A DNA stretch of 64,000 nucleotides, taken from contig CP089922.1 in NCBI GenBank assembly GCA_041879355.1, positions 462,172-526,171 of the forward strand, written 5' to 3'. Both the position numbers and the translations under genes were made by a program. Origin of the DNA: Cyanobacteria bacterium LVE1205-1 (lineage in GTDB: Bacteria; Cyanobacteriota; Cyanobacteriia; CAIUCS01). This document shows positions 1 to 64,000 of the stretch, piece by piece. A model generated the notes under the pieces. It made no database searches. It was not told where the DNA came from and saw only the letters and a program-made list of their open reading frames with translations. How positions within the stretch are numbered: position 1 is the stretch's first letter; every line of letters starts with the position of its first letter.

Positions 1-406
1 AGGCATGGCGATCTATGATACGATGCAGCAAATTCGACCTAACGTGGTTACCATTTGTTTTGGATTAGCCGCCAGCATGGGAGCCTTCCTATTGTCTGGG
101 GGAACCCCTGGAAAACGAATGTCCCTCCCCAGTTCTCGGATTATGATTCATCAACCCCTAGGTGGAGCCCAAGGTCAAGCAGTTGATATTGAAATCCAAG
201 CCAAGGAGATTTTATATCATAAGCAAAAATTAAATGAACTCTTGGCAACCCACACCCAGCAGCCACTCACCCGCATTGAAGCTGACACAGAGCGAGATTT
301 CTTCATGTCCGCCGAGGAAGCAAAGGAGTATGGTCTCATTGATCACGTTATCCACCGCCGCGAACTTTCTCCGTCGGTTAATGTTTTAGGAACAGCAACC
401 CATTAA
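1..406 (+). CDS. clpP: ATP-dependent Clp protease proteolytic subunit ClpP, C-terminal part (5' end outside window)
   Basis: ORF 5..406 is open to the window edge; translation has ClpP core motifs ([16 protein letters not shown]); clpX starts 10 bp downstream. Confidence 0.9.
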
Positions 407-416
407 AGAGGTTTTC

Positions 417-1751
417 ATGTCCAGATATGATTCCCATCTCAAATGTTCCTTTTGCGGAAAGTCCCAGGAACAAGTACGGAAATTAATTGCGGGTCCAGGG
501 GTGTATATTTGTGACGAGTGTGTCGATTTATGCAATGAAATCCTAGACGAAGAATTCCTAGATTCAAACTCTACGGGTTCCCAATCTGATCCCCGCCGGG
601 ATCAACCTTCAGAACAACGTCAAACTCGGGCAACTTCTATTTCCATGAAGCAAGTCCCCAAGCCACGGGAAATAAAAAAATTTTTGGATGAACATGTGGT
701 GGGACAGGATGAAGCTAAAAAGATTTTATCAGTTGCAGTCTATAACCATTACAAGCGATTGACCCATCTTGAATCGAAGTCAACTGGACGGGCAGATGAA
801 ATCATTGTACTGCAAAAGTCTAATGTACTATTAATGGGTCCAACTGGATGTGGCAAAACCTTACTTGCTCAAACCTTAGCTGAATTATTAGATGTACCCT
901 TTGCCGTTGCCGATGCCACGACCCTAACCGAAGCCGGATATGTGGGAGAGGATGTGGAAAATATATTATTACGCCTGTTGCAAGTAGCGAACTTGAATGT
1001 GGAAGATGCCCAGAGGGGAATCATTTACATTGATGAGATTGATAAGATTGCTCGTAAGAGTGAAAATACTTCCATAACTAGGGATGTTTCAGGTGAAGGG
1101 GTGCAGCAAGCATTGCTGAAAATGTTGGAAGGCACGGTCGCCAATGTTCCTCCCCAAGGTGGACGGAAACATCCCTATCAAGACTGCATCCAAATTGATA
1201 CTTCTAATATTTTGTTTATTTGTGGTGGGGCATTTGTTGGCTTAGAAAAAGTAATAGAACAACGAGTTGGCAAAAAGTCCATTGGTTTTATCCAATCTGA
1301 TGGACAACCAAGGGAGAAACGGGCGGCTGATGTTCTTAAGCATACTGAACCCGATGATTTAGTTAAATTTGGTTTGATTCCGGAATTTATAGGACGGGTT
1401 CCCGTGACAGCTGTTATTGAGCCACTGGATGAGGACGCATTGGTTGCTATTCTCACTGAACCCCGCAGTGCCATCGTTAAACAATATCAAAAGTTACTAA
1501 AGATGGATAATGTTCAGTTGGATTTTCGTCCTGATGCCGTGCGAGCGATCGCCAAGGAGGCTTATCGTCGTAAAACCGGTGCCCGGGCATTACGGGGTAT
1601 TGTGGAAGAATTAATGTTGGATGTTATGTATGAGCTTCCTTCCCGTAAAGATGTAACCCGTTGTGTCGTCACCAAAGAAATGGTAGAAAACCGGTCAACG
1701 GCTGAACTATTAGTCCATCCAGCTTCATTACCCAAGCCGGAATCTGCCTAA
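417..1751 (+). CDS. clpX: ATP-dependent Clp protease ATP-binding subunit ClpX
   Basis: 444 aa; N-terminal zinc-binding CxxC...CxxC, Walker A GPTGCGKT, canonical clpP-clpX order. Confidence 0.95.
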
Positions 1752-1780
1752 CGTTTTATTCCTTAACTATTGCTGAATCC

Positions 1781-2652
1781 ATGCCCTATTCTTCAGTTCG
1801 TGGAGTTGAACACTATTATCAATGGATTACCCAGTCCCAACTAAATGCCTCAGGGGAACACCATCCGACTGGCAAACCAATATTGGTTTTTGTACATGGG
1901 TGGGCTGGTTCTGCTCGCTACTGGGAAAGTACGGCGATCGCCCTTACCCATGAATTTGATTGTCTACTCTATGACCTAAGGGGGTTTGGACGCACCCGAT
2001 TACCCAAATCTCCCCATAGGGATCTTGACTATGAACTCCACACCTATGCCGATGACCTAGCTCTTTTACTAGACACCTTAGGGATTAACCAAATAACCAT
2101 CAATGCCCATTCTACTGGAGCATCCATTGCGGTTCTTTTTTAAACCGTTATTCCCATCGGGTAAACCGGGCAATTCTAACCTGTAATGGCATATTCCCTT
2201 ATGACCCAAAAGCCTTTTCTGCTTTCCACAAATTTGGCGGCTATGTGGTGAAATTTCGTCCCCATTGGCTATTAACTATTCCGTTTGTTGAACGATTATT
2301 TATGGCGCGGTTTCTCCACCAACCAATTCCACTTTCTCAACAACGAAATTTTTTAGAAGATTTTTTAATGGCTGATGATAATGCTGCTCTGGGTACAATT
2401 TATACTGCTGTAAGTCAAAGAGCAGCAGAAACAATGCCCCAAGAATTTACCCAAATTTCCATGCCTACCCTGTTGGTATGTGGAGAGTATGACCAGATTA
2501 TCCCAACTCCAATGGGACAACAGGCTGCCAACCTTAACCCAAACATCCAGTTTCAGGTATTGACAAAAACAGGTCATTTCCCCATGTTAGAAGACCCAGA
2601 AACCTACCTGCAACTCATTGATTCTTTTTTATCCCACCCAATACCAACTTGA
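1781..2652 (+). CDS. alpha/beta-fold hydrolase, split into two ORFs (1781..2143, 2245..2652) by an apparent frameshift at a T6 run near 2138
   Basis: N-terminal part has the HGWAGS nucleophile-elbow region, C-terminal part ends with the usual GHFPMLEDPE histidine region; the two halves lie in different frames. Confidence 0.7.
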
Positions 2653-2702
2653 CTCCAATGGGTGAACCAGATTCCCGATTTCCTAAGGAGTGGAATTGCT
2701 CC

Positions 2703-2828
2703 GAGAGTATCCCAATGTTGCAAGTTTGCCCTCATCCCCTAGCCCCTTCTTCCTTTTTGGGAGAAGGAGAACCGGATTTCAAGTCCCTCTCTCGTTTAGG
2801 GTGAGGGCTGTAAAATTGGGATGCACCC
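2703..2828. repeat. Dispersed short repeat family A, copy 1 (two conserved arms separated by a 64-bp insertion)
   Basis: Arms GAGAGTATCCCAATGTTGCAAGTTTGCCCTCA and GGGTGAGGGCTGTAAAATTGGGATGCACCC recur at 10233..10280 and 53738..53768; GCCCTCA/TGAGGGC is an inverted repeat. Confidence 0.7.
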
Positions 2829-2852
2829 GTAAAGGTTCATATGGTCTTTATT

Positions 2853-3514
2853 TTATTCTTCCCGTTGAGAAGAAATAGACAAAACTCTTCCGGGGATATG
2901 GCTAATTGTATCCACAACAGCAGAGGCAGCTGCTAAAATATCTCTTTCTTCTCCTCCCAGGTATAACCGTCCAAAACTTCCCACTGCCTGGATTTCTAAA
3001 ATATTAATGAGTGCTGCTTTCTCAGCTTGATTCGCAGCGAGTGCTGCATAGGCAGCCGGAGTTACTTCAAATACATAAAGGGTTTGTCCAGAAAGAAGCA
3101 TTTGTCCCCGACGGGTGCGATTAATTAATTGGGTATGGTGAGGATCAATATTGCGAATAATCTGGCTGGAGACAATGGAAGGCTTAAGTCCATCAGACCG
3201 TTTAACCCCTAATGATTCTAAAATTGCCCGACCTGCTGCCTGGGCTTCCCCTTGTTTGCTAGAATGTATCTCAAGTAAGCCATATAAACGTTCCACAACT
3301 TGCACCCCGGTCGCACTACCGCCGCCTTTAATGCAATATCCATGATTCGATTAATCTCTATACCCGGTGAAATTTCAATCCATAATGATGTATCGCCAGG
3401 TAGGGGTAAGAATCCCACACATACCGTTCCTAGGTAGGCTGCGTGCTGGGGTTGTAAATTATCTAAATAGACATAACTTCGTAGTTCTATACCCAAAACT
3501 AAACTCCCATCCAA
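2853..3514 (-). CDS. ccmP: Tandem BMC-domain carboxysome shell protein, CcmP-like; frameshift near 3305 at a G run
   Basis: Two overlapping minus-strand ORFs (3218..3514, 2853..3305) that join as ...AAVVRPG|VQVVERLYG... if one G is added; both halves show BMC-like motifs ([27 protein letters not shown]). Confidence 0.55.
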
Positions 3515-3669
3515 ACCAATTGGATAGATTTTACCATTGGTTCAGCAACAACCAATGACAGAGAGTCCAATTCTTAGATTGATTTTCCATTTGGTTTTCA
3601 GTAGTGAAGCTGGAATCTGAAACATGAACTTTAACGAGTTGTATGGGACAGTAGGCAGGAATCATGCCC

Positions 3670-4870
3670 CTACACCCCATCCCACGAAAACCCAAAAACT
3701 CCTAACTTCTCTCGTAATAACTGTCCTTCCGGTGACCGCTGAGTTTCATATAAACTAATGGCCTGCTTGAAAGCCAAAAAACTATCTCTAACCTTACCTT
3801 GTTTAAAAGAACAACCCCCAGGTTTTGGTAAGCTTCAGCATATTCAGGCTGTAGGGCGATCGCCTTACGATACTGGACTATCGACTCAGGGAGTAGCCCC
3901 ATAGCTTTAAGAGCAGCCCCCAAATTAAAATAACCCACTGCAAAATCCGGTGCAATGGCAACCACCTTTTCATACAACATACAAGCTTCAGGCAAATCTC
4001 CCTTCCCCTGAAGTAAATTAGCCCAGTTATGGAGGGATCCTAACCGTAGGCGGGGGGAATCGGTTGTTTCCAAGCCATCTGGTAGTGAAATAAGGCTGAA
4101 TCAAATTGGTTTAATTCACTGTAGAAGGTGCCCAAATGAAAATGTAATTCATACTGAACAGCAGAATCAGCAACGGAAACCAATTCCAGCCCCCGATGTA
4201 ACAATCCTAATCCCCTTTCCCGATTTCCTATTTCCCAGCATAAGGCTCCAAATTTACTGTAGAGATAAGCATCATTGGGGTTATCGATTAAAGCCTGTTC
4301 TAAAATATCCTTTGCCCGATTAAACTTATCCTTACGATTGATGCGTTCGGGTTCATAACCTTTATGAAGTAAAGCAACGTCCTGAATGCAGCCCACCCGC
4401 CAGTGGGACTCCTGGTTCAAAATCACTTGAATGCTATCATCTACCAGTTCATGGTAGGGTCGATGAAAAAATATATCAGTTCTGTTGCGGAATAGCCGTG
4501 ACACTAGAGAATAGGGACTTTGATGGGAACCCAATTCATGGCGGAGTAAGTTGATCAGCAGGTAATCATCTTGTTGCATAGCCTGACGCAGTACCGGAAT
4601 CATATCAGGCACCACCACTTCATCGGCATCAAGTACTAATATCCAATCCCCTTTTGCATAACTGAGGGAGTGGTTACGGGCAGCGGCAAAGTCAGACCGC
4701 CAAGGGTAGGAATAAACCTGTACACCCCATTGTTGACCAATTTCAATGGTGGCATCAGTGGAACCCGTATCCACCAGTATCACTTCATCCGCTAACCCTT
4801 GAACGCTGGATAAACAACCAGGAAGTAACTCCGCCTCGTTTTTAACAATCATACATAGGCTTAGCTGCAT
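3670..4870 (-). CDS. Family 2 glycosyltransferase with C-terminal TPR repeats; frameshift at G6 run near 4045 and probably another near 3795, so the 3' end is uncertain
   Basis: N-terminus has GT2 motifs (CMIVKNEAELL, VDTGSTD, LDADE); downstream frames encode TPR repeats. Confidence 0.65.
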
Positions 4871-5001
4871 TTTCTGACCAGTTCTCCGATGTAATGGTTT
4901 CCTACCCCCTCAAGGCATCAGATCTTATGTAAGGTGGTATTCAGCTATCCCTGCTTTCCGTTAACGAGAACCAAGAAGACTACTGGCACCAACCAAGATG
5001 C

Positions 5002-5619
5002 TTATTTTAGAAACGTCGAAACTAACCAGACGATCAACAATGTCATCAGGGCGATAAAGTTATCTGGATTGAAATACATAGGATGTGGAACCAGTCCACT
5101 GAGTAAACTCCCCAAGGTTAAGCCTAAAATTAACCCTCCCAGGGACAAAAGAACTGACCTGCCGAATTTATTTTCTTTACGGTTCAAAAAGTAAAGGCTA
5201 CAACCACACCCCAAAGCCATGATTAATGGCAATAAAGTAGGATTTCCAGGTAGTAGGGTGAAGACTGATAAGGGTAAAAAGACACCTACAGATGCCAATA
5301 CTTCCTGCCGACTAGGATTATCAAGACAACGAACTAACCAGGCTGGGGATTTGGCATCTACTACAACCAATGGCTTGGTCATCGTCTGAATGGCTTGTTC
5401 AGGAAACCGAATACCGTCAGGAATCTTGATTTTCCCGGTTTGTCGCAGGCGGAGACGATCCATTAATACTGCATCATAAGCTGCTTCAATACTTTCTAAA
5501 ATTTGAGGATCGCCGCTATATTGTATAAACAGACGAGCCTTCGCTTGCTGAATTTCTTCAAAAGAAGCATCCTCGGCGACTCCGAGTTGCGTATAAGGGT
5601 TGAGTTGAGTCATTGACAT
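5002..5619 (-). CDS. CPP1-like J-like-domain membrane protein
   Basis: 205 aa; N-terminal J-like segment (NPYTQLGV...EEIQQAKARL) without HPD, hydrophobic C-terminal half. Confidence 0.45.
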   Translation of the reverse strand: MSMTQLNPYTQLGVAEDASFEEIQQAKARLFIQYSGDPQILESIEAAYDAVLMDRLRLRQTGKIKIPDGIRFPEQAIQTMTKPLVVVDAKSPAWLVRCLDNPSRQEVLASVGVFLPLSVFTLLPGNPTLLPLIMALGCGCSLYFLNRKENKFGRSVLLSLGGLILGLTLGSLLSGLVPHPMYFNPDNFIALMTLLIVWLVSTFLK

Positions 5620-6184
5620 AACCTCCCAGAGTTTCCCTATCCCTACTTATTAAGTATAAACCTAAGCCATTCCCGACTAAAAAAAGGGGGCTATATTCTG
5701 GCAGCCTAAACTAGGTCTGTTGAGCAACGAATTCGCCATGAATAGGATTACTTCATTCATGCTCCCTGATAAGGGGTGATTTGTTTGGTTCTTCCTAAGG
5801 AATACAAACCATACAATAGATGATTCGTAGCCCGATGCCAGAGGAGACAGTTTAATTCATGGTACAAAATAAATGAACTTCCGTTTGATTTGCTGTATAA
5901 AACTTTATTATAACGTGTTTATTATAAGCCGTATCCCAACGCCTTAAATTTTCAAACCATTACTCCGTCTAGTTTTAGCAAGGTTCCCTATGGCGATTAA
6001 ATTATTAAACGTTAATACTAACCGTCCATAACCGTTACACTCCCTCTGGTAAAGCGGGTTGCGGGCTATGCCCGATGGTTGTTTTCCCTTAGGGGAGAGT
6101 GAACAGTTGGATCCGTCTATTTCCCACCAGATTAAATTTGAACTGTTGTTTGGTACCCTCAAGGTGCCCTAACGACCAACAAGA

Positions 6185-7606
6185 ATGGTTACCAATTTTT
6201 CATCCATGAGTACTGAAAAGTTTCGTCATCAATTACGCCAGGAATCTCAAACTTGGCTCCAGGAAGGTTTAATCGATACTCGTTTTCATCAGTTACTTAC
6301 GGAACGTTACCAATTTAATGAATTAGAGGGAGATGCCAATAACCGTTTTCTTTCCATTCTCATAGGGTTAGGCGGGGTTCTCCTTGGCTTGGGGGTATTG
6401 ACATTTGTTGCTGCGAATTGGCAAGGTTGGTCCCGCCTACTCCGCGTCTTATTGTTATTCAGTTTATTTGTGGGGGTCAATGTCAGTGGGTTTTATCTAT
6501 GGCGATCGCCGAAACGAATTGTTCGGCGGTATGGTTTAGGGTTATTACTGCTAGGAGGGGTGGTTTTAGGAGCCAATTTGGGGCTTTTATCTCAGATGTA
6601 CCATCAATCCGGATCCATTGCCCATCTGTTTGGGTTTTGGGGGCTGGGTGTCTTAGGGATGTCCTATGGATTACGTCTCCCTTCCCTAGGGGTATTTGGT
6701 TTGATTTTAGTTAATTTAGCCTACTGGAGTTCTCAACCGTGGAGTTCTATTTCAGATGAAAGTTTTACTGGTTGGCTCCTCCACGGACTCCCCTTACTCA
6801 TTGCAGCGGGTCTTCTCCCATTAGTCTATTGGTGCCGTTCCTCCACGGTTTTTGGTCTAATTGCCATCACTTTCGCCACCACATTTCTCACCACTCCCCG
6901 TCCGGTTCACCCATGGCTCACCATTGCCATCACGTTACCACCCGCATTACTATGGGTCTATTCGTCCCATCCCCACTGGCGTGGTTGGTTCCGCAAATCA
7001 TCCCATCCAATGGCTGATCCATACCAAGAAATTGCACGATGGGTCACTATTTGGTTTATTTGTTTACTATACTATGGATTTTCCTTCCATTGGGTGTGGG
7101 CATCCAATGGCGTGTCCAATCCTATATTAACCGAGTCTATCAGTCCGGTATTTGGAGTATGGAGTTGGTTTAATGTCTTTATATGCTTTGTATTTACCCT
7201 GTTAGGATGGATATCCTTGGGTTTAAAGCACCTTACTTCCCGTCAATTACCGGTTCAATTTATCAACAGCGGTTTGATTTTAGGTTGTTTAATCACCACT
7301 GCCACGATTTCTGTCTGGCATACCACAATCAATCCCCTTCCCGTCCTCGCACCCTTGGCATTTAATGTTCTACTGGCTTTAATGGCGATCGCTCTTATCC
7401 GTGACGCCTTATTGTTTAGTGAACGTCCCCGATTTTGGGGAGGTATGGTTTTATTAATCATGATCATCCTCAGCCGGATGGTGGAATATAATACTGACCT
7501 GATTCTCAAGTCCATCGTCTTCATTCTTTGTGGGCTGGGAATGATGGCAGCTGGTTGGTGGTTTGAGCAAACCCTCATCAAAACTAAACCAAAATCCGTC
7601 TCTTAA
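6185..7606 (+). CDS. Polytopic membrane protein, DUF2157/DUF4401-like
   Basis: 473 aa, many predicted transmembrane helices; immediately upstream of a GDYXXLXY-like gene. Confidence 0.5.
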   Translation: MVTNFSSMSTEKFRHQLRQESQTWLQEGLIDTRFHQLLTERYQFNELEGDANNRFLSILIGLGGVLLGLGVLTFVAANWQGWSRLLRVLLLFSLFVGVNVSGFYLWRSPKRIVRRYGLGLLLLGGVVLGANLGLLSQMYHQSGSIAHLFGFWGLGVLGMSYGLRLPSLGVFGLILVNLAYWSSQPWSSISDESFTGWLLHGLPLLIAAGLLPLVYWCRSSTVFGLIAITFATTFLTTPRPVHPWLTIAITLPPALLWVYSSHPHWRGWFRKSSHPMADPYQEIARWVTIWFICLLYYGFSFHWVWASNGVSNPILTESISPVFGVWSWFNVFICFVFTLLGWISLGLKHLTSRQLPVQFINSGLILGCLITTATISVWHTTINPLPVLAPLAFNVLLALMAIALIRDALLFSERPRFWGGMVLLIMIILSRMVEYNTDLILKSIVFILCGLGMMAAGWWFEQTLIKTKPKSVS

Positions 7607-7652
7607 ACTCCCTACCCAATCGTTCCCATGACTGACCCAACTTCACCGTCTA

Positions 7653-8282
7653 TTGTACACCCGCCCTCCCCCTCCCCATCCTCCTAAAGTCCACCAACAG
7701 GGAGAGGAAAGGTCTATCCCCCCGTGGCGATTTTTCATGCCCCTAGTACTTCAGAGTTTCTTAGTTTTGCTGATTCCGGTTCAAAATGCCTATACGGTGA
7801 CATTTGGGCGAACGGTCATTTTACAAACCGTACCCGTGGATCCCTATGATGTACTTAGGGGTTACTACCAGGTACTCAGTTACGATATTTCAATGGTGGA
7901 GCAATTACAGAAATTGCCTGGTGCTGGCTCCTGGCTGACAACACCTCGACCTAAACCAACGAACATCTATGTCATATTAGAAGAGGTTCCCACATCTATC
8001 CAACCACCCTATCCATGGAAGCCCATTGCCATCAGCCCGTCATACCCGGTTAACCTTGCGTTCAACCAGGTGGCTTTGGCGGGTTTTATCCAGGATGGGC
8101 AGGTAACCTATGGGGTGGAACAGTACTATATCCCCGCTGATCAACGGGACGAAATCAATAAAACCATCAATGATACCCAACAACGAAACCCCCAAGCTTT
8201 GGTGATGGAAGTCAAGGTGGATGGGAGGGGAAAGGGAGTCCCAGTTCGTTTATGGATTGGCGATCGCTACTATCAATTTTGA
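7653..8282 (+). CDS. GDYXXLXY-domain protein (alternative start at 7737)
   Basis: Motif PVDPYDVLRGYYQVLSY matches the GDYxxLxY signature; hydrophobic N-terminus from MPLVLQSFLVLL. Confidence 0.5.
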   Translation: MYTRPPPPHPPKVHQQGEERSIPPWRFFMPLVLQSFLVLLIPVQNAYTVTFGRTVILQTVPVDPYDVLRGYYQVLSYDISMVEQLQKLPGAGSWLTTPRPKPTNIYVILEEVPTSIQPPYPWKPIAISPSYPVNLAFNQVALAGFIQDGQVTYGVEQYYIPADQRDEINKTINDTQQRNPQALVMEVKVDGRGKGVPVRLWIGDRYYQF

Positions 8283-8434
8283 GGAAGGGGCTATTATTGG
8301 GGGTTGAACTGTATGCCCATTGCAACACCGGGATACTTTCGGATGGTTGACAATAGATTGCCCTCAACATAGTTGGGGAATAATTGACTTAAAATTAGAC
8401 TATTGTACGAATCAATTGTTATTTAGGTAAGCGG

Positions 8435-9411
8435 ATGGGAATTATCAACTGGCTGAGCAACCCGGTTCACACATTGCCAAAAGTGGGCTTTAGAGTCTTT
8501 TCGATTTCGTGTTTAGTGGCAGGGTGGAACGGGGTTCCATCCCTAGCAGAACCTCCCCATGCTTCTATTGTTAGCTCTGTCAGTCCAAACACCCCTTTAC
8601 CATTGGAGCCAACATCTGCCCAATCCAATGGAATGAATTCCTCTGTTAATGTCCAAGTCCTTAATTCTTTCTCGTTCCCCACCCATCTTACAGTTCCGTC
8701 TTTTGCTCAATCCTTGGAAACAACGCCTCAACATGGAGAGAAATCTGGGGTTTTCTCGGGCTTGAGTGACATCTCTGTAACCACCCTTCCCCTTCAACTA
8801 GCCCAGTCTAAAATTGACGTACCTGCCCAAGTGGTAGAACACAGTCCAGTGTTACAGCGTTGGCAGCAAAAAACACCCAATGTTTTAGAGGAGATTGACT
8901 GGGATCCGGCTTTTCGCCCTAGGGTCAGATTTGGTTATACTTATTTCCCCAATGCCCATGACCTAGATGGATGGTCCTTGGGCATTGAAGATGTTTTTAT
9001 TGCCCGTACTCCCTTAACGGTGAGTACCGATTACAACGAAACATTTGATGGACGCCAGACGGGGGGCGGGGTGGATTTAAGATACTATTTTCTACCGTTG
9101 GGATGGTATGGGAATGTAGCCCCCACCATTGGGTATCGCAGCATCAGTACCCCCACTTATTCCACCGAAGGACTGAATCTGGGTTTACGGTTTATGTTAG
9201 CCCTATCCCGGGAGGGGCTGCAGACCTATCTATTAGCCAAAACTGGGTAGGGGTTGCCACTGATAATGAGGTTGGTGTATTTACATTTTCAGTCGGATAT
9301 GCCCTCACCCGTCAAGTGAGACTTTCGGCAGATTTACAAGAACAAAGTTCTAAACTACGGCAGGATACTCGTCTGGGAATTATGGTGGAATGGCTACCTT
9401 CCTTAGACTAA
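8435..9411 (+). CDS. Hypothetical secreted protein; two ORFs (8435..9250, 9103..9411) probably joined by a frameshift
   Basis: Hydrophobic N-terminal signal-like segment, Ser/Thr/Pro-rich linker, second frame continues without intervening stop; no family recognised. Confidence 0.35.
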
Positions 9412-10175
9412 TCTACCAGGGTTAGCCCTATTAGGAGTAATGATTCTGTCCATTCTACCACCGCTCCGTAGGTATCCCCAGTATGTCCTCCTAGTTGATG
9501 GTTAAACCACGCCCCAATTATATAAGCTATTCCCGGACCTAGTATCATTAGTCCCAGTGCCAATGACACTCCTAGCCACCATTGGGATCCATGAATGAGA
9601 AGGGTCATGCCGCTCAATAATAGTAGTATTAACCCACTGGGTATGGTATCCCTGAAGGAATTAACGGCATGGTGATGGAAGGCTCCCTTACCTGTAGGTT
9701 TTAGGTACGGATAGCGGGCGATCGCCACCATTTGTCCCCATCTACTCCAGCCCATAACCAATACCAAAATTAACCACCGAGATTGGTTGAGGTCATTTAA
9801 TGCGGATGTTTTAAGTAATAAAATAATAATTGCACTCATAGCTCCAAATGCTCCCGTAGCACTATCTGCCATCACAGCTAATCGTCTGGAGGGGTCTTGT
9901 ACCGCCAACCCATCGGCTGCATCCATTGCTCCGTCTAAGTGCAACCCCCCAGTAAGCCCTACCCATACTGCCACAACTAAACTACTCCTGGGCAAAGACG
10001 ACATTCCCAACCAACTGAGTCCAAAATCCAGACTAGTTAGAATACTGCCTAAAACCAGTCCCACTGCCACCACCCATCGCGCCGCCCACCGAAAATCTTT
10101 ACACCATCTAAGGGGCATGGGAAGGGTGCTATAGAAGGCGATCGCTGCGATAAATTCATGGAAAATCTGGGACAT
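9408..10175 (-). CDS. cobS: Adenosylcobinamide-GDP ribazoletransferase (cobalamin synthase) CobS
   Basis: Conserved GGHTGDTYGA motif, multi-pass membrane protein; start placed at internal Met (10175) because the ORF-track N-terminal extension is atypical. Confidence 0.7.
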   Translation of the reverse strand: MSQIFHEFIAAIAFYSTLPMPLRWCKDFRWAARWVVAVGLVLGSILTSLDFGLSWLGMSSLPRSSLVVAVWVGLTGGLHLDGAMDAADGLAVQDPSRRLAVMADSATGAFGAMSAIIILLLKTSALNDLNQSRWLILVLVMGWSRWGQMVAIARYPYLKPTGKGAFHHHAVNSFRDTIPSGLILLLLSGMTLLIHGSQWWLGVSLALGLMILGPGIAYIIGAWFNHQLGGHTGDTYGAVVEWTESLLLIGLTLVD

Positions 10176-10232
10176 ATTTGGAATGGAGAAAGAGCTGATA
10201 ATAATGAGTCTCAATGGCAGTTGATGATTGAC

Positions 10233-10280
10233 GAGAGTATCCCCATGTTGTACATTTGCCCTCAAAATTGGGATGCACCC
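10233..10280. repeat. Dispersed short repeat family A, compact 48-bp copy
   Basis: GAGAGTATCCCCATGTTGTACATTTGCCCTCAAAATTGGGATGCACCC; both arms of copy 1 are contiguous here. Confidence 0.7.
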
Positions 10281-10297
10281 TGATTGACAGAGGTCTG

Positions 10298-11293
10298 TCA
10301 AATCCGATTTAGTGCATCCAACACCGCGCCATGGATGGCACGGTTGCAAGCCACAATTCCAGAATTATTGACTAACTTGGAGCTACACCCAAAGTCCAAC
10401 CGGTTTCCCCGTGCATCAGTTACAATTCCTCCAGCTTCTTCAACAACGATGGCTCCAGCAGCATGATCCCAGATATTTTCCCGATAGTTGGGTTCTTTTT
10501 TCCAAATTAATCTGGTGTAGAGGGCGGCCTCTCCACAGGCGACAGCCCCATATTTTACCTGACTGTCTAACTGTAAAGGGGGTTCCCCCAGCCCAACTGC
10601 CTTAGCCAGTGCCCGTTGTCGTGGTAAATCACCATGCTCTGTTTCAATACTTTCTGTCAGTCGTAGTATAACTCCTTGCAAATCAGCGGATGCTCCAACC
10701 GGATAGGTTTGATGATCAGTTAGGGTGAATACCCGGGTACCTTGCCCACGGACAGCCACAAAAATAACCCCATGGACTATCCCTAGTCTGGGACTGACAG
10801 GGTGGGGGATGGAGAGTGCCGGACAACCCAATATGCCAACTTTAACTTCTCCTCCCTCTATCAACGCTAAAGCGATGGCATATTGGTCACCCCGAAGGTA
10901 GCCCTTGGTTCCGTCGATTGGGTCTAACGTCCAATATCGTTCCTGTACTTGGGCTCGTCCCAAATTAATGGATTCAACCACGGTAGATGGAGCAATACTT
11001 GGAAATACCAATTGCACATAGTTCGTTACCTGTTGCCAGTGTTCTGCCATTTCCGGTTGGAGCAATAAAGCCCCGCTTTCTTCTCCCACAATAGGGTCAT
11101 CGGGAAAATGGTCATGGATAATCTGACAAATCACAGCTTGAGCCGCAAAATCAGCGATAGTGACTGGACTGCTATCTGGTTTGGTAATTGCTTGTCCTGG
11201 TCGTTCCATTCGTACTCTTTCACAAATAGTCACCGCTGACTTTACGGCGGATAGGGCAATGGTTTGTTCTAAATCGTAGGAGAGGGGTGACAT
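10298..11293 (-). CDS. Inositol monophosphatase family protein, likely 3'(2'),5'-bisphosphate nucleotidase (CysQ/HAL2-like)
   Basis: 331 aa; motifs EESG, WTLDPIDGTKGY and a later GG..DAR region typical of the IMPase superfamily. Confidence 0.7.
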   Translation of the reverse strand: MSPLSYDLEQTIALSAVKSAVTICERVRMERPGQAITKPDSSPVTIADFAAQAVICQIIHDHFPDDPIVGEESGALLLQPEMAEHWQQVTNYVQLVFPSIAPSTVVESINLGRAQVQERYWTLDPIDGTKGYLRGDQYAIALALIEGGEVKVGILGCPALSIPHPVSPRLGIVHGVIFVAVRGQGTRVFTLTDHQTYPVGASADLQGVILRLTESIETEHGDLPRQRALAKAVGLGEPPLQLDSQVKYGAVACGEAALYTRLIWKKEPNYRENIWDHAAGAIVVEEAGGIVTDARGNRLDFGCSSKLVNNSGIVACNRAIHGAVLDALNRI

Positions 11294-11327
11294 AGGAAGG
11301 ATTAGCAGTGTTTTTAGGGTGGATAGT

Positions 11328-12823
11328 TCACTGGGATGAGGTGGGTAGCCAGGTTACAACAGTGGTGCCGGGAGCAGTGGAACAACAAAGTTTGCCGGGA
11401 CTAAAAACTTGTAACGTGCCCCCCATTCGGCTCAAGAGTTGGTGGGCGATCGCCATCCCTAAACCAGTACCTGGAATATTACCTTGAGACTGTATACCCC
11501 GATAATAGGGCTCAAATAAATGGGGGAGGTCTTCCGGTGGAATCCCAGGACCGGTATCACTAATGGCCACTGCCAGAAAGAGGGGACTATTTTTGCCAGA
11601 TAATCCATCAGGATGACCAGATGCAGATTGGATTTGGATTAGACCATTAGTGGGGGTATATTTTAAGGCATTTTCTATCAGATTGTTCAGTACCTCACCC
11701 AAGGCTTTACCATTTACCTGCACATCGGGCAAACCTTGGGACAGACCAATTTCTAAGGTTACCCCCCGTTCTTGGGCGATGGCACCGGCAGTCATCAACA
11801 GGGGAGATAACACACTATCTAGATTGATGGGCATCGTGGTCAGAGAATTTCCACTCAGCCAATCAGTCACTAAATCAGGATTTTCTTCTGACTGCTCCCG
11901 TTCAGGTGAGGATGGCAACGGGTCTAGAAAGTTGGAATAATTTTGGAGTGACGGATTGAGCCGCAATGAAGATTTGATATCCACTGCTTCTTTAGTGACA
12001 TGCTCAATTTGGGTCAGTAGTTCTTGCAAACGTTCACTTTCCCGTACAATACTTACTGCCACTTCCTGGTTGGGGTCATAACTCACCAATCGCTTCATCA
12101 ACAGCTTGCCAAAGGTGCGTAAAGCAGTGAGAGGATTCCGAAATTGATGTAACAAGGCATCCATTAAAAAACGATGGTGGCGTTCTTGTGACTGCCGTTG
12201 ATCTCGGATTTCCATGAGCCACTGGGTACGCTGTTCCAAAACATATCCAAGGGCTAAAGTACGGGCAATATGGTCTACTTCCTTCCGTTCAGTAGGGTTC
12301 CAGGGTCGGTCATTTCGGCAACAGACCAGTAGTCCTTTAGCGGCACCCTCGTGTACTAAAGGGAGTACGATCTGGTGGTCAGGATTCACTGATTCATTCA
12401 GGTACGTCAGAGTTGACCCAGAAAGGGGCTCCACTGAATCTATATAAACTGGTTGTTCAGAATCTAATGAGGAGCCTGATTCCGGGTTCACTGACTGTTC
12501 CCGGTTCCAGGCAGAGGTGGGTAAAATTGAATCCACTGCCCTTTGGAGGGAGACAGGGGAACTTCCCGATAATGAATGGGTGGACGGGGCAGGGGGAAGG
12601 GGACGGAAGACAGGGGAAGGTAAGTTGGGGGGATCCAAGGATGGGTCACTGACCACTCAACAGCAGATTCAGGATGGACGATCAATGGAATTAATTCGGT
12701 ATCCCCTCCATTGACAAGGTCTTTCGCTAAATAAACAATACTGAACGAAGCCCCCAATCCTTGAGCCAAGATAACTTGCGATCGGCATAGGGAAATAAAT
12801 TCCGGGCTGGGGGTCAGTAGCAT
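11328..12823 (-). CDS. Sensor histidine kinase; frameshift at G6 run near 12638
   Basis: H-box region HRFLMDALLHQFRNPLTAL, C-terminal HATPase with GTGLGMAI; upstream ORF 12488..12823 continues the N-terminus in another frame. Confidence 0.75.
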
Positions 12824-13264
12824 GGGAATGAGGAAGAAAAGGGGTAAATCATTAAAGTCAGTGGGGAAGATGGGTATAAGGATGGGATTAAACGTGATTC
12901 TCCATCCTTATATCCATACTTCCCCTATCAATCCATGGTGAATGATTGCCAAACTAAAATAATGGGTAATTAAATGATACCAATCTTAGTGAACCCAGTC
13001 TTTACCGATTAGAAAAACTCCCAAGGGATTGTTCATTCCCTCCTGGGAGTGGGAACCATAGGGTTAGGTTCCCAGTACTTTTCTTTTGGGGGATGTCACC
13101 ACTCTCCTTCGTCCTTGATTGTATGTCCCCATAACTGGTACTAGACTCCATGGAAGGAAATAGTAGGATACACCTGGTGGTTCGTTGCCAACCTACGCCT
13201 TGGAAATGAAGAGTATCAGGATATAATCAAGAAAAAGAGTTCAAACCATTATCGGTACTCAGAG

Positions 13265-14310
13265 GTGTGGGTTACTTCTTCTTTCAATAACATTCGGGTT
13301 CCTACCATTACAGCACTGGGAAATTTTGATGGTATCCATCTAGGACATCGCCAAGTTATTCAGCCAGTCCTGCCCCGTGATCTCAATTCTGATCAACGGT
13401 GGGGAGACGAGAAAAATAGTGTTCCTGAGTCCATTGGTGAGCCCCCTTACTCCACTGTTCTTACATTTTCGCCCCATCCCCAAGAGTTTTTCTCCGGAAA
13501 ACCCCGGTTACTTTTATCACCGTTGACTGAGAAAATAAGGCAACTGGCATTCCTTGGCGTGGAACAATTGGTATTACTCCCCTTCAATCAAGAGTTATCC
13601 AACCTGACTCCCCAAGCCTTTGTGGAAACTATTTTATTGGATTTGCTTAAGTGTCAAAAAATTTCCATTGGAGAAGACTTTAGATTTGGGTATCAACGGA
13701 CAGGAACAGCAGCAGATTTAAGGGCGATCGCGGAACGTTTTGGTATTCCAGTTACCCTTGTTCCGCTCCATACCCACAATCAAGAACGAATTAGTAGTTC
13801 TGAAATCCGAGCAGCACTTGAATCTGGTCAATTGGAAAGGGTAAACTCCCTTTTAGGGCGTTCTTATACCATTCAAGGACAAGTAATACCAGGAAAACAA
13901 ATTGGGCGCACTTTAGGCTTCCCCACCGCAAACCTGAAAATCCCATCGGAAAAGTTTTTACCATGCTCAGGGGTATATTGTGTTTGGGTATGGGAGTTGA
14001 TGAATCTAACCACAGCATGGCACCAAGGTGATTCTTTCTCTATTCCTTATCACACCATGGCAACGGATGGGTGGGAACGACGACCAGGGGTGATGAATAT
14101 TGGATATCGTCCCACCCTGGGGGGACGCAACAGAGTATTGAAGTTCATTTATTAGATTGGACTGGAGACTTATACGGAAAAACATTGGTATTGAGTTTAG
14201 AAAAGTTTTTGCGCCCAGAACAAACGTTGTCATCATTACCCGCTCTTCGGAATCAAATTGCGGTTGATTGCCAAATTGCCCGTCATTTTTTTTCGCTTTC
14301 TTCTCGGTAA
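13265..14310 (+). CDS. ribF: Bifunctional riboflavin kinase / FAD synthetase RibF; frameshift at G6 run near 14118
   Basis: N-terminal GNFDGIHLGH; C-terminal riboflavin-kinase motifs (GFPTANL, EVHLLDWTGDLYGK) continue in the +1 frame. Confidence 0.85.
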
Positions 14311-14520
14311 TAAACGGTTACAACTAAACGATAGAAAAGTATTTGCAATGGAGACCCATTGGACATCCCGATGTATCCATTAATCATCATTCTTCATTCA
14401 TACAATCTGGCAGATTCAGGAGATAAAGTGGGATTATCGCACCCTTTATCTGGTAGCGTAGAATATATCTTCAGTTAAAAATATTAATCTAGGTTTAGTG
14501 AGTCCACTGGGAGAAATAGA

Positions 14521-14709
14521 ATGACATTTATTTTTCAACTTGCTTTATTTGCATTGGTTGTTATGTCTTTTGCCATGGTTGTTGGTGTACCCGTTGCCTA
14601 TGCTTCAACCGAAAACTGGGAGCAGTCCAAACGTTTAATTTTTCTTGGTTCGGGTATTTGGGTTGGGCTAGTGGTTATTGTTGGTGCCCTTAACTTCTTA
14701 GTGGTCTAG
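14521..14709 (+). CDS. psbZ: Photosystem II reaction centre protein Z (PsbZ/Ycf9)
   Basis: 62 aa, [29 protein letters not shown]...; two transmembrane helices. Confidence 0.9.
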
Positions 14710-14793
14710 AGGCAGTCACCCCAGATTGAGCCGTTACAGAATGGTGTGGGTAATCCCCACCATTATATTTCCCAGTCCTACCCCCAATCCCCC

Positions 14794-15384
14794 ATGTCTG
14801 TCTTTGAAGGAACTTTTTTATCCCCAGAATCTTTACGATTTGCCCTAGTCATTGGTCGATTTAACGACCTAGTTACTAACAAATTATTAGAAGCATGTCA
14901 GGATTGTTTGCGTCGGCATGGTGTAGACCCAAACCCCCATGGTAATCAAGTAGACTATGCTTGGGTGCCAGGGAGTTTCGAGATTCCCTTGGTTGCTCGA
15001 CAGCTTGCCCTAACCCATCGTTATGATGCCATTATTTGCTTAGGTGCAGTCATCCGTGGACAAACTCCCCATTTTGACTATGTGTCAGCCGAGGTGGCAA
15101 AGGGAGTGGCAGCAGCCAGTTTTCAAACAGGAGTACCAGTTATTTTTGGAGTGCTTACGGTTGACTCACTGCAGCAGGCATTGGAACGGGCTGGAATTAA
15201 GTCAAATCTGGGGTGGGAATATGCCATGAATGCAATTGAAATGGGGACTTTGATGCGCCAGATTCGTCAACTTCCAAATCACTCCATGGCTGATAATCAG
15301 GCGATCGCTCCTGGAAATTTTTTATCTCACCAAGACAATACAACACAATTGTCATCAGGATTTATCCCAGGTTCAGCCTCATAA
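14794..15384 (+). CDS. ribH: 6,7-dimethyl-8-ribityllumazine synthase RibH, with an unusual ~45-aa C-terminal tail
   Basis: [36 protein letters not shown] lumazine synthase motifs; start placed at ATG 14794. Confidence 0.85.
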
Positions 15385-15561
15385 CTTAACACAACTTAAT
15401 GATTGATTCGTTACTGAACGTCAGTGAAGGATTAAAGTATTACCTATAAATCAGGTTGCCAGGATTTGAGTCCTGTTTCAATGGTTTGGTATAAGGCAAC
15501 TCATCACAAAACTAGAAGAACCAGTTATGCTAACGTTGTCAACTAGACACAGGTTATTCCC

Positions 15562-16326
15562 ATGCCTTCTGCCAAAATCCTAATTGTTGACGATGAGCCG
15601 GCAATTCTTAATCTGATTCAACGCTTTCTGTCAAAACAGTCAGAAGAATCGGGTGAACTAAAGTATCAGGTTGAATCTGCTAAAGATAGTACTACTGCCT
15701 TGATTGTTTTTGAACAATTTAACCCGGATCTGGTCATATTGGATGTGAACCTGCCGGATGGCAATGGCTATTTATTATGTGAAGAAATGCAAAGACGTAC
15801 GGGGGTTTTTGTTCTAATGTTAACCAGTCGTACAGATTCATCCGATAAGGTGACTGGTTTTTCTAAAGGGGCAGACGATTATTTTACCAAACCATTTGAC
15901 CTAGAAGAATTAAAGTACAGGGTTGAAGCAATTCTGAAACGACAACGAATGATTGCCCCGTCTGAACCCCAATGCCTCAGATATGGTCCTTTAGCCATTG
16001 ATCCAGTCCGACGGGAAGTAACCTTAGATCATCAATTGATTGGTTTAACTGCCCTTGAATTTAATTTATTATATTTCTTAGCCAGTGAACCAGGGCGAGT
16101 TTGGCAGCGGTCAGAACTAATTGAAAAAGTATGGAAGTTTGATTATGTAGGGAATGACCAACGGGTAGTGGATGTACATATTGGTCAAATCCGTAAAAAA
16201 ATTGAAGGGAATTTGGCACAGCCTTCGATGATTCATACCGTGCGCGGAGTGGGGTATAAGTTTGAATTGACTTCCATCGATCGGACGACCACGTCTTCAG
16301 TGATTTCTCCATCGGAAAAGTTGTAA
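15562..16326 (+). CDS. OmpR-family two-component response regulator
   Basis: Receiver domain (ILIVDDE, phospho-acceptor D in LVILDVNLPDGNG) plus winged-helix C-terminus (VHIGQIRKKIE...TVRGVGYKF). Confidence 0.85.
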   Translation: MPSAKILIVDDEPAILNLIQRFLSKQSEESGELKYQVESAKDSTTALIVFEQFNPDLVILDVNLPDGNGYLLCEEMQRRTGVFVLMLTSRTDSSDKVTGFSKGADDYFTKPFDLEELKYRVEAILKRQRMIAPSEPQCLRYGPLAIDPVRREVTLDHQLIGLTALEFNLLYFLASEPGRVWQRSELIEKVWKFDYVGNDQRVVDVHIGQIRKKIEGNLAQPSMIHTVRGVGYKFELTSIDRTTTSSVISPSEKL

Positions 16327-16349
16327 CGAGCCAAGTACATCTGACAAAA

Positions 16350-17639
16350 CTAACCATTTCCTTGCAAGATGTACTTAACGGTGGTTAAAGCCTCTAATCC
16401 AATTAATCCCCTACGGTATCCTTTCTGGTTAGAAATACCTAACGCGATGGCTCGTCCACCCTTAGGGTTACGATAAAACCGCGGAGACGCATTAATATAC
16501 GAAAATGCAGCGATTATTCCAGTTGCAAATTGACGACTTTCCTGATAAGACTCTGTTGCTAAACAATCAGCATGACCGCTACTATGGGAATTCATCCAAG
16601 CGATAGCCCCATCTAATGAGTCAATCCACTTAAAGGCAACTATCTTTTTAAAGTAGGGCTCCGTCCATTCATTAGTCTTGGTCAGGGATACATCAGGAAA
16701 TTCCGATACCAACTCCTCATCTCCCCGAATTACAAAGCCTTTTTCCCTTAGACTATTCCATAACATAGATAAAACAGTATGATTAAGGGTGGGATCGAGT
16801 AAAACTTTTTCAATTGCATTAACTCGGTCGGGTTCTCCTTGGTGACTATCCAAAATCATAAAACGAACCAAATCAAAACTAGCTGAAGCTGACCAATAGA
16901 GATAACAGTTTCCAATGCCAGGTTTTAAGACCGGAGTAGCCGCTTGACGCATCACCTGTTGAACTAGGCTAGGACGACCATAGGGAATTACTAGGTTAAT
17001 ATACTGATCCTGGATAATCAAATCTCGGGTGGAAGTACCTTGTTCGGTGGTCAACAATTGCAAACACGTTGGAGAAAATCCTGCCCCATCCAAACTAGTT
17101 TGTAAAATTTCAGCAATTATTCCGTTAGTATGGGCAGCCTCTGTTCCACCCCGTAGGATCACGCTATTACCTGTTTTAAGGCAAAGACCTGCAACAATCG
17201 CCCCCAGTTCAGGAAAAGATTCATAAATGAGGGCAATAACCCCCAGTGGTACTAATTGAGTATATGTTTGACATTGATCCACCTGATAGATGGAGTTCAT
17301 AATCGGTTGAGTTGGATCCGATAATTCACCCAATCGCTGCAAAATTTGAACTGTTGCCTGGATTCGTTCTGGGGTCAACTTTAACCAATCAACTAACAGT
17401 TCAGGCACTGCCATCTCCCGACTAGCTTCTAGGTCTAGCGTATTTGCTTCAAGAATGGCATTCTGATGCTTCTTAATCGCTGATGCCATTAGATGTAAAG
17501 CATGGTTGCGATCCACTCCTTTACTTTTAGCTAAATCCGTAGCGGTTTCGTAGGCGGTACGAGTCACACTGGCAATGACTTCTGACCCTACAGTAAAATC
17601 TGCCTTCATAACTTCAACATGAATAGGAAAGCTAAACAA
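16350..17639 (-). CDS. Gamma-glutamyl phosphate reductase (ProA)-like protein, apparently lacking the catalytic Cys
   Basis: ProA-like motifs (GVIALIYES, LKTGNSVILRGG, NASPRF...GLEALTT); the position of the catalytic Cys reads VNAIEKVLL. Confidence 0.6.
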   Translation of the reverse strand: MFSFPIHVEVMKADFTVGSEVIASVTRTAYETATDLAKSKGVDRNHALHLMASAIKKHQNAILEANTLDLEASREMAVPELLVDWLKLTPERIQATVQILQRLGELSDPTQPIMNSIYQVDQCQTYTQLVPLGVIALIYESFPELGAIVAGLCLKTGNSVILRGGTEAAHTNGIIAEILQTSLDGAGFSPTCLQLLTTEQGTSTRDLIIQDQYINLVIPYGRPSLVQQVMRQAATPVLKPGIGNCYLYWSASASFDLVRFMILDSHQGEPDRVNAIEKVLLDPTLNHTVLSMLWNSLREKGFVIRGDEELVSEFPDVSLTKTNEWTEPYFKKIVAFKWIDSLDGAIAWMNSHSSGHADCLATESYQESRQFATGIIAAFSYINASPRFYRNPKGGRAIALGISNQKGYRRGLIGLEALTTVKYILQGNG

Positions 17640-17986
17640 GTTAATGGAGGTATTACCGCCATTTCAAGAATCAGAGAAGTGAATGGTAATATAATATAGG
17701 CTAAAAAATAATTCACCCATTTCCTTGGCTAAAGCCGAGAGGATTCTAAAGCCAAAGGGTGATTGTGGCGTAGCCCGTCTTACAGTATCGAACCGAACGA
17801 TCAATCCCTCGACAATGTATTCTTAGTGTAGCTTCTTATGCCCTCAAGGGCAGAGCTTTCAACCCATTATTTTTGGTAATCTATGGTTTTTCCTAGTTGT
17901 AAGGCATGATTTATCATCCTATCTTGTTGAATACATCCCCCGTTATGTAGCCTTTCTCGAGAAACCTGAGTCAAACAAGTGCAATT

Positions 17987-18525
17987 ATGTCCAACATCAA
18001 AACTATTTTGCCTGAACGTTTCCCTGAAGAAGATCATCCATCTAACCCCCATCATTCTACTCATGTTGTCATTCATACCGACGGCAGTTGTATTGGAAAT
18101 CCTGGACCGGGGGGATGGGCAGCAATTTTACAATGGGGTTCCCATCGTCGTGAAATTAGCGGACGGTTCAGGGAAACAACTAATAACCGCATGGAACTTT
18201 GGGGGCGATCGCAGCATTGGAAGTTCTTACCCAGCCTTGCAACATTGACCTTTACACCGATAGTTCCTATGTTCGGGACGGAATTACCCGATGGATTAAA
18301 GGGTGGAAGAAAAATGGTTGGCGAACTGCGAATAAACAACAGGTTAAAAACCGAGACCTATGGGAACGATTACTATGTGCCCTAGAACGACATCAATTCA
18401 GTCAGACGGTCACATGGCATTGGGTTAAAGGTCATGCAGGGGTTTCATTAAACGAAGAAGTTGATCAATTAGCAAATCATGCAGCTCGTTCCGTAACTAA
18501 CAATGACCCTGTGGATCAGGGTTAA
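17987..18525 (+). CDS. rnhA: Ribonuclease HI; frameshift at G5 run near 18205
   Basis: [28 protein letters not shown] then AIAALEVL in next frame, [16 protein letters not shown]. Confidence 0.85.
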
Positions 18526-18561
18526 TAGATTGAATGACCCAATTATAACTATAAACAAAAA

Positions 18562-18634
18562 TGGAGGTTAGCGGACTCGAACCGCTGACATCCTGCTTGC
18601 AAAGCAGGCGCTCTACCAACTGAGCTAAACCCCC
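18562..18634 (-). tRNA. tRNA-Ala (anticodon TGC)
   Basis: Reverse complement folds as a 73-nt cloverleaf: acceptor GGGGGTT with G3:U70, D-arm AGCTCAGTTGGTAGAGC, anticodon loop TTTGCAA, T-arm GGTTCGAGTCC. Confidence 0.95.
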
Positions 18635-18804
18635 GCCTCCCCTAAATACTATAGTAATCCTAAGCGATGAGAATTAACAATTTTCTTGAAAAAAATTTGA
18701 AAAAAATTTGTCGGTACCCTTTGATTCCCTTTCCCCTCCATGAAAGATGGTAATACTTAGTCTTTGTCTTAAAGCCCTTTAGTCCTTGTTTTATCATAAA
18801 ACCC

Positions 18805-19554
18805 ATGGTTATCGTAGCCAGCTTTTACAAATTTTTCCCCTTTCCTGACTCCATTCACCTCAGATCCGCTTGGCTCGCTTACTGTCAGGTTCAACAGATT
18901 CGGGGTACCATCCTCATGGCTCCGGAGGGGATTAATGCCACTATTTCAGGAAGTCGTGATGCAATCAATCAGGTGCTTCAGTATATTTGCAGCCATCCCG
19001 GTTTAAGTACATTAAAGCATCAGGAAAGTGTTTGGAATGTTCATCCCTTTGATCAGTTAAAGGTTAAGTTTAAACAAGAAATTGTTACCTTAGGAATGCC
19101 CACAGTTGATCCTAGTCAAGGTACCGGTGAGTTTGTTCATCCTTCAGATTGGAATGCTATTTTGACTGATCCAACTGTCACCGTGGTTGATACTCGTAAT
19201 ATCCATGAAGTGGAAATGGGTACTTTTTTTGGGGCAATCAATCCACAAATGTTTTGTTTTCGTCAGTTTCCCTATTATGCTAAGCAACAGTTAATGCCGT
19301 TGCAGTCAAAAAAAGTTGCTATGTTTTGTACCGGAGGAATCCGATGTGAAAAAGCCTCGTCCTATTTATTAAAGGAAGGTTTTAAACAGGTGTATCAATT
19401 AGACGGTGGCATTATTCATTATTTACAAACAGTCTCAAAATCAGACAGTCTTTGGCACGGGGATTGTTTCGTTTTCGACCAGCGCAATCATCTTAATCTT
19501 GAGCATAGGTCAACTTGGTTTGGGGTAAGTAGCCTTCCAAATCTGGTTAACTGA
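18805..19554 (+). CDS. trhO: Rhodanese-domain protein, tRNA uridine(34) hydroxylase TrhO-like (UPF0176)
   Basis: N-terminal VASFYKF, rhodanese active-site CTGGIRCEK. Confidence 0.7.
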   Translation: MVIVASFYKFFPFPDSIHLRSAWLAYCQVQQIRGTILMAPEGINATISGSRDAINQVLQYICSHPGLSTLKHQESVWNVHPFDQLKVKFKQEIVTLGMPTVDPSQGTGEFVHPSDWNAILTDPTVTVVDTRNIHEVEMGTFFGAINPQMFCFRQFPYYAKQQLMPLQSKKVAMFCTGGIRCEKASSYLLKEGFKQVYQLDGGIIHYLQTVSKSDSLWHGDCFVFDQRNHLNLEHRSTWFGVSSLPNLVN

Positions 19555-19606
19555 CAAAAGTTGTACGCCCTCACCCCTAACCCCTCTCCCAGGGGGCGAG
19601 GGTGGA
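19546..19606. repeat. Repeat family B, truncated copy (left half of the element at 40930..41077)
   Basis: CTGACAAAAGTTGTACGCCCTCACCCCTAACCCCTCTCCCAGGGGGCGAGGG nearly identical to 40933..40984. Confidence 0.75.
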
Positions 19607-19647
19607 AGTAGTTCCATTTCTGTTAAGATATGTGTGCGCTTGCCCTG

Positions 19648-21030
19648 CTATAAACCGAGTATAGCCAGGTTACCAATGTCAAAAAGACCAGCCATACAAC
19701 CAATCATTAATGTAGCTAAAGTTGCTGCCCACAGAGCTTTCCATCCAATTTCAACTATTTCAGACTTACGTTGAGGAACCAACCCTACCAGCCCCCCCAC
19801 AAATATACCAACCGAAGGAATATGGGTAAAACCGCAAAGGGCATAACTCAAGATTAATAGGGCGCGATGACTCAATACCCCTTGATTGGACAAATTAGCC
19901 AATTGTAAATAAGCAGGGATTTCAGTTTCTAATACCCTTTGTCCTAGTAACACAGCCCCAGCCCAAAGTTCAGTCCATTGGAATGAGATTCCTAGACAAA
20001 AGGTCAAGGGTAAAAAGAAAACCCCCAATATGTTTTGAATGCTAACTACTTGGAAAAAATTACCGATGAACTGTAACCCTACGTTAGGGCTTTGTGCTAA
20101 GGAAGCAAAGTTAAGGAAAACCAGATTGACTAAGGACACCAATCCAAGGACTGCAATCAAAATGGCGGCGATTGTAACAGCCAGTTTAACTCCTTCCATG
20201 GCTCCTTCAATCACACTGTCCATGGGGCTAATCCGTAGAGTATCCAAACTGTTTTCATCAATTTCTGGTGGTAAACTTCCCAATGTTTGAGGCAACTCTC
20301 GTTCTGGTACTAATAGTTTAGACATGACAAAACAGGCAGGAATCGCCATAAATGAAGCAGATATTAAATGTCCGGTAATCCCGGGAAAGACCGGTCTTAA
20401 AATACTTGAATAAAGTGCCAATACTGTAGATGCGATGCTTCCCATGCCAGATGCTAAAATGGTGCATAATTCACTACGGGTCATGGCAGATAAAAATGGT
20501 CTGACGACTAAGACTGATTCAATACCAACAAAAATATTCGCTGCTCCACTCAATGATTCTGCCCCGCTTAAGTACATTGAACGACAAAATACATGGGCAC
20601 AAAAATTAATGATGGGTTGTATGACCCTCAAATGATAGAGCAACGCAATGAAAGAAGAAAAAAAGATAACGGACGGCAGTGCTCTAAATGCAAAAATATA
20701 CCCTAAACTAATGTGATCTGGGCTGAGGCGATCGCCCGGAATGGGTACATAAGGGGAGGTCAAGGCTCGGGCAATCCAGCGACCTGCTAAAACTGGACCA
20801 GGGGTAATAGTTGGATTAGGAACCAATAGAGAGCCAAAGACAAACCGCGAACCAGCCTCTGCTGAGTCTAAAACTGCATTAACACCATTATTCAGTGCTG
20901 AAAATAGGATACGAGTTGGCGGTACAGTAAATACCAGAAGTGCTAAAACAAACTGGATACCAATGCCCCAGGCAATTACACGCCAAGGGGGCGGCTGCGA
21001 TCCTCCGAACCTAACCATGCAATTCCACAA
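19648..21030 (-). CDS. Concentrative nucleoside transporter, NupC/CNT family
   Basis: 460-aa polytopic membrane protein with FVFGSLL motif; true start may be downstream of 21030. Confidence 0.6.
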   Translation of the reverse strand: MWNCMVRFGGSQPPPWRVIAWGIGIQFVLALLVFTVPPTRILFSALNNGVNAVLDSAEAGSRFVFGSLLVPNPTITPGPVLAGRWIARALTSPYVPIPGDRLSPDHISLGYIFAFRALPSVIFFSSFIALLYHLRVIQPIINFCAHVFCRSMYLSGAESLSGAANIFVGIESVLVVRPFLSAMTRSELCTILASGMGSIASTVLALYSSILRPVFPGITGHLISASFMAIPACFVMSKLLVPERELPQTLGSLPPEIDENSLDTLRISPMDSVIEGAMEGVKLAVTIAAILIAVLGLVSLVNLVFLNFASLAQSPNVGLQFIGNFFQVVSIQNILGVFFLPLTFCLGISFQWTELWAGAVLLGQRVLETEIPAYLQLANLSNQGVLSHRALLILSYALCGFTHIPSVGIFVGGLVGLVPQRKSEIVEIGWKALWAATLATLMIGCMAGLFDIGNLAILGL

Positions 21031-21238
21031 AGCAGTACAATCCCTAGTGCTGAAATTAGATTTAAACCCAAGTTCATAGTAGTCTCCGGAACATCTAACC
21101 CCATTTAGATAGTTTATTCACTGTTTCTGGTATTATCCTATTTTCCCAAGAGCAAGCTTGAAAATACAGCAGAAATAATGGGTTAAGGCTTAATGCCTAA
21201 CCCATCCTACCGTATTGTATAGACTTAGGTTGGTAACC

Positions 21239-21721
21239 CTAAGGAGCGGTGGGCTGAGCAGCCAATAACTGCTTCAATTTCTCTAATTCTTGTGCCCAGC
21301 GAGGGTCTGGTTGATGATTTTCAGGAGCAGGTGAAGGACTACTTCCCAGAGAGTGAGGCTTCTTAGACTTCTGCTTCCGGCGATTACCACCTCCATTACT
21401 GGAAGGGGTGGCAGTGGGGATGGCGGATTCAGCTTCTTGTACACCCCCTTCATCTTCCCCCGACTTACCCTTAGTTCGAGGCAATGCCTTTTCAAGTTTG
21501 ATGGTGCTATCTTTGAGAACCAACCCATTATACTTGGCAATCAACTCATCGGCTTGCTCATCAGTCTTCACCGTTACAAAGCCAAAACCCCTACATTTAC
21601 CAGTCTTGCGATCGGTAATTACTTTAGTAGAAACGGTTTCAGATTCATCAGCAAACAAGGTTTCCAGCTCTTGACGCTCCAACTCTTTAGGTAGATTGCC
21701 AATGTAAAGACGAATAGACAT
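21239..21721 (-). CDS. RRM-domain RNA-binding protein
   Basis: RNP2 LYIGNL and RNP1 CRGFGFVT motifs; long AT-rich 5' leader region 21722..22287. Confidence 0.85.
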   Translation of the reverse strand: MSIRLYIGNLPKELERQELETLFADESETVSTKVITDRKTGKCRGFGFVTVKTDEQADELIAKYNGLVLKDSTIKLEKALPRTKGKSGEDEGGVQEAESAIPTATPSSNGGGNRRKQKSKKPHSLGSSPSPAPENHQPDPRWAQELEKLKQLLAAQPTAP

Positions 21722-22287
21722 ATTTGAGAAGACCTCCGACTAGATTCAGTACAGTATTCAGTACAGTATTGACTGTGTGATTAACAAAAAAGAAGATGCT
21801 AGGTATACTTGCATCATTCCAGATAAAGCGCATTGTTATAGTTAACCTTAGAGATTGAGGCGACAAAAAAGTTTAAGTAGATTAACTTCATTATTTTCTA
21901 AAGTAATTTTGTAATGAGCGTGAACATTTACAATTTAATGGATAAGCCAAGTGTACGTAATTTAAAATTTAACAAATTATAACTTTCAAGTATTACATTT
22001 TAACTAATTCTCTCACGAATCATATCATTCACATCATCTAATTTACCATAGTTGGGAGTTCTTTAAAGAATCCGAACAAAATTATTCTCCATACTCAATC
22101 AGTCATTCATCTTGACGGAATAAACCACTTCTGACAAAGATGACCCATCGGAAATGCCCAGATTGGAGATCATCACACTCCTAGTGTTCTTCAATCCAGA
22201 TCGAACAAACCCTTTGATGAATTGCTGTTAACAGATAACCTAGGATCATCCAACGTATCTTAAAATACCGAACCCTCCTTCAATAAT

Positions 22288-23465
22288 TTATAAAACAGCG
22301 GCTATCCTATCAACCACGTGCTCTAGCACCTCTGGTTCATGTACCAAGGCAAACCGCACAAACCCCTCGCCAGATTTTCCAAACCCGGCACCTGGAGAAA
22401 CGGCAACCCCTGTATTTTCAACTAGATAGGTACAAAATTCCAGTGATCTGTTTTCCCACTTTGACGGCAGCTTTGCCCAAATATACATGGTGGCCTTCGG
22501 GATAGGAACTTGCCAGCCAATTCGACTTAATGCCTGGATAAAGGCATCCCGACGACGACGAAAAACTTCTGTGGATCGACCCACTCCCCCTTGAGGACCT
22601 GTTAAGGCAGCGATCGCCCCTTGTAAAATTCCTTGGTACTGGTTAAAGTCCACCATTGCTTTAATATTGCGTAAAGCCAAAATTAATTCACGATTTCCGA
22701 TGGCGTAACCCACTCGGAATCCACCCATGTTATAGGACTTAGATAAGCTAAAAAATTCAATCGAAACAGTTTTCTGGGGATCTGCCTGGAGAATCGATGG
22801 TGCAACCTGGGTTTGATGAACAGTAGGGTCAAAGATGAGATCGACATAGGGGAAATCATGGACAAGAGCTAAGTTGTGACGTTGACAAAACTCGACTGCA
22901 GATTGAAAAAAGCTAAGGGAAGCAATGGCAGTGGTGGGATTGTGGGGATAACTGAGTACCATCATGCGGGACTGCTCCAGAACCGCTATGGGAATTTCGG
23001 TAAAAACCGGCAAATAGCCGTTTTCTTCCCGTAACGTCATGGGATACATTTGACCGCCCGCCAGCAGAACCCCCCCATATGGGATGGATACCCCGGATCC
23101 GTTAACAGGGCAAAATCACCAGGATCTAGTAATGCAAGGGGTAGATGGGCTGTCCCTTCTTGGGAACCAATTAACGGTAATACTTCAGTTTCAGGATCTA
23201 CGGAAATCCCAAATTTTTGGGTATACCAATTTGCGGCGGCGGTTCGGAATGGGCGAGTTCCATGGAATAGCAGGTAACCATGGGTGCTAGCATCTGGCAG
23301 TGATTGGGCGATGGCATCCAGCACATGAGGCTCCACTGGTAAATCCGAGGAACCCAAGGATAAATCAATTACATCCAGTCCCCCAGCCTTCGCCCGCGCC
23401 TTAGCTTGATCCATATCGGCAAATACATTGGAGCGGAGGGGTGCTAAACGTTGGGCAAATTTCAT
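22288..23465 (-). CDS. PLP-dependent class I/II aminotransferase (AspC/DapL-like); frameshift at a 7-nt C/G run 23070..23076
   Basis: N-terminal ORF 23037..23465 and C-terminal ORF 22288..23049; reading across the homopolymer gives ...HMGG|VLLAGGQMYPMTLREENGYLPVF; SYPHNPT region present. Confidence 0.8.
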
Positions 23466-23508
23466 GGTGGTCGCAAGTGGGGTGGAATTGGTTACACAAA
23501 AATCTACA

Positions 23509-24362
23509 CTAAAATCCTAACGTTTCCGTTAAACCGGTTTCTAAAATAGTGTCTGAAAATTCATATAACGTTTTGTCAAAGATAGCTTTGAATATTGTCA
23601 CCGCCTGACCGGATACATAAATGCGTCCGTCCCCTTCCCTCACTCGCACAATTCCACCCCGGGCAGAAGCCTGATGGGCAACCAACTCTGACGTTCCCAG
23701 CCGACCAGCCCAGAATGGAGTCAGGCAGCAATGGGCAGCACCAGTCACCGGGTCCTCATTCACACCCAGAGATGGAGCAAAAAAACGGGACACAAAATCA
23801 AATCCTGGGGTAGAAGCGATGCTTGTCACAATAACCCCTTGGGGATGGAGTGGAGCCAGTAGACTAAAATTAGGCTGTAACTGCTTAACCATAGTCTCTG
23901 AATCAAGTTCAACCAGGTAGGCGAATGAACTTAATCCCACCCATCGGGGTTTAACCCCCAAAGCTGCCTCCAAACCATCTGGCACTGATACCGTCTGACA
24001 GGGAATGGGGGGAAATTAAGTTCGATCCAATCCCCATGCCGTTGGGCAGTTAACAATCCGCTACGGGTAAAGAAACGGGCGGTGGCAGTTGATGCCAAAT
24101 AACCTTCTGTCCATAAAACATGGGCACTTGCCAAGGTTGCATGACCACACAGGTCTACTTCGATTTTGGGAGTAAACCACCGTAAACTGAATCCATCTCC
24201 ATGGGGGAGTAAAAAAGCGGTTTCCGACAAATTCATTTCCCTAGCCACATGTTGCAGCCAGGCAGATGAACGCATTTCAGGCAAAATGCACACGGCGGCA
24301 GGATTTCCAGAAAAAGGGCGATTTGTAAATGCATCGACTTGGATTAACTGCCAATTCATCAT
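23509..24362 (-). CDS. PhzF-family (phenazine biosynthesis-like) isomerase; frameshift at G6 run near 24005
   Basis: N-terminus IQVDAFT...GNPAAV...ETAF typical of PhzF family; C-terminal half in second frame. Confidence 0.7.
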
Positions 24363-24392
24363 AGGGTCGGGGTGGTGGGTGAAAGGGTTTCT

Positions 24393-25040
24393 TTACCGAC
24401 GAGCAACAATCGTGCGGTGGCGGGGGCTATTCCCCACAACCGTGGGGGGCTGAAAACCAACGGAGTGGAGAGCCTGACTAAAATCCAATTTAAAGTACTC
24501 ATCTAAATAGGGTTCTGTACTTTTGAGAAGGGTTAAAATGTAAGGCTTCATCTGAGCATAGACGGGAGACTGGGGATTCATATCCATCATGGCAAAGTAA
24601 CCACCAGGACGAAGTAAGCGGTGAACCTCCCTCAGGATGGCGATGGCTGCTTCCTCTGGTAATTCATGAAACAGAAGAAACCCAGATACCAAATCAAAAG
24701 ACTGATCTGGCAACCCAGTTGCTTCGGCAGCAGCATGGAGCCAGGTGGGGGGTGAAACTGGATGGGAGTGGTATGGAACAGGGATGCGGGCTGGAGCTTG
24801 GTGCTGAGCAACGGATAAAAAGTAGGGGGATAGGTCAATACCCACCACCTCAGCCCTCGGATAATTGACCTGAAGTGCGGCAGTACTCATGCCAACACTA
24901 CAACCTAAATCAAGTATCTTCAATGGTGAGGAGATATGAGATTGAAGGATTTGATGATAACTTTGGCGTAACCGGGCATCTCCATGGGCATCAACTGCTC
25001 CCCAAACACGACTATGAACCGCATAGGCAGCTACTTCCAC
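24393..25040 (-). CDS. Class I SAM-dependent methyltransferase (N-terminus may extend to about 25231)
   Basis: ILDLGCSVGMSTAAL motif I, LLRPGGYFAMMD; GTG start; upstream region open in two frames. Confidence 0.65.
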   Translation of the reverse strand: MEVAAYAVHSRVWGAVDAHGDARLRQSYHQILQSHISSPLKILDLGCSVGMSTAALQVNYPRAEVVGIDLSPYFLSVAQHQAPARIPVPYHSHPVSPPTWLHAAAEATGLPDQSFDLVSGFLLFHELPEEAAIAILREVHRLLRPGGYFAMMDMNPQSPVYAQMKPYILTLLKSTEPYLDEYFKLDFSQALHSVGFQPPTVVGNSPRHRTIVARR

Positions 25041-25340
25041 TTCAAAAGCTGCTTCCCAAGATAAGTTTCCATCTGCATAACCATGGAAAGAAGTGACATA
25101 ATAATCGGGGTAGGATAAACCCGGAGTGGTAACCTGGCTGAGAATCCAAGGACCAATCTCGTGTATTTAAGAGTGCCACATGCCCTACCCAATCCACCCC
25201 AATTTGATAGGCTCGCTGGATCATCATTTGTTTAGCTTTGGTTTTCGCCCAGTTAGCAAGGGATGGGAAAGACAGGATTCTGTTTACGATGGAACTGGTA
25301 AAACCAATGGCTGGGGGAATGGGAATAGAAGATAAAAAAA

Positions 25341-26246
25341 TCATAATTCCAGCTTTTGTAACAAGGAGCGGGTGGATACAATATGTCGATGTAAGCCCAA
25401 CTGTTGGGGTGGGATCCCCAATGCCAGTCCAACTAATTGGGGCAGGTGTAAAATCGGCAACCCCAGTTTTTGTCCAGTCACTTGTTCCACTTCCGGTTGA
25501 CGAGAATCTAAGTTCAAATGACAAAGGGGACAGGGGGTAACAATACAATCAGCCCCATGGGCGATCGCTTCCTGTATATGTCCCCCTGCCAACTTAAAAG
25601 ATGATTCGGTGGCATAACTGGCAATTGGCCAGCCACAACATTGGGTTCGTCCCGAATAGTAGATTGGGGTTGCTCCCACTGCTCGAAATAGATTTTCCAT
25701 TGATTCTGGTTGAAATGGATCATCCAAGGGCAGATGTTTTTGTGCACGCAGTAAGTAGCAACCATAAAAAGCCGCACACCTCAAGCCAACCAAAGACTTG
25801 GTAATTTTTTCCTGAATTGCCTCCAACCCATAATCACCGACCAGAACCCATAATAAATGAGTCACGGTGGTAGTACCGTGATAAGGGCTGCATTGTTCTT
25901 TCCGGAGTAACCCATTAACGCGCTGGAAATAATCAGGATGATTAATTTTGGCATCCTTCAGCCGATCATCCACTTGCCCGATAACCCCTTGACAGGTACT
26001 GCAATGGGTTAAAAGCGGTAGTTTCAATTCTTCTGCCAAAGAAATATTACGGGCATTGACAGTGTCTTCTAAAAGCTGAGAGTCTTCCTTGAATGTTCCC
26101 GAACCGCAACAAGCGGCCTGCTTTAGTTCTATCAGTTCAATGCCTAGGGCTTTACTTAAGGATTGGGTGGATTGGTGTAACTCCCGACAAGCACCCTGGG
26201 CAACACAGCCGGGATAGTAAGCATATTTTAGAGGGGAGGTGGGCAT
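25341..26246 (-). CDS. CCG-domain cysteine-rich protein, heterodisulfide reductase subunit B-like
   Basis: Two cysteine-rich CCG-type segments (YPGCVAQGAC...CCGSG; FYGCYLL...CCGWP...PCPLCH). Confidence 0.7.
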   Translation of the reverse strand: MPTSPLKYAYYPGCVAQGACRELHQSTQSLSKALGIELIELKQAACCGSGTFKEDSQLLEDTVNARNISLAEELKLPLLTHCSTCQGVIGQVDDRLKDAKINHPDYFQRVNGLLRKEQCSPYHGTTTVTHLLWVLVGDYGLEAIQEKITKSLVGLRCAAFYGCYLLRAQKHLPLDDPFQPESMENLFRAVGATPIYYSGRTQCCGWPIASYATESSFKLAGGHIQEAIAHGADCIVTPCPLCHLNLDSRQPEVEQVTGQKLGLPILHLPQLVGLALGIPPQQLGLHRHIVSTRSLLQKLEL

Positions 26247-26605
26247 GAATGGAGAAGAGAGAAGGGATAAATGATGGTTTCATCCTGGATTAGGATTAGT
26301 TTATGAATGAACGAACCATCCCAATTAGTTTGGGTAGTCCTGAACCAGTAAGAATAGGAATTGGTTGGGGGCTTCGCCCTCCTATAGGGCAACGCCTTTA
26401 CCACACCGTTTCAATTTTTACCTTTTTATTGCCACCCTGCTTTGAATTAGATTTTTACTTTAATATTAACCACAAACCCGATGGTTTTTGAACGAAATCT
26501 GAAAAACAAGACCGATAGACCGATAATTTAGTCTCATATCCTCCTGACGCTGATCCTTTGGGGTTGAGTCTGGACATCATCCCATCCCTTGTTAGTTAAG
26601 TTTAG

Positions 26606-28220
26606 GTGATTACAGTGACATTCAATCTTAGAACCATAGCAACGATAAAGCGGTTATTGGGTGAACATCCCTTTGCCTGGGCATGGGTGGGATTAATTAT
26701 CCTTTCCATCATCGGTTGTCAATCTGGTGTTACCACCAATCCTCGTTTTTCCCCAAGTTCAGGACAAATTATTCTTGGAACGACAGCTCGAATTCGTACC
26801 CTTGATCCCGCTGATGCCTATGAAATTTTTTCTGGCACGGTTTTATATAATCTGGGCGATCGCCTCTACATAGCCGACCCTGAAACCGGAAACCTAGTTC
26901 CCCAACTAGCAATGACCATGCCTGTCATTAGTAATGACGGACTCACCTATACTATTCCTTTACGTCAAGGAGTTGTATTTCACAATGGCAGCCCCTTTGA
27001 TGCCAACGCCATGGTCTTTTCCCTGCAACGGTTTATCTCCAATGAAGGTAGTCCCTCTTTTTTGCTGGGCGATGTGGTGAAGTCTATTGTTGCCACGGGT
27101 GACTATGAGTTAACCATTACCTTAAAACAACCCTTTGCAGCTTTTCCATCCCTATTGACCGTACCCGGGATGTGTGCCGTTGCCCCCAATGTATATAAAA
27201 TTGGGGCTGGACAATTTAACCCAGATAGTTTTGTGGGCACTGGTCCCTATCAATTAGTTCAATCCAGTCCCGACTCCCTCAAAATGGAGCGCTTTGAGCA
27301 ATATTGGGGGGAGCGAGCCGCCAATCCTGGTGTTAGTATTCAGTTTTTTACCAGTGGTGCCAATTTGTTCAATGGGTTTCGCTCCGGTTCCGTTGATGTG
27401 GCGTATCAAACCCTGGATGTGGATCAGATTCTTGCATTGCAGCGGGATGGTCAATCCCGGGGTTGGCAAATGATAGAAGGACCTGGTAATGGGATTCATT
27501 ATTTGAGTCTCAACTTACAACAACCACCCCTTGATAACCCCCTGGTTCGCAAAGCAATTGCAGCACTGATTGATCGACCGCTGTTACAAGACCGGGTCTT
27601 TCGTGGTCAGGTGGAGCCCCTGTATAGCCTCATCCCTTCCACCGTCACTGGGAGTAGACCCGTCTTTCAATCTCCCTATGGAGATGGTAATGCCCAAAAA
27701 GCGAAAGCTTGGTTACTTGAAGCAGGATATTCTTCTGCCAACCCGCTTCGGGTTGAGTTATGGTATCGTTCTAATTTGACAAATAATGTTATTGCTGCCC
27801 AAACCCTACAGGCTTCTATCCATCAAAAACTTGGAGATTTGATTACTTTGGAACTACAAGGTGTAGAGTCGGCAACTGCCTATCAGAATCTGGATAAGGG
27901 AGTATATCCAGATGATCATGCTAGATTGGAGTCCTGATTTTTTGGATGCTGATAACTACCTGCAACCATTTTTGGATTGCAGCCAAGGTAAGGCACCCAA
28001 CCAATGCGAATCGGGGGCAAGTAAATTACAGGGTTCATTTTATTTTAGCGATCGCGCCAATCAATTAATCAGTCAATCGCGCCAAACCAATAATGAGAGT
28101 ATGCGGCTAACCCTACTCAACCAACTACAAACCCTGGTGGCAGAGGACATTCCCTTCATTCCCCTTTGGCAAAATAAGGAATTTTTATTTATCCAGGATA
28201 GGATTGAGGGGGCAAGTTAG
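26606..28220 (+). CDS. ABC transporter substrate-binding lipoprotein, family 5 (peptide/nickel type); frameshift at T6 run near 27935
   Basis: Signal peptide with lipobox IIGC; C-terminal 102-aa ORF continues in another frame. Confidence 0.7.
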
Positions 28221-28573
28221 GAAAAACCCAGAAATTAAACTTTGGTCGATTAAAGAAACAACTTTAGGAGGGAGTGATTCATTCGATCTAACGAATTGAC
28301 ACCCCTCATCTCTCCCCGACTTTTTCTTAAGACGCAATACATTCGGTCAAAAAGTAATATCTCGGTCATTTAATGTGTGCTTTTGATGCATTTCATGTCC
28401 TATAATTAAAGATCTTTCACTAGAGAAAAATATGCCTTAAAATTTATCAAGGGCTGGAAACATTTCTCAAGTCAAACCTAAAATAAATACTGGTCGTTTA
28501 TGTACCCGATCAGTATGTTGTCTAACTTAAAACTTCAATTAACCTAACGGAGATCGTACAGGAATCACCCAGC

Positions 28574-29602
28574 ATGATAACTCAGGACACCCCTATTGAT
28601 ATTGGCTTTACTCGCGAGGATTTCGCCGCATTACTCGATAAATATGACTACCATTTCAGTCCTGGTGACATTGTCGCTGGGACTGTATTCAGTTTGGAGC
28701 CTAAGGGTGCCCTGATTGACATTGGTGCTAAAACTGCCGCCTATATTCCCATCCAGGAAATGTCCATTAATCGTGTCGATAATCCTGAGGAAGTTTTACA
28801 GTCCAATGAAACCAGAGAATTTTTTATTCTCACTGAGGAAAATGATGATGGACAATTGACCCTGTCAATTCGACGAATTGAGTATATGCGAGCTTGGGAA
28901 AGGGTTCGTCAACTCCAAGCTGAAGATGCTACGGTGCGCTCCGCTGTTTTTGCAACGAATCGTGGCGGAGCCTTAGTGAGAATAGAAGGGCTCCGGGGTT
29001 TTATTCCTGGTTCTCACATTAGTACTCGCAAGCCAAAAGAAGATTTAATGGGTGAAGACCTCCCACTGAAATTTCTAGAAGTGGATGAGGATCGAAATCG
29101 TTTGGTTTTAAGCCATCGACGGGCGTTAGTCGAACGGAAGATGAACCGACTGGAAGTGGGTGAAGTATTATTGGGTACGGTACGGGGTATTAAGCCCTAT
29201 GGAGCATTCATTGATATTGGCGGTGTGAGTGGTCTTTTACATATTTCAGAAATCTCCCATGACCATATCGATACCCCCAGCAGCGTTTTCAATGTCAATG
29301 ATGAACTGAAAGTCATGATTATTGATTTGGATGCTGAACGGGGACGCATCTCCCTGTCTACAAAACAACTGGAACCGGAACCTGGTGCGATGGTTAAAAA
29401 CCCAGGACTGGTCTATGATAAGGCAGATGAAATGGCAGCTAAATATCGAGAACAGATGCGTGTTAAGTTGGAAGGTATTCCACCTTTATCTATTTCATTG
29501 GAACCTGTGGTTCTGGAAGAAGACCTCCCCCAGCCGTTGAAGACGTTGAGTAAATCAAATCTAATTAAACGCAATCCGCTTACATTTCTCCCTAGGGTGT
29601 AG
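28574..29602 (+). CDS. rpsA: 30S ribosomal protein S1
   Basis: 342 aa with repeated S1 domains (GDIVAGTV..., GEVLLGTVRGIKPYGAFIDIGG...). Confidence 0.85.
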   Translation: MITQDTPIDIGFTREDFAALLDKYDYHFSPGDIVAGTVFSLEPKGALIDIGAKTAAYIPIQEMSINRVDNPEEVLQSNETREFFILTEENDDGQLTLSIRRIEYMRAWERVRQLQAEDATVRSAVFATNRGGALVRIEGLRGFIPGSHISTRKPKEDLMGEDLPLKFLEVDEDRNRLVLSHRRALVERKMNRLEVGEVLLGTVRGIKPYGAFIDIGGVSGLLHISEISHDHIDTPSSVFNVNDELKVMIIDLDAERGRISLSTKQLEPEPGAMVKNPGLVYDKADEMAAKYREQMRVKLEGIPPLSISLEPVVLEEDLPQPLKTLSKSNLIKRNPLTFLPRV

Positions 29603-29927
29603 CCCACTTTCCCTAGGGTTGAGTCCCAAAGCCCTTGAAGTCCATCTCCAGTGTAGAGGGGGACTTCATAAGGCTATTTGATAAATTCTATAGAATGGTC
29701 TAGTTTCTAAGGTTACATTACTTTTCATTTTTGTTACCCTTGTTCTAGACATATTCATTGGGGTGCATCTTGCCTTTCCATCTCTCACCCTAAATCCAGC
29801 TCCGACTCCCCCACTTTGGAAGAAGGGGTTGGGGGATGAGGGCAAATTTACAAAACGGGGATATACTCTATTCAATCTTGCTTCACGTGATCTACTGACA
29901 AATATCACAGTGAAAAAACAACCCATT

Positions 29928-30821
29928 ATGCGTCACGCCATTCTCATAGTATCTCTCATTCCCAGCCTCTGCTTCCTTGGTTGTGCCAACGAACCTAAAC
30001 TTGAGAGTTCCTCACTTGCTCCCACCACTGTCACCCAATCTGTAATTGAACCAGAGGGTAAACAGGCGAATACAAAGACAGACCTGCCCGGTGTTCAACT
30101 AAATCTGGTAAAAAAAGCTCAACTAACCCTTGTAATAGAGAATATGGATCAGACGATCCAGGCAATTACCAGATTAATTCGTACTCGACAGGGTGATATT
30201 CTCAACTTGGAAAAACTGTATCCCACCGAACCAGGAAGCCGTCAAACTGCTTCTTTGAGTATCCGCATTCCCCAGCAACAATTGGATGACGTTTTAACTC
30301 AATTGACCAAACTAGGGGTGGTACGGCAGCAATCTCAAACCGCAGAAGATGTCTCGAGTCAGTTAGTGGATTTTAAGGCACGATTACGGAACTTGCGTCG
30401 TTCCGAAGAGATGCTATTGCAAATTATGGGGAGATCGGGTTCGGTGGGGGATGTGTTAAAGGTTAGCCAAGAACTGAGTGGGGTTAGGGAAAGTATTGAG
30501 CAAATTGATGGGCAGTTAACCAATTTGCAATCTCAGGTGACCTACTCCACGATTACGATTGCATTAGAGCAACAGACCATAACAACCCCCTTCCAAAAAC
30601 ATCCTGGTGGCATCTTAGTTGAAAGTTGGACAACTGCCACCCGTTCAGTGGTGGACTTTACCTTAGGATTAGCGCAACTGACCCTCTGGATTCTTGCATA
30701 TAGTCCCTATCTTCTTATAACGGGGGGTGGAGTATATTGGATAAAAACCCGTTATCTTCCCCGGCTCAAGGAAAAAAGTCCATCATCAGTCCACCACTCC
30801 CAATCCAAAGGGAAGCTATGA
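29928..30821 (+). CDS. DUF4349-like lipoprotein with C-terminal transmembrane segment
   Basis: Start at internal Met giving lipoprotein signal ...SLCFLGC; coiled-coil central region; hydrophobic C-terminus. Confidence 0.45.
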   Translation: MRHAILIVSLIPSLCFLGCANEPKLESSSLAPTTVTQSVIEPEGKQANTKTDLPGVQLNLVKKAQLTLVIENMDQTIQAITRLIRTRQGDILNLEKLYPTEPGSRQTASLSIRIPQQQLDDVLTQLTKLGVVRQQSQTAEDVSSQLVDFKARLRNLRRSEEMLLQIMGRSGSVGDVLKVSQELSGVRESIEQIDGQLTNLQSQVTYSTITIALEQQTITTPFQKHPGGILVESWTTATRSVVDFTLGLAQLTLWILAYSPYLLITGGGVYWIKTRYLPRLKEKSPSSVHHSQSKGKL

Positions 30822-30912
30822 ATGGGTATTCTTTTTCATTTGACACAAACTAGTTTACAGTGTCCTCCCCGACATCAAAACATTAGACCCTCAGTCTTTA
30901 GACCTGAGAGTC

Positions 30913-31458
30913 TCATTTACGTTCCATACTTTCTAAATATTCTTTATACCCTAGGCTTTCCAGATCAACCTGTTTTTCCATCACTTTACTAGTTAGCTCA
31001 TGGCGATAACATTGCACCTTCACTAATAGGTCTGGTTGATGGGATGCTAAAATCTGTATTGCAAGCAGTCCAGCATTATGAGCATTACCAATGGCTACGG
31101 TAGCCACTGGAATACCATTAGGCATTTGGACAATGGAATATAACGAATCAACCCCCTGCAAATAACGGGTAGGTATGGGCACGCCAATTACAGGTAAAGG
31201 AGTTAGGGCAGCCACCATGCCTGGTAAATGAGCAGCACCTCCCGCACCGGCAATAATCACCTTTAAGCCTCGACGGTGGGCATTTTGGGCATAGGAAACC
31301 ATACGGTCAGGGGTACGATGGGCTGAAATAATAGCCACTTCAGTGGGCACTGCAAATCTTTCACACACAACAATAGCCGCTTCCATCGTGGGTAGGTCGG
31401 AATCACTACCCATAATGATGCCAATCGATGGTTCTGGGAGAGATGTCATGGATGACAT
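30913..31458 (-). CDS. purE: N5-carboxyaminoimidazole ribonucleotide mutase PurE
   Basis: [41 protein letters not shown]. Confidence 0.9.
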
Positions 31459-31505
31459 AATGAGTCCATAGAATTAATCGAACCAAAAACCGCCCTTAAT
31501 CTGAG

Positions 31506-31949
31506 TTAACCACGATTTTTGATTAACATTACTTCAATGATTTGAGATGCCAATTCATCGGAGATATTGAGTAAAGTCGCCAACTTTGCTAAAAAAGCCT
31601 CTTCTTCCTCTGTTTCAATACTATCAGCTAACACTAGGTCAGCCGCAATGGCAAATGCAGTTGTCTTTAAGTCTGAAGAGATTACCGTTGTTGATTGTAG
31701 GAGGGAATCAACCCCTTCATTTCTCAAAATATTCAATAATTTATCAAACAACTTACGCATTGATTCATCTGATGCAGTTTGAAATAACTTCATCCGTGAC
31801 AAGGAAGAAGACATGGCTTTTGTCTCTTCAGCCGATAAATAACCATCGGAAGCAATTGCAGCTAATGCAATGGAAGCGATCGCCTCAGCCTCTGGGTTGA
31901 TTTCATCCTTGATATCCCCTTGTAAACCAAACGCTTGTAGTAATCCCAT
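31506..31949 (-). CDS. TerB-like (tellurite resistance family) protein
   Basis: 147 aa, acidic helical protein with two TerB-like repeats (AIAS/ADxxL, EE..FL..LA..L.IS). Confidence 0.45.
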   Translation of the reverse strand: MGLLQAFGLQGDIKDEINPEAEAIASIALAAIASDGYLSAEETKAMSSSLSRMKLFQTASDESMRKLFDKLLNILRNEGVDSLLQSTTVISSDLKTTAFAIAADLVLADSIETEEEEAFLAKLATLLNISDELASQIIEVMLIKNRG

Positions 31950-32031
31950 GGGTAAAACTCCTCAATCAAATGCTAAACCCTGGTGGAAGGAAATACCCCA
32001 AGGGATACTGCCCCACACCAGAGAAACCCCA

Positions 32032-32670
32032 TCAAAGCAAATACAAGATCAAAAATAAAACAATCCAGATCACATCCACAAAATGCCAGTACAATTCTGC
32101 CACTTCAATACCAAAGTGATGATCTGGGGAATAATGCCCCGGCTTAAATGAACGCCACAGAACCGCTAACATGGCACCAATCCCCAAACAAACATGTAAG
32201 CCATGGAAGCCCGTGAGAACATAAAAAGTACTGGTAAATACATTATCCTTTAGCCCAAAGCCGGTGTGATTATACTCATAGAGTTGACCAAACAGGAATA
32301 TAATACCCATGACAATGGTTAACAGGAACCAGAACTGCATTCCCTTCACGTTATTTTTTTTAATTGCTGTATCCGCATTATGGATTACAAAGCTACTGGA
32401 AACCAGAATTAAAGTATTGATACCAGGCAAAAGCAGTTCTAATTCCGGAGTACCCGCAGGAGGCCATTCCGGAGCCACCACCCGAAATGCACCATAGGCA
32501 ACAAATAGCCCCAAAAAAATCATGCCTTCGGCAATTAAAAAAATAATCAGACCAAACATGCGGTGATCGGGATGGGCTTCACCATGACCATGAATTGGTT
32601 CATGGGTAGGGATCAGTAGTTGGGAATCAATGGCAGGAGTTTGCATAGGACAAGGAGGGATTGGGAACAC
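32032..32670 (-). CDS. ctaE: Cytochrome c oxidase subunit III
   Basis: 212 aa; heme-copper oxidase subunit III pattern, conserved TGFHGLHV. Confidence 0.85.
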   Translation of the reverse strand: MFPIPPCPMQTPAIDSQLLIPTHEPIHGHGEAHPDHRMFGLIIFLIAEGMIFLGLFVAYGAFRVVAPEWPPAGTPELELLLPGINTLILVSSSFVIHNADTAIKKNNVKGMQFWFLLTIVMGIIFLFGQLYEYNHTGFGLKDNVFTSTFYVLTGFHGLHVCLGIGAMLAVLWRSFKPGHYSPDHHFGIEVAELYWHFVDVIWIVLFLILYLL

Positions 32671-32709
32671 CGTTTATAAAAAATCAGAATCATGGAGGGA
32701 ATCTACACC

Positions 32710-34378
32710 TCATCGCCAAAGGTCGGCTGCCTTAACCTGGGACATAGGACGTTTACCGGGGTTATAGTCTTTACCATAGTCATAGGGGTCAGGAACAAAG
32801 GGAGGCTCACCCAAATAATTTTCAATTGGCGGCGGAGAAAGGGTTTGCCATTCAGGAGAAATTGCATTCCAAGGGTTTGCTCCAGCCTTAGGACCCCTTA
32901 CCCAACTGTATACTGCATTAATAACAAATGGAATTGTTGAAACTGCCAAAAGGTAAGCACCAATGGAACAAATTAGATTAATTGCGGCAAATTGGGGGTC
33001 ATACTCCGCCACTCGACGAGGCATTCCAGCCAATCCCACCTTGTGCATTGGTAAAAAGCACAGGTTAAAACCAACTAAGGTTAAAACAAAATGCACCTTG
33101 CCCCACGTTTCATTGATCATACGACCCGTCATCTTGGGAAACCAGTGATAAATAGCTGCATAGAGACCAAAAACACTCCCCCAAAGAGGACGTAATGTAA
33201 ATGGGCAACTACGAAATAAGTATCATGGACATGAATATCAAAGGGAGCAGAGGCTAACATCACCCCACTTAATCCGCCAATGACAAACATGGAAACAAAT
33301 CCCATGGCAAATAACATCCCACTGTTAAGCCTCAGTTTGCCTCCCCACACCGTAGCCACCCAACTAAAGACTTTAATACCTGTGGGAACCGCAATCACCA
33401 TGGTGGCAACCATAAAAAACATTCGTAACCAACCGGGTACGCCGCTGGTAAACATATGATGAGCCCAAACGATTAAACCCAAGAAGCTAATTGCCAGACT
33501 GGAATAGGCGATCGCCTGATAGCCAAAAATTGGTTTTCGAGCATGAACGGGTAAGATTTCAGAGACCAACCCAAAAACTGGCAGAATCATAATGTATACC
33601 GCCGGGTGGGAGTAAAACCAGAACATATGTTGGTAAACAATTGGATCCCACCACCGGTTGGATTGAAAAAAGAAGTACCACCGATCAGGTCAAAGCATAG
33701 AAGGATTAGGGCTCCTGCTAAAACAGGAGTGGAAATCAGTACCAATGCAGAAGAGGATAACATTGCCCAACAAAAGAGGGGCATATTATTCAACCCAATT
33801 CCGGGTCTTCGCATCAGTAGAAGAGTGGTAATAAAGTTGACAGCTCCCAAAATGGAAGAAGTACCCAAAATTAATAAACTAAGAATCCAAATTAACTCTC
33901 CCCATTTACCATTCATGAGACTTAGAGGAGGATAGGATGTCCACCCAGATGCCGGGGCACCGACCAAAAAACTAGACATTAGTAAAATGCCACCAGGAGG
34001 AATTAACCAGAAGGCAATGGCATTTAAGCGGGGGAAAGCCATATCCCGTGCCCCAATCATTAATGGAAGGAGAAAATTACCAAACGCACCATTTGCCGCC
34101 GGTACAATCCATAGAAAGATCATGACCGTAGCATGCATGGTAAACAAACTATTGTATAGTTCACGGCTGACAAAATCCACTTCAGGGGTGGATAATTCCT
34201 TCCGAACTGCTGTAGCTAAAGCTCCACCAACGAGGTAGAACAAAAAAGATGTCACCAGATATTGAATACCAATCACCTTGTGGTCAGTATTGAATGTAAA
34301 GTAATCCCACCATTTTCGTTCCGTTAGCTCTGGAGATGGATTAACAGGGAGAATTCCGTCCAACTGGGCTGTAATCAT
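32710..34378 (-). CDS. ctaD: Cytochrome c oxidase subunit I; split into three ORFs by two apparent frameshifts
   Basis: ORFs 33587..34378, 33129..33626, 32710..33132 give a contiguous ~556-aa subunit I with His ligand regions (WAHHMF, HDTYFVVAHLHY). Confidence 0.9.
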
Positions 34379-34420
34379 AAAAAAGAGTCACTAAATTACT
34401 TAGATAACAAACAATCAATC

Positions 34421-35521
34421 TTAACCATCGTGATGGGGGTGGACTTGAGCCAGAGTCAGTTCTGAGATACCCATTTCAGCCAGACGGGGGGCTAAACGGG
34501 TCTCCTCACTTTGGCTCTGCCCTGCAGAGGCAATGGTGGGGTGATCAGATGGAGTGCTATCCGCTAACTGTTGTTGCACCCAAGCATCATAATCAGACTG
34601 GGGTTCAATGATTACTTGGGAACGCATGGCACCGTGGAATGAACCACACAGTTCGGCGCATACAATGGGATAGGTACCAATTACAGTTGGCTTAAACCAC
34701 AATTCAGTCTCTCGCCCGGGAATCGCATCCTGTTTCAGACGGAACTGGGGAACCCAAAAAGCATGGAGTACATCCATCGCCTTAATTTTCAGTTGCACAT
34801 CCTGTCCCACGGGGAGATGGAGTTCACCACTGGTGATACCACTGTCCGGATAGTTAAAAATCCAAGCATATTGCAACCCAGTTACATCCACAGTGACCCC
34901 AGTTCCTTTTACATTGGCAGGGGCGGTAAAGCCAATGGTTGCCAATCTAGGTTCAGTTGGAGATGTCTGGTTCGTTGAATTTAAGGGGGCGGCGATGGCT
35001 GCTCCCTTCATGGAATGATGGTGAGCCTGCATTGCTATCTGCTCTAGTCCACCGATGGAGTTATATACTTCAAAACTATAAACGGACAAACCTAATACAA
35101 TAATGGCGGGAATGCCTGTCCAAAGGATTTCTAGGGGTAAATTTTCCTTCCAGGGGGGACCATCTGTTTCATCATCCTTAGGTTTACGAAACTTAAACAG
35201 GGCAAAAATTAACGCCCCTTGTACCAAAAGAAACAACCCAACGGAAAGGGTAATCATGGTGTCAAACAGCCCATCAATTAAGGGGGCGTTGACTGAAGCA
35301 GCAACCGGTAATAATCCATGGTGTTGTCCCACCCAGAAACTGATGAGGGTGATTAAAACGCCCACTATTAATGTTGCAATATTGGTTGGAATATTCACAA
35401 TTAACCTTTCGATAGAGGATAAATTAGAGTTCGCTTGCGACAATACACATGGGACAAATGGGGACTGGGAAGGAATTGACCATTTCACCGGATACCATGA
35501 CTGACAAGTTCGTTCCATCAA
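34421..35521 (-). CDS. ctaC: Cytochrome c oxidase subunit II (start probably internal)
   Basis: CuA centre HAFWVPQF...CAELCGSFHGAM; transmembrane N-terminus. Confidence 0.85.
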   Translation of the reverse strand: MMERTCQSWYPVKWSIPSQSPFVPCVLSQANSNLSSIERLIVNIPTNIATLIVGVLITLISFWVGQHHGLLPVAASVNAPLIDGLFDTMITLSVGLFLLVQGALIFALFKFRKPKDDETDGPPWKENLPLEILWTGIPAIIVLGLSVYSFEVYNSIGGLEQIAMQAHHHSMKGAAIAAPLNSTNQTSPTEPRLATIGFTAPANVKGTGVTVDVTGLQYAWIFNYPDSGITSGELHLPVGQDVQLKIKAMDVLHAFWVPQFRLKQDAIPGRETELWFKPTVIGTYPIVCAELCGSFHGAMRSQVIIEPQSDYDAWVQQQLADSTPSDHPTIASAGQSQSEETRLAPRLAEMGISELTLAQVHPHHDG

Positions 35522-35816
35522 GGTTGTTGACTGGTGCTGTTAATTTTATCCCCGTACCTTAAAATAATCAAACTAAAATCGAATTCAATAAAATTGATAC
35601 GGTTCTCCATTGGTAATTGATTTAATTTAATCTATGTTCCTACGTTAAAACGACTTTTCGGAATCGGCTTAACTTTAAGTCCATCTTTAAGGTTTTTTTC
35701 GGGATCGCTTCATTGATGGGTGAATTAATCCTCAATTTCTTACCACCTGAACTGGGGAATTCTTCCCGTAGGTCATGGCTGCTACTAGGGACATGCCATA
35801 CTCGTCACCCCAAACC

Positions 35817-36770
35817 CTATCCCTCCAGCTTCACTGCCAGACGTAGTTTGGCAGACCGTGAACGGGGATTATGCTCCCATTCATGGGCAGATGCTATGAT
35901 GGGTTTCTTGGTCACGGGCTGCAACCAGGAAGAAGTCCGAAACCCTTGTTTAACGATTCGGTCTTCAAGGCTATGGAAACTTATGATACCAATTCGTCCC
36001 CCTGATTTTAGCCAAGCGGGCGCATGGGATACAAACCATTCTAAAACGAATAATTCTTGATTGACTGCAATGCGAAGTGCCTGGAAAACACGGGTTGCGG
36101 GATGAATACGACCATAACGGTAGGCATGGGGAACACAATGGGCGATGGCATCAGCCAGAGCAGTTGTGGTGTATAGGGGACGTAATCTAACAATTTGCCG
36201 AGCAATTCGTCGGGACAGTCGTTCTTCCCCATAGGTAAAAAATAAATCTGCCAAATCCTTTTCCGACCATTGGTTGATAATATCAGCAGCAGTATGGGAA
36301 TGTCGCCGATCCATCCGCATATCTAGCAACCCCTCGTGGCGAAAACTAAATCCACGCTCTGCTTGATCTAATTGGGCAGAACTGACCCCCAAGTCAGCCA
36401 TAATGCCGTCAAAACCATTCTTGCCCTCCGTCCCTGTCCATAGGGAACCATGAATGTCGGGACAATATTCACTGAAATTACCCAACCAATATTGGACTCG
36501 CTCACCATAGGGAGATAAGCGTTGCCTGGCGGCAGCAATTGCTGAACTATCCTGGTCAATTGCCACAACCCGAATATCAGGATAGCGTTCCAACAACAAT
36601 TGGCTGTGCCCACCACCACCCACAGTTGCATCCAGATAGATCCCGTGAGGTTGGGTATTTAAACCCGTCACCAATTCTTGAGTTAACACTGGAATATGAT
36701 GGAAATCAGACACGGAATCATCACCAGTTTGCAAAAAAATCACATATTTTTCCCTAGGCGTTGGCGCCAA
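35817..36770 (-). CDS. rsmH: 16S rRNA (cytosine1402-N4)-methyltransferase RsmH
   Basis: HIPVL near N-terminus, [13 protein letters not shown]-binding motif, [10 protein letters not shown]. Confidence 0.9.
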
Positions 36771-38020
36771 TAATCCACTTGGGTTAATAAATCAGACTGA
36801 CTGACCGTCTCTTGGTTCCCCGTTGCCAACCATTTAATTTGAACTGACTGATGCTCAATTTCCCCATCTCCTAAAATTAAACATGCACTTGTACCACTGC
36901 GATCGGCTCGTTTCAATTGTTTATTAAAGGCACTCCCACTTAAGTCTACTTCCACCCCAAACCCCACATTTCTAAGAGCCTGAGCGAAAATCATCCCTTG
37001 ACGTTCAGCTTGCTGCCCTTTGGATGCTAGGTAAAAATCAATCTTTGTGGGAGGGATAGCTTGCAACTGTAGCAACAACACTAACCGCTCCATCCCCATC
37101 GCCCATCCCACCGCCGGGGTTGAATCTCCACCCAACTGATCAATTAAGCCATCATAGCGCCCACCGCCACAAATGGTAGATTGGGATCCAAGGTGGGACG
37201 ACTGAATTTCGAAGGCAGTATGGGTATAGTAGTCCAGTCCTCTCACCAAGGATGGGTTCACGGTGTAGGAAATACCCAAATCCGTTAGAGACTCTTGAAC
37301 TTGGTGGAAATGATGACGAGATTGAGCCCCAAGATAATCAAGAATGGAAGGAGCATGGCGTATAATCTCCTGGGTTTTGGTATTTTTGCTATCTAAAATC
37401 CGTAATGGGTTTCGCAATAGTCGGTCTTGGGAGTCTTCATCAAGATGGGATTGAAACGGGGTTAAATAATCAATTAAGGCGGTGCGGTATCGATTGCGGT
37501 CATCCCCATCACCAACGGAGTTAAGGGCTAAGGACAAGTCATAAATACCCAATGTGTTTAGTAGACTGACAGCCATGGTGATTACTTCCACATCCGCCCT
37601 GGGGTCAGCACTGCCCAACACCTCTACACCAACTTGATGAAATTGTCGCTGACGACCGGCTTGGGGGCGTTCATAACGAAACATGGCACCAGAGTACCAT
37701 AGCCGTTGTATCCCACCCATAGCAGATAAGTGATGCTCAATATAAGCACGTGCCACCCCTGCAGTGCCTTCAGGTCTGAGGGTAAGGGAGCGATCGCCCC
37801 GATCGATGAAGGTGTACATTTCTTTGCCCACCACATCTGTTGCTTCCCCAATGCCCCGTTCAAACAGGTTGGTTTGTTCAAAAACAGGCGTACGAATTTC
37901 TCGGTAGGCAAATCGCCGAAAAATATCACGGGCATTAGACTCAATTTGTTGCCAATAACCAACTTCCTCAGGTAATATATCCCGAGTTCCTCTAGTTGCT
38001 TGAATTCCAACCATTACCAC
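36740..38020 (-). CDS. hisS: Histidine--tRNA ligase
   Basis: Class II aaRS motifs; [28 protein letters not shown]; C-terminal anticodon-binding domain. Confidence 0.9.
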
Positions 38021-38055
38021 TTATACCCCAATCTCAAAAATCCCCACTGCTTTGT

Positions 38056-38358
38056 TTAATCCTCTTCAGACTCCTGGGAATGAACATTTGGTGAAGCACG
38101 GTAGAGGGCATCAAGACGTTCCCGTGCATCTTCGATGGATAAGGAACGAACTACTAACAAGGGTTCATTGATGATTTCCCCCTCTTCTGTCAAACATTCG
38201 GGATGGGGTACAATTACCGGGCGATTTCTGACTGGGCTGGGACTAGAACGATTCTGCCGCTGGGAGTCTACACCTAGAATAAACATATTCCGCAGGAGGT
38301 TGCTAACCGCTAAGAAGGCTAAAATTGAAAACGCAGAAATATAGAGTACCTGTAACAT
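38056..38358 (-). CDS. Small hypothetical membrane protein
   Basis: 100 aa, one N-terminal transmembrane helix, acidic C-terminus. Confidence 0.4.
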   Translation of the reverse strand: MLQVLYISAFSILAFLAVSNLLRNMFILGVDSQRQNRSSPSPVRNRPVIVPHPECLTEEGEIINEPLLVVRSLSIEDARERLDALYRASPNVHSQESEED

Positions 38359-38471
38359 TTGTCATCTCCCACCAGCGGCAAAGGTAAAATATTTATTAAT
38401 ATAACTATTCTAATACAGTTGTCAGGAAATTAAGAGGTACTTTCAGGGACAGTGCTTTGACATTCCCTCGC

Positions 38472-40029
38472 TTAAAAGACTGGGGATTCTAGAGGCTCTA
38501 TTTCTTCATCCGTTTGTATCCTTGGCGGCGGAAAGTCTAGGGATCGTCCATAAATATCAGTGAAATACCGCAGGCGATGGCAAATTTCCTCACATTCTAC
38601 TGCCTCCGTGCGATATCGCCAATCCCAATTACCAGTGGCAGTCCCAGGGGTATTCATGCGTGCATCTGTCCCCAGTCCTAAAATGTCTTGAAATGGGAAT
38701 AAAGCCCAGTTGGCTACAGAACTCATGGCGTGACGGATCAAATCCCAATGAATACCATCGAAATTATTGTAACCTAAATAACTGCGGATATGGCGTTGTA
38801 AATCGTCGGATCGACTGTAAAACCAGCCCACAGTGGTGTCGTTATCATGGGTGCCTGTATAGACAATGGAGTTTTTCCGATACTGAAAGGTCAGATAGGG
38901 ATTTCGGGCATCTGAATCGAAGGCAAACTGCAAAATATTCATGCCGGGGAAATCAAAGCGATCGCGCAGGGCTTCCACCTCCGGGGTAATCACCCCTAAA
39001 TCTTCAGCCATAATGGGCAGGGAGCCTAGTTTTTGGGCTAAGGTTGTAAACAATTCCTCCCGGGAGCCTGCACCCATTCTCCATTTATAGCAGTGGTTTC
39101 CCCCTTTGGAACTGCCCAATAGGATTCAAAGCCACGAAAATGATCCACCCGGATCACATCTACAATCTCTAACATGGATTTAAACCGCTGTACCCACCAC
39201 TTAAATTGATTTTTTTTCAGATGCCTCCAGTTATAAACTGGATTGCCCCACAACTGTCCCGTTTTGCTGAAGTAATCAGGGGGAACACCTGCCATCAGCG
39301 CCACTTCTCCCGTTTTTTCATCCAAGTGAAAGTTTTCTGGATTTGCCCACACATCTGCACTATCGTGGGCTACATAAATGGGGATATCCCCAATAATGGT
39401 AATGCTTCGGTCATTGGCATAGGTTTTTAAGGCATTCCATTGACAATGGAATTGATATTGCAAAAATTGGTGATAAAAAATCTCATCAGTAAATTGTTTG
39501 CGGTATAAGGCTAAGGTTTCGGGTTTACGCTGCCGTAGATTTGGATCCCATTGATACCAGCTTTGATTAGGGTGAGCATACTTACACGCCATAAATAGGG
39601 CATAATCATCCAGCCAACTGGATTGATGGATGCAAAATTGTTCAAACTGTTTTTGAATTGCTGGGGTTGCCTGTTGCCGGAATCGGGCACATGCTAACCG
39701 AAATAACCCATCCTTAAAGGCAATCACCCCATCAAAATCAATATGATCCAGCGGAAAGTCAGGACTATTTGCCAGTTCAGATTTATCCAGCCATCCCTGC
39801 TCTTCCAATAATTCAGGACTAATGAGTAGGTGGTTACCGGCAAAGACGGAATAGGAAAGGTAGGGGAATTACCATATCCCGTAGGTCCTATGGGCAGGAT
39901 TTGCCAATAATGTTGATGACTGGACATCAAAAAATCAATGAACCGATAGGCAGATGAACCAAAATCTCCAATTCCATATGGACTGGGGAATGAACTGGGA
40001 TGGAGTAAAATTCCACTACCTCTGGGCAT
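38472..40029 (-). CDS. malQ: 4-alpha-glucanotransferase (disproportionating enzyme, GH77); split into three ORFs by apparent frameshifts
   Basis: ORFs 39724..40029 (GILLHPSS...GIGDFG), 39038..39808 (IIGDIPIYVAHDSADVW, VDHFRGF), 38472..39119 (EDLGVITPEV) are colinear. Confidence 0.85.
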
Positions 40030-40789
40030 AGTTTCACCTCGCTACAATTAAGAAAACAAAAAATGTGCTAATGAAAGTGACAACTCCCACCGTCAACCGC
40101 TAAGAGCGGTGTGAAGGGAGCTGCTCAAATTCACAAATGAGAGTTATTGTCTCACAGGCTGTGCATCCATTAAGCCTCCACCAGTAGCAAACGGTTGTCC
40201 TACCGTCCGTTCAAGTAGGTTCAAACTTGCGTTTAATCCCTGTCTAAACTGACTCCACCATTAGGGCAATCATGAACTCGAATCGACTGTTGCTTGTCTG
40301 ATGGGAAACCCGTCAAGAATTGGACGGTGGAGGACAACTGGAATCTCACCAATTTTTGACAGCTTTATATGCCATCTACTAAGTACACTCCAGCCTTTGG
40401 GCATTGACTTGAGGCAAGGTGAAAGAACAAATATCCCCCTGTTTCTTCAATCTAGGCTTACCTCCTCTCTTACCAGTTTTATCAGGAATTAACCACCCCT
40501 TCCAGGATTTATCCAACCCCATTATATTCTGTTGTTGGCAGTCAGCCTAAATCTCCTTGTACTCAGGAAATAATCCTAGCGTTTCTTTAAGGTCAGCCGC
40601 TTGTGAATAGTAATCTACGTTGCTTGGAATATCGCCAATTGGCTCACTTCCCAGACTGCAACGGTCGAACTGAGACCTGGTATAACGCAACAATTTTCCC
40701 CAGTGGTTCAAGGTCGCCCCCTGCAGGAGTGTTGGTTACAATCGGTACTGATATGTTAGTAGTATTATACTATTATCTTATTTAGTGCC

Positions 40790-40891
40790 ATGAGCTATAA
40801 CAAAGGCTATAGATGCCTATACTCCCTTACTATTGATTTAGTATTTGTCACAAAGTACCGCAAAAAGATAATTGACAAGGGGATCCTGTAA
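40790..40891 (+). pseudogene. IS200/IS605-family TnpA N-terminal remnant (33 codons)
   Basis: MSYNKGYRCLYSLTIDLVFVTKYRKKIIDKGIL resembles the TnpA N-terminus (HLVFVTKYRRKVL pattern); truncated, followed by repeat family B element. Confidence 0.4.
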
Positions 40892-40929
40892 AGATTGCAC
40901 GAAATCGTTGCTAATACCTGTGAACCTGG

Positions 40930-41077
40930 TTGACTGACAAAAGTTGTACGCCCTCACCCCCAACCCCTCTCCCAGGGGGCGAGGGGAGCCGATCCACCCC
41001 TCCCGGTTCCCTCTCCCATCGGGAGAGGGCTAGGGTGAGGGCTTTCGGGGTTTTGGCTGAGAAGTTTTGTCAGTCAA
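40930..41077. mobile_element. MITE-like element (repeat family B, full copy) with terminal inverted repeats
   Basis: TTGACTGACAAAAG at left, TTTTGTCAGTCAA at right; internal palindromes CCCTCTCCCAGGGGGCGAGGG and CCCTCTCCCATCGGGAGAGGG; left half repeated at 19546..19606. Confidence 0.7.
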
Positions 41078-41140
41078 TCAGGCTTCTCACCAATCCCCAC
41101 TCGCCAGGGTACTAATTCAAACCTAGTCAACAAATCCAAT

Positions 41141-41172
41141 CAACAAAAAAGGTGTGGACAATGTCCACACCT
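41141..41172 (-). terminator. Rho-independent terminator downstream of psbA
   Basis: Perfect hairpin GGTGTGGACA/TGTCCACACC followed on the minus strand by a T6 run, about 30 nt after the psbA stop. Confidence 0.7.
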
Positions 41173-41198
41173 TTTGTCATTCATCCCATCAACTCAAA

Positions 41199-42281
41199 TT
41201 AACCATGGATAGCAGGGGCAACCATTGCCACAGGCGCTACCTCACCCGCTGCCAAATCCAAGGGGAAATTGTGCGCATTCCGCTCATGCATCACTTCCAT
41301 CCCTAAATTCGCACGGTTGATAATATCCGCCCATGTATTAATCACACGACCCTGTGCATCAATCACTGATTGGTTAAAATTAAACCCATTCAAATTGAAT
41401 GCCATGGTACTCACTCCCAATGCAGTAAACCAAATCCCAATCACTGGCCACGCACCTAAGAAAAAGTGCAATGAACGTGAATTGTTGAAACTCGCATACT
41501 GGAAAATTAATCGTCCAAAATAACCATGGGCAGCAACTATGTTGTAAGTCTCTTCCTCTTGCCCAAACTTATATCCATAGTTCTGTGACTCACTCTCCGT
41601 CGTCTCACGCACTAACGATGATGTCACCAATGAACCATGCATCGCTGAAAATAAACTACCTCCAAATACACCCGCTACCCCTAACATGTGGAAAGGATGC
41701 ATCAATATGTTGTGCTCCGCCTGAAACACAATCATAAAATTAAATGTACCTGATATACCTAATGGCATCCCATCCGAAAACGAACCCTGTCCAATGGGAT
41801 AAATTAAAAATACAGCAGTCGCCGCTGATACTGGCGCACTGTACGCAACACATATCCATGGACGCATCCCTAACCGATAACTCAATTCCCATTGACGCCC
41901 TAAATAACAAAATACGCCAATTAAAAAATGAAAAATTACTAACTGGTACGGTCCACCATTGTATAACCACTCATCCAATGACGCAGCTTCCCAAATCGGA
42001 TAAAAATGCAACCCAATCGCATTACTAGATGGAACTACCGCACCAGATATAATATTGTTCCCATACAGTAAAGAACCCGCTACCGGTTCCCGTATACCAT
42101 CAATATCAACTGGCGGCGCAGCAATAAATGCAATAATGTAACAAACAGTCGCTGATAGCAAGGTAGGAATCATCAGTACCCCAAACCAACCTACATATAA
42201 TCGGTTGTTAGTACTGGTAATCCAGCTACAGAATTGCTCCCATGCGCTAGCGCTCTGGCGCTGTTGCAATGTCGTTGTCAT
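41199..42281 (-). CDS. psbA: Photosystem II D1 protein
   Basis: 360 aa; essentially full-length D1 including C-terminal processing extension. Confidence 0.97.
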
Positions 42282-42413
42282 GGTTTTATAAGTCCTAGTG
42301 GAAAATAAATATAATGTATTGGGCTACCATTCGGTCAACCACACCTCAATAATACCCACTATGTTAACTTTTGTAAAGAGGTTTGTTGCTTCCCGCTCAT
42401 TTTTTAGTAAGGG

Positions 42414-44270
42414 TTGGGAGATGAGATTAATTTTCTTTTTCCTTCAAGCCTAGTTCAACCTACATTCCCCCTATCCATGAATCCTACCGATAATTTAATT
42501 ATTGATGTCCAGGACTTATATGTGGAATTTCCACTGATAAATCATTCCATTCGAGCATTGAATGGCATATCATTTCAGGTGCAACGAGGGCAAACCTTGG
42601 GTTTGGTTGGTGAATCTGGTTCAGGTAAATCCGTGACATCGCTGGCAATTATGGGGTTGTTGCCTGTACCCGGTCGGATCACCAGTGGACATATTCGGTT
42701 TTATGGTGATGGACAAGGTAGGGGTGCAGTAGACTTTGCCAGTCTGACATCGAAGCAAATGCAACCATTCAGGGGTCGCCAAATCGCCATGATTTTTCAG
42801 GATCCCATGAGTTCATTAAACCCTGTATTTACCTGTGGATTTCAAATTAAAGAAGCAATTCGTGCCCATCAGAGGGTGACAGAAGCCATGGCTCAACAGC
42901 AAGCCATTGGTCTCCTTAAACGGGTGCGTCTATTGCCAGACCAACACCACCCCCAAGAAGAACGGGCGATGCTAAACCGTTATCCCCATCAATTATCCGG
43001 TGGACAGATCCAACGGATGATGATTGCCATGGCTCTTTCTTGCAATCCTGTTCTATTAATTGCTGATGAACCCACAACTGCACTGGATGTTACCGTCCAG
43101 GCAGAAATATTAGAACTACTCCGCCAGCTGTGTACTGACTTACAGATGGCTATGATTTTTGTTAGTCATGATCTGGATGTGGTAGCTGGGATTGCCGACC
43201 GGGTCGCCGTAATGTATCAGGGGAAAATTGTAGAACAGGGAACCATTCCAGAACTATTTGTCCATCCCCATCATCCTTACACGAAGGGATTACTCACCTG
43301 CCGCCCACCCATTGATCACCATCCAGAACGCCTGTTGACAGTGGCTGATTACATGGAGGTGGTGGAGATGCCTGAAGGGGAATTGATGATCACTGCCAAA
43401 CAACCGGCTGTACCCAAAGAGGTGGATTTAGAAACCATAACTGCCCGTTTACAATGGTTAACGCACCAGTCTCCCCTCTTATCCGTGTATGGCTTAAGTG
43501 CATCTTTCCCCAGTAGTGTGGGGCTGGGGCGCAGCCAGCGACCGGTGAAGGTGGTGGATGATGTGACCTTCGCCGTTTATCCTGGAGAAACTTTGGGGTT
43601 GGTGGGGGAATCAGGTTGCGGAAAGACGACCTTAGCTCGGGTAATATTACGGTTGGTGGAAGCATCTGCTGGGCAGATATTTTTTGATGGACTTGATGTG
43701 CGCCGGTTGAAGGGAAATGGGCTGCACCAGTTTCGCCGTGAAGCCCAACTCATTTTCCAAAATCCATTTAGCTCCTTAGACCCCCGGATGTCTGTGGGAG
43801 AGGCAGTGATGGAACCTTGGGTTATTCATCAGCCAAGGAAGGGGAAGCAGGATCGTCGCGATGGCGCAGTTTATTTACTGGAAAAGGTTGGACTAGGACC
43901 CAGTGCCCTCAATCGTTACCCCCATCAATTTTCCGGTGGACAGCGGCAGCGTATTTGTATTGCTCGTGCCCTAGCCCTGAATCCAAGGTTGATCATTTGT
44001 GATGAGTCGGTGTCTGCTTTGGATGTATCAGTTCAGGCACAAGTCTTAAATTTATTAAAAAGTCTCCAGGTGGAATTTCAACTGACAACCATTTTTATTT
44101 CCCATGACTTAAGTGTAGTAAAGTTCATGAGCGATCGCATTATGGTTATGAACCGGGGCAGAATTGAAGAGATTGGACCTGCCGAACACATTTATGGTAA
44201 CCCTCAACGGGACTATACCCAAAAGTTGATTGCCGCCATCCCACCATCAACCTATGGGAAAACAGCTTGA
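42414..44270 (+). CDS. ABC transporter ATP-binding protein with duplicated ATPase domains (peptide/nickel DppD-DppF fusion type)
   Basis: Two Walker A ([16 protein letters not shown]), two signature LSGGQ and Walker B motifs; start may be Met at 42477. Confidence 0.85.
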
Positions 44271-44327
44271 CAGAATTACTCCACAAATTTTCTATCCCTA
44301 GCGGTGAAAACTGTTGTAATACTCAGT

Positions 44328-45172
44328 TTAATCCTCCTTTAGGTAGCGTGGACGTTCTTTTTGAGTTTTTTGTAACTCCTGTGCCAGCTTGTCCCAGTGA
44401 GATTGCTCAATTTGGTCAATGAATCGATCTAATGTTTGTCGATACTGATGGAGCGATCGCAGTAAACAGGATTGATTATACTGAGCCATCATGGTTCCTA
44501 ATTCTGGATTTCCTCCCCCCACCCGACTGGTGTCGCGGAAGCCACTGCTGGATAACTGTTGGGATATTTGTTTGACAGTGGTATTATCCTCTTCCAGGCA
44601 GGCGGCAATTAGGCTGGCACTAACAATAACCGGGAGATGGGAAATCCACGCTACACTGCGGTCATGGTTACTAGGACTGCAATGGTATAAACGGGCATTT
44701 AATGAATGGACTAGTTTCTCTACCCTGGCTAATGCTTGGGGAGACGTGTTATCTACGGGAGTGAGGACATAGGGGCGATTGGCAAATAAACCGGGAGTTG
44801 CGGCACTGATGCCGTCTGTGGTTTTACCAGCCATGGGATGCCCTCCAATAAACTGTTTCCACAAAGGGCTAATTGCTTCAACAATAGGTTCTTTAACGGA
44901 ACCAACATCAGTTAAAATAGTATCAGGTTGTAAGTATGGAATTAACTGTTGTACGGTTGGTACAATTGCAGCGATGGGGTGCAGAGAAAAATCACCTCCG
45001 TATCTTTCAACAACGATAGGTGGATGCTGGCGTGATCAACTATTCCCATTGCGATTGCTTGATCGCCAGTTTCGGGTTGACGGCTGACTCCCTTAACGGT
45101 ATGCCCTAGGGTTCGTAGGTCAAATCCCAGTGAGCCACCAATCAAACCTAAGCCAACAATTCCAATCTCCAT
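44328..45172 (-). CDS. tyrA: Arogenate/prephenate dehydrogenase TyrA; frameshift between 44864 and 44942
   Basis: N-terminal Rossmann IGIVGLGLIGGSLG in ORF 44942..45172; C-terminal MAGKTTDGI...HDRSVAWISHLP in ORF 44328..44864. Confidence 0.8.
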
Positions 45173-45272
45173 CCTTGGGTCTCCATTCCAATACTTGTTT
45201 ATCTTTCAAAATTGTGAAAACTCATCCGCTTTGGTTGCATACTGAGTGCCCAATCATAACGCAGTAGAAACC

Positions 45273-46973
45273 ATGGAGCTTTCCTCTGAACCCATTCAGA
45301 ATTCTAGTCTACCCCAAGAGCATCACCCCCCCGACCACGGGATGATGGGGGCGGGGATGACGATACTCACTGGAACGCCCCCATAGGTGAAATCTTAGCT
45401 TGGATCAGTCACGAGTTTAAACCCCCTCACTGCTATCCTCGGATTATCGAGCTTATTAAAAGAACAAGATTTAGGGGAACTAAGCGATCGCCAGCTTCAT
45501 TATATTAATTTAATTCATCAGAGTGGAAGTCATTTAATTCTGTTGTTAAATGAAATACTCTTATTCACTCAACTTCAATCTGGTTCGGTGGAACTCTATC
45601 CCACGAAAGTAGACGTTGAACGAACTTGTCAATATACGTTTGACAGTGCCAGGGAGTTATTCCAAGCCAACCCCTCAACAAATCATTCAAACGTAGAAAT
45701 ATACTTTGATTCCCATTCAGTACAGGACAGTATTGATATTGATCCAGGTTTGGCATGGGTGATCACTGATGAATTACGTTTGCGCCAAATGTTGGTTTAT
45801 CTATTAACCACTGCTCTTAAATTAAGTGATTCCAGCATTGATATAAAACTCCAGGTCCACCAATGGGATCAGCATTGGATTGGATTCACTGTTTGTTATC
45901 GGGGAGTTTGTTTTCCCAGAGAAAAAAATGGGTTACCCCATCATTTTCCAGAATTTTCCCCTTCCTCCCCAAATCCATTTGAAGGGAGTTATTTAGGATT
46001 AGTATTGATGCAACGTTTAACCCATCTCCAAGGGGGAATGGTTACTGTTCGTTCAATTGGGGAACAAAGGAGTGAATGTACCCTATTGCTACCATGTAAA
46101 TACGAAACCCTGGGAGTTGGCATCCCCCATCTGGGTGGCGAAACGGTTACTTCATTAGTGGTGGTAGAGCCCACCAGTTATGAATTAATTTTACTGGCAC
46201 AAGACGATCCATGGATAATTGAGAGTTTGTCGGCACAATTACTTGAATTGGGATATCGGGTGGTAAATGGTTATACCTGCTCGGATGTGTTGCGCAAGGC
46301 TCGATTACTACAACCCAGAGCGATTTTACTCAGTGCATCGTTATGGGCTAACTCTCAGTTTTCCTTGTTTGATTTACTCCATGACTGTCCAGAAACTTGC
46401 CATATTCCCCTGGTGATGACTGTCCAGGAAACAGAACCATCAGCCTTCCCTAGGGAGGGGGAGAGGGAAATGATTCAATTACCCATATCGTTATCCAAAC
46501 TTGACGCAACAGTCCGAAAAAATTCTTCCATCGTTGTTGTATCGGAACAAATCTTACCCCCCAACCTGACCATATTACAGTTATTAGACAATCATCATCA
46601 GGGTGAACCCCAGTATGGTTTAGGATGGATTGGGAATTTATTTCATCAAAAGCACTATCGCTTAATCGAAGCGGAGGAATTGGAACAGGCTAATTTATTA
46701 GCACGAATTTGGAAGCCAGATTTGTTATTACTAACCACTTGGGATAAGCGGGAAGGTTTTTGGCAATTCTTTGAGTTTCTCCAGGATTATGATGGGCTCT
46801 CTCCATTACCATTGGTAATTCTTAATCATTGTTCCCATAGGATAAATCCCGTCCAGGGGCTATCCCTATTGATTTGCCCCATTAGTCATCTAGACAGGAC
46901 AGAAGACTATTGGATCCATCCTGATGCCTTGAATTTATGCAAAACTTTGCGACGGGCTGTTACTTCCCATTAA
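45273..46973 (+). CDS. Histidine-kinase-like protein with degenerate ATP-binding motifs and two pseudo-receiver domains; two frameshifts at C7 (about 45322) and C5 (about 45420) runs
   Basis: After frame correction the H-box reads ISHEFKPPLTAILG; N-box Asn replaced (YLLTTALK), G1 reads YRGVCF, G2 reads GSYLGLVL; two receiver-like segments lack the phospho-acceptor Asp. Confidence 0.55.
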
Positions 46974-46996
46974 ATTCTTCATTTCGGTCAATCATA

Positions 46997-47467
46997 ATGA
47001 AACCCACAGCCAATATTTTTACCAAGGGAAGTACCACCCAAATTTCGGTTGCAGTGGCAATTCTTGTTCAGAAAGGACAGTATCTTTTACAATTACGAGA
47101 CGAGATTCCCACCATTGTTTATCCGGGGGTTTGGGGATTATTTGGTGGGCATTTGGAAAATGGGGAAACACCAGAAGCCGGAATTGAACGGGAATTATGG
47201 GAGGAAATTGGATATTGTCCATCTGACTTAACGTTATTTGGTTGTTATGGAGATATTAGGGTTCTCCGGTACGTATTTTATGGATGTCTTGATGTACCCT
47301 TGATGGCGTTATCCCTACAGGAAGGCTGGGATATGCAGTTGTGGGGTGTTGATGAGATTTTTAAAGGGGAACGTTTATCGGACTGTTCTGGTGATTGCCG
47401 TCCCATTGCCCAACCCCATCGAACTATATTAAACGATTTCTTAAGGATTTATCCCCAGAATTGCTGA
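46997..47467 (+). CDS. NUDIX hydrolase
   Basis: Nudix box GGHLENGETPEAGIERELWEEIG; start placed at Met 46997. Confidence 0.8.
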   Translation: MKPTANIFTKGSTTQISVAVAILVQKGQYLLQLRDEIPTIVYPGVWGLFGGHLENGETPEAGIERELWEEIGYCPSDLTLFGCYGDIRVLRYVFYGCLDVPLMALSLQEGWDMQLWGVDEIFKGERLSDCSGDCRPIAQPHRTILNDFLRIYPQNC

Positions 47468-49135
47468 CCTTAAATCATAGGTTGAAAAGCGACGAACGAG
47501 GAATAATGGCATTGTGTCCTTACTGATGTATTGGGCATAGGATGATTGCAAAAAAGGGAGATAGGCAATTTGACGATGAATGTGAACTTGGAAAAAAGCA
47601 AGGCTTAGGGCACTTAAATACCGTTGAGCGACGAATGGCTCTGTACCCACGATTCCACTAGGCAAAGTAACCGTGGAACTGTTAGGGGAGTCCCCTAAAA
47701 AAGAGAAATGGGTGCCACGGGGAGCGATCGCCAGATAACGATTGGGTGTTGTCAGCCAGGTGAAGGGTTCTATTTGTTCCAACAGGGCTGGGGTTGTGGA
47801 ATCATTTCCCCCACCTATTATCATGACGGGTATATTGATGTTGCCCAAACCCTTTGATCCCAGTACACTCCGATTCACTGGATTAATGGCAATAACAGCT
47901 CTCACTCTGGGGTCACCATAGGAATTATCGTGAGGGGGTAAGGATAAAACAATACATTGGAGTAACAGGGAAACATTCCACGGATTCATAACTGATTGAC
48001 AATCCTTACGGAGTTGGGGAAAATTAAGAGTTCCCCCAGCCAAGGTGAGGGCGGTATAACCCCCAAAAGACTGACCAATAACTCCCACCTCCTTTAAGTT
48101 AACATTAGCCCTAGGGATGGGATTGGCTTTCAACCACTGTTCCATTTGATTGAGTAGAAATGTTATGTCTAAGGGGCGATCAATAAACTCCTTGGGTGAA
48201 CTTACCTCAGCGGTGCGTCCAGCCATGAATGCCTTAAATTGGGTACTACTACTGCCTGGATGTTCCGGTATGGCAACTACAAACCCATAGGAAGCCAAGT
48301 GCTCTGCTAAATAGGCAAAGGTTGACTGGCTAGAACCAAAACCATGGGAGATCACTACGACTGGGAGGGTTGTGGTTCCATTGATAAAGTTAGAAGGGAT
48401 ATTGGGTAAGTAAAGTCGGGCTGAATAATTGCGACTACGACTAGTATCGTTTAAAGCCAGATAGTTAACTTGCCAGGTAAACTTTCCCCGTAATTGGAGA
48501 TCCGGTAATTGGCTGTAGTTAATGGGCAAATCTTCTATCATTTCCTGACGGGCTTGACGGTCTAAACTATCAATGGCTAACCTGGATTGATTCAGTAGTC
48601 GGGTCAGTTCATCGGCGACGGCAAAAACCCGAGCCAAGTCAATGCGAATCCCTTGGGTTGGGAACTTGTGTAATACATTCAGTAATGTTAAACCCTCCCG
48701 GTCATTTGTCCCTAAAATCATGGAAGCCCGGATAGCATTAAACCCACTTTGTCCTGAAGGAAGTTGAATGATATTCCCTAGCCATTGGAGTAACGTTTCT
48801 CCTTGGGGGGAGTATAAAAATTGGGCTACTGCAACTCTACCCAAATCAATCCGAGTGGTTAATATCCGTTGGAATTGTTCTCGCTGCCAGGGTTGCAATA
48901 GCCTCGCATAGTCACTTAAATCCCCTTGAATAATGCCTTCTCGAGCAAAAATTTCAATATCGGCTACTTTCACTGAACCTTGGAGTGCCCCATAGGTCAA
49001 AACGATTTGTTCGGCACAGTTGGCGGGCATGGTGATTAGAACAGTGGGTAAGAACCCTAACAATACATACCTCAACCAGGGCATGGTTCGCCCCTTGGGC
49101 TGTCGCTGCCGGAGTCTTGAAAGAGATTGAACCAT
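47441..49135 (-). CDS. Alpha/beta hydrolase with N-terminal DUF1400-like domain and signal peptide
   Basis: VVVISHGFGSS and nucleophile motif GQSFGGYT; N-terminal hydrophobic signal. Confidence 0.65.
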   Translation of the reverse strand: MVQSLSRLRQRQPKGRTMPWLRYVLLGFLPTVLITMPANCAEQIVLTYGALQGSVKVADIEIFAREGIIQGDLSDYARLLQPWQREQFQRILTTRIDLGRVAVAQFLYSPQGETLLQWLGNIIQLPSGQSGFNAIRASMILGTNDREGLTLLNVLHKFPTQGIRIDLARVFAVADELTRLLNQSRLAIDSLDRQARQEMIEDLPINYSQLPDLQLRGKFTWQVNYLALNDTSRSRNYSARLYLPNIPSNFINGTTTLPVVVISHGFGSSQSTFAYLAEHLASYGFVVAIPEHPGSSSTQFKAFMAGRTAEVSSPKEFIDRPLDITFLLNQMEQWLKANPIPRANVNLKEVGVIGQSFGGYTALTLAGGTLNFPQLRKDCQSVMNPWNVSLLLQCIVLSLPPHDNSYGDPRVRAVIAINPVNRSVLGSKGLGNINIPVMIIGGGNDSTTPALLEQIEPFTWLTTPNRYLAIAPRGTHFSFLGDSPNSSTVTLPSGIVGTEPFVAQRYLSALSLAFFQVHIHRQIAYLPFLQSSYAQYISKDTMPLFLVRRFSTYDLRSAILGINP

Positions 49136-49212
49136 AGGATTAAGAAGAGATTAAGGTAAGGATTACATTTTCTAAATCAAGGTATAAACTACAGCAATCG
49201 TCTTCTTTCCAT

Positions 49213-50723
49213 CTAGAACCGCTTCACCATGGATAATGCAGCTCGTGCTTGCTCTCGGTCATCAAAGTGAATTTTTTCAATCCCCAAGATTTGATAGTCT
49301 TCGTGACCTTTACCCGCAATGAGAACTCCGTCCCCTGGCTTGGCATTCACTATGGCGGTGTGAATGGCGGCAGCCCGATCGGGAATCACTTGCACAGATT
49401 GAGGAGTGAGGGGGGAATTCCAGTCATAATATCTGTCAGGATGGAATTGGGGTCTTCTGTTCGGGGATTATCTGAAGTGATGATGACTTGATCGGCTAGT
49501 TGGGCTGCAATAGTACCCATTAGAGGACGTTTGGTTCGATCCCGATCGCCTCCACAACCAAATACACAAATCATCTGACCTGGAATAAACGGACGGGCTG
49601 CCCGTAGTAGGTTTTCAAGGCTGTCAGGGGTGTGGGCATAATCCACAATTACACTGATGTCTTGGGATGGAGAGGTCACGATCTGTTCCATTCGTCCAGG
49701 TACTCCAGGGAAGGATGATAAATGGGTGATCATTGTCCCTAAATCAAGCCCTAAATGAATCCCGGTGGCGATCGCAGCTAATACGTTGGATAAATTGTAC
49801 TCTCCCACTAAGGGAGAGAAGAAATCAACTTCAGTGGAGGGTGTGGTTAATCGTCCTTTTACCCCATTGGTTCCATACACTAATTGATGGGTATATACAT
49901 CTGCTTGGGGGTTGTGGACGCTGTAGGTCAACAAAGAGTTTGTCGCTTTTGTTAACACCAACTGGTGAACCAATTGGACTCCGTAATTATCATCAATGTT
50001 GATGACGGCTGAACCCTTTAAGTAATCAGGACTAAACAACAAAGACTTGGCTGCATAGTAATTTTCCATAGTCCCATGATAGTCTAAATGATCTTGGGTT
50101 AAATTAGTGAACACACTTACAGCAAACTCACATCCCAATACCCGACTTTGGGCTAAGGCATGGGAACTTACTTCCATAATACAAAATTCACAGCCTGCTG
50201 CAACTGCACTGGCCAGGTGTGCTTGTAGTTGTATGGCAAAGGGAGTGGTGTGAATGGAGGTATGTTCATAGCCCTGCCATCGTGCATAAAGGGTGCCCAA
50301 AAGCCCGGTTGGTTTATGAACGCACTGAAGCAAATGTTCGATTAAATGGGTGGTAGTGGTTTTACCATTGGTTCCAGTCACCCCCACTAGCTTTAGTTGT
50401 CTTGCCGGATATTCATAAAAGGCTGCCGCAATGTGGGCACAGGTTGGTACCATCTCTTTACATGGAATCAGGCAGGCATGGTTGGGATTGGGGAGTGTGG
50501 CGGCATCCATGGTGACGATGGCAGCAATTGCCCCCAATTGAATCGCCTCCGACCAGAATTGACCACCATCTACCTTTGTTCCCGGCATTCCTAAGAATAG
50601 GTACCCTGGTTGGCAAGTATGGGAGTTGGTACTAAGTCCCGTTACATTTTGTTCTAGGGCATGATGATCAGGAATTGACGTTGCAAGGGAGGGAACTAGT
50701 GCCAGTAAATGTCTTAGTTTCAT
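49213..50723 (-). CDS. murE: UDP-N-acetylmuramoyl-L-alanyl-D-glutamate--2,6-diaminopimelate ligase MurE; frameshift at G6 run near 49410
   Basis: P-loop [15 protein letters not shown]; C-terminus AGKGHEDYQ in 60-aa ORF 49213..49395. Confidence 0.85.
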
Positions 50724-51011
50724 AGTCTTTCTCCAAAAAAACCTTCCGTTTGCGGTCAGGGAGGGATAGGAGCAATAATTAAGGGGAATGTACAGATGTA
50801 CAATAGTTTAGTACTTCCCAAAATATAACTTAAACCTTTAGGGATTGTCTAACGTTATAAAATTGACTGGAACCCCATCCCTTTTTTAGGTGTTATCCAT
50901 TGTAATTATGGATCTTCCCTGAAACAATAAGTGGACATCTCCCGCTTTTTTTAGACGGATGGTCACTAACTCCCTTTTGTTATAATTCAGTGATTTAATA
51001 AAGAACTTTAT

Positions 51012-51786
51012 ATGCTTGACTTGACTGGAAAAAATGCTTTGGTAACGGGAATTGCAAATAACCACTCCATTGCCTGGGGAATCGCTCAACAACTCCATAA
51101 AGCGGGGGCAAATTTGGGGGTCACCTATTTACCCGATGAACGGGGACGCTTTCGTCAAAAAGTGGCTGACTTGACTGCCCCCCTCAATCCATCTGTATTT
51201 ATGCCCTGTAATGTTCAGGATGATAGACAGGTTGCGGAGTTGTTTGGGGCGATCGGGAATCAATGGGGAAAATTGGATATTGTCATTCACTGTCTGGCTT
51301 TTGCCGATAAGGAAGGATTATCCGGGGACTTCAGCAGTGTATCACGGGAAAGTTTTATGAAATCCTTGGATATTAGTGCCTTTTCGTTGGTGCAGTTTGC
51401 ACAGGGTGCGAAACCTTTAATGCATGGTGGGGGTAGTATGGTCACCCTTAGTTATTTAGGAGGGGTGCGGGTCATTCCCAATTACAATACCATGGGCATT
51501 GCGAAAGCTGCTTTGGAAATGAATGTTAGGTATCTGGCTGCTGAATTGGGACCCCATAATATCCGTGTCAATGCCGTTTCTGCCGGTCCCATACGAACTC
51601 TGGCTTCTTCAGCGGTGGGGGGATTCTTGACATGATCCATCATGTTCAAACAACGGCTCCTCTCCGTCGTACCGTAACTCAACAGGAAGTGGGTAATGCG
51701 GCTGCATTTTTATGCAGTGATTTATCCAGTGGGATTACTGGTCAGGTATTATATGTGGATTCCGGTTATGGAATTATGGGGATGTA
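51012..51786 (+). CDS. fabI: Enoyl-[acyl-carrier-protein] reductase (NADH) FabI; frameshift at G6 run near 51622
   Basis: [20 protein letters not shown], catalytic Y..K region; C-terminus (...[14 protein letters not shown]) in next frame. Confidence 0.85.
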
Positions 51787-52250
51787 ATAGATCTAGAGGT
51801 AAAACCGCTTTGATTGTAGCTTGAGTGCAAACGCCTTAACTCCCTCGTCCCGGGAGTGGGGAAGGAAGAACCCAGGTTCTGTCCAAGACGACATTGGACT
51901 AGGTAGGACACTCCTTCCCTCCATAGGGATGGATTTTCACGTCCAAACGCTTCCGCATAGCGTTGATATTCAACTAGTACCGCTTGCCAATACTTAGCGA
52001 CCCTATTGGATAATCATGTCCCCATGACCAAAATAAAAATCGCTTTCTTTGTTCCAGCTTGGGGTGCCAACGTCCAATTACTGGTGGTTTAATCAACCCA
52101 TCCCACCAATATGTTTTCTTCGCCCATGCTTGTAATTCTAGTAACACCATCATAACCCCATAGTTTAGTGTAGGATTATCTTGATTGAGGGGGAGAACTG
52201 CCTTTTAATGCCCCAGTCCTATAAAATATGAGTAGAAAACCATTTTTGAA

Positions 52251-53609
52251 ATGAGTACTATTCCCTGGGAACTTACATTTAGTCAAATTCAGAAAATGTT
52301 ACTGGCGGAGGTAGAGAATCGAATTCCTAGTCAGGAACCGGAACACTTTACATTGGAATTGACAGCTGAAAATAGTCAATTTATACGCTTCAATCATGGA
52401 CGAGTCCGGCAGAGTGGTTCGGTTGTCAATGCTGAACTTACCTTGACCGTGGTGGATGATCATCGAACAGTTTATGGGAGTTTTCCTTTTACTGGCGACT
52501 TGGAAAGGGATGGGGATTTGATGATGGCAGTTCTCAAGGATTTACGGCAGGATTTACCCCAATTACCCGTAGACCCTCATTTGGTCATACCTGAAGGAAC
52601 TGAGATAAGTCGATCAATCTTTACGGGACACCTACTATCCCCTGACGATATTTTGAATGGGATTTTACCCATCGTTGAAACTACAGACCTAGTTGGTTTA
52701 TATGCCGGGGGTTCATTAATTCGTGCTTATACAGATTCTGCTGGAAAGTTCCATTGGTTTTCCACGGAATCTTTTACCTTTGATTATTCCTTATTTGCCG
52801 TTACAGGACAGGCGGTCAAAGGGACGTTTGCTGGTAGTCACTGGATCCAATCTGATTATGAATCTCATTTGATGGCTGCCAGGCAACAACTTCAACAGAT
52901 TAACCAACCCCCAATGAGGATTCCTAAGGGTCAGCACCGCACCTACTTTGCTCCGGCAGCGGTGGCAGAAATATTAGGATTATTTTCATGGGGAGGAGTT
53001 AGTCACGCTTCAATTCAACAGGGTGGTAGTGCTTTAGCCTCTCTTTATCGTGGAGAATCCCACTGGTCTGAACAATTTAACCTAAAGGAAAATTTTACTC
53101 CAGGGTTAGTCCCTAGGTTTAATGAATTGGGTGAAACAGCGCCAATGGAGCTAACATTGATCTCTGCCGGACGGATGGTTAATAGTTTAATTTGCTCTCG
53201 TTCTGCCAGAGAGTATGGGGTAGAATCCAATGGTGCTGCATTGGGGGAGTATCTACGTTCTCCTGAAGTCGGGACTGGGAAGATGGCTGCCACTGATATT
53301 CTTAAAACTTTAGGAACAGGGTTATATGTGTCCAACCTTCATTACCTTAATTGGAGCGATCGCCCAACAGCCCGGTTTACAGGCATGACACGTTATGCCT
53401 GTTTTTGGGTGGAAGGAGGCGAAATTGTGGCACCAATCCATAATCTACGATTTGATGAAAGTCTTTATCGTTGCTTTAGTCCAGAACAACTCATTAGTGT
53501 GACTGAGTTTCAAGAGTTTATCCCTGAAGTGAGTACCTATGGTCATCGACAATTAGGGGGAGTTTGGGTGCCTGGAATGGTAATTGATAACTTTACATAT
53601 ACTTTATAA
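52251..53609 (+). CDS. TldD/PmbA-family metalloprotease
   Basis: 452 aa; C-terminal GTGLYVSNLHYLNW...RFTGMTRYACFWVEGGEI characteristic of TldD/PmbA. Confidence 0.75.
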   Translation: MSTIPWELTFSQIQKMLLAEVENRIPSQEPEHFTLELTAENSQFIRFNHGRVRQSGSVVNAELTLTVVDDHRTVYGSFPFTGDLERDGDLMMAVLKDLRQDLPQLPVDPHLVIPEGTEISRSIFTGHLLSPDDILNGILPIVETTDLVGLYAGGSLIRAYTDSAGKFHWFSTESFTFDYSLFAVTGQAVKGTFAGSHWIQSDYESHLMAARQQLQQINQPPMRIPKGQHRTYFAPAAVAEILGLFSWGGVSHASIQQGGSALASLYRGESHWSEQFNLKENFTPGLVPRFNELGETAPMELTLISAGRMVNSLICSRSAREYGVESNGAALGEYLRSPEVGTGKMAATDILKTLGTGLYVSNLHYLNWSDRPTARFTGMTRYACFWVEGGEIVAPIHNLRFDESLYRCFSPEQLISVTEFQEFIPEVSTYGHRQLGGVWVPGMVIDNFTYTL

Positions 53610-53737
53610 ATTTTGGTGATGGCAATGAGAGACTACATTCGCTTAGGTGATTAATGATTTTTACCATGGACGGATTTTCTTTTGTGAAACGTGTCTACTG
53701 TTGATTTCAGTCCTTGATCCCAAGGGATTAGGGAATG

Positions 53738-53768
53738 AGGGTGAGGGCTGCAAAATTGGGATGCACCC
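53738..53768. repeat. Dispersed short repeat family A, 3' arm copy
   Basis: GGGTGAGGGCTGCAAAATTGGGATGCACCC, one mismatch to 2799..2828. Confidence 0.7.
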
Positions 53769-53838
53769 ATTTTAACCCTCTTCATGTCCAATTTGATTGC
53801 AATAATAATTCCTAGGAACCATTTACTTCCAATCAACC

Positions 53839-55008
53839 ATGCCATTGAAACCGTCCCAATTGTTATCGTGTTTACAGGACAAACAGGCTGAATTTCGTCA
53901 TTTTGACCATAGAGCGTTAGCGTTACTCCACCAATATCGCAGTGCTCTCGCAGAAGCCGCCAACCACCCCTTTTTAGAATTACCTACTCAGTTTTCATCC
54001 TATGATGGGGGTAATTTAGAGGCTTTTCCACTGGAACCCAATCATTTATTCCCTCATTGGGTTATTCCCTGTCAACTAACTTGGGGAAATCGGGAGCAAA
54101 GTTTACAATGGGTCCGGGGACTTTTAACGGGAATTAAAACATTTGCGGTGGATGGCTCCCAAATTTCACCAGGTAAGGACCTATCAATTCCAGTTGCCTT
54201 AGTTCAGGTAGGTTGGTTTGAAAATCTGCATCTGCCATCAGGGGGTTATACTAAGGACATTCAGTTGGATGTATTGACACCAAGTGACCTGAAAGTATCC
54301 CATGATCAACTGGTGGAGGGGGTCGTAAGTGCCCATCGGTTCCAGTTAGAAACTCAGCGGTTGGTGGATTATATGAATGAACATCACAATGACCCCAATT
54401 GTTTGGTGTTCTTTGATGGTTCTTTGGTGCCCTCCTTTGCTGAAAAATGGGACGTTGAACTCAGCGATCGCTATGTTTCTTCCCTAAAAAAACTCATTGC
54501 CACCAGTGAACGTACCCAAGTACCATTGGTCGCCTACGTGGATACCTCCCATGCCCGCGACTTGACAGTCATGTTAGAACAAGTCATGAATTTACCAGAA
54601 GCACCATTAATTCAAGATGCCCAGTTATTGGATCCACTGATGAAGTGGGGCGATCGCACCCTTTTATTCCAATGTCGGCGGTCAGGGATTCTCAGCCATT
54701 TCCATGAACAACAGGGTGACATCACCTTCACCTACTTAAAAAGCACCCGTGAGGGTTATCCCGCCCGTTTAGAATTTCCCCGTTGGATAATTGAATCCGG
54801 GCGATTAAATCAAGTGATGGATTGGATTCGGGGTGAATTGATCATCGGGAATGGCTATCCTTATGTGATTGAAACAGCGGATCAAGCTGCCGTTCTTAAA
54901 GCAGAGGATCGGCAAACCTTTTATCGAATCCTTCAGGATTGGGCAGAGGAACAAGAATTAAAATTGCGGTTTTCCCGTAAGATGGTTAGTAAGACGAGGC
55001 GGAGGTGA
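53839..55008 (+). CDS. NurA-domain 5'-3' nuclease-like protein (no HerA partner adjacent)
   Basis: NurA-like motifs FAVDGSQ, LVFFDGSL, GNGYPYVIETADQAA. Confidence 0.6.
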   Translation: MPLKPSQLLSCLQDKQAEFRHFDHRALALLHQYRSALAEAANHPFLELPTQFSSYDGGNLEAFPLEPNHLFPHWVIPCQLTWGNREQSLQWVRGLLTGIKTFAVDGSQISPGKDLSIPVALVQVGWFENLHLPSGGYTKDIQLDVLTPSDLKVSHDQLVEGVVSAHRFQLETQRLVDYMNEHHNDPNCLVFFDGSLVPSFAEKWDVELSDRYVSSLKKLIATSERTQVPLVAYVDTSHARDLTVMLEQVMNLPEAPLIQDAQLLDPLMKWGDRTLLFQCRRSGILSHFHEQQGDITFTYLKSTREGYPARLEFPRWIIESGRLNQVMDWIRGELIIGNGYPYVIETADQAAVLKAEDRQTFYRILQDWAEEQELKLRFSRKMVSKTRRR

Positions 55009-55095
55009 CAGTTCCAATAGACAGTAATCCCTTAATTTCGTTTTTGATCCATAGTTTTTATAAAAAGCCCCACGTTCTTAAATTCCTAAACCCCA

Positions 55096-55518
55096 ATGGA
55101 CATTGCCACCCCAGATGATTTATTTACCGTAGCGATCGAACGCTATAAGGCAGGAGAACCAATTGCAGAATTAATTCCGTTATTTAAGGAGATTTGTCAA
55201 CGTTTTCCTAAAACCAGTGCCCCCTGGACCTGTTTAGCCTGGCTTTATTTACTCAGTGATCAGGGTAACTTAGCATTAGAATCAGCCAAAAAGGCCTTAA
55301 AATTTAATGCCCAAGACCCCCAAGCCAGGGTGAACTTAGCATTAGCTTTATTAGAAACTCAACAAAAAGGAGTTCGGAGTCATGTAGAAATATTGCAACA
55401 TTTGATCGCCACATCCTCTGAAGTCCGGGACGAAATTGAGACCAGTATTGATGATGGGCTGACCCGTAAGCCGGAGTGGAAAGCATTGTTAAAAATGAAA
55501 CAATGGCTGTTCAGTTAA
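55096..55518 (+). CDS. Small TPR-like helical protein
   Basis: 140 aa, helical repeats with TPR-like W/LG/Y/A/P spacing. Confidence 0.5.
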   Translation: MDIATPDDLFTVAIERYKAGEPIAELIPLFKEICQRFPKTSAPWTCLAWLYLLSDQGNLALESAKKALKFNAQDPQARVNLALALLETQQKGVRSHVEILQHLIATSSEVRDEIETSIDDGLTRKPEWKALLKMKQWLFS

Positions 55519-55542
55519 AGAGTCGATTGCTGTAAAATTCCC

Positions 55543-56499
55543 ATGCCAAATCCTCCTAACTTACCCCCGTCTGAAGTGACCCCTGAAGACGTTTTCCTGA
55601 ACCGTCGAAAATTCATGAAGACAGCCATATGGGTCGGTTCTACCATTACCACAAGTAGTGTTTATCAAACCCTCAAGCCTGCCCCTAAAGTGGAAAATAC
55701 AGGGAAAGACATTGTGGTTTCCGCTTCACCATCCAAATCTGCCTCCACTGACGAGTTAAGTCGTTTTCAAGACATTGCTGGCTATAACAATTTTTACGAA
55801 TTTTCAACTCAAAAATCTGCAGTTGCTGCCCGCGCCCAATCCTTCGTTACGAAGCCATGGACAGTACAAGTAGGGGGGTTGGTACAAAACCCCATTGCCC
55901 TGAGTTTGGATGATATTATGGGGATGGAGGCAATAGAGCGCATCTATCGATTCCGGTGTGTGGAGGGCTGGTCCATGGTCATTCCCTGGGTTGGTTTTCC
56001 CTTATCCAAATTACTGGAACAGGTAAAACCGAAGGATGGAGCCACCCATGTTGCTTTTGAAAGTTTTTTCGATCGCCAGCAAATGCCCTATGCTCTCTTT
56101 TCTGGTATTCCCTTCCCTTATCTGGAAGGGTTACGACTAGATGAGGCAATGCACCCCCTCACCTTATTAGCTACGGGTCTCTATGGGAAAACTTTGCCAA
56201 ACCAAAATGGTGCCCCGGTGCGGTTGGTTGTTCCTTGGAAGTATGGATTTAAGAGTATTAAGTCTATCGTAAAGATTACCGTCACCGACCATGAACCAGT
56301 AACCACTTGGAATCGGGCAAATCCTAGGGAATATGGGTTTTATTCTAACGTTAACCCCACCGTAGACCATCCCCGTTGGTCCCAAGCCCAGGAACGTCGG
56401 ATTGGTGAAACTAGGCTTCGTCCCACCTTGATGTTTAACGGTTATGGTGAAGAAGTTGCCCATCTTTATGATGGTATGGATCTTCGTCGTTATTTTTGA
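55543..56499 (+). CDS. msrP: Protein-methionine-sulfoxide reductase catalytic subunit MsrP (YedY-type molybdoenzyme)
   Basis: Tat-like N-terminus ([12 protein letters not shown]), sulfite-oxidase-family core with RFRCVEGWS. Confidence 0.85.
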
Positions 56500-56502
56500 C
56501 CT

Positions 56503-57089
56503 ATGAATTCTTTAAGAGCTGATAGTCAATTTCATCGTCATTTAATTCTGGTCAATGGATTAATCCCAATCCTTTGGATTGGGATGGATGGATGGCAGGG
56601 GCAGTTGGGGGCAAATCCGGTGGAGTTTGTCACCCGAGCTACTGGTATATTATCCTTACTTTTTTATTACTTACTCTGGCGGTAACCCCACTCCGACATT
56701 TATTCCACTGGATTTGGCTAATTAAACAACGTCGATTGCTGGGGCTCTTTTCTTTCTTTTATGCCATCCTTCATTTGTTAGCCTATGTGGGGGGCGATCG
56801 CGGCTGGCAACTACTCTCCATTCCCGCTGACATCATCCGTCGCCCATTTATTACTGTTGGGATGATCAGTTTGTTATTAATGGTGCCTTTGGCAATCACC
56901 TCTACCCATGCCATGATTAAGCGATTGGGGGTAAAACAATGGAAAATACTTCATCGTCTGGTTTATATTATTGCCATTGGCGGGGTTATCCACTATGCCT
57001 TAATTGTAAAGTCAGATTTTACCTATCCCTTTTTATTTGCCATTGTTCTCACTTTTTTCCTTGGTTATCGCCTTCGGTTAACTTCCTAA
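56503..57089 (+). CDS. msrQ: Methionine-sulfoxide reductase heme-binding subunit MsrQ (YedZ); frameshift at T-run near 56665
   Basis: Two ORFs (56503..56685, 56574..57089) in different frames; conserved His in transmembrane helices (HLLAY, HYAL); 3 bp after msrP. Confidence 0.8.
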
Positions 57090-57192
57090 AAGTACTTTGG
57101 GGATTCGTCATCTAATCCGTGACAGGTTGGTGTCTACCACCCGATGGTGGAGTTTCATGAATACTCCCCAGGGTCATCTTCTCCCTGTATCT

Positions 57193-58131
57193 TCAAAAGG
57201 GGGGGTCTTCATCAGGCAACAGAAACTCACAAATTGCCTGACTAATTAATTCTGGTTGATCACCAATGGCATCATGACCACAATTGGGAAGAAGGTTTAA
57301 ACGGGAATTAGGGAGACGGCGTTGTAATTCGTAGCCATCTTCAACGGGAAACCACCGGTCCTGGTCACCCCATAGAATCAGAACGGGGCAGGTAATTTCA
57401 GGTAACCGTAACTGTATATCAGTGATGAGATTTGGTAAACCCTGGACTAATTGATCCAGTTCACGGGCTGCCAACTGTAAATCTTCAACCAATTTCGTGA
57501 AAGTACCTGGAATGTAAATTTGGGGATAGGTGATCCCATAGACCTCTGAAGCAGTAATTTGGGATGGATCAAATACAACTTGGGCACGGGCTTTTTCAAC
57601 GATGAACAAAATTGGTTGGGCTAAACGTTTAGCCCAGCCCCATTGATCAACCCACCGTACTACTTGGATGGGAAGATGAGCCATGAGTTGCATTCCCAAG
57701 CTAGGTAATCGACGGGGAAAGATGGGAGCATTAATAATAATTAGTTTGCGAACTAAATGGGGATGGGTTTGAACGGCTGCTAAGGTCGTCAACGCTCCCA
57801 AGGATTCGGCGGCAATAAAAGCGGGTTCATGGCATAGCCCTTGAATAATGCGTATTAATTCAATTACCTGATGACCGGGTAATTCTGGCAGTAAGGGCTT
57901 GTCCGAATATCCGCACCCTTTAGCATCCACACAAATCACTCGAAAATGGTTCGCCAAGTGGTGGATAGTGTGCCGCCAACTATAGCTCCAACTGGCAATT
58001 CCATGGATGAGGAATAATGGAGGTCCCTCTCCTTTTTCGCCATAGGCAATATGAATACCTTCACCAGTTGCATCTTCAATGGATAATAATTGCCGTCCCT
58101 GGGGAAATGTAGACTGCCACCATTCTTCCAT
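57193..58131 (-). CDS. Alpha/beta hydrolase
   Basis: HGIASWSYSW, nucleophile elbow AESLGAL, C-terminal GHDAIGDQPE. Confidence 0.75.
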   Translation of the reverse strand: MEEWWQSTFPQGRQLLSIEDATGEGIHIAYGEKGEGPPLFLIHGIASWSYSWRHTIHHLANHFRVICVDAKGCGYSDKPLLPELPGHQVIELIRIIQGLCHEPAFIAAESLGALTTLAAVQTHPHLVRKLIIINAPIFPRRLPSLGMQLMAHLPIQVVRWVDQWGWAKRLAQPILFIVEKARAQVVFDPSQITASEVYGITYPQIYIPGTFTKLVEDLQLAARELDQLVQGLPNLITDIQLRLPEITCPVLILWGDQDRWFPVEDGYELQRRLPNSRLNLLPNCGHDAIGDQPELISQAICEFLLPDEDPPF

Positions 58132-58143
58132 TGTGGGTTCCTC

Positions 58144-58518
58144 TTAACGGGTAATTTCTACAACAATATTGCCACTAAAATTAGGGATCGGTGGTGATAC
58201 CTTGGTTAGACATACTTTTACCTGCTGAACCAACGGGAATTGTAATAGGTTGGATGCAATGACAGATGCTAATTTCTCTACCAAAGCATATTTAGACTGG
58301 TGAACTAAATCAGTCACTTGGGCAATGACAGTACGGTAGTCTAGGGTGTCAGTCAAGTTGTCAGTATTGCCAGCGATGTGGAGGTCTAACCCCAAGGACA
58401 AATTGATTTCAAACCATTGCCCTAAAGTTTGTTCTTCGGGCAATGCACCCGTGTACCCATAACAACGAATGGCATTGATATGAATCCAATCCATAGATAT
58501 ATCAACAAATGTATCCAC
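58144..58518 (-). CDS. folB: Dihydroneopterin aldolase FolB
   Basis: 124 aa; YGYTGALPEE...NLTDTLDYRTV pattern. Confidence 0.8.
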   Translation of the reverse strand: MDTFVDISMDWIHINAIRCYGYTGALPEEQTLGQWFEINLSLGLDLHIAGNTDNLTDTLDYRTVIAQVTDLVHQSKYALVEKLASVIASNLLQFPLVQQVKVCLTKVSPPIPNFSGNIVVEITR

Positions 58519-59066
58519 TAAATCCGGTTTTCTAGATATTGACCAATCATCAATTGCTCCTGTGCCCGTGAAATAATTGTTTGACGAACACGATAGTGGG
58601 AACCAACTAGTTTTAATTCCTCCTCAAATACATTTCCATCATACTCGGTATGAAGGGTCATGGTGTGGTTATCCCCCATGGTGTAGCGGGCAATAATCGG
58701 GCTTGAGGTATTAAACCCACGATCTCGATATAGGGATGAGCCGAGGACACCAAATACAGTTGATCCATTTACCTGACGGGGACTAGGACCTACATAATCA
58801 CTTTCCCATGTCGTCAGGGCTCCAAATTTTAATAGTGTTTCATCCCCAAGCCCATGGACTTGGGCTAAATGGATTAATCGTTCATCACCAAAGGGCAGAA
58901 ATTCAACCGTAATGGAGCTGACCACTTCTTGTACTGTATCGTTTTTTAAGGTATAGTAACGCCGTTGCGATCGCCAGTTACCATGGGATTGACGAAAAAA
59001 TTCTTCTGCTCGTGTTTCCGATTGGGAATGGTCTGATAGTCGGACAGCTGGGGATAAGATGGTCAT
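58518..59066 (-). CDS. Phycobiliprotein lyase, CpcS/CpeS family
   Basis: EFFRQSHGNWRSQRRYYTL N-terminal signature, NGSTVFGVLG...LYRDRGF, TLHTEYDGNVFEEEL. Confidence 0.65.
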   Translation of the reverse strand: MTILSPAVRLSDHSQSETRAEEFFRQSHGNWRSQRRYYTLKNDTVQEVVSSITVEFLPFGDERLIHLAQVHGLGDETLLKFGALTTWESDYVGPSPRQVNGSTVFGVLGSSLYRDRGFNTSSPIIARYTMGDNHTMTLHTEYDGNVFEEELKLVGSHYRVRQTIISRAQEQLMIGQYLENRI

Positions 59067-59406
59067 AGATGTGCAAATTTAGACTGGTTATGGGAAGTAC
59101 ATTGAAAACAGTATTACAAAAAGCAAGTAACTCTCTTGGGATGGGTTGAGGATTTTGATGTCCAACTCTTGCCACAAAATATAAGCCAAGACTTGGACAT
59201 CTCCAATTCCATTGATACCGACATGGGGCAACCCTCAATGCCCCAGCCTGTAAACGAGATTACAAGGGAAAATTAAATGATTCTATATAAAATGTAACAA
59301 ATCTTAAAAATTTTTGCATTGATTTCCCTTTCAGGGGAAGGATATTTTGGTTGTCGGGAGAATGGGTCTAAAACTCCGTTCTTTTAGTATAGTACTCCCC
59401 ATATTC

Positions 59407-60606
59407 TGGACAGGTTAATAAGATAGTCTCGCTGCCAATAGACTATGAAACTATACGGAGGAGATTGCAAGCCATGCAGCGAAAACGACATACCCCAGAG
59501 TTTAAGACGAAAGTGGTCGGGGAATAAAACGATCAACGAAATCGCCAGTGAAATGGGGATTCACGCAACCCAGATTACTCAATGGAAAAAACAGGCTCAG
59601 GAAGGACTCAAGGAGGTCTTTGCGGATCGTCGAGGGAAGAGCCAGAGCCAGGAACCCTTAATTGAGCAGCTTTACCAGAACATTGCTCGGCTCCAAGTGG
59701 AACTGGAGTGGTTGCAAAAAATCTGGTCTTACCTCTTGAATCAAAGCGGCAACTCATTGAACCCGTAAACCGAGAGATCAGCATTGTGCGTCAGTGCGAA
59801 TTGCTGGAACTCAATCGAAGTAGCGACTACTACGAAGCAGCCAGGGAAAGCTCACATAAGGAGTACCTGATGGGAAAGTTCGATGAGCAGTATACCCAAA
59901 CTCCGTTCTACGGGGTATTGGGAATGACGGAAGTCCTGCGAGCCCAAGGAGAAGAGGTCAATCCTAAACAAGTCCGTCGTCTACTCAGGGTAATGGGTTT
60001 AGAAGCTATCTATCCCAAACCCAAAATCTCATCGTCAGGTAAGAATAGTCGTCGCTATCCCTATCTGCTCAGGGGAAAAGCCATTGAGCGTCCCAACCAC
60101 GTTTGGAGTACTGACATCACATACATTCGACTGGACAAGGGATTTATTTACCTTGTAGCGGTGATTGACTGGTACAGCCAGTATGTCCTCTCATGGGAAG
60201 TCTCCAATACCCTGGATGTCCACTTTTGTCTGGATGTTCTGGAAAGTACTCTCTCTCAAGGGATGCCAGAGATTTTCAATACCGACCAGGGCAGCCAATT
60301 TACCAGTCTTGCTTTTACTGACCGTCTACTCAAAGGAGGGATAACAATCAGTTAGGATGGGCGTGGTCGAGCCCTAGACAACATTTTTGTGGAACGGATT
60401 TGGCACTCATTGAAATACGAGGAGGTGTACCTAAAGTCCTACAGGTCTGTGTCAGAGGCAATTCAAGGGATTGGGGACTATTTCAGATTTTATAACCACG
60501 ATCGTTTACATCAGTGGTTGGATTATCAGACACCAGCTATGGTTCACAGAAAAGGCAATGCCTGCTTGTAATGAATTCGCATTGAGTCTTTCTGTCTTAT
60601 GTCCAG
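59407..60606 (+). mobile_element. IS3-family insertion sequence, about 1.2 kb, with imperfect terminal inverted repeats
   Basis: Left end TGGACAGGTTAATAAGATAGTCTC, right end (reverse complement) TGGACATAAGACAGAAAGACTC; internal orfA/orfB transposase. Confidence 0.75.
59473..60571 (+). CDS. IS3-family transposase OrfA-OrfB (HTH + DDE integrase core); disrupted by an extra frameshift in orfA and an in-frame stop near 60355
   Basis: OrfA MQRKRHTPEFKTKVV... then NKTINEIASEMGIH; OrfB VWSTDITYI, NTDQGSQFTS, ALDNIFVERIWHSLKYEEVY; A-rich frameshift window GCAAAAAAT. Confidence 0.8.
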
Positions 60607-60701
60607 CATTAACCAACAAATGCCTTACAAGGAGGTGATGTAATTAATGTAACACCAACAACAAATGCACTGCTAAGTGAAATTACTTCTTAAATTAGCA
60701 T

Positions 60702-61436
60702 TGCATAATAAAGTATGAGTTCAAGGAAGAGAGATGAAATGTCCACAGTGTGGATCAGAACACATACGCAAAAATGGTATTCAGAAAGGAAAACAAAATC
60801 CCATTTGCGCTGAATGTGGACGACAGTTTATAAATCCCAGTGAACAAACCAAAGCATTCCCAGAAACTACCAAACAAACTTGCCTGAAGATGTATCTCAA
60901 TGGCATGGGATTCAGGGCTATAGAAAGAGTGATGGGAGTACATCACAGTCATTGATTGGGTTCAACAAAAAGGTAAGAAGTTACCTGATGCAATTGCTCC
61001 AGAGAATATCCCCGATGTGGGCGAATGGGATGAACTGGAAACATTTGTCGGGTCAAAAAAACAAGATTTGGGTGTGGACAGCAGTAGACCATTTCCGTAA
61101 GGGCATCCTAGCTTGGACTTTAGGTGATCATAGTGCTGAGACTTTTGAGCCATTATGGACAATAGTAGTGGCATGGCAATGCTATTTCTATGTCACTGAT
61201 GGATGGACTGTATATCCAAGTTTTATCCCTGATGGTGATCAGAGTATTAGCAAGACTTACATGACGCGAGTTGAGGGAGAAACTCGCGGTTACGTCACTA
61301 TCTGGCACGATTGCACCGTAAAACTTTCTGCTATTCCAAGTCTGTAGATATGTTGCGTTACTCTGTGCGGTTGCTGATTCATTATCTTCATGACCCTTCT
61401 GTCCTGTTCTCTTCATGATTCATACTTTATCCTGCA
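60702..61436 (+). mobile_element. IS1-family insertion sequence, about 735 bp
   Basis: Terminal inverted repeats TGCATAATAAAGTATGAG (60702..60719) and reverse complement of CATACTTTATCCTGCA (61421..61436); InsA/InsB-like ORFs inside. Confidence 0.65.
60734..61347 (+). CDS. IS1-family transposase InsA-InsB (zinc-finger InsA fused to InsB by frameshift)
   Basis: InsA CPQCGS...CAECG zinc finger and HTH; InsB KIWVWTAVD...YVTDGW...ISKTYMTRVE. Confidence 0.7.
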
Positions 61437-61495
61437 ACGCCCTTAAATTCACTCTTTTTCTGTCTTGACATTGGGGAGTACCATAGATAACTCTG

Positions 61496-61968
61496 ATGCA
61501 GCGCCAAGTCTGCTGGGCGCACTTGAAACGAGATTTTACCCGCATCGCAGAACGGAGTGGGATGTCTCAATCGATAGGAGAAGGCTTGCTGGCGGAGGAG
61601 AAAAAGCTATTTCAGCTCTGGTATCAGGTGCGAGACGGCACCTCACTCGCAGCACCTTTCGCCAGACGGTTCAACCCATCTAGGCGGAGGTCAACCGATG
61701 GTTGCAAGACACCGCCAGCTATGACATTGGGGCTCAGGAAAAGACTCCGCTGTCCAAAACCATGCGCACATGCTGACAACTTCTGGCGATTGAGTCGACC
61801 CTATGGACGTTTGTCGATATCGTCGGGATTGAACCCACCAACAATGGGGCACAGGGAGCCTTACGTCCCGCTGTGATCTGGCAACGCACCAGTTTCGGCA
61901 CTCAGTCTCAGACAGACAGCGAGTTTATCGCCCGCCTGTTGAAGGTGATCTCTTCCTTGCAGACCTAA
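61496..61968 (+). pseudogene. IS66-family-like transposase C-terminal remnant
   Basis: CWAHLKRDF motif, then in another frame IEPTNNGAQGALRPAVIWQRTSFG; no N-terminal part, frame-disrupted. Confidence 0.45.
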
Positions 61969-62195
61969 CAGCGAGATGTCTTGGACTTCTTGATCCAGTC
62001 CATTCAGTCCAGATGCTTAGGGCAGGAACACCCTGTCCTGTGACCTCAACCCTCTGCCGGGGAGAAAACCCCTTTAACAGCGTAGCCCCCTGAATCTTTA
62101 CGTCTTGCCATCGGTTATTGAGAAGTTACTAAATTAAATATACTTACTTTTTAGATGGACTAAACCCAGTACTTAATTCATCAGGGGGGATGGCA

Positions 62196-62912
62196 TTAAC
62201 CGGGGGGTATCAGGGGGGTAACAAAGTGTCCTATACAAGTGGCACCAGATGCCATCTCTAGGGCACTAGCAATAATATCTCCTTTCAATTGGGCAGTTTG
62301 TGTTAATATTAATTTCCCCTCTGCTACTACATTGGCATAAACTTTTCCATAAATAGTTATATTCACTGCTCGAATCTCTGGACCTTGGATAGTTCCGGCA
62401 GTAGCCACTTCAATATCACCTTCAGCTTCTACCGTCCCGAAAATCTTACTATCTACCCGTAAGTTACCTTTAATTTGTAATATGCCAAAATCCTCTTGGG
62501 TTTCATTAGATGGCAATCCGGGGGGTAAACGAGTACCTGAGTAAGTTGAGGGGGATGGCTGTAATTCGGGAATATTACTGGAAACAATATGTCCAACATA
62601 GGAAGCCCCAGCAGCAATATCAAGAGCATCAACAACTATATCTCCTTCCAATCGAGCAGAGCGACTTAAACTAAGTTTACCATCCGCTACTACGTTAGCA
62701 TTAACTGTTCCATTGACAGTCAGGTTTACACCTCTAACCTCATGACCTCGAATTGAACCATCGGCAGAGACTTCTACATCCCCATCAACGTCTACTGAGC
62801 CTTCAATTTTACCGTCAACTCGAAGATTACTCTTCTTGACAGTCAGTGTTCCTACAAATTCACTGCCACTACTAACATAGGTGACGGTATTAGATGCTTG
62901 GCGATTGTACAT
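62196..62912 (-). CDS. Tandem bactofilin-domain protein
   Basis: Two repeats of a bactofilin-like module (NLRVDGKIEGSVDVDGDVEVSADGSIRG... and NLRVDSKIFGTVEAEGDIEVATAGTIQG...), each ending with a GH(I/F)V segment. Confidence 0.7.
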   Translation of the reverse strand: MYNRQASNTVTYVSSGSEFVGTLTVKKSNLRVDGKIEGSVDVDGDVEVSADGSIRGHEVRGVNLTVNGTVNANVVADGKLSLSRSARLEGDIVVDALDIAAGASYVGHIVSSNIPELQPSPSTYSGTRLPPGLPSNETQEDFGILQIKGNLRVDSKIFGTVEAEGDIEVATAGTIQGPEIRAVNITIYGKVYANVVAEGKLILTQTAQLKGDIIASALEMASGATCIGHFVTPLIPPG

Positions 62913-64000
62913 TGGATTACCTAATAATGAATTTTTAGTAGAATAGAAAAATCAATTCGAGTCATTGTATAGAAATTCTGGATGTCTGATGACATTCCTA
63001 AACAGTAAAAGAAGGAATCTTTGACTCAAAGTATACGGAATCAGTGAATCCTCCTCTGCTGAAGAAATCCATAAACTTTAGGGTACTGGGAAGATTGGGT
63101 TTTATCCTTAGGAAAGAGTTTTCCCCTTTAATCCTTTTGACTTTTCCAGCACTGGCTTACATAGTTTAGGCTTACATAGTTTAGAAATAAAAGTCGATTC
63201 TTAATTTTAACTTTGAAGTTAACCCGGTGATGAACTGATTTAGGTTATACCTGTCAGCACCCCAATTATTATCCAACATCTCAAAGCCTGATTACGGGAA
63301 AAAAGAAGAACCAAGACTACCTTATTAATTAAATAAAGTTGCGTAGCGGTTTTCAATAGAGTGAGACATCAATAGCTTAATTTTACCCCCTAGACTTTTA
63401 TCTACTCAGATCCACCCTCTAGTCCCCCAAGTTGGGGGGTTGATGGGATTCACCGTGTACTTCATTCAAACGAAACCTACTATGTTCTTCTTTGACCTTT
63501 AAGGTTGCTCCAAGTACCAGTATAAATTTACGTTAGTATTATGAAAGATGTTACACCATTAACCCATGCTAAAAATACAGAGTCCTGAACCTTTTTCAAC
63601 TACGCAAAAATATATTCCCAAAAACGCTCAAAAAAAAGGTTGTGTAGGCTACATTCAACATGGGATACTTGATTCTTATGGTCGCTACCTGTTCTTGAAT
63701 CTGGAATACAAGCAATTTAATTAAAGTATACCAACAGGACATCTGGAAAAATTAAAAATAATTGAGAAATACAATGATAGAACCTACATTCCGCAGCAGC
63801 AGTGCCAAATTCAGAAGGATGGTAGGTCATTTCAGCGATCGCCCAGATTATTAAGAATTACAAAGTTATCTTGGAATAAAACTTTCAGAGCCATCCAAAT
63901 TTGAATTTGGAATTATAGCTGTAGCCATATTGGTTAGGATGTAAGCTAGAAATATAGACCCTTCCCCTTGCGTACCATGCCTAAACCCTATAGCCTTGAT

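Follow-up and report, generated by a model that had tools for sequence, protein, structure and literature searches.

The 64,000-nucleotide stretch of DNA analysed here (hereinafter, the window) contains a palindromic repeat close to the psbA gene, a part of which recurs at trhO, and the question raised by this locus is whether the repeat is a mobile element and, if so, what moves it and what it carries. As set out below, the sequence at 40926–41081 is very probably a non-autonomous MITE whose movement depends on a DDE transposase supplied in trans by an IS of approximately 1.3 kb, which belongs to the IS4 family and is IS10-like. This conclusion is based on terminal inverted repeats (TIRs) of 17–20 bp identical to those of the IS (CTGRTTGACTGACAAAA), on 9-bp target-site duplications, and on the presence or absence of the element at orthologous sites of genomes that are approximately 98% identical. 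The description "MITE-like" given to the repeat in an earlier note was therefore well founded, as the ends are those of the ~1.3-kb IS4-family IS, 9-bp duplications are found in the family, and filled and empty sites both occur. The coordinates of the features are presented in Table 1.

Boundaries of the Repeat Downstream of psbA

The earlier note had described a 148-bp element with terminal inverted repeats. The repeats themselves were found, TTGACTGACAAAA at 40930–40942 being the exact complement of 41065–41077 with a mismatch at base 14, whereas the proposed ends were not the true ones: the inverted repeat reaches 4 nt beyond 40930 and 41077 on either side (CTGG… and …TCAG). Because more than 60 aligned related copies have CTG…CAG termini, the true element was taken to span 40926–41081 (156 bp), running CTGGTTGACTGACAAAAGTT…AAGTTTTGTCAGTCAATCAG. 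The TIR pair CTGGTTGACTGACAAAAGTT/CTGATTGACTGACAAAACTT agreed in 18 of 20 positions, and the terminal 14-mer, with up to two mismatches allowed, occurred five times in the window versus an expected 0.59, whereas none of the shuffled sequences gave five occurrences. The G+C content was 61% in the element versus 44.5% in the window. Predicted folding of the psbA copy as ssDNA gave −44 kcal/mol (z = −5.7), and as RNA, −84.6 (z = −6.0). The GC-rich internal palindromes reported previously were confirmed at 40950–59/41033–42, 40964–73/40977–86, and 41009–17/41021–29. It should be noted that the CTG…CAG ends, the BoxC/TM_ECO identity of these palindromes, and the existence of an autonomous partner had been overlooked.

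Table 1. Positions of the element, its parts and relatives, and neighbouring features.
Feature	Sequence	Position	Strand	Remark
Empty target site TTGCCAAAC	Window	12946..12954	.	Filled in relatives
trhO without C-terminal ~70 codons	Window	18805..19554	+	Frame ends in MITE end
Truncated MITE copy, left 60 nt	Window	19543..19602	+	TIR and first BoxC hairpin
Junction of ~704-bp deletion	Window	19602..19603	.	Specific to window genome
Leftover ISAs1-family transposase pseudogene fragment	Window	19603..19647	-	~45 nt
IS200-type tnpA remnant	Window	40790..40925	+	N-terminal ~45 codons, in-frame stop; adjoins MITE left end
Full-length MITE, psbA copy	Window	40926..41081	.	156 bp; both ends intact, no target-site duplication
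Left TIR CTGGTTGACTGACAAAAGTT	Window	40926..40945	+	Matches IS/MITE consensus CTGRTTGACTGACAAAASTT
Spurious 61-codon ORF reading through MITE	Window	40930..41115	+	
Inverted BoxC/PIT/TM_ECO pair	Window	40950..41042	.	~93 bp; inverted repeats I10, I12, I13
Exact TM_ECO pattern match CCCTCNCCC-N3-6-GGGNGAGGG-N3-GGGNGAGGG	Window	41009..41041	+	
Right TIR, reverse complement CTGATTGACTGACAAAACTT	Window	41062..41081	-	Alignment to family ends
psbA intrinsic terminator hairpin	Window	41147..41175	-	Outside MITE; MITE 65 nt further downstream
psbA	Window	41199..42281	-	
MITE subterminal block				CCCGAAAGCC
MITE copy with 19-nt insert	L097	4148..4321		
MITE copy with 19-nt insert	L092	2323..2498		
MITE copy with 19-nt insert	L086	1629..1806		
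MITE copy with 19-nt insert	L110	2695..2868		
IS copy	Synechocystis PCC 6803 pSYSM, NC_005229.1	~65314..66634		Frameshifted transposase
IS copy	Acaryochloris marina MBIC10699 pREC4	30462..31822		Duplication CTAAGACAC(C)
IS copy	Pseudanabaena sp. ABRG5-3	158965..160274		

The very stable predicted fold, the location 65 nt beyond the psbA terminator, and the 61-codon ORF might be taken as signs of a functional structured RNA, a second psbA terminator, or a small protein gene (ORF 40930–41115). A function of any of these kinds is extremely improbable, as no Rfam family was matched at gathering or E-value thresholds (generic hairpin matches were far below the gathering scores), a canonical psbA terminator is already present, and copies of the MITE were found in both orientations at unrelated sites. 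With regard to the ORF, 152 of its 186 nt (82%) are MITE sequence, no Pfam family was matched, and in the 96%-identical MITE copy of contig L026, which belongs to a close relative (see below), indels split it into pieces of no more than 30 aa; these data, together with the occurrence of both orientations, uphold the previous opinion that it is probably not a gene. ORFs of this type are repeat artefacts, which should be borne in mind during annotation.

Elements Sharing the Terminal Repeats and Their Autonomous Partner

When species-representative genomes were scanned with the left-end 20-mer, Petrachloros mirabilis ULC683 gave 11 loci and a Nodosilinea MAG gave three. A scan of metagenomes with CTGRTTGACTGACAAAASTT revealed at least 120 stretches, many of which were located at contig ends, as is expected for a dispersed repeat. 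A scan of viral contigs gave no TIR matches, and a literature search for TTGACTGACAAAA found no occurrence in a microbial context, the string matches being human, rat, and chicken primers. When left and right ends were paired, 67 elements were obtained among the matches listed, all with CTG…CAG termini, and the paired-end elements among these matches formed two size classes, namely, 110–380 bp and 1268–1368 bp. Perfect 9/9 direct repeats were found at approximately 18 independent short elements among the matches listed; perfect duplications were recorded for L002 (GAGATTATC), L005 (GGTATGGGG), L015 (CCAAAACCC), L039, L061, L080, L118, and L134.

Twelve copies of the BoxC-type MITE from several lineages were aligned from end to end with a mean column identity of 81%, and, judging from this alignment, the BoxC-type MITEs of at least four sub-lineages form one homologous family. 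The same ends also enclosed unrelated, non-BoxC interiors in L039, L080, L118, L134/L111, L145, and L146. In one sub-lineage of the BoxC-type MITE, a 19-nt insert, GTAGCTTGCTTCCCGGAGG, was located inside the outer GGGTGAGGG stem (four copies, Table 1); very small inserted repeats have been described in cyanobacteria, and this insert may be an example of them. Meanwhile, in P. mirabilis (L001 5070–5366, as well as L004 and L008), a second MITE was nested in a BoxC hairpin loop, giving a 297-bp form. The ends of the nested MITE were CTACTGTGTACACACAA…TTGTGTGTACACTGTAG, and its flanks, GCCCTTGGG and CCCCTTGGG, represented a duplication matching in 8 of 9 positions. The 177-bp form common in Petrachloros seems to have arisen from this 297-bp composite by deletion.

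The IS of approximately 1.3 kb that have the same 17–20-nt ends as the MITE contained a single transposase ORF of 390–400 aa, and all 18 transposase ORFs listed were unbroken (390–422 aa). The transposases matched Pfam DDE_Tnp_1 above the cut-off, while the best NCBIfam model was transpos_IS4_2 (NF033591; E-value from 1e-33 to 1e-40), with scores of 114–139 bits, i.e., below the curated IS4 cut-off of 152. They carried the motifs ALDTS, ADRGF, and Y-x2-R-x3-E-x6-K (YGLRFDIEENFLDDK); of the 18 ORFs listed, 10 had the latter, and the others had Q in place of K and, in two cases, also F in place of Y. Perfect 9-bp duplications bordered the IS copies L066 and L101, and a relative of the IS in Leptolyngbya BL0902, the ends of which had diverged, was bordered by a perfect 9-bp duplication as well. 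Copies of the IS were also located on plasmids of Synechocystis, Acaryochloris marina, and Pseudanabaena (Table 1). The combination of YREK, 5′-CT ends, 9-bp repeats, and a length of 1200–1350 bp characterizes the IS10 subgroup of the IS4 family (De Palmenaer 2008, Table 1, PMC2266710). Since the size, the 5′-CT ends, the 9-bp repeats, and YREK fit that table, the partner was assigned to the IS4 family as an IS10-like element. It shares with the prototype IS10R/Tn10 an uninterrupted ORF, DDE and YREK, 5′-CT, and 9-bp repeats, and its size, 1268–1368 bp, compares with 1200–1350 bp in the subgroup. In contrast to the subgroup, which is mostly proteobacterial (PMC2266710), the partner elements are cyanobacterial, with tblastn relatives on Deinococcus plasmids, and, unlike the curated IS4 transposases, their products stay below the NCBIfam cut-off and are labelled in RefSeq only as "transposase".

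The 17-nt IS end CTGRTTGACTGACAAAA was invariant across transposases that were only ~45% identical (L156–L159). Related transposases with 44–47% identity (tblastn) were abundant on Deinococcus plasmids and were also present in Methylomagnum, suggesting a cross-phylum group of IS for which the RefSeq label is just "transposase". A sequence search of the PDB with the partner transposase gave no meaningful match.

The identity of the MITE ends with the IS ends would also be expected if the MITE had arisen from the IS by internal deletion and still held pieces of the transposase gene between its ends. However, similarity to the IS ceases ~20 nt in from either end, the interior is a BoxC pair, and several unrelated interiors occur among MITEs with the same ends. 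Neither the 64-kb window nor the relatives' contigs (~100 kb) yielded a cognate transposase in a tblastn search with three transposases, and none was found near the solo ends in the 8-kb Petrachloros loci. An origin by internal deletion is thus very unlikely, and a MITE with an interior of another source, served in trans by the IS, is the reading retained here.

The BoxC Core

The core of the element consists of an outer stem, GCCCTCACCC/GGGTGAGGGC, around two CCCTCTCCC/GGGNGAGGG hairpins. The motif was identified by a full-text search for the core strings as BoxC/PIT/TM_ECO, for which an intrastrand triplex has been described (Holder et al. 2015, PMC4666352); the same motif is known as the G-quadruplex-hairpin HPG1 (Kaplan et al. 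2016, PMC5100583). A scan with the TM_ECO pattern, taken from PMC4666352, gave one match (Table 1) versus none in 100 shuffles, and the matching segment, 41009–41041, also fits the G-quadruplex motif G3N3G3N3G3N3G3. The partner arm on the minus strand departs from the pattern solely in its 5-nt second loop. One arm has CTA as its second loop and the other has GTTGG, whereas this loop is TTA in TM_ECO type A and CCG in type B.

When the element was compared by blastn with plasmids and E. coli genomes, the core (40949–41049) was matched and the ends were unmatched. Core matches were obtained in Enterobacter, Pantoea, Klebsiella, Azospirillum, Xanthomonas, Leptolyngbya, Pseudanabaena, and Kovacikia, as well as in 1535 of 5426 E. 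coli genomes. Homologous modules of ~85–105 bp from Enterobacter, E. coli, Leptolyngbya, Pseudanabaena, and Kovacikia had the common architecture GCCCTCACCCC-CCCTCTCCC-loop-GGGAGAGGG-spacer-CCCTCTCCC-loop-GGGAGAGGG-TTA-GGGTGAGGGC. Every BoxC-type hairpin found in the window and in the relatives' contigs sits within a copy of the MITE, while BoxC pairs devoid of the MITE ends were found in E. coli, Enterobacter, Pseudanabaena, and Leptolyngbya. Since MITEs with other interiors and BoxC pairs without the ends both exist, the BoxC pair is a separable module, which was either captured by the MITE or inserted into it.

Could the repeat be a plain BoxC/TM_ECO palindromic repeat that does not transpose, the TTGACTGACAAAA repeats either prolonging the palindrome or being there by chance? 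The exact published motif is present in the core, and BoxC pairs occur elsewhere without these ends. Nevertheless, the same ends enclose IS4-type transposase genes and MITEs with unrelated interiors, the 9-bp duplications lie exactly outside CTG…CAG, and filled/empty polymorphism was observed, so that this explanation is highly improbable and the palindromes are regarded here as the interior of a MITE.

As in E. coli, where inverted pairs are found at five loci, the BoxC motif here is an inverted pair, is intergenic, and is tied to local deletions and rearrangements. In contrast, it is enclosed here in a TIR-bounded element with target duplications, whereas Holder et al. (PMC4666352) reported that they had never encountered the motif together with transposons or transposase remnants. 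The same authors linked it to local genomic instability.

The following arrangements were recorded on cyanobacterial plasmids. In the Pseudanabaena galeata CCNP1313 plasmids (L160 and L161), BoxC pairs lie within annotated "DNA methyltransferase" ORFs of more than 4 kb; either cyanobacterial copies of the motif are not confined to intergenic DNA or these ORFs read through the repeat. A Leptolyngbya sp. BL0902 plasmid (L017 1501–1761) contains two tandem BoxC pairs ~165 bp apart without MITE ends, and an IS4-type IS of the partner group with diverged ends is located ~2.5 kb from them.

Filled and Empty Sites and the Deletion at trhO

No identical protein was on record for TrhO or for a 564-aa protein of the window. 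TrhO of the window belongs to a cluster of 99% identity in metagenomes, the next best match being ~60% identical. Comparison within the species was performed using 10 metagenome contigs carrying TrhO of this cluster, whose identity to the window was ~98% across some 20 kb. The species is represented in the samples JGI 3300019776, ENA ERZ28575044, and ERZ27292242.

The 9-nt site at 12946–12954, empty in the window, is occupied in contig L026 by a 110-bp single-hairpin derivative of the MITE (4031–4140) with TTGCCAAAC on both sides. The same site is also occupied in L029, a contig that starts within the MITE derivative. As read from the aligned contigs, this filled/empty polymorphism shows recent transposition in the lineage of the window.

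At the trhO site, the 10 contigs carry a full-length MITE of 154–155 bp bordered by the perfect duplication CTCCCAAAT. In the window, the copy at this site comprises 60 nt that are 96.7% identical to 40926–40985. A truncated second copy had been reported at 19546..19606; its existence is beyond doubt, and its correct coordinates are 19543–19602. That it recurs downstream of trhO is true only in part, as the trhO stop codon, TGA at 19552–19554, falls within the terminal repeat. The window segments 18800–19602 and 19602–21100 are collinear with L026 9996–10798 and 11503–13002, respectively, and likewise with the nine other contigs, which defines a deletion of ~704 bp. Its left breakpoint lies inside the BoxC core, directly after the first BoxC hairpin, and the lost DNA included the remaining part of the MITE, ~300 bp of AT-rich sequence, and most of an ISAs1-family transposase pseudogene. 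Since the MITE and the pseudogene are both truncated at 19602/19603, the window state is the derived one, and the trhO copy has no duplication because the deletion cut it.

In L026, the ISAs1-family pseudogene (11209–11560, minus strand) is located between the trhO MITE and a nucleoside-transporter gene, and its translation scored 90.5 bits with NCBIfam NF033564 (cut-off 70). The ISAs1 element was considered as a partner in view of this remnant near the relatives' trhO copy and was ruled out, as its ends are dissimilar; the partner is of the IS4 type. The ISAs1 remnant and the IS200 remnant at 40790–40925 place both MITE copies in patches of decayed mobile DNA.

TrhO homologues have 290–300 aa, whereas the alignment with the window protein covers residues 2–227 only, and the final 22 codons are unrelated to the homologues. 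All relatives carry the same 249-aa form; consequently, trhO may be inactive or shortened in the species.

Within the window, the repeat is found at two sites and target-site duplications were detected at neither (4/9 positions at psbA; truncated copy at trhO). This situation had been named in the earlier note as grounds for rejecting a MITE, and it is overturned by the relatives' full trhO copy with its duplication.

Flanks of the psbA Copy

The element had been placed between an IS200 tnpA remnant and the psbA terminator, and this was borne out by a match to Pfam Y1_Tnp (27 bits versus a cut-off of 23; profile positions 2–37 of 121) and by the terminator hairpin. The sequences adjoining the MITE, CCTGTGAAC and GCTTCTCAC, agreed in four of nine positions, i.e., there was no target-site duplication. 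A lookup of psbA for an empty site yielded several paralogous contexts, and the usable information was the boundary of the 3′ flank at 41083. In L021–L023, the 3′ flank of psbA is common with the window as far as this position, which is 1–2 bases from the MITE end; past it, these contigs have a 113-codon ORF that is missing from the window, whereas the window has the truncated IS200 remnant beyond the MITE. The common 115-nt 3′ flank suggests that one flank of the psbA copy is original and that the other was probably exchanged by rearrangement, and such an exchange would account for the lack of a duplication at this copy. Since psbA has several paralogues, the argument from the 3′ flank carries limited weight. 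The exchange may have occurred by recombination between copies or by an adjacent deletion or inversion promoted by the transposase. Adjacent deletions and inversions of this kind are known for IS10 and IS50.

The Y1_Tnp remnant adjoining the left end, together with the GC-rich palindromic nature of the element, could also indicate that the repeat is REP-like and is moved by a Y1 transposase of the RAYT/IS200 type. Y1 transposition generates no target duplications, whereas the family described here has duplications of 9 bp. In addition, the GTAG/CGTC tag is absent from the element sequence, and no Y1 gene lies near the trhO copy, the copy at 12946, or those in the metagenome loci; among the loci sampled, the remnant accompanies one copy only. 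The remnant breaks off at the MITE, and the flank is not collinear with the relatives, which points to a secondary junction. Service by a Y1 transposase is accordingly hardly credible, and movement by the IS4-family transposase is preferred.

Within one population (~98% identity), a fresh insertion, a core-initiated deletion truncating neighbouring pseudogene DNA, a probable exchange of the psbA flank, and a trhO frame ending in a MITE are brought together, illustrating how a genome is remodelled.

Proposed Mode of Propagation and Comparison with Known Elements

By analogy with IS10 and IS50, the transposase encoded by the IS would bind both ends of the MITE, excise it by a cut-and-paste reaction, and insert it at cuts staggered by 9 bp. 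The interior is not derived from the IS, and the BoxC/TM_ECO pair is either cargo or an element nested in the MITE. The core could adopt a hairpin, triplex, or G-quadruplex; triplex and G-quadruplex biophysics have been reported for the E. coli motif (PMC4666352, PMC5100583). Both window copies have changed after insertion, the trhO copy by the 704-bp deletion and the psbA copy probably by the exchange of its flank. No host function is indicated for the MITE, which is selfish DNA and generates structural variation.

The 110-bp single-hairpin collapse and the 177-bp and 297-bp forms in Petrachloros, although a small sample, suggest that the core is fragile, which agrees with the instability published for the motif. 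A more tentative proposal, to which somewhat less than even weight is given, is that the cyanobacterial BoxC pair was propagated as cargo of the IS10-like MITE, with its non-B-DNA core serving as a deletion breakpoint; the breakpoint cases considered were the 704-bp deletion at 19602, the 110-bp collapse, and the nested Petrachloros insertion. To our knowledge, the question of how BoxC is disseminated has stood since the 1990s. The connection of BoxC/TM_ECO with defined ends, a transposase family, and target duplications makes its spread testable, at least in cyanobacteria.

In other respects, the element is an ordinary representative of bacterial MITEs, and what deserves attention is its putative BoxC cargo. 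MITEs described in cyanobacteria include Nezha of Anabaena/Nostoc, the partner of which is ISNpu3 (Delihas 2011, PMC3184786), and MaeMITEa-h of Microcystis (Kaneko 2007, PMC2779907). Similar to Nezha and MaeMITE, the element studied here is small (156 bp, bacterial MITEs being shorter than ~600 bp) and non-coding, shares its TIRs with an IS, and has direct repeats, a stable predicted fold, and filled and empty sites between close relatives. The direct repeat quoted for one copy of Nezha has 10 bp, CATTATCTAC (PMC6042816), versus 9 bp here, the two elements being compared by their descriptions.

Neighbouring Genes

Comparison of the window segment 41083–41198 with L019–L025 revealed at least four genomic contexts with a near-identical psbA coding sequence, in which homology stopped at varying points, 30–115 nt beyond the stop codon. 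This pattern agrees with the presence, in the lineage, of several psbA paralogues that gene conversion has homogenised. On the other side of the element, malQ, encoding 4-alpha-glucanotransferase (Pfam Glyco_hydro_77; window 38472–40029, minus strand), was represented by three overlapping ORFs spanning profile positions 1–51, 68–310, and 304–463, the split being due either to two frameshifts in a pseudogene or to sequencing errors.

What the first reader, a model, noticed from the sequence alone, without database searches (positions are those of the whole stretch)
45273..47467. Kinase-dead histidine-kinase-like protein with two pseudo-receiver domains, overlapping a NUDIX hydrolase gene
After correcting two homopolymer frameshifts the protein has a normal H-box (ISHEFKPPLTAILG), but the N-box Asn is replaced (YLLTTALK), G1 is degenerate (YRGVCF), and two receiver-like domains lack the phospho-acceptor Asp. 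The architecture loosely recalls CikA-type clock input proteins with pseudo-receivers but has no sensory domain. The 3' end overlaps the NUDIX gene by about 37 bp, which suggests co-expression.
Basis: partly seen in the sequence, partly recalled or inferred. Interest (0 to 1): 0.6.

Follow-up and report, generated by a model that had tools for sequence, protein, structure and literature searches.

The report
Kinase-dead relative of clock-linked kinases
This is a real cyanobacterial gene for a sensor-less histidine-kinase look-alike that has lost its ATP-binding residues and carries two dummy receiver domains; its frameshifts are assembly errors, and its nearest full-length relatives are encoded next to the circadian clock genes kaiABC.

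Summary
The gene at 45273..46973 is real. Its two frameshifts (C-run 45326-45332, A3C5 run 45419-45426) are homopolymer undercalls in this assembly. At least 10 independent assemblies of the same lineage encode an intact 565-576 aa protein. tyrA, murE, ctaD, malQ and a phzF-like gene in the window are broken the same way.

The corrected protein has a canonical H-box (ISHEFKTPLT). It has lost the N-box Asn (to Thr), the G1 Asp (to Tyr), the F-box and a G2 Gly (to Tyr). All of these are 98-100% conserved in 117 relatives. Two receiver folds follow, and both lack the acceptor Asp and the Lys. There is no sensor domain.

dN/dS against a 97.5%-identical strain is 0.26 (p=6e-7), so this is a maintained pseudokinase and not a pseudogene.

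The NUDIX overlap is not supported: every annotation starts NUDIX at 46997, 23 nt after the kinase stop.

The protein is a truncated, fast-evolving offshoot of a widespread cyanobacterial hybrid-kinase family. In 67 of 72 species with enough flanking DNA, that family lies divergently next to kaiA-kaiB-kaiC. The window has no kai genes.

The most likely role is a RetS/DivL-like signalling modulator. It is a new variant of a known kind, of moderate interest.

The parts
45273..46973 (+). Pseudo-histidine-kinase gene. The corrected product is 567 aa. Some annotations start at GTG 45246, giving 574-576 aa. In this assembly the gene is broken into ORFs 45246..45386 and 45543..46973 (the latter is XGB39798.1, LVT47_02545).
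45326..45332 (+). Frameshift site 1. A C7 run with one base missing; the closest intact strains read EHHPPRPRDD, which implies C8.
45419..45426 (+). Frameshift site 2, inside the H-box. The window has A3C5 where the intact orthologous contig has A4C6, so two bases are missing. Restoring them gives HEFKTPLT.
45374..45581 (+). DHp (HisKA) helical hairpin, residues 35-104. The phospho-acceptor His47 codon is at 45410-45412. The adjoining E-x-x-T phosphatase-type motif (HEFKT) is kept. The upstream signalling coiled coil of the family is absent.
45603..46094 (+). Degenerate CA (HATPase_c) domain, residues 112-275. N-box T181 is at 45810-45812 (family N). G1 CYRGVCF is at 45894-45914 (family WDTGIGI). 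G2 GSYLGL is at 45984-46001 (family GxGLGL). The F-box is lost.
46185..46547 (+). Pseudo-receiver 1, residues 306-426, with a (beta-alpha)5 fold. The acceptor position is Ser (ILLSASL), the acidic-pocket Glu is replaced by Gln, and the Lys is replaced by Leu.
46569..46967 (+). Pseudo-receiver 2, residues 434-566. The acceptor position is Thr (LLLLTTW) and there is no Lys. The family signature on beta2-alpha2 is retained (RLIEAEELEQANLLARIW).
46997..47467 (+). NUDIX hydrolase gene (156 aa, XGB39799.1). The Nudix box is intact (GGHLENGETPEAGIERELWEEIGY). It starts 23 nt after the kinase stop and does not overlap it.
45173..45272 (.). A 100-nt divergent intergenic region between tyrA (minus strand, start at 45172) and the pseudokinase gene. 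It leaves no room for a lost N-terminal sensor exon.

Best explanation
The gene encodes a maintained, soluble, sensor-less pseudo-histidine kinase. It has a DHp dimerisation hairpin that keeps the phosphorylatable His and the HE-x-x-T phosphatase-type motif. It has a folded CA domain that can no longer bind or use ATP. It has two pseudo-receiver domains that cannot be phosphorylated.

It most likely does not autophosphorylate. It most likely acts as a modulator of another two-component pathway, either by DHp-mediated dephosphorylation or phosphate-siphoning of a response regulator, or by forming inhibitory or scaffolding hetero-complexes with a catalytically active kinase (RetS/DivL-like). The pseudo-receivers would serve as protein-interaction or regulatory modules.

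Shown here by computation: the gene is intact in nature, it is under purifying selection, the domain folds are present, and the specific catalytic residues are lost. Inferred: no ATP binding, dimerisation, and phosphatase or partner-kinase modulation.

The frameshifts in the window are homopolymer errors of this assembly.
For: - Intact orthologues of 565-576 aa occur in at least 10 independent assemblies. Only the LVE1205-1 assembly is truncated.
- 7 of the 9 window-versus-L001 indels are homopolymer-length differences, and the window has the shorter run in 6 of them. They also break tyrA and murE. ctaD, malQ and a phzF-like gene elsewhere in the window are split too.
- dN/dS is 0.26 for the whole gene (31 synonymous and 29 non-synonymous changes; p=6e-7 against neutrality). 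The CA domain gives p=0.018 and the receiver-like domains p=4.5e-5. Neighbouring genes give 0.15-0.34.
- N181, D210, G214, the F-box, G241 and G267 are 98-100% conserved in 117 relatives and are all replaced here. H47, E48, P52, L53 and T54 are kept.
- The HATPase_c Pfam score drops from 83-97 bits in relatives to 34 bits, but stays above the cutoff.
- The AF2 model (pLDDT 78.9) shows DHp, CA and two receiver folds.
- The best structural matches are full-length ShkA, which a review describes as carrying a pseudo-receiver and a true receiver, and the RetS kinase region (TM 0.77).
- RetS has lost ATP binding and inhibits GacS through DHp contacts and phosphate siphoning (PMC8498467). DivL works without its ATPase domain or its phospho-residue (PMC9491836).
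Against: - There is no biochemical evidence.
- No partner kinase or response regulator was identified. None is encoded within about 10 kb, and no conserved regulator gene lies downstream in the parent family.
- I could not establish whether the genome holds a full-length paralogue to pair with.
- Retention of His47 could equally reflect phosphorylation in trans.
- The selection test rests on one pairwise comparison with 60 substitutions.
- Thr at the N-box position and a retained GxxxG remnant do not strictly exclude weak nucleotide binding.
Confidence: 0.5

Rival explanations
1. Clock-associated adaptor. The protein keeps the function of its kaiABC-linked parent family in a kinase-independent form. 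For example, its conserved pseudo-receiver 2 surface might dock on KaiB/KaiC as the CikA pseudo-receiver does, and it might act as a phosphatase or adaptor in clock output.
For: - The parent family is an immediate divergent neighbour of kaiA in 67 of 72 loci with enough flank, across Oscillatoriales, Nostocales, Leptolyngbya, Chroococcales and symbionts.
- The best-retained family-specific motif in the window protein lies on beta2-alpha2 of pseudo-receiver 2.
- The CikA pseudo-receiver binds KaiB through its alpha1-beta2-alpha2 surface (PMC12632262).
Against: - The window has no kai gene within 64 kb.
- The closest subfamily member, P0003, is also not next to kaiA.
- The fold search of pseudo-receiver 2 shows ordinary receivers (DivK, KdpE) on top. 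No CikA or KaiA pseudo-receiver entry appears among the top 50 hits.
- No experimental link between the parent family and the clock was found in the literature searched.
Confidence: 0.2
2. Phosphotransfer subunit. His47 is phosphorylated in trans by the CA domain of a related active kinase in a heterodimer, and then passes the phosphate to a regulator. The protein would be a substrate or relay rather than an inhibitor.
For: - The His and the surrounding H-box are strictly kept while the CA motifs are lost.
- Trans-autophosphorylation is documented for GacS-type kinases (PMC8498467).
Against: - No partner was identified.
- DHp keeps only 32 of 48 family-conserved positions, so pairing with a canonical family member is uncertain.
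Confidence: 0.15
3. Decaying pseudogene. The gene is a relic of a hybrid kinase that lost its sensor, its catalytic residues and, in this genome, its reading frame.
For: - There are two frameshifts in the window.
- Only 103 of 188 family-conserved positions are kept, against 155 in the nearest full-length relatives. The protein sits on a long branch.
Against: - The reading frame is intact in every other assembly of the lineage.
- Selection is purifying: dN/dS 0.26, p=6e-7.
- All four domains are confidently folded in the model.
- The same kind of frameshift hits tyrA, murE and ctaD in this assembly, genes I would expect such a cell to need intact.
Confidence: 0.05
4. Still an active kinase that uses an unconventional nucleotide pocket.
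For: The CA fold and the Pfam HATPase_c match are retained (34 bits, above the 26.4 cutoff). The His is retained.
Against: The Mg-ATP-ligating Asn, the adenine-binding Asp of G1, the F-box and a G2 glycine are all replaced. The lid is predicted with low confidence. By established knowledge of GHKL ATPases, loss of the N-box Asn or the G1 Asp abolishes activity.
Confidence: 0.07

Closest known systems
kaiABC-adjacent cyanobacterial hybrid histidine kinases. I found no description of this family. Sources annotate members as 'ATP-binding response regulator' or 'hybrid sensor histidine kinase/response regulator'; examples are P0019 and P0093.
   Same: - Homologous over 88-95% of the length (33-46% identity, E about 1e-75 to 1e-110).
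- Same order of domains: DHp, CA, receiver-like 1, receiver-like 2.
- Same signature motif in pseudo-receiver 2.
- Receiver-like domains without the catalytic Lys.

   Different: - Lacks the roughly 350-aa CBS-like/PAS-like sensor region and the coiled coil.
- Lacks the third receiver-like domain.
- Has lost the N, G1, F and G2 motifs.
- Has lost the LNPLLPxLSGWDVL signature of receiver-like domain 1.
- Is not next to kaiABC.
- Forms a separate clade with P0002 and P0003, on a longer branch.

RetS (Pseudomonas aeruginosa)
   Same: - A HisKA-type kinase region that no longer binds ATP, followed by two tandem receiver domains.
- The kinase region is among the best structural matches (TM 0.77, 24-28% identity).
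- It works by DHp contacts and phosphate siphoning rather than by autophosphorylation.

   Different: - RetS has a periplasmic sensor domain and, from my own recollection, a seven-helix membrane region. This protein has no sensor and looks soluble.
- The second RetS receiver is phosphorylatable; both here lack the Asp.
- No GacS-like partner is known here.
DivL (Caulobacter crescentus)
   Same: A histidine-kinase fold used as a non-catalytic signalling modulator.
   Different: - DivL, as I recall it, lost the His (it is Tyr) and keeps a CA domain that is dispensable. Here the His is kept and the ATP pocket is lost.
- DivL has PAS sensor domains and no receiver domains.
ShkA (Caulobacter crescentus)
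   Same: It is the top full-length structural match (6qrj, E 5e-19). It is a soluble hybrid kinase with a pseudo-receiver and a true receiver.
   Different: ShkA is an active kinase whose pseudo-receiver binds c-di-GMP, and its second receiver has the Asp (PMC12632262).
CikA (Synechococcus elongatus clock input/output kinase)
   Same: A cyanobacterial HisKA kinase with a C-terminal pseudo-receiver. The parent family of the window protein is genomically tied to kaiABC.
   Different: CikA has a GAF domain, a single pseudo-receiver and an active kinase. No CikA-specific sequence or structural similarity was detected.
HrmK (Nostoc punctiforme hybrid kinase; NCBIfam NF038297)
   Same: It is the best NCBIfam model for both the window-type protein and the full-length family.
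   Different: The scores are 124 and 283 bits against a cutoff of 725, so neither is a member.

Membership tests
Catalytically competent HisKA-type histidine kinase | H-box with a phosphorylatable His in a DHp hairpin (Pfam HisKA above the gathering score) | tested here: met
   HisKA scores 47-53 bits (cutoff 26.9). ISHEFKTPLT is conserved in all cluster members.
Catalytically competent HisKA-type histidine kinase | N-box Asn that ligates Mg-ATP | tested here: not met
   Thr181 replaces an Asn that is present in 100% of 117 relatives.
Catalytically competent HisKA-type histidine kinase | G1 box DxGxG | tested here: not met
   YRGVC replaces DTGIG. The D is 99% conserved and the second G is 99% conserved.
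Catalytically competent HisKA-type histidine kinase | F-box and G2 box GxGxG of the ATP lid | tested here: not met
   HHFPEFS replaces FQKFQQLE, with one residue deleted. GSYLGL replaces GxGLGL. The lid has pLDDT 54-59.
Catalytically competent HisKA-type histidine kinase | ATP-dependent autophosphorylation | not testable with these tools
   This needs purified protein.
kaiABC-adjacent cyanobacterial hybrid kinase family | Full-length homology across DHp, CA, receiver-like 1 and receiver-like 2, with the [ED]QA[EDN]xL[AS]xxW signature | tested here: met
   Query coverage is 88-95%. All top hits in two protein libraries belong to this family. The motif EQANLLARIW is kept.
kaiABC-adjacent cyanobacterial hybrid kinase family | N-terminal CBS-like/PAS-like sensor region and a third receiver-like domain | tested here: not met
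   The protein starts 12 residues into DHp helix 1 and ends after receiver-like domain 2.
kaiABC-adjacent cyanobacterial hybrid kinase family | Divergent adjacency to kaiA-kaiB-kaiC | tested here: not met
   There is no kai homologue in the 64-kb window at tblastn E<=1e-5. The neighbours are tyrA and NUDIX.
Canonical receiver (REC) domain | (beta-alpha)5 flavodoxin-like fold | tested here: met
   AF2 secondary-structure order for both domains. Foldseek of domain 2 hits DivK and KdpE receivers at E 1e-5 to 1e-4. Domain 1 is homologous to a 51-54-bit Response_reg match in full-length relatives.
Canonical receiver (REC) domain | Phospho-acceptor Asp at the end of beta3, the acidic pair after beta1, and Lys at the end of beta5 | tested here: not met
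   Domain 1 has Ser, Ala/Gln and Leu at these positions. Domain 2 has Thr, no acidic pair and no Lys. Both are therefore pseudo-receivers.
CikA | GAF domain N-terminal to the kinase core and a single C-terminal pseudo-receiver | tested here: not met
   There is no GAF hit in the window protein or in full-length relatives, and there are two to three receiver-like domains.
CikA | Pseudo-receiver binds fold-switched KaiB | not testable with these tools
   This needs a complex prediction or a binding assay.
RetS-type pseudokinase | Kinase region unable to bind ATP plus tandem receivers | tested here: inconclusive
   The motif loss and the structural similarity fit. ATP binding itself was not measured.
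RetS-type pseudokinase | Periplasmic sensor domain (and, as I recall, a membrane-spanning region) and a GacS partner | tested here: not met
   No sensor domain was found. The N-terminus is a 34-residue disordered tail. A partner could not be tested.
NUDIX hydrolase (neighbouring gene) | Nudix box Gx5Ex7REUxEExGU and a Pfam NUDIX match | tested here: met
   PF00293 scores 55 bits. The box GGHLENGETPEAGIERELWEEIGY can be read directly from the sequence.

The most novel reading that the evidence does not exclude
The window protein is a kinase-independent remnant of an apparently undescribed circadian-clock accessory kinase family. That family is the hybrid kinase encoded divergently from kaiA in most filamentous and many unicellular cyanobacteria. 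On this reading the protein still plugs into Kai-dependent signalling through its conserved second pseudo-receiver and its DHp phosphatase surface. It would then be a natural 'separation-of-function' allele showing which activities of the family do not need ATP.
Probability: 0.2. Interest if true: 0.65.

Novelty: new variant of a known kind. Interest (0 to 1): 0.4.

Why it matters
Bacterial histidine pseudokinases are known (RetS, DivL, evolved ChrS) but few have been described. This one is a clean natural case. It has lost the sensor, the coiled coil and every ATP-contacting motif, yet it keeps the phospho-His, the phosphatase-type motif and two pseudo-receivers under purifying selection. The larger point is a by-product of the analysis. 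Its parent family is a widespread hybrid kinase, apparently uncharacterised, that sits divergently next to kaiABC in 67 of 72 sampled species. If that family is a clock input or output component, it would add a player to the cyanobacterial clock outside the Synechococcus elongatus model. The window protein would then show which of its functions are ATP-independent. There is also a practical lesson: this assembly carries frequent homopolymer deletions, so any 'pseudogene' in it needs checking against short-read assemblies.

Tried and rejected
- A scan of GTDB species genomes with exact peptides of the intact orthologue found no relative. The lineage appears absent or masked there, so I could not read the rest of the genome to look for kai genes or a full-length paralogue.
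- The context look-up for P0019 found nothing on record.
- Literature searches for a kaiA-adjacent hybrid kinase, for all2883, for kaiABC gene neighbourhood and for the genome name LVE1205 found nothing describing the family or the organism.
- CikA-like or KaiA-like similarity of the pseudo-receivers was rejected. PDB sequence searches and Foldseek of pseudo-receiver 2 return ordinary receivers, with DivK, PleD and KdpE on top.
- HrmK membership was rejected: 124 and 283 bits against a cutoff of 725.
- A conserved partner regulator downstream of family members was looked for and not found. Only membrane proteins recur, in about half of the loci.
- NUDIX co-occurrence is absent from all 82 other family loci.
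- The substitution pattern in the 60-nt candidate overlap region is uninformative, because there are no differences between the two strains.
- Programmed frameshifting was rejected, because the orthologues are simply in frame.
- The promoter and terminator scan gave nothing above the shuffled expectation.
Full report
**What is in the sequence**

ORF listing and three-frame translation show a + strand gene from ATG 45273 to the stop at 46971-46973. It is interrupted twice.
- The frame changes from 0 to 2 at a C7 run (45326-45332).
- It changes back to 0 at an A3C5 run (45419-45426), inside the H-box.
- The longest uninterrupted piece, 45543..46973 (476 aa), is identical to XGB39798.1. That record is 'hypothetical protein LVT47_02545' of Cyanobacteria bacterium LVE1205-1, on a 3,276,681-bp contig. 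The window therefore comes from that assembly.

**Are the frameshifts real?**

A JGI metagenome contig (L001, 9403 bp) is 97.5% identical to window 42262..51654 and fully syntenic (ABC ATPase, tyrA, kinase, NUDIX, DUF1400 hydrolase, murE).
- It carries an uninterrupted 567-aa gene (P0001, 94% identical).
- The DNA alignment shows nine indels. Seven are homopolymer-length differences, and the window has the shorter run in six of them.
- Besides the two in the kinase gene, such indels break tyrA (44975), murE (49413) and the next gene (51616).
- Elsewhere in the window, ctaD is split into three ORFs that cover consecutive parts of the COX1 profile. malQ and a phzF-like gene are split in two.
- Fourteen other members of the 90% cluster, from NCBI, JGI, ENA and Logan assemblies, are 94-97% identical to the window protein. 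The full-length ones are 565-576 aa.

I conclude that the frameshifts are homopolymer undercalls of this assembly. The corrected H-box is ISHEFKTPLTAILG.

**Is the degeneracy real?**

I aligned the protein with 117 full-length relatives.
- It keeps the H-box (H47, E48, P52, L53, T54).
- It replaces the N-box Asn (100% conserved) with Thr.
- It replaces the G1 Asp (99%) with Tyr and the second G1 Gly with Cys.
- It has lost the F-box (FQKFQQLE becomes HHFPEFS, with a deletion).
- It changes G2 from GxGLGL to GSYLGL, and a lid Gly to Arg.
- Overall it keeps 103 of 188 positions that are at least 90% conserved. The nearest full-length relatives, P0002 and P0003, keep 155.
- By domain it keeps DHp 32/48, CA 39/70, receiver-like 1 16/38 and receiver-like 2 15/22.
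- The degenerate motifs are identical in all cluster members that cover them.
- Pfam still recognises HisKA (47 bits) and HATPase_c (34 bits, against 83-97 in relatives). It does not recognise Response_reg.

**Structure**

An AF2 model of the intact orthologue (pLDDT 78.9, pTM 0.68) has these parts:
- a disordered tail (residues 1-34);
- a DHp hairpin (35-104);
- an alpha/beta CA domain (112-275) with a low-confidence lid;
- two (beta-alpha)5 domains (306-426 and 434-566).

Foldseek puts full-length ShkA first. It then lists the RetS kinase region (TM 0.77), GacS, HK853 and DivL. A separate model of the second C-terminal domain, built from the window sequence (pLDDT 81.7), matches ordinary receivers such as DivK and KdpE. 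No CikA or KaiA pseudo-receiver entry is among its top 50 hits.

At the canonical receiver positions, domain 1 has Ser for the acceptor Asp, Gln for the acidic residue and Leu for the Lys. Domain 2 has Thr and no Lys. Both are pseudo-receivers. This is largely a family trait: 97% of relatives have Asn at the acceptor site of domain 1 (LNPLLP), and none has the Lys.

**Is it a pseudogene?**

Against L001 the gene has 31 synonymous and 29 non-synonymous differences.
- dN/dS is 0.26, within the range of its neighbours (0.15-0.34).
- The excess of synonymous changes is significant for the whole gene (p=6e-7), for the CA domain (p=0.018) and for the receiver-like domains (p=4.5e-5).

Together with the confident folds and the intact frame in other assemblies, this argues for a maintained protein.

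**What family is it?**

- The word-indexed search and the exhaustive HMMER search of 1.84 billion representatives give the same picture. The nearest relatives are P0002 and P0003 (44-46% identity, 866-884 aa). After them come several hundred cyanobacterial proteins of 700-1270 aa at 33-42% identity. There are 344 representatives at E<=1e-30.
- These relatives have an N-terminal CBS-like region, a conserved LPLPLMLQ...QN..W segment, a coiled coil, a canonical kinase core and two or three receiver-like domains.
- The best NCBIfam model is HrmK, far below its cutoff.
- A neighbour-joining tree puts the window type together with P0002 and P0003 in their own clade, with the window type on the longest branch.
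- MurE of this lineage is only 66% identical to any other cyanobacterial MurE, so the organism is an isolated lineage.

**The unexpected context**

The first full-length relative whose neighbourhood I fetched lies divergently next to kaiA-kaiB-kaiC. I then fetched 80 loci from GTDB species genomes using family-specific peptide patterns and searched them with KaiA, KaiB and KaiC.
- 68 of the 82 loci searched carry kai genes.
- 67 of the 72 loci that have enough upstream DNA carry kaiA, and it is on the opposite strand in every case.
- The 5' end of the KaiA match lies a median 747 nt from the first ATG of the kinase ORF.
- The species span Microcoleus, Nostoc/Anabaena, Fischerella, Leptolyngbya, Coleofasciculus, Chroococcus, Spirulina, the Rhopalodia endosymbiont and Paraprochloron.
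- My literature searches found no description of this gene family or of this linkage.

The window itself has no kai gene. P0003 is also not next to kaiA. The linkage therefore belongs to the sister clade, not to the window gene.

**NUDIX**

The ORF can be extended to ATG 46937, which would overlap the kinase by 37 nt.
- The exact 156-aa product from ATG 46997 is what NCBI (XGB39799.1), JGI and Logan carry for this assembly. 14 of the 16 members of its cluster are also 156 aa (one is a 127-aa partial and one is 162 aa). The 176-aa form is not in the collection.
- The Pfam NUDIX domain begins at residue 15 of the short form.
- The 60 nt in question do not differ between the two strains, so substitution patterns cannot decide.
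- The gap is 23 nt with no predicted terminator, so co-transcription remains plausible.
- The kinase-NUDIX adjacency occurs only within this one lineage and in none of 82 other family loci.

**Mechanism**

From established knowledge of GHKL ATPases, the N-box Asn and the G1 Asp are needed for Mg-ATP binding. Losing both, together with the F and G2 elements, predicts no autokinase activity. What is kept is the DHp hairpin with the His and the E-x-x-T motif, which in HisKA kinases supports phosphatase activity, and the beta2-alpha2 signature of pseudo-receiver 2.

The best-supported reading is a non-catalytic or phosphatase-only modulator of another two-component pathway. Two precedents support it.
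- RetS has lost ATP binding, carries two receivers, and inhibits GacS through DHp contacts and phosphate siphoning (PMC8498467).
- DivL works without its ATPase domain or its phospho-residue (PMC9491836).

A clock-adaptor role is the most interesting alternative. It rests on the family's kaiABC linkage and on the fact that CikA's pseudo-receiver binds KaiB through its alpha1-beta2-alpha2 surface (PMC12632262). It has no direct support for this protein.

**Verdict**

The frameshifts are artefacts and the overlap claim is not supported. The gene is a lineage-specific pseudokinase variant of a hybrid kinase family whose other branch is genomically tied to the circadian clock.

Noticed in passing
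L003 5009-8883; L005-L084 (the kinase match is typically at 10001 onward, with kaiA about 7400-8700 on the opposite strand): The full-length relatives of the window protein (700-1270 aa; CBS-like/PAS-like region, kinase core, 2-3 receiver-like domains) are immediate divergent neighbours of kaiA-kaiB-kaiC in 67 of 72 species loci with enough flank. I found no paper describing this family or this linkage.
   Followed up: partly
window 44328-45172 (-), break near 44975: tyrA (prephenate/arogenate dehydrogenase) is split into 76-aa and 178-aa ORFs by a missing G in a G5 run. It is intact (281 aa) on the orthologous contig L001.
   Followed up: yes
window 49213-50723 (-), break near 49413; also 51616: murE is split (445 + 60 aa) by a 1-nt deletion. 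It is intact (503 aa) on L001. The next gene (enoyl-ACP reductase-like, 51012-51635) is cut by a G7-to-G6 contraction.
   Followed up: yes
window 32710-34378 (-); 38472-39808 (-); 23509-24362 (-): ctaD (COX1) is split into three ORFs covering profile positions 2-199, 205-368 and 370-436. malQ (GH77) and a phzF-like gene are each split in two. The assembly has frequent frame-breaking indels: at least 10 in 64 kb.
   Followed up: partly
window 47441-47467: The NUDIX gene (+, ends 47467) and the convergent DUF1400/PAF-acetylhydrolase-like hydrolase gene (-, 47441..49135) overlap by 27 nt at their 3' ends. The same overlap is present on L001 (4740-5210 against 5184-6830).
   Followed up: no
window 48368: There is a 3-nt in-frame indel (a GTT repeat unit) in the DUF1400 hydrolase gene relative to L001. 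It is probably a real strain difference rather than an error.
   Followed up: no
window 11328-12656 (-): A second, canonical histidine kinase (GAF + HisKA + HATPase_c, 442 aa, HATPase_c 80 bits). It resembles the Hik2/CSK type by architecture and has no adjacent response regulator.
   Followed up: no
window 18562-18634 (-): A lone tRNA-Ala(TGC), the only Rfam or ARAGORN hit in the window. It is not flanked by rRNA genes.
   Followed up: no
L017, L023, L028, L033, L039: Five family loci (a Microcoleus MAG, Lyngbya PCC 8106, an Oscillatoriales MAG, Limnoraphis and Planktothrix) have 9-10 kb of upstream DNA but no kai genes. The linkage has been lost, or these are paralogues, in some clades.
   Followed up: no

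What the first reader, a model, noticed from the sequence alone, without database searches (positions are those of the whole stretch)
59407..61968. Insertion-sequence cluster: IS3-family element, IS1-family element and an IS66-like remnant
Three different IS families occupy 2.5 kb between the CpcS-family gene and the tandem-bactofilin gene. The IS3 copy has recognisable inverted repeats but a disrupted orfA and an internal stop in orfB. The IS1-like element has about 17-bp inverted repeats. The IS66-like transposase is only a C-terminal fragment. This marks a recombination hotspot.
Basis: partly seen in the sequence, partly recalled or inferred. Interest (0 to 1): 0.5.

Follow-up and report, generated by a model that had tools for sequence, protein, structure and literature searches.

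The report
Nested dead insertion sequences (IS1-in-IS3, IS66 stub)
This 2.7-kb stretch between a phycobiliprotein-lyase gene and a bactofilin gene of an uncultured cyanobacterium is an ordinary graveyard of three decayed jumping genes, one nested inside another, and it marks a spot where the genome has been rearranged.

Summary
Three insertion-sequence families (IS3, IS1, IS66) lie between cpcS and the bactofilin gene, with strong transposase homology (NCBIfam IS3 304 bits, IS1 251 bits; IS66 fragment 75% identical to an IS66 family transposase).

The elements are nested, not side by side. Intact relatives (81% nt identity, several contexts) align to 59388-60696 and resume at 61442-61485. So the IS3-like element spans 59388-61485. 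The IS1-like element (60697-61441, 745 bp) sits inside its 3' untranslated end, flanked by a perfect 8-bp target duplication, CTTAAATT. The IS3 inverted repeats proposed at 59407/60606 are not real (4/24 ungapped). The true ones are 59388-59413 / 61460-61485.

The IS66 stub runs from 61486, abutting the IS3 right end, to a GTAA-type terminus at 62101, not 61968.

All three elements are dead:
- IS3: 14-nt deletion in orfA, CAG->TAG in orfB, 106-nt 3' deletion.
- IS1: three frame disruptions.
- IS66: about 325 N-terminal codons missing, four stops, one frameshift.

A 97%-identical sister strain loses homology 0-7 nt from the IS3 left end. "Rearrangement hotspot" is therefore partly supported. 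This is ordinary biology and of low interest.

The parts
59388..61485 (+). IS3-family element, a pseudo-element interrupted by IS1. It has 1345 bp of its own sequence, against 1465 bp in intact relatives.
   Evidence: blastn to intact relatives L002-L007 (about 81% nt) covers 59388-60567 and 60589-60696, then resumes at 61442-61485. Flanks diverge at these ends in 5 contexts. NCBIfam NF033516 304 bits.
59388..59413 (+). IS3 left terminal inverted repeat (TATAGTACTCCCCATATTCTGGACAG)
   Evidence: the repeat finder pair I1, 20/26 complementary to 61460-61485. It coincides with the start of homology to all intact relatives.
59474..59768 (+). IS3 orfA (HTH), broken by a 14-nt deletion between 59518 and 59519. 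The N-terminal 17 codons are in another frame.
   Evidence: Three-frame translation. Alignment to relatives shows CTTGAAGCCTTAAA missing. Pfam HTH_28/HTH_Tnp_1.
59716..59721 (+). Remnant of the IS3 programmed -1 frameshift A-run: A6 here, A9-A10 in relatives. orfB remains in the -1 frame relative to the orfA C-terminal part.
   Evidence: Alignment and translation.
59708..60571 (+). IS3 orfB (HTH_21 + rve DDE domain), with a premature TAG at 60353-60355 (CAG in relatives). The native stop is at 60569-60571.
   Evidence: Pfam rve E 4e-20, rve_3/rve_2 on the downstream piece. Alignment. Homologues up to 89% identical.
60572..60696 (+). IS3 3' untranslated region, proximal part, with a 106-nt deletion between 60587 and 60588.
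   Evidence: Alignment to 1465-bp relatives.
60689..60696 (.). Left copy of the IS1 target-site duplication, CTTAAATT
   Evidence: Present once in uninterrupted IS3 relatives and twice here.
60697..61441 (+). IS1-family element (745 bp), a pseudo-element nested in IS3. IRs are 60697-60718 / 61420-61441 (18/22; the right end reads GGCGTTG...).
   Evidence: NF033558 251.5 bits. tblastn to cyanobacterial IS1/ISAcma4. Other copies on the same contig align over 60698-61442. Lesions, from the alignment: 5-nt deletion at 60947/8, an A7 run at 61055-61061 (A8 in relatives), and a 1-nt deletion near 61280.
61442..61449 (.). Right copy of the IS1 target-site duplication, CTTAAATT
61460..61485 (+). IS3 right terminal inverted repeat (...TTGGGGAGTACCATA)
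   Evidence: 95% identical to the right ends of L002-L007 (E about 1e-14), with flanks diverging after it.
61486..62101 (+). IS66-family remnant: the last ~200 codons of a ~510-aa transposase plus the right terminus ...CCCCCTGAATCTTTAC. It carries premature stops at 61681, 61774, 61966 and 62041, one frameshift within 61642-61678, and AER->AQG near 61852. The native stop is at 62083-85.
   Evidence: tblastn with P0121/P0122 covers 61487-62082. DNA homology to L010/L011 covers 61494-62101 (82%) and ends exactly at 62101, where the flanks diverge. E 6.6e-85. No N-terminal part occurs anywhere in the window.
59067..59387 (.). Retained cpcS upstream intergenic region, which is the left flank of the cluster
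   Evidence: 97% identical to sister-strain contigs L012/L013 up to 59380 and unrelated beyond.

Best explanation
The region is a nested pile of three dead insertion sequences, built by successive transposition and at least one IS-associated rearrangement.

Inferred order of events:
1. An IS66-family element (single-transposase type) landed about 95 bp downstream of the bactofilin gene. Its right terminus is still at 62101.
2. An IS3-family element inserted into the IS66 transposase gene, at roughly codon 325.
3. Everything to the left of that IS3 (the IS66 5' two-thirds and whatever lay beyond) was lost or exchanged. This happened either by IS3-mediated adjacent deletion or by recombination between two IS3 copies. 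It brought the IS3 left end next to the cpcS upstream region.
4. An IS1-family element transposed into the IS3 3' untranslated region, making an 8-bp duplication (CTTAAATT).
5. All three decayed by point mutations and small indels.

None can now encode a transposase. At most, the IS1 and IS3 ends could be mobilised in trans. The cluster has no function of its own. It is a neutral scar and a substrate for homologous recombination.

Shown: family membership, boundaries, nesting, the TSD, the lesions, the truncation of IS66 at the IS3 end, and the loss of synteny with the sister strain at the IS3 left end.

Inferred: the order of events and the deletion or recombination mechanism.
For: Nesting: intact 1465-bp relatives align to 59388-60696 and continue at 61442-61485, with the 8 bp CTTAAATT present once in them and twice here.

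IS3 ends: five independent contexts diverge exactly outside TATA(A/G)TACTCCC... and ...GGGGAGTACCATA.

IS1 ends: a full second copy (95%) and two end fragments (98-99%) on the same contig align over 60698-61442. The IRs have the IS1-type GGnnnTG start (PMC6807381 for the motif).

IS66: homology starts at 61487, directly after the IS3 end, and stops at 62101, where L010/L011 also leave the element. Its N-terminal half is absent from the window.

Lesions.

Rearrangement: sister-strain contigs (97% nt) match 57582-59380 and are then unrelated to anything in the window's right flank.

The same truncated OrfB protein also occurs on a 3.28-Mb contig (listed). One search reports one further place with mostly the same neighbouring genes, which was not displayed, so the arrangement is probably reproducible across assemblies.
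Against: No empty site was recovered, so the pre-insertion state is unknown. The sister strain has different sequence to the right of the breakpoint rather than the bactofilin flank.

The IS3 copies carry only a TA dinucleotide on both sides and no 3-5-bp duplication. TSD mismatch therefore cannot be used to prove the deletion or recombination step.

The source is a metagenome assembly. Another contig of the same sample (L009) is visibly chimeric, joined inside this very IS1 sequence, so a mis-join at one of the outer junctions cannot be fully excluded.

The rest of the 2.48-Mb contig could not be searched for the missing IS66 half or for other IS3 copies.
Confidence: 0.85

Rival explanations
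1. Three independent elements lie side by side: a complete IS3 (59407-60606) with its own IRs, then a separate IS1 (60702-61436), then an IS66 fragment (to 61968).
For: ORF order along the sequence. A 7-nt complementarity, CTGGACA/TGTCCAG, exists at 59406-12 / 60600-06.
Against: Intact relatives continue 90 nt past 60606 and pick up again after the IS1 at 61442-61485. The proposed IRs are 4/24 complementary. The IS1 TSD is a sequence internal to IS3. IS66 homology extends to 62101.
Confidence: 0.03
2. The IS66 fragment was already a truncated relic lying next to the cpcS upstream region, and the IS3 then inserted exactly at its broken end. No IS3-associated deletion or recombination is needed.
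For: IS elements often insert at or near other IS ends. No TSD evidence distinguishes the scenarios.
Against: It requires the insertion point to coincide, to the nucleotide, with a pre-existing break (61485/61486). The sister strain's homology ends 0-7 nt from the other end of the same IS3, as expected if the IS3 itself is the rearrangement joint.
Confidence: 0.15
3. Part of the arrangement is a metagenome mis-assembly. Repeated IS copies from different loci or strains were collapsed or joined, so one of the outer junctions is artificial.
For: Contig Ga0496538_0684 (L009) of the same sample matches 59539-60842 at 99.85% and then switches abruptly to unrelated GC-rich sequence inside IS1. That is a chimeric join at this repeat.
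Against: The nested IS1 has a perfect TSD and both junctions are continuous. L009 independently contains the same IS3-IS1 junction. The same pseudo-OrfB also occurs on a 3.28-Mb contig, and one search reports one similar place not shown. The IS3 here is unique within the 64-kb window and the 10 kb beyond it.
Confidence: 0.05

Closest known systems
IS3 family (ISfinder). The nearest sequences found are uncharacterised metagenomic/cyanobacterial copies: P0001 at 89% aa, 1465-bp elements in L002-L007 at 81% nt, and 'IS3 family transposase' of Leptolyngbya sp. GB1-A1 at 63% aa.
   Same: Two-ORF layout: an HTH OrfA and an HTH_21 + rve (DDE) OrfB in the -1 frame, joined at an A-run. Imperfect terminal IRs of about 26 bp. 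Length 1.3-1.5 kb. Full-length match to NF033516.
   Different: Inactivated by a 14-nt deletion in orfA, CAG->TAG in orfB, a shortened slippery run and a 106-nt 3' deletion. It carries a nested IS1. The left end starts TA(T)A rather than TG. Copies are flanked only by TA, not by a 3-5-bp duplication.
IS1 family, cyanobacterial branch: ISAcma4 of Acaryochloris marina pREB4, and IS1 family transposases of Microcystis aeruginosa NIES-2481 and Nostoc plasmids.
   Same: 745 bp. N-terminal zinc ribbon + HTH followed by the DDE_Tnp_IS1 domain. An A-run at the InsA/InsB junction, as in the Microcystis copy. IRs with the GGnnnTG start. 8-bp TSD. 65-72% aa identity.
   Different: Three frame disruptions, one of which is shared with a second copy on the same contig. 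The first base of the left IR is A instead of G.
IS66 family, single-transposase (ISBst12-like) type. The nearest sequence is 'IS66 family transposase [Leptolyngbya sp.]' (P0121, contig QBLT01000383.1).
   Same: The C-terminal DDE_Tnp_IS66 region is 75% identical. The right terminus is identical to the relative's and reads GTAAAGATTCAGGGGG in reverse complement, i.e. the GTAA-type IS66 end.
   Different: Only the last ~36-40% of the gene and one terminus remain. There are four premature stops, one frameshift, and loss of the conserved AER motif (AQG). The left IR and TSD are missing.

Membership tests
IS3 family | Transposase with an rve-type DDE catalytic domain (OrfB) preceded by an HTH OrfA | tested here: met
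   Pfam rve E 4e-20, HTH_21, rve_3, HTH_Tnp_1. NF033516 304 bits against a cutoff of 160, model 1-368/369.
IS3 family | orfB in the -1 frame relative to orfA, with an A-rich slippery site in the overlap | tested here: met
   The frame relation is kept. The A-run is A6 at 59716-21 here and A10 in L002 (-1 configuration); L005/L006 have A9. Actual frameshifting was not tested.
IS3 family | Imperfect terminal inverted repeats of 20-40 bp, ending 5'-TG...CA-3' (from ISfinder/Siguier et al., recalled from memory) | tested here: inconclusive
   The IRs are present: 20/26, and conserved in 5 other copies. The right end reads ...CCA(TA). The left end reads (TA)TAG/TAA, not TG.
IS3 family | 3-5-bp target-site duplication | tested here: not met
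   Only a TA dinucleotide is shared on both sides in the window and in the two fully flanked relatives, L005 and L006. No longer repeat was found. The sample is small.
IS1 family | IS1-type transposase: N-terminal zinc finger/HTH (InsA) plus DDE_Tnp_IS1 (InsB) | tested here: met
   NF033558 251.5 bits against a cutoff of 100, model 1-199/199. NF050000 zinc domain. Pfam DDE_Tnp_IS1 87.7 bits.
IS1 family | Terminal IRs beginning GGnnnTG | tested here: met
   The right end is GGCGTTG. The left end is AGCATTG here and GGCATTG in copy 2. The motif is as cited in PMC6807381.
IS1 family | 8-9-bp target-site duplication; length about 740-1180 bp | tested here: met
   A perfect 8-bp CTTAAATT at 60689-96 and 61442-49, single in uninterrupted IS3 relatives. 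Element length 745 bp.
IS66 family | DDE_Tnp_IS66 transposase | tested here: met
   Pfam PF03050 49.6 bits against a cutoff of 23.1, profile positions 148-280/284. 75% identity to a named IS66 family transposase, E 6.6e-85. NF033517 gives only 102 bits (cutoff 180) because just model positions 222-384/387 are present.
IS66 family | Terminal IRs starting GTAA (recalled from ISfinder) | tested here: met
   The right terminus ...CCCCCTGAATCTTTAC at 62101 reads GTAAAGATTCAGGGGG in reverse complement. It is identical in L010/L011, and the flanks diverge after it. The left terminus is absent.
IS66 family | 8-bp target-site duplication and a complete element with both ends | not testable with these tools
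   The left two-thirds of the element is missing from the window.

The most novel reading that the evidence does not exclude
The most novel reading has two parts.

1. This IS3 lineage (1465 bp, ~270-nt 3' UTR, TA on both flanks, no 3-5-bp duplication) could be a distinct IS3 subgroup with TA-specific insertion.

2. The IS1 copies on this contig share an inactivating 5-nt deletion, yet the window copy has a fresh-looking 8-bp TSD. A defective IS1 lineage may therefore be propagating by trans-mobilisation, acting as a MITE-like parasite of an intact IS1 elsewhere in the genome.

Neither reading is excluded by the data and neither is demonstrated.
Probability: 0.15. Interest if true: 0.2.

Novelty: new member of a known kind. 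Interest (0 to 1): 0.1.

Why it matters
It matters little beyond annotation. The result corrects the element boundaries and shows nesting, which gives a relative order of insertion events. It documents that this uncultured cyanobacterium, whose PmbA is no more than 60% identical to any species representative, carries decayed members of three common IS families. It also flags the cpcS-bactofilin interval, and the 8 kb beyond it, as a rearranged, IS-rich zone that also contains a recent duplicate of the bactofilin gene. For genome annotators, the practical lesson is that ORF-based IS calls here (five to six small 'genes') should be collapsed into three pseudo-elements. Contigs of this metagenome can also be chimeric at these repeats.

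Tried and rejected
1. Other copies in the window. blastn of 59200-62200 against all 64 kb found none, so boundaries had to come from external copies.

2. Plasmid DNA search for the IS3. It returned only distant proteobacterial IS3 elements (about 65% over 30-35% of the query), which were useless for finding the ends.

3. Empty site in named genomes.
- A genome-contig scan with CpcS found nothing.
- A scan with the neighbouring PmbA/TldD protein found 80 loci, but at no more than 60% identity. None has cpcS, folB or bactofilin in synteny.

4. A metagenome-contig scan with the bactofilin, aimed at the right-hand flank in sister strains, found nothing. Not even the source contig came back.

5. 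The sister-strain contigs L012/L013 gave the left breakpoint but not an empty site. Their 671-nt continuation matches nothing here except a 39-nt repeat at 38457-38495. It has no tRNA, no Rfam hit and no long ORF.

6. Rfam on 56000-64000 gave only a sub-threshold miRNA chance hit.

7. The promoter/terminator scan was at chance level, so there is no evidence that the cluster supplies or removes regulatory signals.

8. L009 was considered as a second genomic copy of IS3. This was rejected because it turns abruptly into unrelated GC-rich sequence inside IS1, which marks a chimeric contig.

9. The review tables of IS family features (Siguier et al.) are not in the held library. The TG/CA, GTAA and DR-length criteria are therefore quoted from memory. 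The exception is GGnnnTG, which PMC6807381 supports.
Full report
**What is at the coordinates**

ORF listing and three-frame translation of 59380-62130 show broken transposase reading frames on the + strand. They lie between a CpeS/CpcS-family lyase gene (58518-59066, - strand) and a two-domain bactofilin gene (62196-62912, - strand).
- Pfam on the raw ORFs gives HTH_28/HTH_Tnp_1 (59445-59768), HTH_21 + rve (59708-60355, E 4e-20) and rve_3/rve_2 (60389-60571).
- It also gives DDE_Tnp_IS1 (60880-61347, E 2.7e-11) and a weak DDE_Tnp_IS66 hit (61496-61876, E 8e-4).
- After joining the frames, NCBIfam gives IS3 304 bits (cutoff 160; full model), IS1 251.5 bits (cutoff 100; full model) and IS66 102 bits. 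The IS66 score is below the 180 cutoff because only model positions 222-384/387 exist.
- Pfam on the joined IS66 piece gives 49.6 bits.
- Database searches agree. IS3 OrfB has thousands of homologues, up to 89% identical. The IS66 piece is 75-76% identical to 'IS66 family transposase [Leptolyngbya sp.]' at E about 1e-85. The IS1 protein is 65-72% identical to IS1 family transposases on Microcystis, Nostoc and Acaryochloris (ISAcma4) plasmids.

**True boundaries: the elements are nested**

No second copy exists in the window, so I fetched intact relatives of the IS3 through their proteins. These are L002-L007: 1465-bp elements, 81% nt identity, in at least four different flanking contexts.
- blastn shows that they align to 59388-60567 and 60589-60696. 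They then continue without loss at 61442-61485 (95% identity, E about 1e-14).
- In the multiple alignment, the 8 bp CTTAAATT occurs once in the relatives and twice in the window (60689-60696 and 61442-61449). These two copies bracket 60697-61441.
- The IS1-like element is therefore an insertion inside the 3' untranslated end of the IS3-like element, with a perfect 8-bp target-site duplication of the length typical for IS1.
- The IS3 termini are the pair that the repeat finder ranked first: 59388-59413 / 61460-61485, 20/26 complementary.
- In the contexts where flanking sequence is available, it diverges exactly outside TATA(A/G)TACTCCC... and ...GGGGAGTACCATA.
Their 'inverted repeats' are 4/24 complementary.

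**IS1 limits**

IS1 limits are confirmed by other copies on the same source contig, just beyond the window. The contig is JGI 3300045937, Ga0496538_0457, 2.48 Mb; L008 = window - 49785.
- A full copy at L008 19406-20142 is 95% identical.
- An inverted 163-nt right-end fragment is 99% identical.
- A 103-nt left-end fragment is 98% identical.
- The IRs are AGCATTGCATAATAAAGTATGA / GGCGTTGCAGGATAAAGTATGA (18/22). This is the GGnnnTG start that PMC6807381 notes is shared by IS1-family elements, citing table 1 of Siguier et al. 2015.

**IS66 remnant**

tblastn with relatives covers 61487-62082, which is residues 115-313 of P0122. The relative's locus L010 shows a further 218-aa DUF6444/zf-IS66 ORF upstream, so the full protein is about 510 aa and only the last ~200 codons survive here.
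- DNA homology to L010/L011 runs to 62101. It ends at the shared terminus ...GCGTAGCCCCCTGAATCTTTAC, after which all three sequences differ. In reverse complement this is a GTAA-type IS66 end.
Position 61966-68 is merely one of its premature stops.
- No trace of the N-terminal part exists anywhere in the 64-kb window.
- The fragment begins at the nucleotide after the IS3 right end (61486).

**State of decay**

IS3, compared with the intact relatives:
- a 14-nt deletion in orfA (59518/59519);
- the slippery A-run shortened to A6 (59716-21; A9-A10 in relatives), although orfB is still in the -1 frame;
- CAG->TAG at 60353-55 in orfB;
- a 106-nt deletion in the 3' UTR (60587/60588);
- the IS1 insertion.

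IS1:
- a 5-nt deletion at 60947/8, shared with copy 2;
- an A7 run where copy 2 and the Microcystis element have A8, at the InsA/InsB junction;
- a 1-nt deletion near 61280.

IS66:
- premature stops at 61681, 61774, 61966 and 62041;
- one frameshift within 61642-61678;
- the conserved NNAAER motif changed to NNGAQG.

None of the three can encode a transposase.

**Rearrangement evidence**

The only close relative of the host that I could find is a sister strain: CpcS 97% identical, on contigs L012 and L013.
- Its DNA matches the window at 97% from 57582 to 59380, which is 0-7 nt from the IS3 left end.
- From there it continues with 671 nt unrelated to the cluster or to the bactofilin flank.
- Together with the exact truncation of IS66 at the IS3 right end, this makes the IS3 a rearrangement joint. 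The cause would be adjacent deletion, or recombination between two IS3 copies.
- Target duplications cannot test this, because all copies of this IS3 lineage are flanked only by TA.
- To the right, outside the window, the source contig carries IS630-like (DDE_3) fragments, a DDE_Tnp_1 transposase gene, the IS1 copies and fragments, and a 98% duplicate of the bactofilin gene with an IS1 fragment abutting its 5' side and the DDE_Tnp_1 transposase gene within about 50 nt of its 3' side.

'Hotspot' is a fair but circumstantial description. No empty site was recovered. The wider searches showed no close named relative and no conserved synteny.

**Function and mechanism**

The cluster is a neutral relic. 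All three transposase genes point away from and opposite to the flanking genes. Promoter-like and terminator-like sites are at chance frequency, and Rfam finds nothing. The 321-bp cpcS upstream region is retained and conserved with the sister strain. The only plausible activities left are two: serving as homology for recombination, and possibly trans-mobilisation of the IS1 or IS3 ends by intact copies elsewhere.

**Caveat**

The source is a metagenome assembly. A second contig of the same sample (L009) matches 59539-60842 at 99.85% and then switches abruptly to unrelated GC-rich sequence, which is a chimeric join inside IS1. On the other side, the same truncated OrfB also occurs on a 3.28-Mb contig, and one search reports one further place with mostly the same neighbouring genes that was not displayed. 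L009 also contains the identical IS3-IS1 junction. I therefore rate mis-assembly of the cluster itself as unlikely.

**Verdict**

This is an ordinary, already well-understood kind of feature: decayed new members of the IS3, IS1 and IS66 families. The anatomy is corrected to nested rather than adjacent, with new boundaries of 59388-62101. The 'hotspot' interpretation is partly supported. Interest is low.

Noticed in passing
L008 18143-18846 (about window +49785, i.e. beyond the window end) compared with window 62220-62922: There is a second bactofilin gene (237 aa), 98% identical in DNA to the window's gene. An IS1 left-end fragment abuts its 5' side (L008 18847-18949), and a DDE_Tnp_1 transposase gene lies on its 3' side (L008 17173-18096). 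This looks like a recent IS-associated gene duplication. The last 8 codons differ between the two copies.
   Followed up: partly
L008 14666-15066, 17173-18096, 18847-18949, 19242-19404, 19406-20142: The IS-rich zone continues for about 8 kb to the right of the window. It holds two DDE_3 (IS630-like) fragments, a 307-aa DDE_Tnp_1 transposase, a second full (also defective) IS1 copy, and two IS1 end fragments. One fragment is cut exactly where copy 2 is inserted, i.e. IS1 nested in IS1.
   Followed up: partly
window 60947/60948 and L008 copy 2 (19406-20142): The window IS1 and the second copy share the same inactivating 5-nt deletion in the InsA HTH region, yet the window copy has an intact 8-bp TSD. 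This suggests either that an already defective IS1 transposed (trans-mobilisation) or that there was gene conversion between copies.
   Followed up: no
L009 (contig Ga0496538_0684) 1-1305 compared with window 59539-60842: This contig of the same metagenome starts inside the IS3 and carries the same IS3-IS1 junction (99.85% identical). At window-equivalent 60842 it switches abruptly to visibly GC-rich sequence unrelated to the window. It is almost certainly a chimeric assembly at the IS1 repeat.
   Followed up: yes
L002-L007 IS3 relatives and window 59388/61485: All copies of this IS3 lineage are flanked by TA on both sides, and the two fully flanked copies show no 3-5-bp target duplication. 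These elements also have an unusually long (~270 nt) conserved 3' untranslated region. Homopolymer length at the frameshift site varies between relatives (A9 against A10).
   Followed up: partly
window 38457-38495 and L012 (sister strain) tail: A 39-nt sequence containing a hairpin (CCCTCGCTTAAAAGAC.GGG) is shared at 92% between an unrelated place in the window and the sister strain's sequence beyond the breakpoint. It may be a short dispersed repeat or MITE end.
   Followed up: no
window 52250-53608 (PmbA/TldD) and 58518-59066 (CpcS): The host has no close named relative. PmbA is at most 60% identical to any of the species representatives returned (best hits Coleofasciculaceae, Microcoleus, Thainema, Leptolyngbya JSC-1). 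CpcS is at most 69% identical to anything except the one sister strain. The source appears to be a poorly sampled cyanobacterial lineage.
   Followed up: partly

What the first reader, a model, noticed from the sequence alone, without database searches (positions are those of the whole stretch)
62196..64000. Tandem bactofilin gene followed by a 1.1-kb AT-rich stretch with no ORF of 60 aa or more
The bactofilin module is duplicated within one polypeptide. Beyond the gene, 62913..64000 has no track ORF on either strand, is AT-rich compared with the rest of the window, and contains the tandem direct repeat GGCTTACATAGTTTAG (about 63148..63180). It could be a decayed region or hold a non-coding RNA or regulatory locus; the window ends before it can be resolved.
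Basis: seen in the sequence. Interest (0 to 1): 0.4.

Follow-up and report, generated by a model that had tools for sequence, protein, structure and literature searches.

The report
Two-domain bactofilin gene with ordinary upstream spacer
A cyanobacterial gene encodes a cytoskeletal bactofilin built from two copies of the bactofilin domain. The 1-kb AT-rich stretch beside it is ordinary non-coding upstream DNA that ends at a decayed insertion sequence, with no sign of a hidden gene or RNA.

Summary
Window 62196-62912 (-) encodes a 238-aa protein with two complete bactofilin domains. Each half passes the Pfam threshold alone, and the predicted structure matches Thermus bactofilin. A disordered, roughly 30-residue Pro/Ser-rich linker joins the two domains.

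I extended the window with a 99.98 %-identical 2.48-Mb contig. The ORF-free stretch is about 1.0 kb of upstream intergenic DNA (62913-~63914). The last ~86 nt of the window are the left end of a frameshifted IS630 element.

The spacer shows no function beyond the 50 nt next to the start codon:
- Its GC content (35 %) is within the range of other intergenic DNA in the window.
- It has no Rfam match, no excess RNA structure and no protein-family relic.
- It diverges at a neutral-like rate (95.2 % against a sister population).
- Relatives 77 % identical in the gene share only about 50 nt upstream of the ATG.

The repeat is a 15-nt unit at 63154-63184. It has 2 copies here and 3 in some sister populations.

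Extras:
- Two poly-C tracts are one base short, which cuts off the conserved C-terminal PDTPRL tail. This is probably assembly error.
- A second, IS-truncated gene copy lies 5 kb beyond the window.

Overall the finding is ordinary and of low interest.

The parts
62196..62912 (-). CDS of the tandem (two-domain) bactofilin, 238 aa as assembled. With the two poly-C tracts at the length seen in the sister populations (C7), the ORF would run on to the stop at 62144-62146 and carry the conserved PDTPRL tail.
62586..62882 (-). N-terminal bactofilin domain (aa 11-109). It is preceded by the N-terminal tail MYNRQASN, which resembles the BacA membrane-targeting peptide MFSKQAKS.
   Evidence: Pfam 72.5 bits. 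Aligns to TtBac 9-114. pLDDT about 90, beta-helix. Membrane-targeting peptide from PMC12448750.
62487..62585 (-). Pro/Ser-rich inter-domain linker (about aa 110-142), predicted disordered. It varies in length between relatives (PPG / PPPG / PPPAG).
   Evidence: pLDDT below 50 for residues 112-141; alignment
62226..62486 (-). C-terminal bactofilin domain (aa 143-229). Cys226 sits where TtBac has the polymerisation-interface residue Phe105.
   Evidence: Pfam 64.9 bits; alignment to 6ria
62213..62218 (-). Poly-C tract (C6 on the coding strand) that is C7 in all five sister assemblies aligned. The missing base shifts the frame and ends the protein at ...TPLIPPG* instead of ...TPPDTPRLMPSPPDELSTGFSPSKK*. 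A second tract at 62184-62189 shows the same C6/C7 difference.
   Evidence: homopolymer indels in guaA of the same assembly
62913..62946 (-). The most tightly conserved core of the roughly 50-nt conserved upstream segment; it is shared with relatives whose gene is 77 % identical. It contains an AGG Shine-Dalgarno-like triplet at 62920-62922 and a -10-like TATTCT at 62940-62945. I infer this is the proximal promoter and a short leader.
   Evidence: the promoter role is inferred, not shown
62947..63914 (.). AT-rich (35 % GC) non-coding spacer. It is specific to this lineage and diverges at a neutral-like rate.
63154..63184 (.). 15-nt tandem repeat GGCTTACATAGTTTA, 242-272 nt upstream of the ATG. 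It has 2 copies here and in L003/L004/L006, and 3 copies in L002/L005, so copy number varies between populations.
63915..64000 (+). Left end of a decayed IS630-family element. The terminal inverted repeat lies at about 63915-63939, and the transposase HTH ORF starts at 63968/63978. The element runs to about 64870 beyond the window.

Best explanation
The gene at 62196-62912 (-) encodes a bactofilin-type cytoskeletal protein in which two bactofilin beta-helix domains are joined by a flexible Pro/Ser-rich linker of about 30 residues.

By analogy with characterised bactofilins, I infer that it polymerises end to end without nucleotide into membrane-associated filaments. Each chain would contribute two beta-helical units. 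Only domain 1 carries the N-terminal membrane-targeting-like tail, and only domain 2 carries the family's C-terminal PDTPRL tail.

The 1.0 kb between its start codon and the IS630 end (62913-~63914) is ordinary non-coding upstream DNA. Only the proximal ~50 nt are under detectable constraint, and these hold a -10-like box, a short leader and an SD-like AGG. The rest is a lineage-specific, neutrally drifting AT-rich spacer in a zone full of insertion sequences. The spacer contains a small 15-nt variable-number tandem repeat produced by slippage.

The truncated C-terminus in this assembly most likely reflects homopolymer under-calling rather than biology.
For: Shown:
- Two domains: each half passes Pfam alone, and the halves are 54 % identical.
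- Structure: the AF2 model has two beta-helices at pLDDT about 90 and a linker (residues 112-141) below 50. The Foldseek top hits are TtBac 6ria/6rib, with target-normalised TM 0.95 and rmsd 0.8-0.9 A.
- The same fused architecture appears in the 95 % (P0002) and 81 % (P0003, P0004, L016) relatives, so it is not an assembly artefact.
- Tails: single-domain cyanobacterial homologues carry the N-tail and the TPRL tail on one domain. In the fusion the N-tail sits on domain 1 and the TPRL tail on domain 2.
- Extension: contig L001 is 99.98 % identical to the window and places an IS630 element (HTH_Tnp_IS630 + DDE_3, with inverted repeats) from about 63915 onward.
- Spacer: no Rfam match. Mean folding z-score is +0.23, with 1 of 66 windows below -2. 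There is no excess of promoter- or terminator-like sites and no Pfam match in the 10 longest stop-free pieces.
- Divergence against L003: spacer 95.2 % identity, gene 97.0 %, IS630 94.2 %. Spacer substitutions show no 3-nt periodicity (17/14/17).
- No ORF is called in the Illumina-assembled sister contigs either. A 72-codon open frame there is broken in the window and changes mostly non-synonymously.
- Relatives 77 % identical in the gene share only the ~50 nt before the ATG.
- The repeat has 2 or 3 copies among sister populations.
- Homopolymer errors: guaA on the same contig carries 3 frameshifts, two of them at short C and G runs. The window and L001 themselves differ by T6/T7.
Against: - Promoter position, transcription and polymerisation are all inferred; there are no transcript or protein data.
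- The upstream non-coding regions are also long and AT-rich in the other lineage (816 nt in L008 and about 700 nt in L009, 35-37 % GC). This could hint at a function that depends on length or composition and that sequence comparison cannot detect.
- With only about 5 % divergence, the sister contigs have little power to reveal constraint or covariation.
- In domain 2 the residue at the TtBac F105 / BacA F130 polymerisation-interface position is Cys, so normal end-to-end assembly of that end is not assured.
- The poly-C differences could be real.
Confidence: 0.72

Rival explanations
1. The spacer encodes a lineage-specific non-coding RNA, or a long structured 5' leader that regulates the bactofilin gene.
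For: - Long ORF-free upstream regions recur in both lineages of the tandem bactofilin: 1002, 816 and about 700 nt.
- The single folding window below z = -2 (62940-63059, - strand, z = -2.1) lies just upstream of the gene.
Against: - No Rfam match even at E <= 10.
- One of 66 windows below -2 is about what chance gives, and the mean z-score is +0.23.
- No sequence is shared with the other lineage beyond about -50.
- The divergence rate equals that of the flanking IS and other non-coding DNA.
- No terminator-like site was found.
Confidence: 0.08
2. The spacer is the eroded remnant of a former gene or mobile element, that is, a decayed region. This does not conflict with its present role as the upstream region.
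For: - The neighbourhood is full of IS debris: an IS630 element at 63915 onward, an IS66-like relic at about 61460-61970 (PF03050, E = 8e-4, below the cut-off), IS1-like and IS3-like elements at 59445-61442, and an IS5-type element next to the second gene copy.
- The spacer sequence is completely different in the sister lineage.
- The stretch is unusually long for this window.
Against: - No Pfam match at E <= 1 for the 10 longest stop-free pieces, apart from one noise hit at E = 0.13.
- No similarity to anything else in the 73 kb available, nor to plasmids or phages.
- No convincing terminal inverted repeats.
Confidence: 0.15
3. The 15-nt repeat and the poly-C tracts are genuine contingency (phase-variation) loci. 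They would switch the expression or the C-terminal tail of the bactofilin within populations.
For: - Repeat copy number is 2 or 3 among sister populations that are otherwise near-identical to one another (about 95 % identical to the window).
- Both C tracts are C6 here and C7 in all five sister assemblies aligned, and the first change removes the conserved PDTPRL tail.
- Linker proline runs also vary in length.
Against: - The essential gene guaA on the same contig has frameshifts at short homopolymers.
- Two near-identical versions of this assembly differ at a T6/T7 run. Tract length here is therefore unreliable.
- A two-versus-three-copy repeat 240-270 nt upstream has no demonstrated link to a promoter.
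Confidence: 0.05

Closest known systems
Canonical single-domain bactofilins (Thermus thermophilus TtBac, PDB 6RIA/6RIB; Caulobacter crescentus BacA, PDB 2N3D)
   Same: - Each half matches PF04519 end to end and superposes on TtBac (target-normalised TM 0.95, rmsd 0.8-0.9 A).
- The N-terminal tail MYNRQASN resembles the BacA membrane-targeting peptide MFSKQAKS (PMC12448750).
- An aromatic residue (Tyr105) sits at the F105/F130 interface position in domain 1.
   Different: - There are two domains in one chain.
- Domain 2 has Cys at the interface Phe position.
- Position 2 of the N-tail is Tyr, and there is only one basic residue. PMC12448750 reports that an F2Y change lowers BacA membrane affinity.
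Halofilin A (HalA) of Haloferax volcanii
   Same: It has two bactofilin-like subdomains in one polypeptide, thought to have arisen by duplication and fusion. It forms filaments in vivo (bioRxiv 10.1101/2024.01.22.576759 / PMC11459167).
   Different: - HalA's subdomains are stacked head to head and joined by an alpha-helical hairpin. Here the model shows a disordered Pro/Ser linker with no helix, and the relative orientation of the domains is undefined (pTM 0.51).
- HalA is archaeal and divergent. Here each half is 52-70 % identical to single-domain cyanobacterial bactofilins.
Other two-stretch PF04519 proteins in public data (e.g. P0062, P0027, P0033, P0064, P0134)
   Same: Pfam reports two Bactofilin stretches in one protein of 212-281 aa.
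   Different: They are only 25-34 % identical to this protein and belong to other lineages. Only one 50 %-identity cluster (that of P0002) out of 1.84 billion representatives matches this protein over its full length.
Single-domain bactofilins of Leptolyngbya-type cyanobacteria (L014 Leptolyngbya sp. ULC077bin1; L015 Leptolyngbyaceae UHCC 1019; P0005-P0009)
   Same: They form the same subfamily. They are 50-70 % identical to domain 1 and share the same N-tail (…TYLGxGSE) and C-tail (…TPRL) motifs.
   Different: They have one domain of 137-151 aa.

Membership tests
Bactofilin (Pfam PF04519 / DUF583) | Sequence match to the family model above its curated threshold, tested for each half separately | tested here: met
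   Whole protein 125.8 bits with 2 stretches. N half 72.5 bits, profile positions 1-97 of 98. C half 64.9 bits, profile positions 11-96 of 98. Cut-off 27.9.
Bactofilin (Pfam PF04519 / DUF583) | Right-handed three-faced beta-helix fold | tested here: met
   On a predicted model only. Two all-beta domains with pLDDT about 90. Foldseek hits: 6ria/6rib with target-normalised TM 0.95, and 2n3d with 0.88.
Bactofilin (Pfam PF04519 / DUF583) | Conserved Phe in the C-terminal polymerisation interface (TtBac F105, BacA F130) | tested here: inconclusive
   Domain 1 has Tyr105 at this position. Domain 2 has Cys226, which is conserved as Cys in P0001-P0004. The effect on assembly is unknown.
Bactofilin (Pfam PF04519 / DUF583) | N-terminal membrane-targeting peptide (consensus MFSKKKK) | tested here: inconclusive
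   The N-terminus MYNRQASN resembles BacA MFSKQAKS but has Tyr at position 2 and one basic residue. Consensus and F2Y data are from PMC12448750.
Bactofilin (Pfam PF04519 / DUF583) | Nucleotide-independent polymerisation into filaments | not testable with these tools
   Needs purified protein and electron microscopy, or in vivo imaging.
Halofilin A (HalA) | Two bactofilin subdomains in one chain | tested here: met
Halofilin A (HalA) | Alpha-helical hairpin connector with the subdomains stacked head to head | tested here: not met
   The model has no helix. The linker (residues 112-141) has pLDDT below 50, and pTM is 0.51. HalA is described.
Any described RNA family (Rfam 15) | Covariance-model match at or near the gathering score within 61900-64000 | tested here: not met
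   The best hits were 19 and 17.7 bits against gathering scores of 60 and 36, with E = 10 and 1.3. Nothing was found in the extended locus either.
IS630 family insertion sequence (right edge of the finding) | HTH_Tnp_IS630 N-terminus plus a DDE_3 catalytic domain, flanked by terminal inverted repeats | tested here: met
   PF01710 at 24.1 bits; PF13358 at 48.5 and 72.2 bits, spread over three frameshifted ORFs. Inverted repeats at 63915-63939 and 64846-64870 match at 21 of 25 positions. A TA target-site duplication could not be established.

The most novel reading that the evidence does not exclude
The fusion may be a functional single-chain bactofilin pair with deliberately unequal ends. Domain 1 keeps the membrane-targeting tail and an aromatic interface residue. 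Domain 2 carries Cys instead of the polymerisation-critical Phe, plus the PDTPRL tail. A flexible linker lets the two beta-helices engage different partners. Such a subunit could cap, branch or impose polarity on filaments that are otherwise non-polar. This would be a mode of bactofilin assembly not described in bacteria and different from archaeal HalA. A less likely add-on is that the poly-C tracts and the 15-nt repeat switch its tail or expression within populations.
Probability: 0.12. Interest if true: 0.5.

Novelty: new member of a known kind. Interest (0 to 1): 0.15.

Why it matters
The finding matters little. It adds a small cyanobacterial clade of covalently duplicated bactofilins to a family whose cyanobacterial members I found to be uncharacterised in the searched literature. 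It also offers a natural construct for asking how bactofilin end-to-end interfaces work. The AT-rich stretch, which was the open part of the finding, resolves into ordinary intergenic DNA bounded by an insertion sequence. A practical point is that this assembly carries homopolymer indel errors, so apparent frameshifts and split genes in the window should not be read as biology without checking the reads.

Tried and rejected
- Known RNA family: an Rfam scan at E <= 10 over 61900-64000, and at E <= 1 over the extended 12 kb, gave only noise.
- tRNA or tmRNA: none in the region.
- Structured RNA: folding z-scores in 120-nt windows on both strands showed no excess.
- Promoter and terminator consensus scan: 5 promoter-like sites against 5.5 expected, and 0 terminators.
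- Hidden or relic gene: Pfam on the 10 longest stop-free pieces found nothing. The small ORFs at 63566-63724 (+) and 63596-63742 (-) are hit by a 1-nt indel in the sister contigs.
- Repeat or mobile-element copy: self-BLAST of the region against the 73 kb available found nothing. Plasmid and phage collections gave no match.
- NtcA-type GTA-N8-TAC box: one overlaps the start codon (62907-62920). The window-wide count is 8 against 8.8 expected, and the site is not kept in L008/L009.
- Genome-collection scan with the single protein: found nothing. The repeat scan with an alignment found only two single-domain Leptolyngbya loci.
- Metagenome exact-pattern scan for the repeat junction: 0 hits.
- Metagenome protein scan: gave only one more contig of the L009 lineage. 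No relative at an intermediate distance is therefore available for covariation analysis.
- Literature: no paper on the source MAG. No paper in the searched library uses the phrases 'tandem bactofilin' or 'two bactofilin domains'. The cyanobacterial morphogenesis review I read mentions bactofilins only in its general introduction; the other cyanobacteria/bactofilin hits were not read.

Full report
**1. What is in the sequence**

The ORF at 62196-62912 on the minus strand encodes 238 aa. Pfam Bactofilin (PF04519) matches at 125.8 bits with two stretches. Scanned separately, residues 1-125 score 72.5 bits (aa 11-109, profile 1-97 of 98). Residues 126-238 score 64.9 bits (aa 143-229 of the protein), against a curated cut-off of 27.9. 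The halves are 54 % identical over 89 residues.

From 62913 to the window end there is no complete ORF of 60 aa or more. At 1088 nt this is the longest such gap in the window. Its GC content is 36 % against 44.5 % overall, but other ORF-free stretches in the window range from 33 to 45 %. The composition is therefore what intergenic DNA looks like here.

The tandem repeat is a 15-nt unit, GGCTTACATAGTTTA, with 2.1 perfect copies at 63154-63184. It has no other copy in the window.

**2. Extending the window**

The exact protein is encoded on a 2.48-Mb JGI contig (L001). That contig matches window 52197-64000 with one mismatch and one T6/T7 indel. It adds 8.9 kb beyond position 64000.

Immediately beyond, and partly inside, the window end lies an IS630-family element on the + strand:
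- An HTH_Tnp_IS630 ORF starts at 63968 (TTG) / 63978 (ATG).
- Two DDE_3 fragments follow in other frames.
- Inverted repeats lie at about 63915-63939 and 64846-64870.

The real intergenic stretch is therefore about 62913-63914, or 1.0 kb. A minus-strand ORF of 132 codons (63866-64264 in extended coordinates) runs antisense across the IS end. It has no family match, and its product differs from that of the sister contig at many residues, so I regard it as spurious.

The closest named source is the MAG 'Cyanobacteria bacterium LVE1205-1', where the paralogous copy is annotated as a polymer-forming cytoskeletal protein.

**3. Related loci**

Six short metagenome contigs (L002-L007) are about 95 % identical and collinear from 61900 to 64256, including the IS630 end. 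Gene callers placed nothing between the IS and the bactofilin gene there either.

Identity between the window and L003, by segment:

| Segment | Identity |
|---|---|
| Gene | 97.0 % |
| Spacer | 95.2 % |
| IS630 part | 94.2 % |
| Downstream non-coding DNA | 96.0 % |

Spacer substitutions show no codon periodicity (17/14/17). The 15-nt repeat has three copies in L002 and L005 and two in L003, L004, L006 and the window. It is a small variable-number repeat.

A second lineage (L008, L009-L013, L016) is 81 % identical in protein and 77 % in DNA, and has the same two-domain gene. Its upstream regions are also long (816 and about 700 nt) and AT-rich (35-37 % GC). However, they share with the window only about 50 nt before the ATG: CTATTCTAC-AAAAA…TTyATyA-TyAGGTAATCyAATG. 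That segment contains a -10-like TATTCT (62940-62945) and an AGG seven bases before the start codon. I infer, without transcript data, that the promoter and a short leader lie there.

**4. Tests of the spacer**

- Rfam gave nothing.
- Folding z-scores of 66 windows average +0.23, and only one is below -2.
- The promoter and terminator scan shows no excess.
- The ten longest stop-free translations have no Pfam match.
- Nothing similar exists elsewhere in the 73 kb at hand, or in the plasmid and phage collections.
- The small ORFs at 63566-63724 (+) and 63596-63742 (-) are hit by a 1-nt indel in the sister contigs. A 72-codon open frame in those contigs is broken in the window and changes mostly non-synonymously.

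I conclude that the stretch is ordinary, drifting intergenic DNA. A decayed-element origin cannot be excluded but has no positive evidence.

**5. The protein**

The AlphaFold2 model has two beta-helical domains (about 10-110 and 144-230, pLDDT about 90). The linker (residues 112-141) has pLDDT below 50, and pTM is 0.51, so the mutual orientation of the domains is undefined. Foldseek's best matches are Thermus bactofilin 6ria/6rib (target-normalised TM 0.95, rmsd 0.8-0.9 A) and Caulobacter BacA 2n3d.

Single-domain cyanobacterial homologues (P0005-P0009, and two Leptolyngbya genomes) carry an N-tail (…TYLGxGSE) and a C-tail (…PxTPRL). In the fusion, domain 1 keeps the N-tail and domain 2 keeps the C-tail.

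Over 102 shared columns:

| Comparison | Identity |
|---|---|
| Domain 1 vs single-domain proteins | 62-70 % |
| Domain 2 vs single-domain proteins | 52-63 % |
| Domain 1 vs domain 2 | 49-53 % |

The duplication is therefore not very recent, and it predates the split of the two tandem lineages.

The residue aligned with the polymerisation-critical Phe (TtBac F105, BacA F130; PMC12448750) is Tyr105 in domain 1 and Cys226 in domain 2. The N-terminus MYNRQASN resembles the BacA membrane-targeting peptide MFSKQAKS, with Tyr at position 2.

By homology, the most likely mechanism is nucleotide-independent end-to-end polymerisation at the membrane, with two beta-helical units per chain. This is inferred, not shown.

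**6. How unusual is the fusion?**

In a search of 1.84 billion representative proteins, 3290 match at E <= 1e-3, but only one cluster (that of P0002) matches over the full length. Unrelated proteins with two Pfam Bactofilin stretches do exist (P0027, P0033, P0062, P0064, P0134). The archaeal halofilin HalA is a described two-subdomain bactofilin, though it has an alpha-helical hairpin and head-to-head stacking, and neither is predicted here. This is therefore a new small clade of a known kind, not a new architecture.

**7. Assembly quality and the C-terminus**

On the coding strand the window has C6 at 62213-62218 and at 62184-62189, where all five sister assemblies aligned have C7. The first difference shifts the frame, so the protein ends …TPLIPPG* instead of …TPPDTPRLMPSPPDELSTGFSPSKK*.

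On the same contig the essential gene guaA is split by three frameshifts, two of them at short runs (C3 where C4 is expected, G4 where G5 is expected). The two versions of this assembly also differ at a T6/T7 run. The truncation is therefore probably a homopolymer error. A real change, or even phase variation, is not excluded.

**8. Context**

The gene sits in an IS-rich zone:
- IS3-like ORFs at 59445-60571.
- An IS1-like element at 60698-61442.
- A GC-rich IS66-like relic at about 61460-61970 (PF03050, E = 8e-4, below the cut-off).
- The IS630 element from 63915 onward.

A second copy of the gene lies at extended coordinates 67928-68631, 98 % identical to 62220-62922. Its homology stops 10 nt upstream of the ATG, against an IS1-like end, and stops inside the last codons, where an IS5-type (DDE_Tnp_1) transposase gene lies immediately beyond. 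This copy lacks both the native upstream region and the C-terminal tail.

**9. Verdict**

- The two-domain reading is right.
- The suggestion of an RNA or other special locus in the AT-rich stretch is not supported.
- Interest is low.

Noticed in passing
beyond the window: extended coordinates 67928-68631 (= L001 4292-5005): There is a second copy of the tandem bactofilin gene, 98 % identical to 62220-62922 and 237 aa long (= P0001, annotated in NCBI as a polymer-forming cytoskeletal protein). Its homology ends 10 nt upstream of the ATG at an IS1-like end. It also ends inside the last codons, with an IS5-type DDE_Tnp_1 transposase gene immediately beyond. This looks like an IS-bounded partial duplicate.
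   Followed up: partly
window 62184-62189 and 62213-62218: Two poly-C tracts on the coding strand are C6 here and C7 in all five sister assemblies aligned. The first removes the conserved C-terminal PDTPRL tail. This is likely homopolymer under-calling.
   Followed up: partly
L001 1-1574 (beyond the window, extended about 71339-72912): The essential gene guaA (GMP synthase) is split by three frameshifts, two at short C and G runs. This indicates indel errors in the assembly, so split genes elsewhere in the window, including the 'fragmented' transposases, may be artefacts.
   Followed up: partly
window 56659 and 52616: These are the only differences between the window and the JGI contig over 11.8 kb: a T6/T7 run and one A/G substitution. 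The two are near-identical assemblies of the same organism.
   Followed up: yes
window 59445-61970: A cluster of IS remnants lies just downstream of the bactofilin gene. It comprises IS3-like HTH + rve ORFs (59445-60571), an IS1-like element (60698-61442) with further copies and fragments at extended 68632-68734, 69027-69189 and 69191-69927, and a 55 % GC IS66-like relic (about 61460-61970).
   Followed up: partly
window 63866-64000 (-), continuing to 64264 beyond the window: A 132-codon ORF runs antisense across the IS630 left end and was called as a gene in the JGI record. It has no family match, and its product differs from that of the sister contig at many residues. It is probably spurious.
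   Followed up: partly
window 62907-62920: A GTA-N8-TAC palindrome (NtcA-box-like) overlaps the bactofilin start codon. The window-wide count of this pattern is at chance level (8 against 8.8 expected), and the site is not conserved in L008/L009.
   Followed up: yes
window 63835-63851: A HIP1-type GCGATCGC octamer lies within a 17-nt exact match to 26847-26863 on the opposite strand. From my own knowledge, this octamer is a cyanobacterial hallmark rather than a feature of this locus.
   Followed up: no
L016 160-555: In the other tandem-bactofilin lineage the far-upstream region contains three direct repeats with a 168-nt period. They read through as a repetitive 131-aa ORF and are unrelated to the window's spacer.
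   Followed up: no
window 63420-63437: A short GC-rich hairpin (CCCCCA-AGT-TGGGGG) sits in the middle of the AT-rich spacer with no adjacent T-run. The sister contigs have one extra A next to the C run.
   Followed up: no
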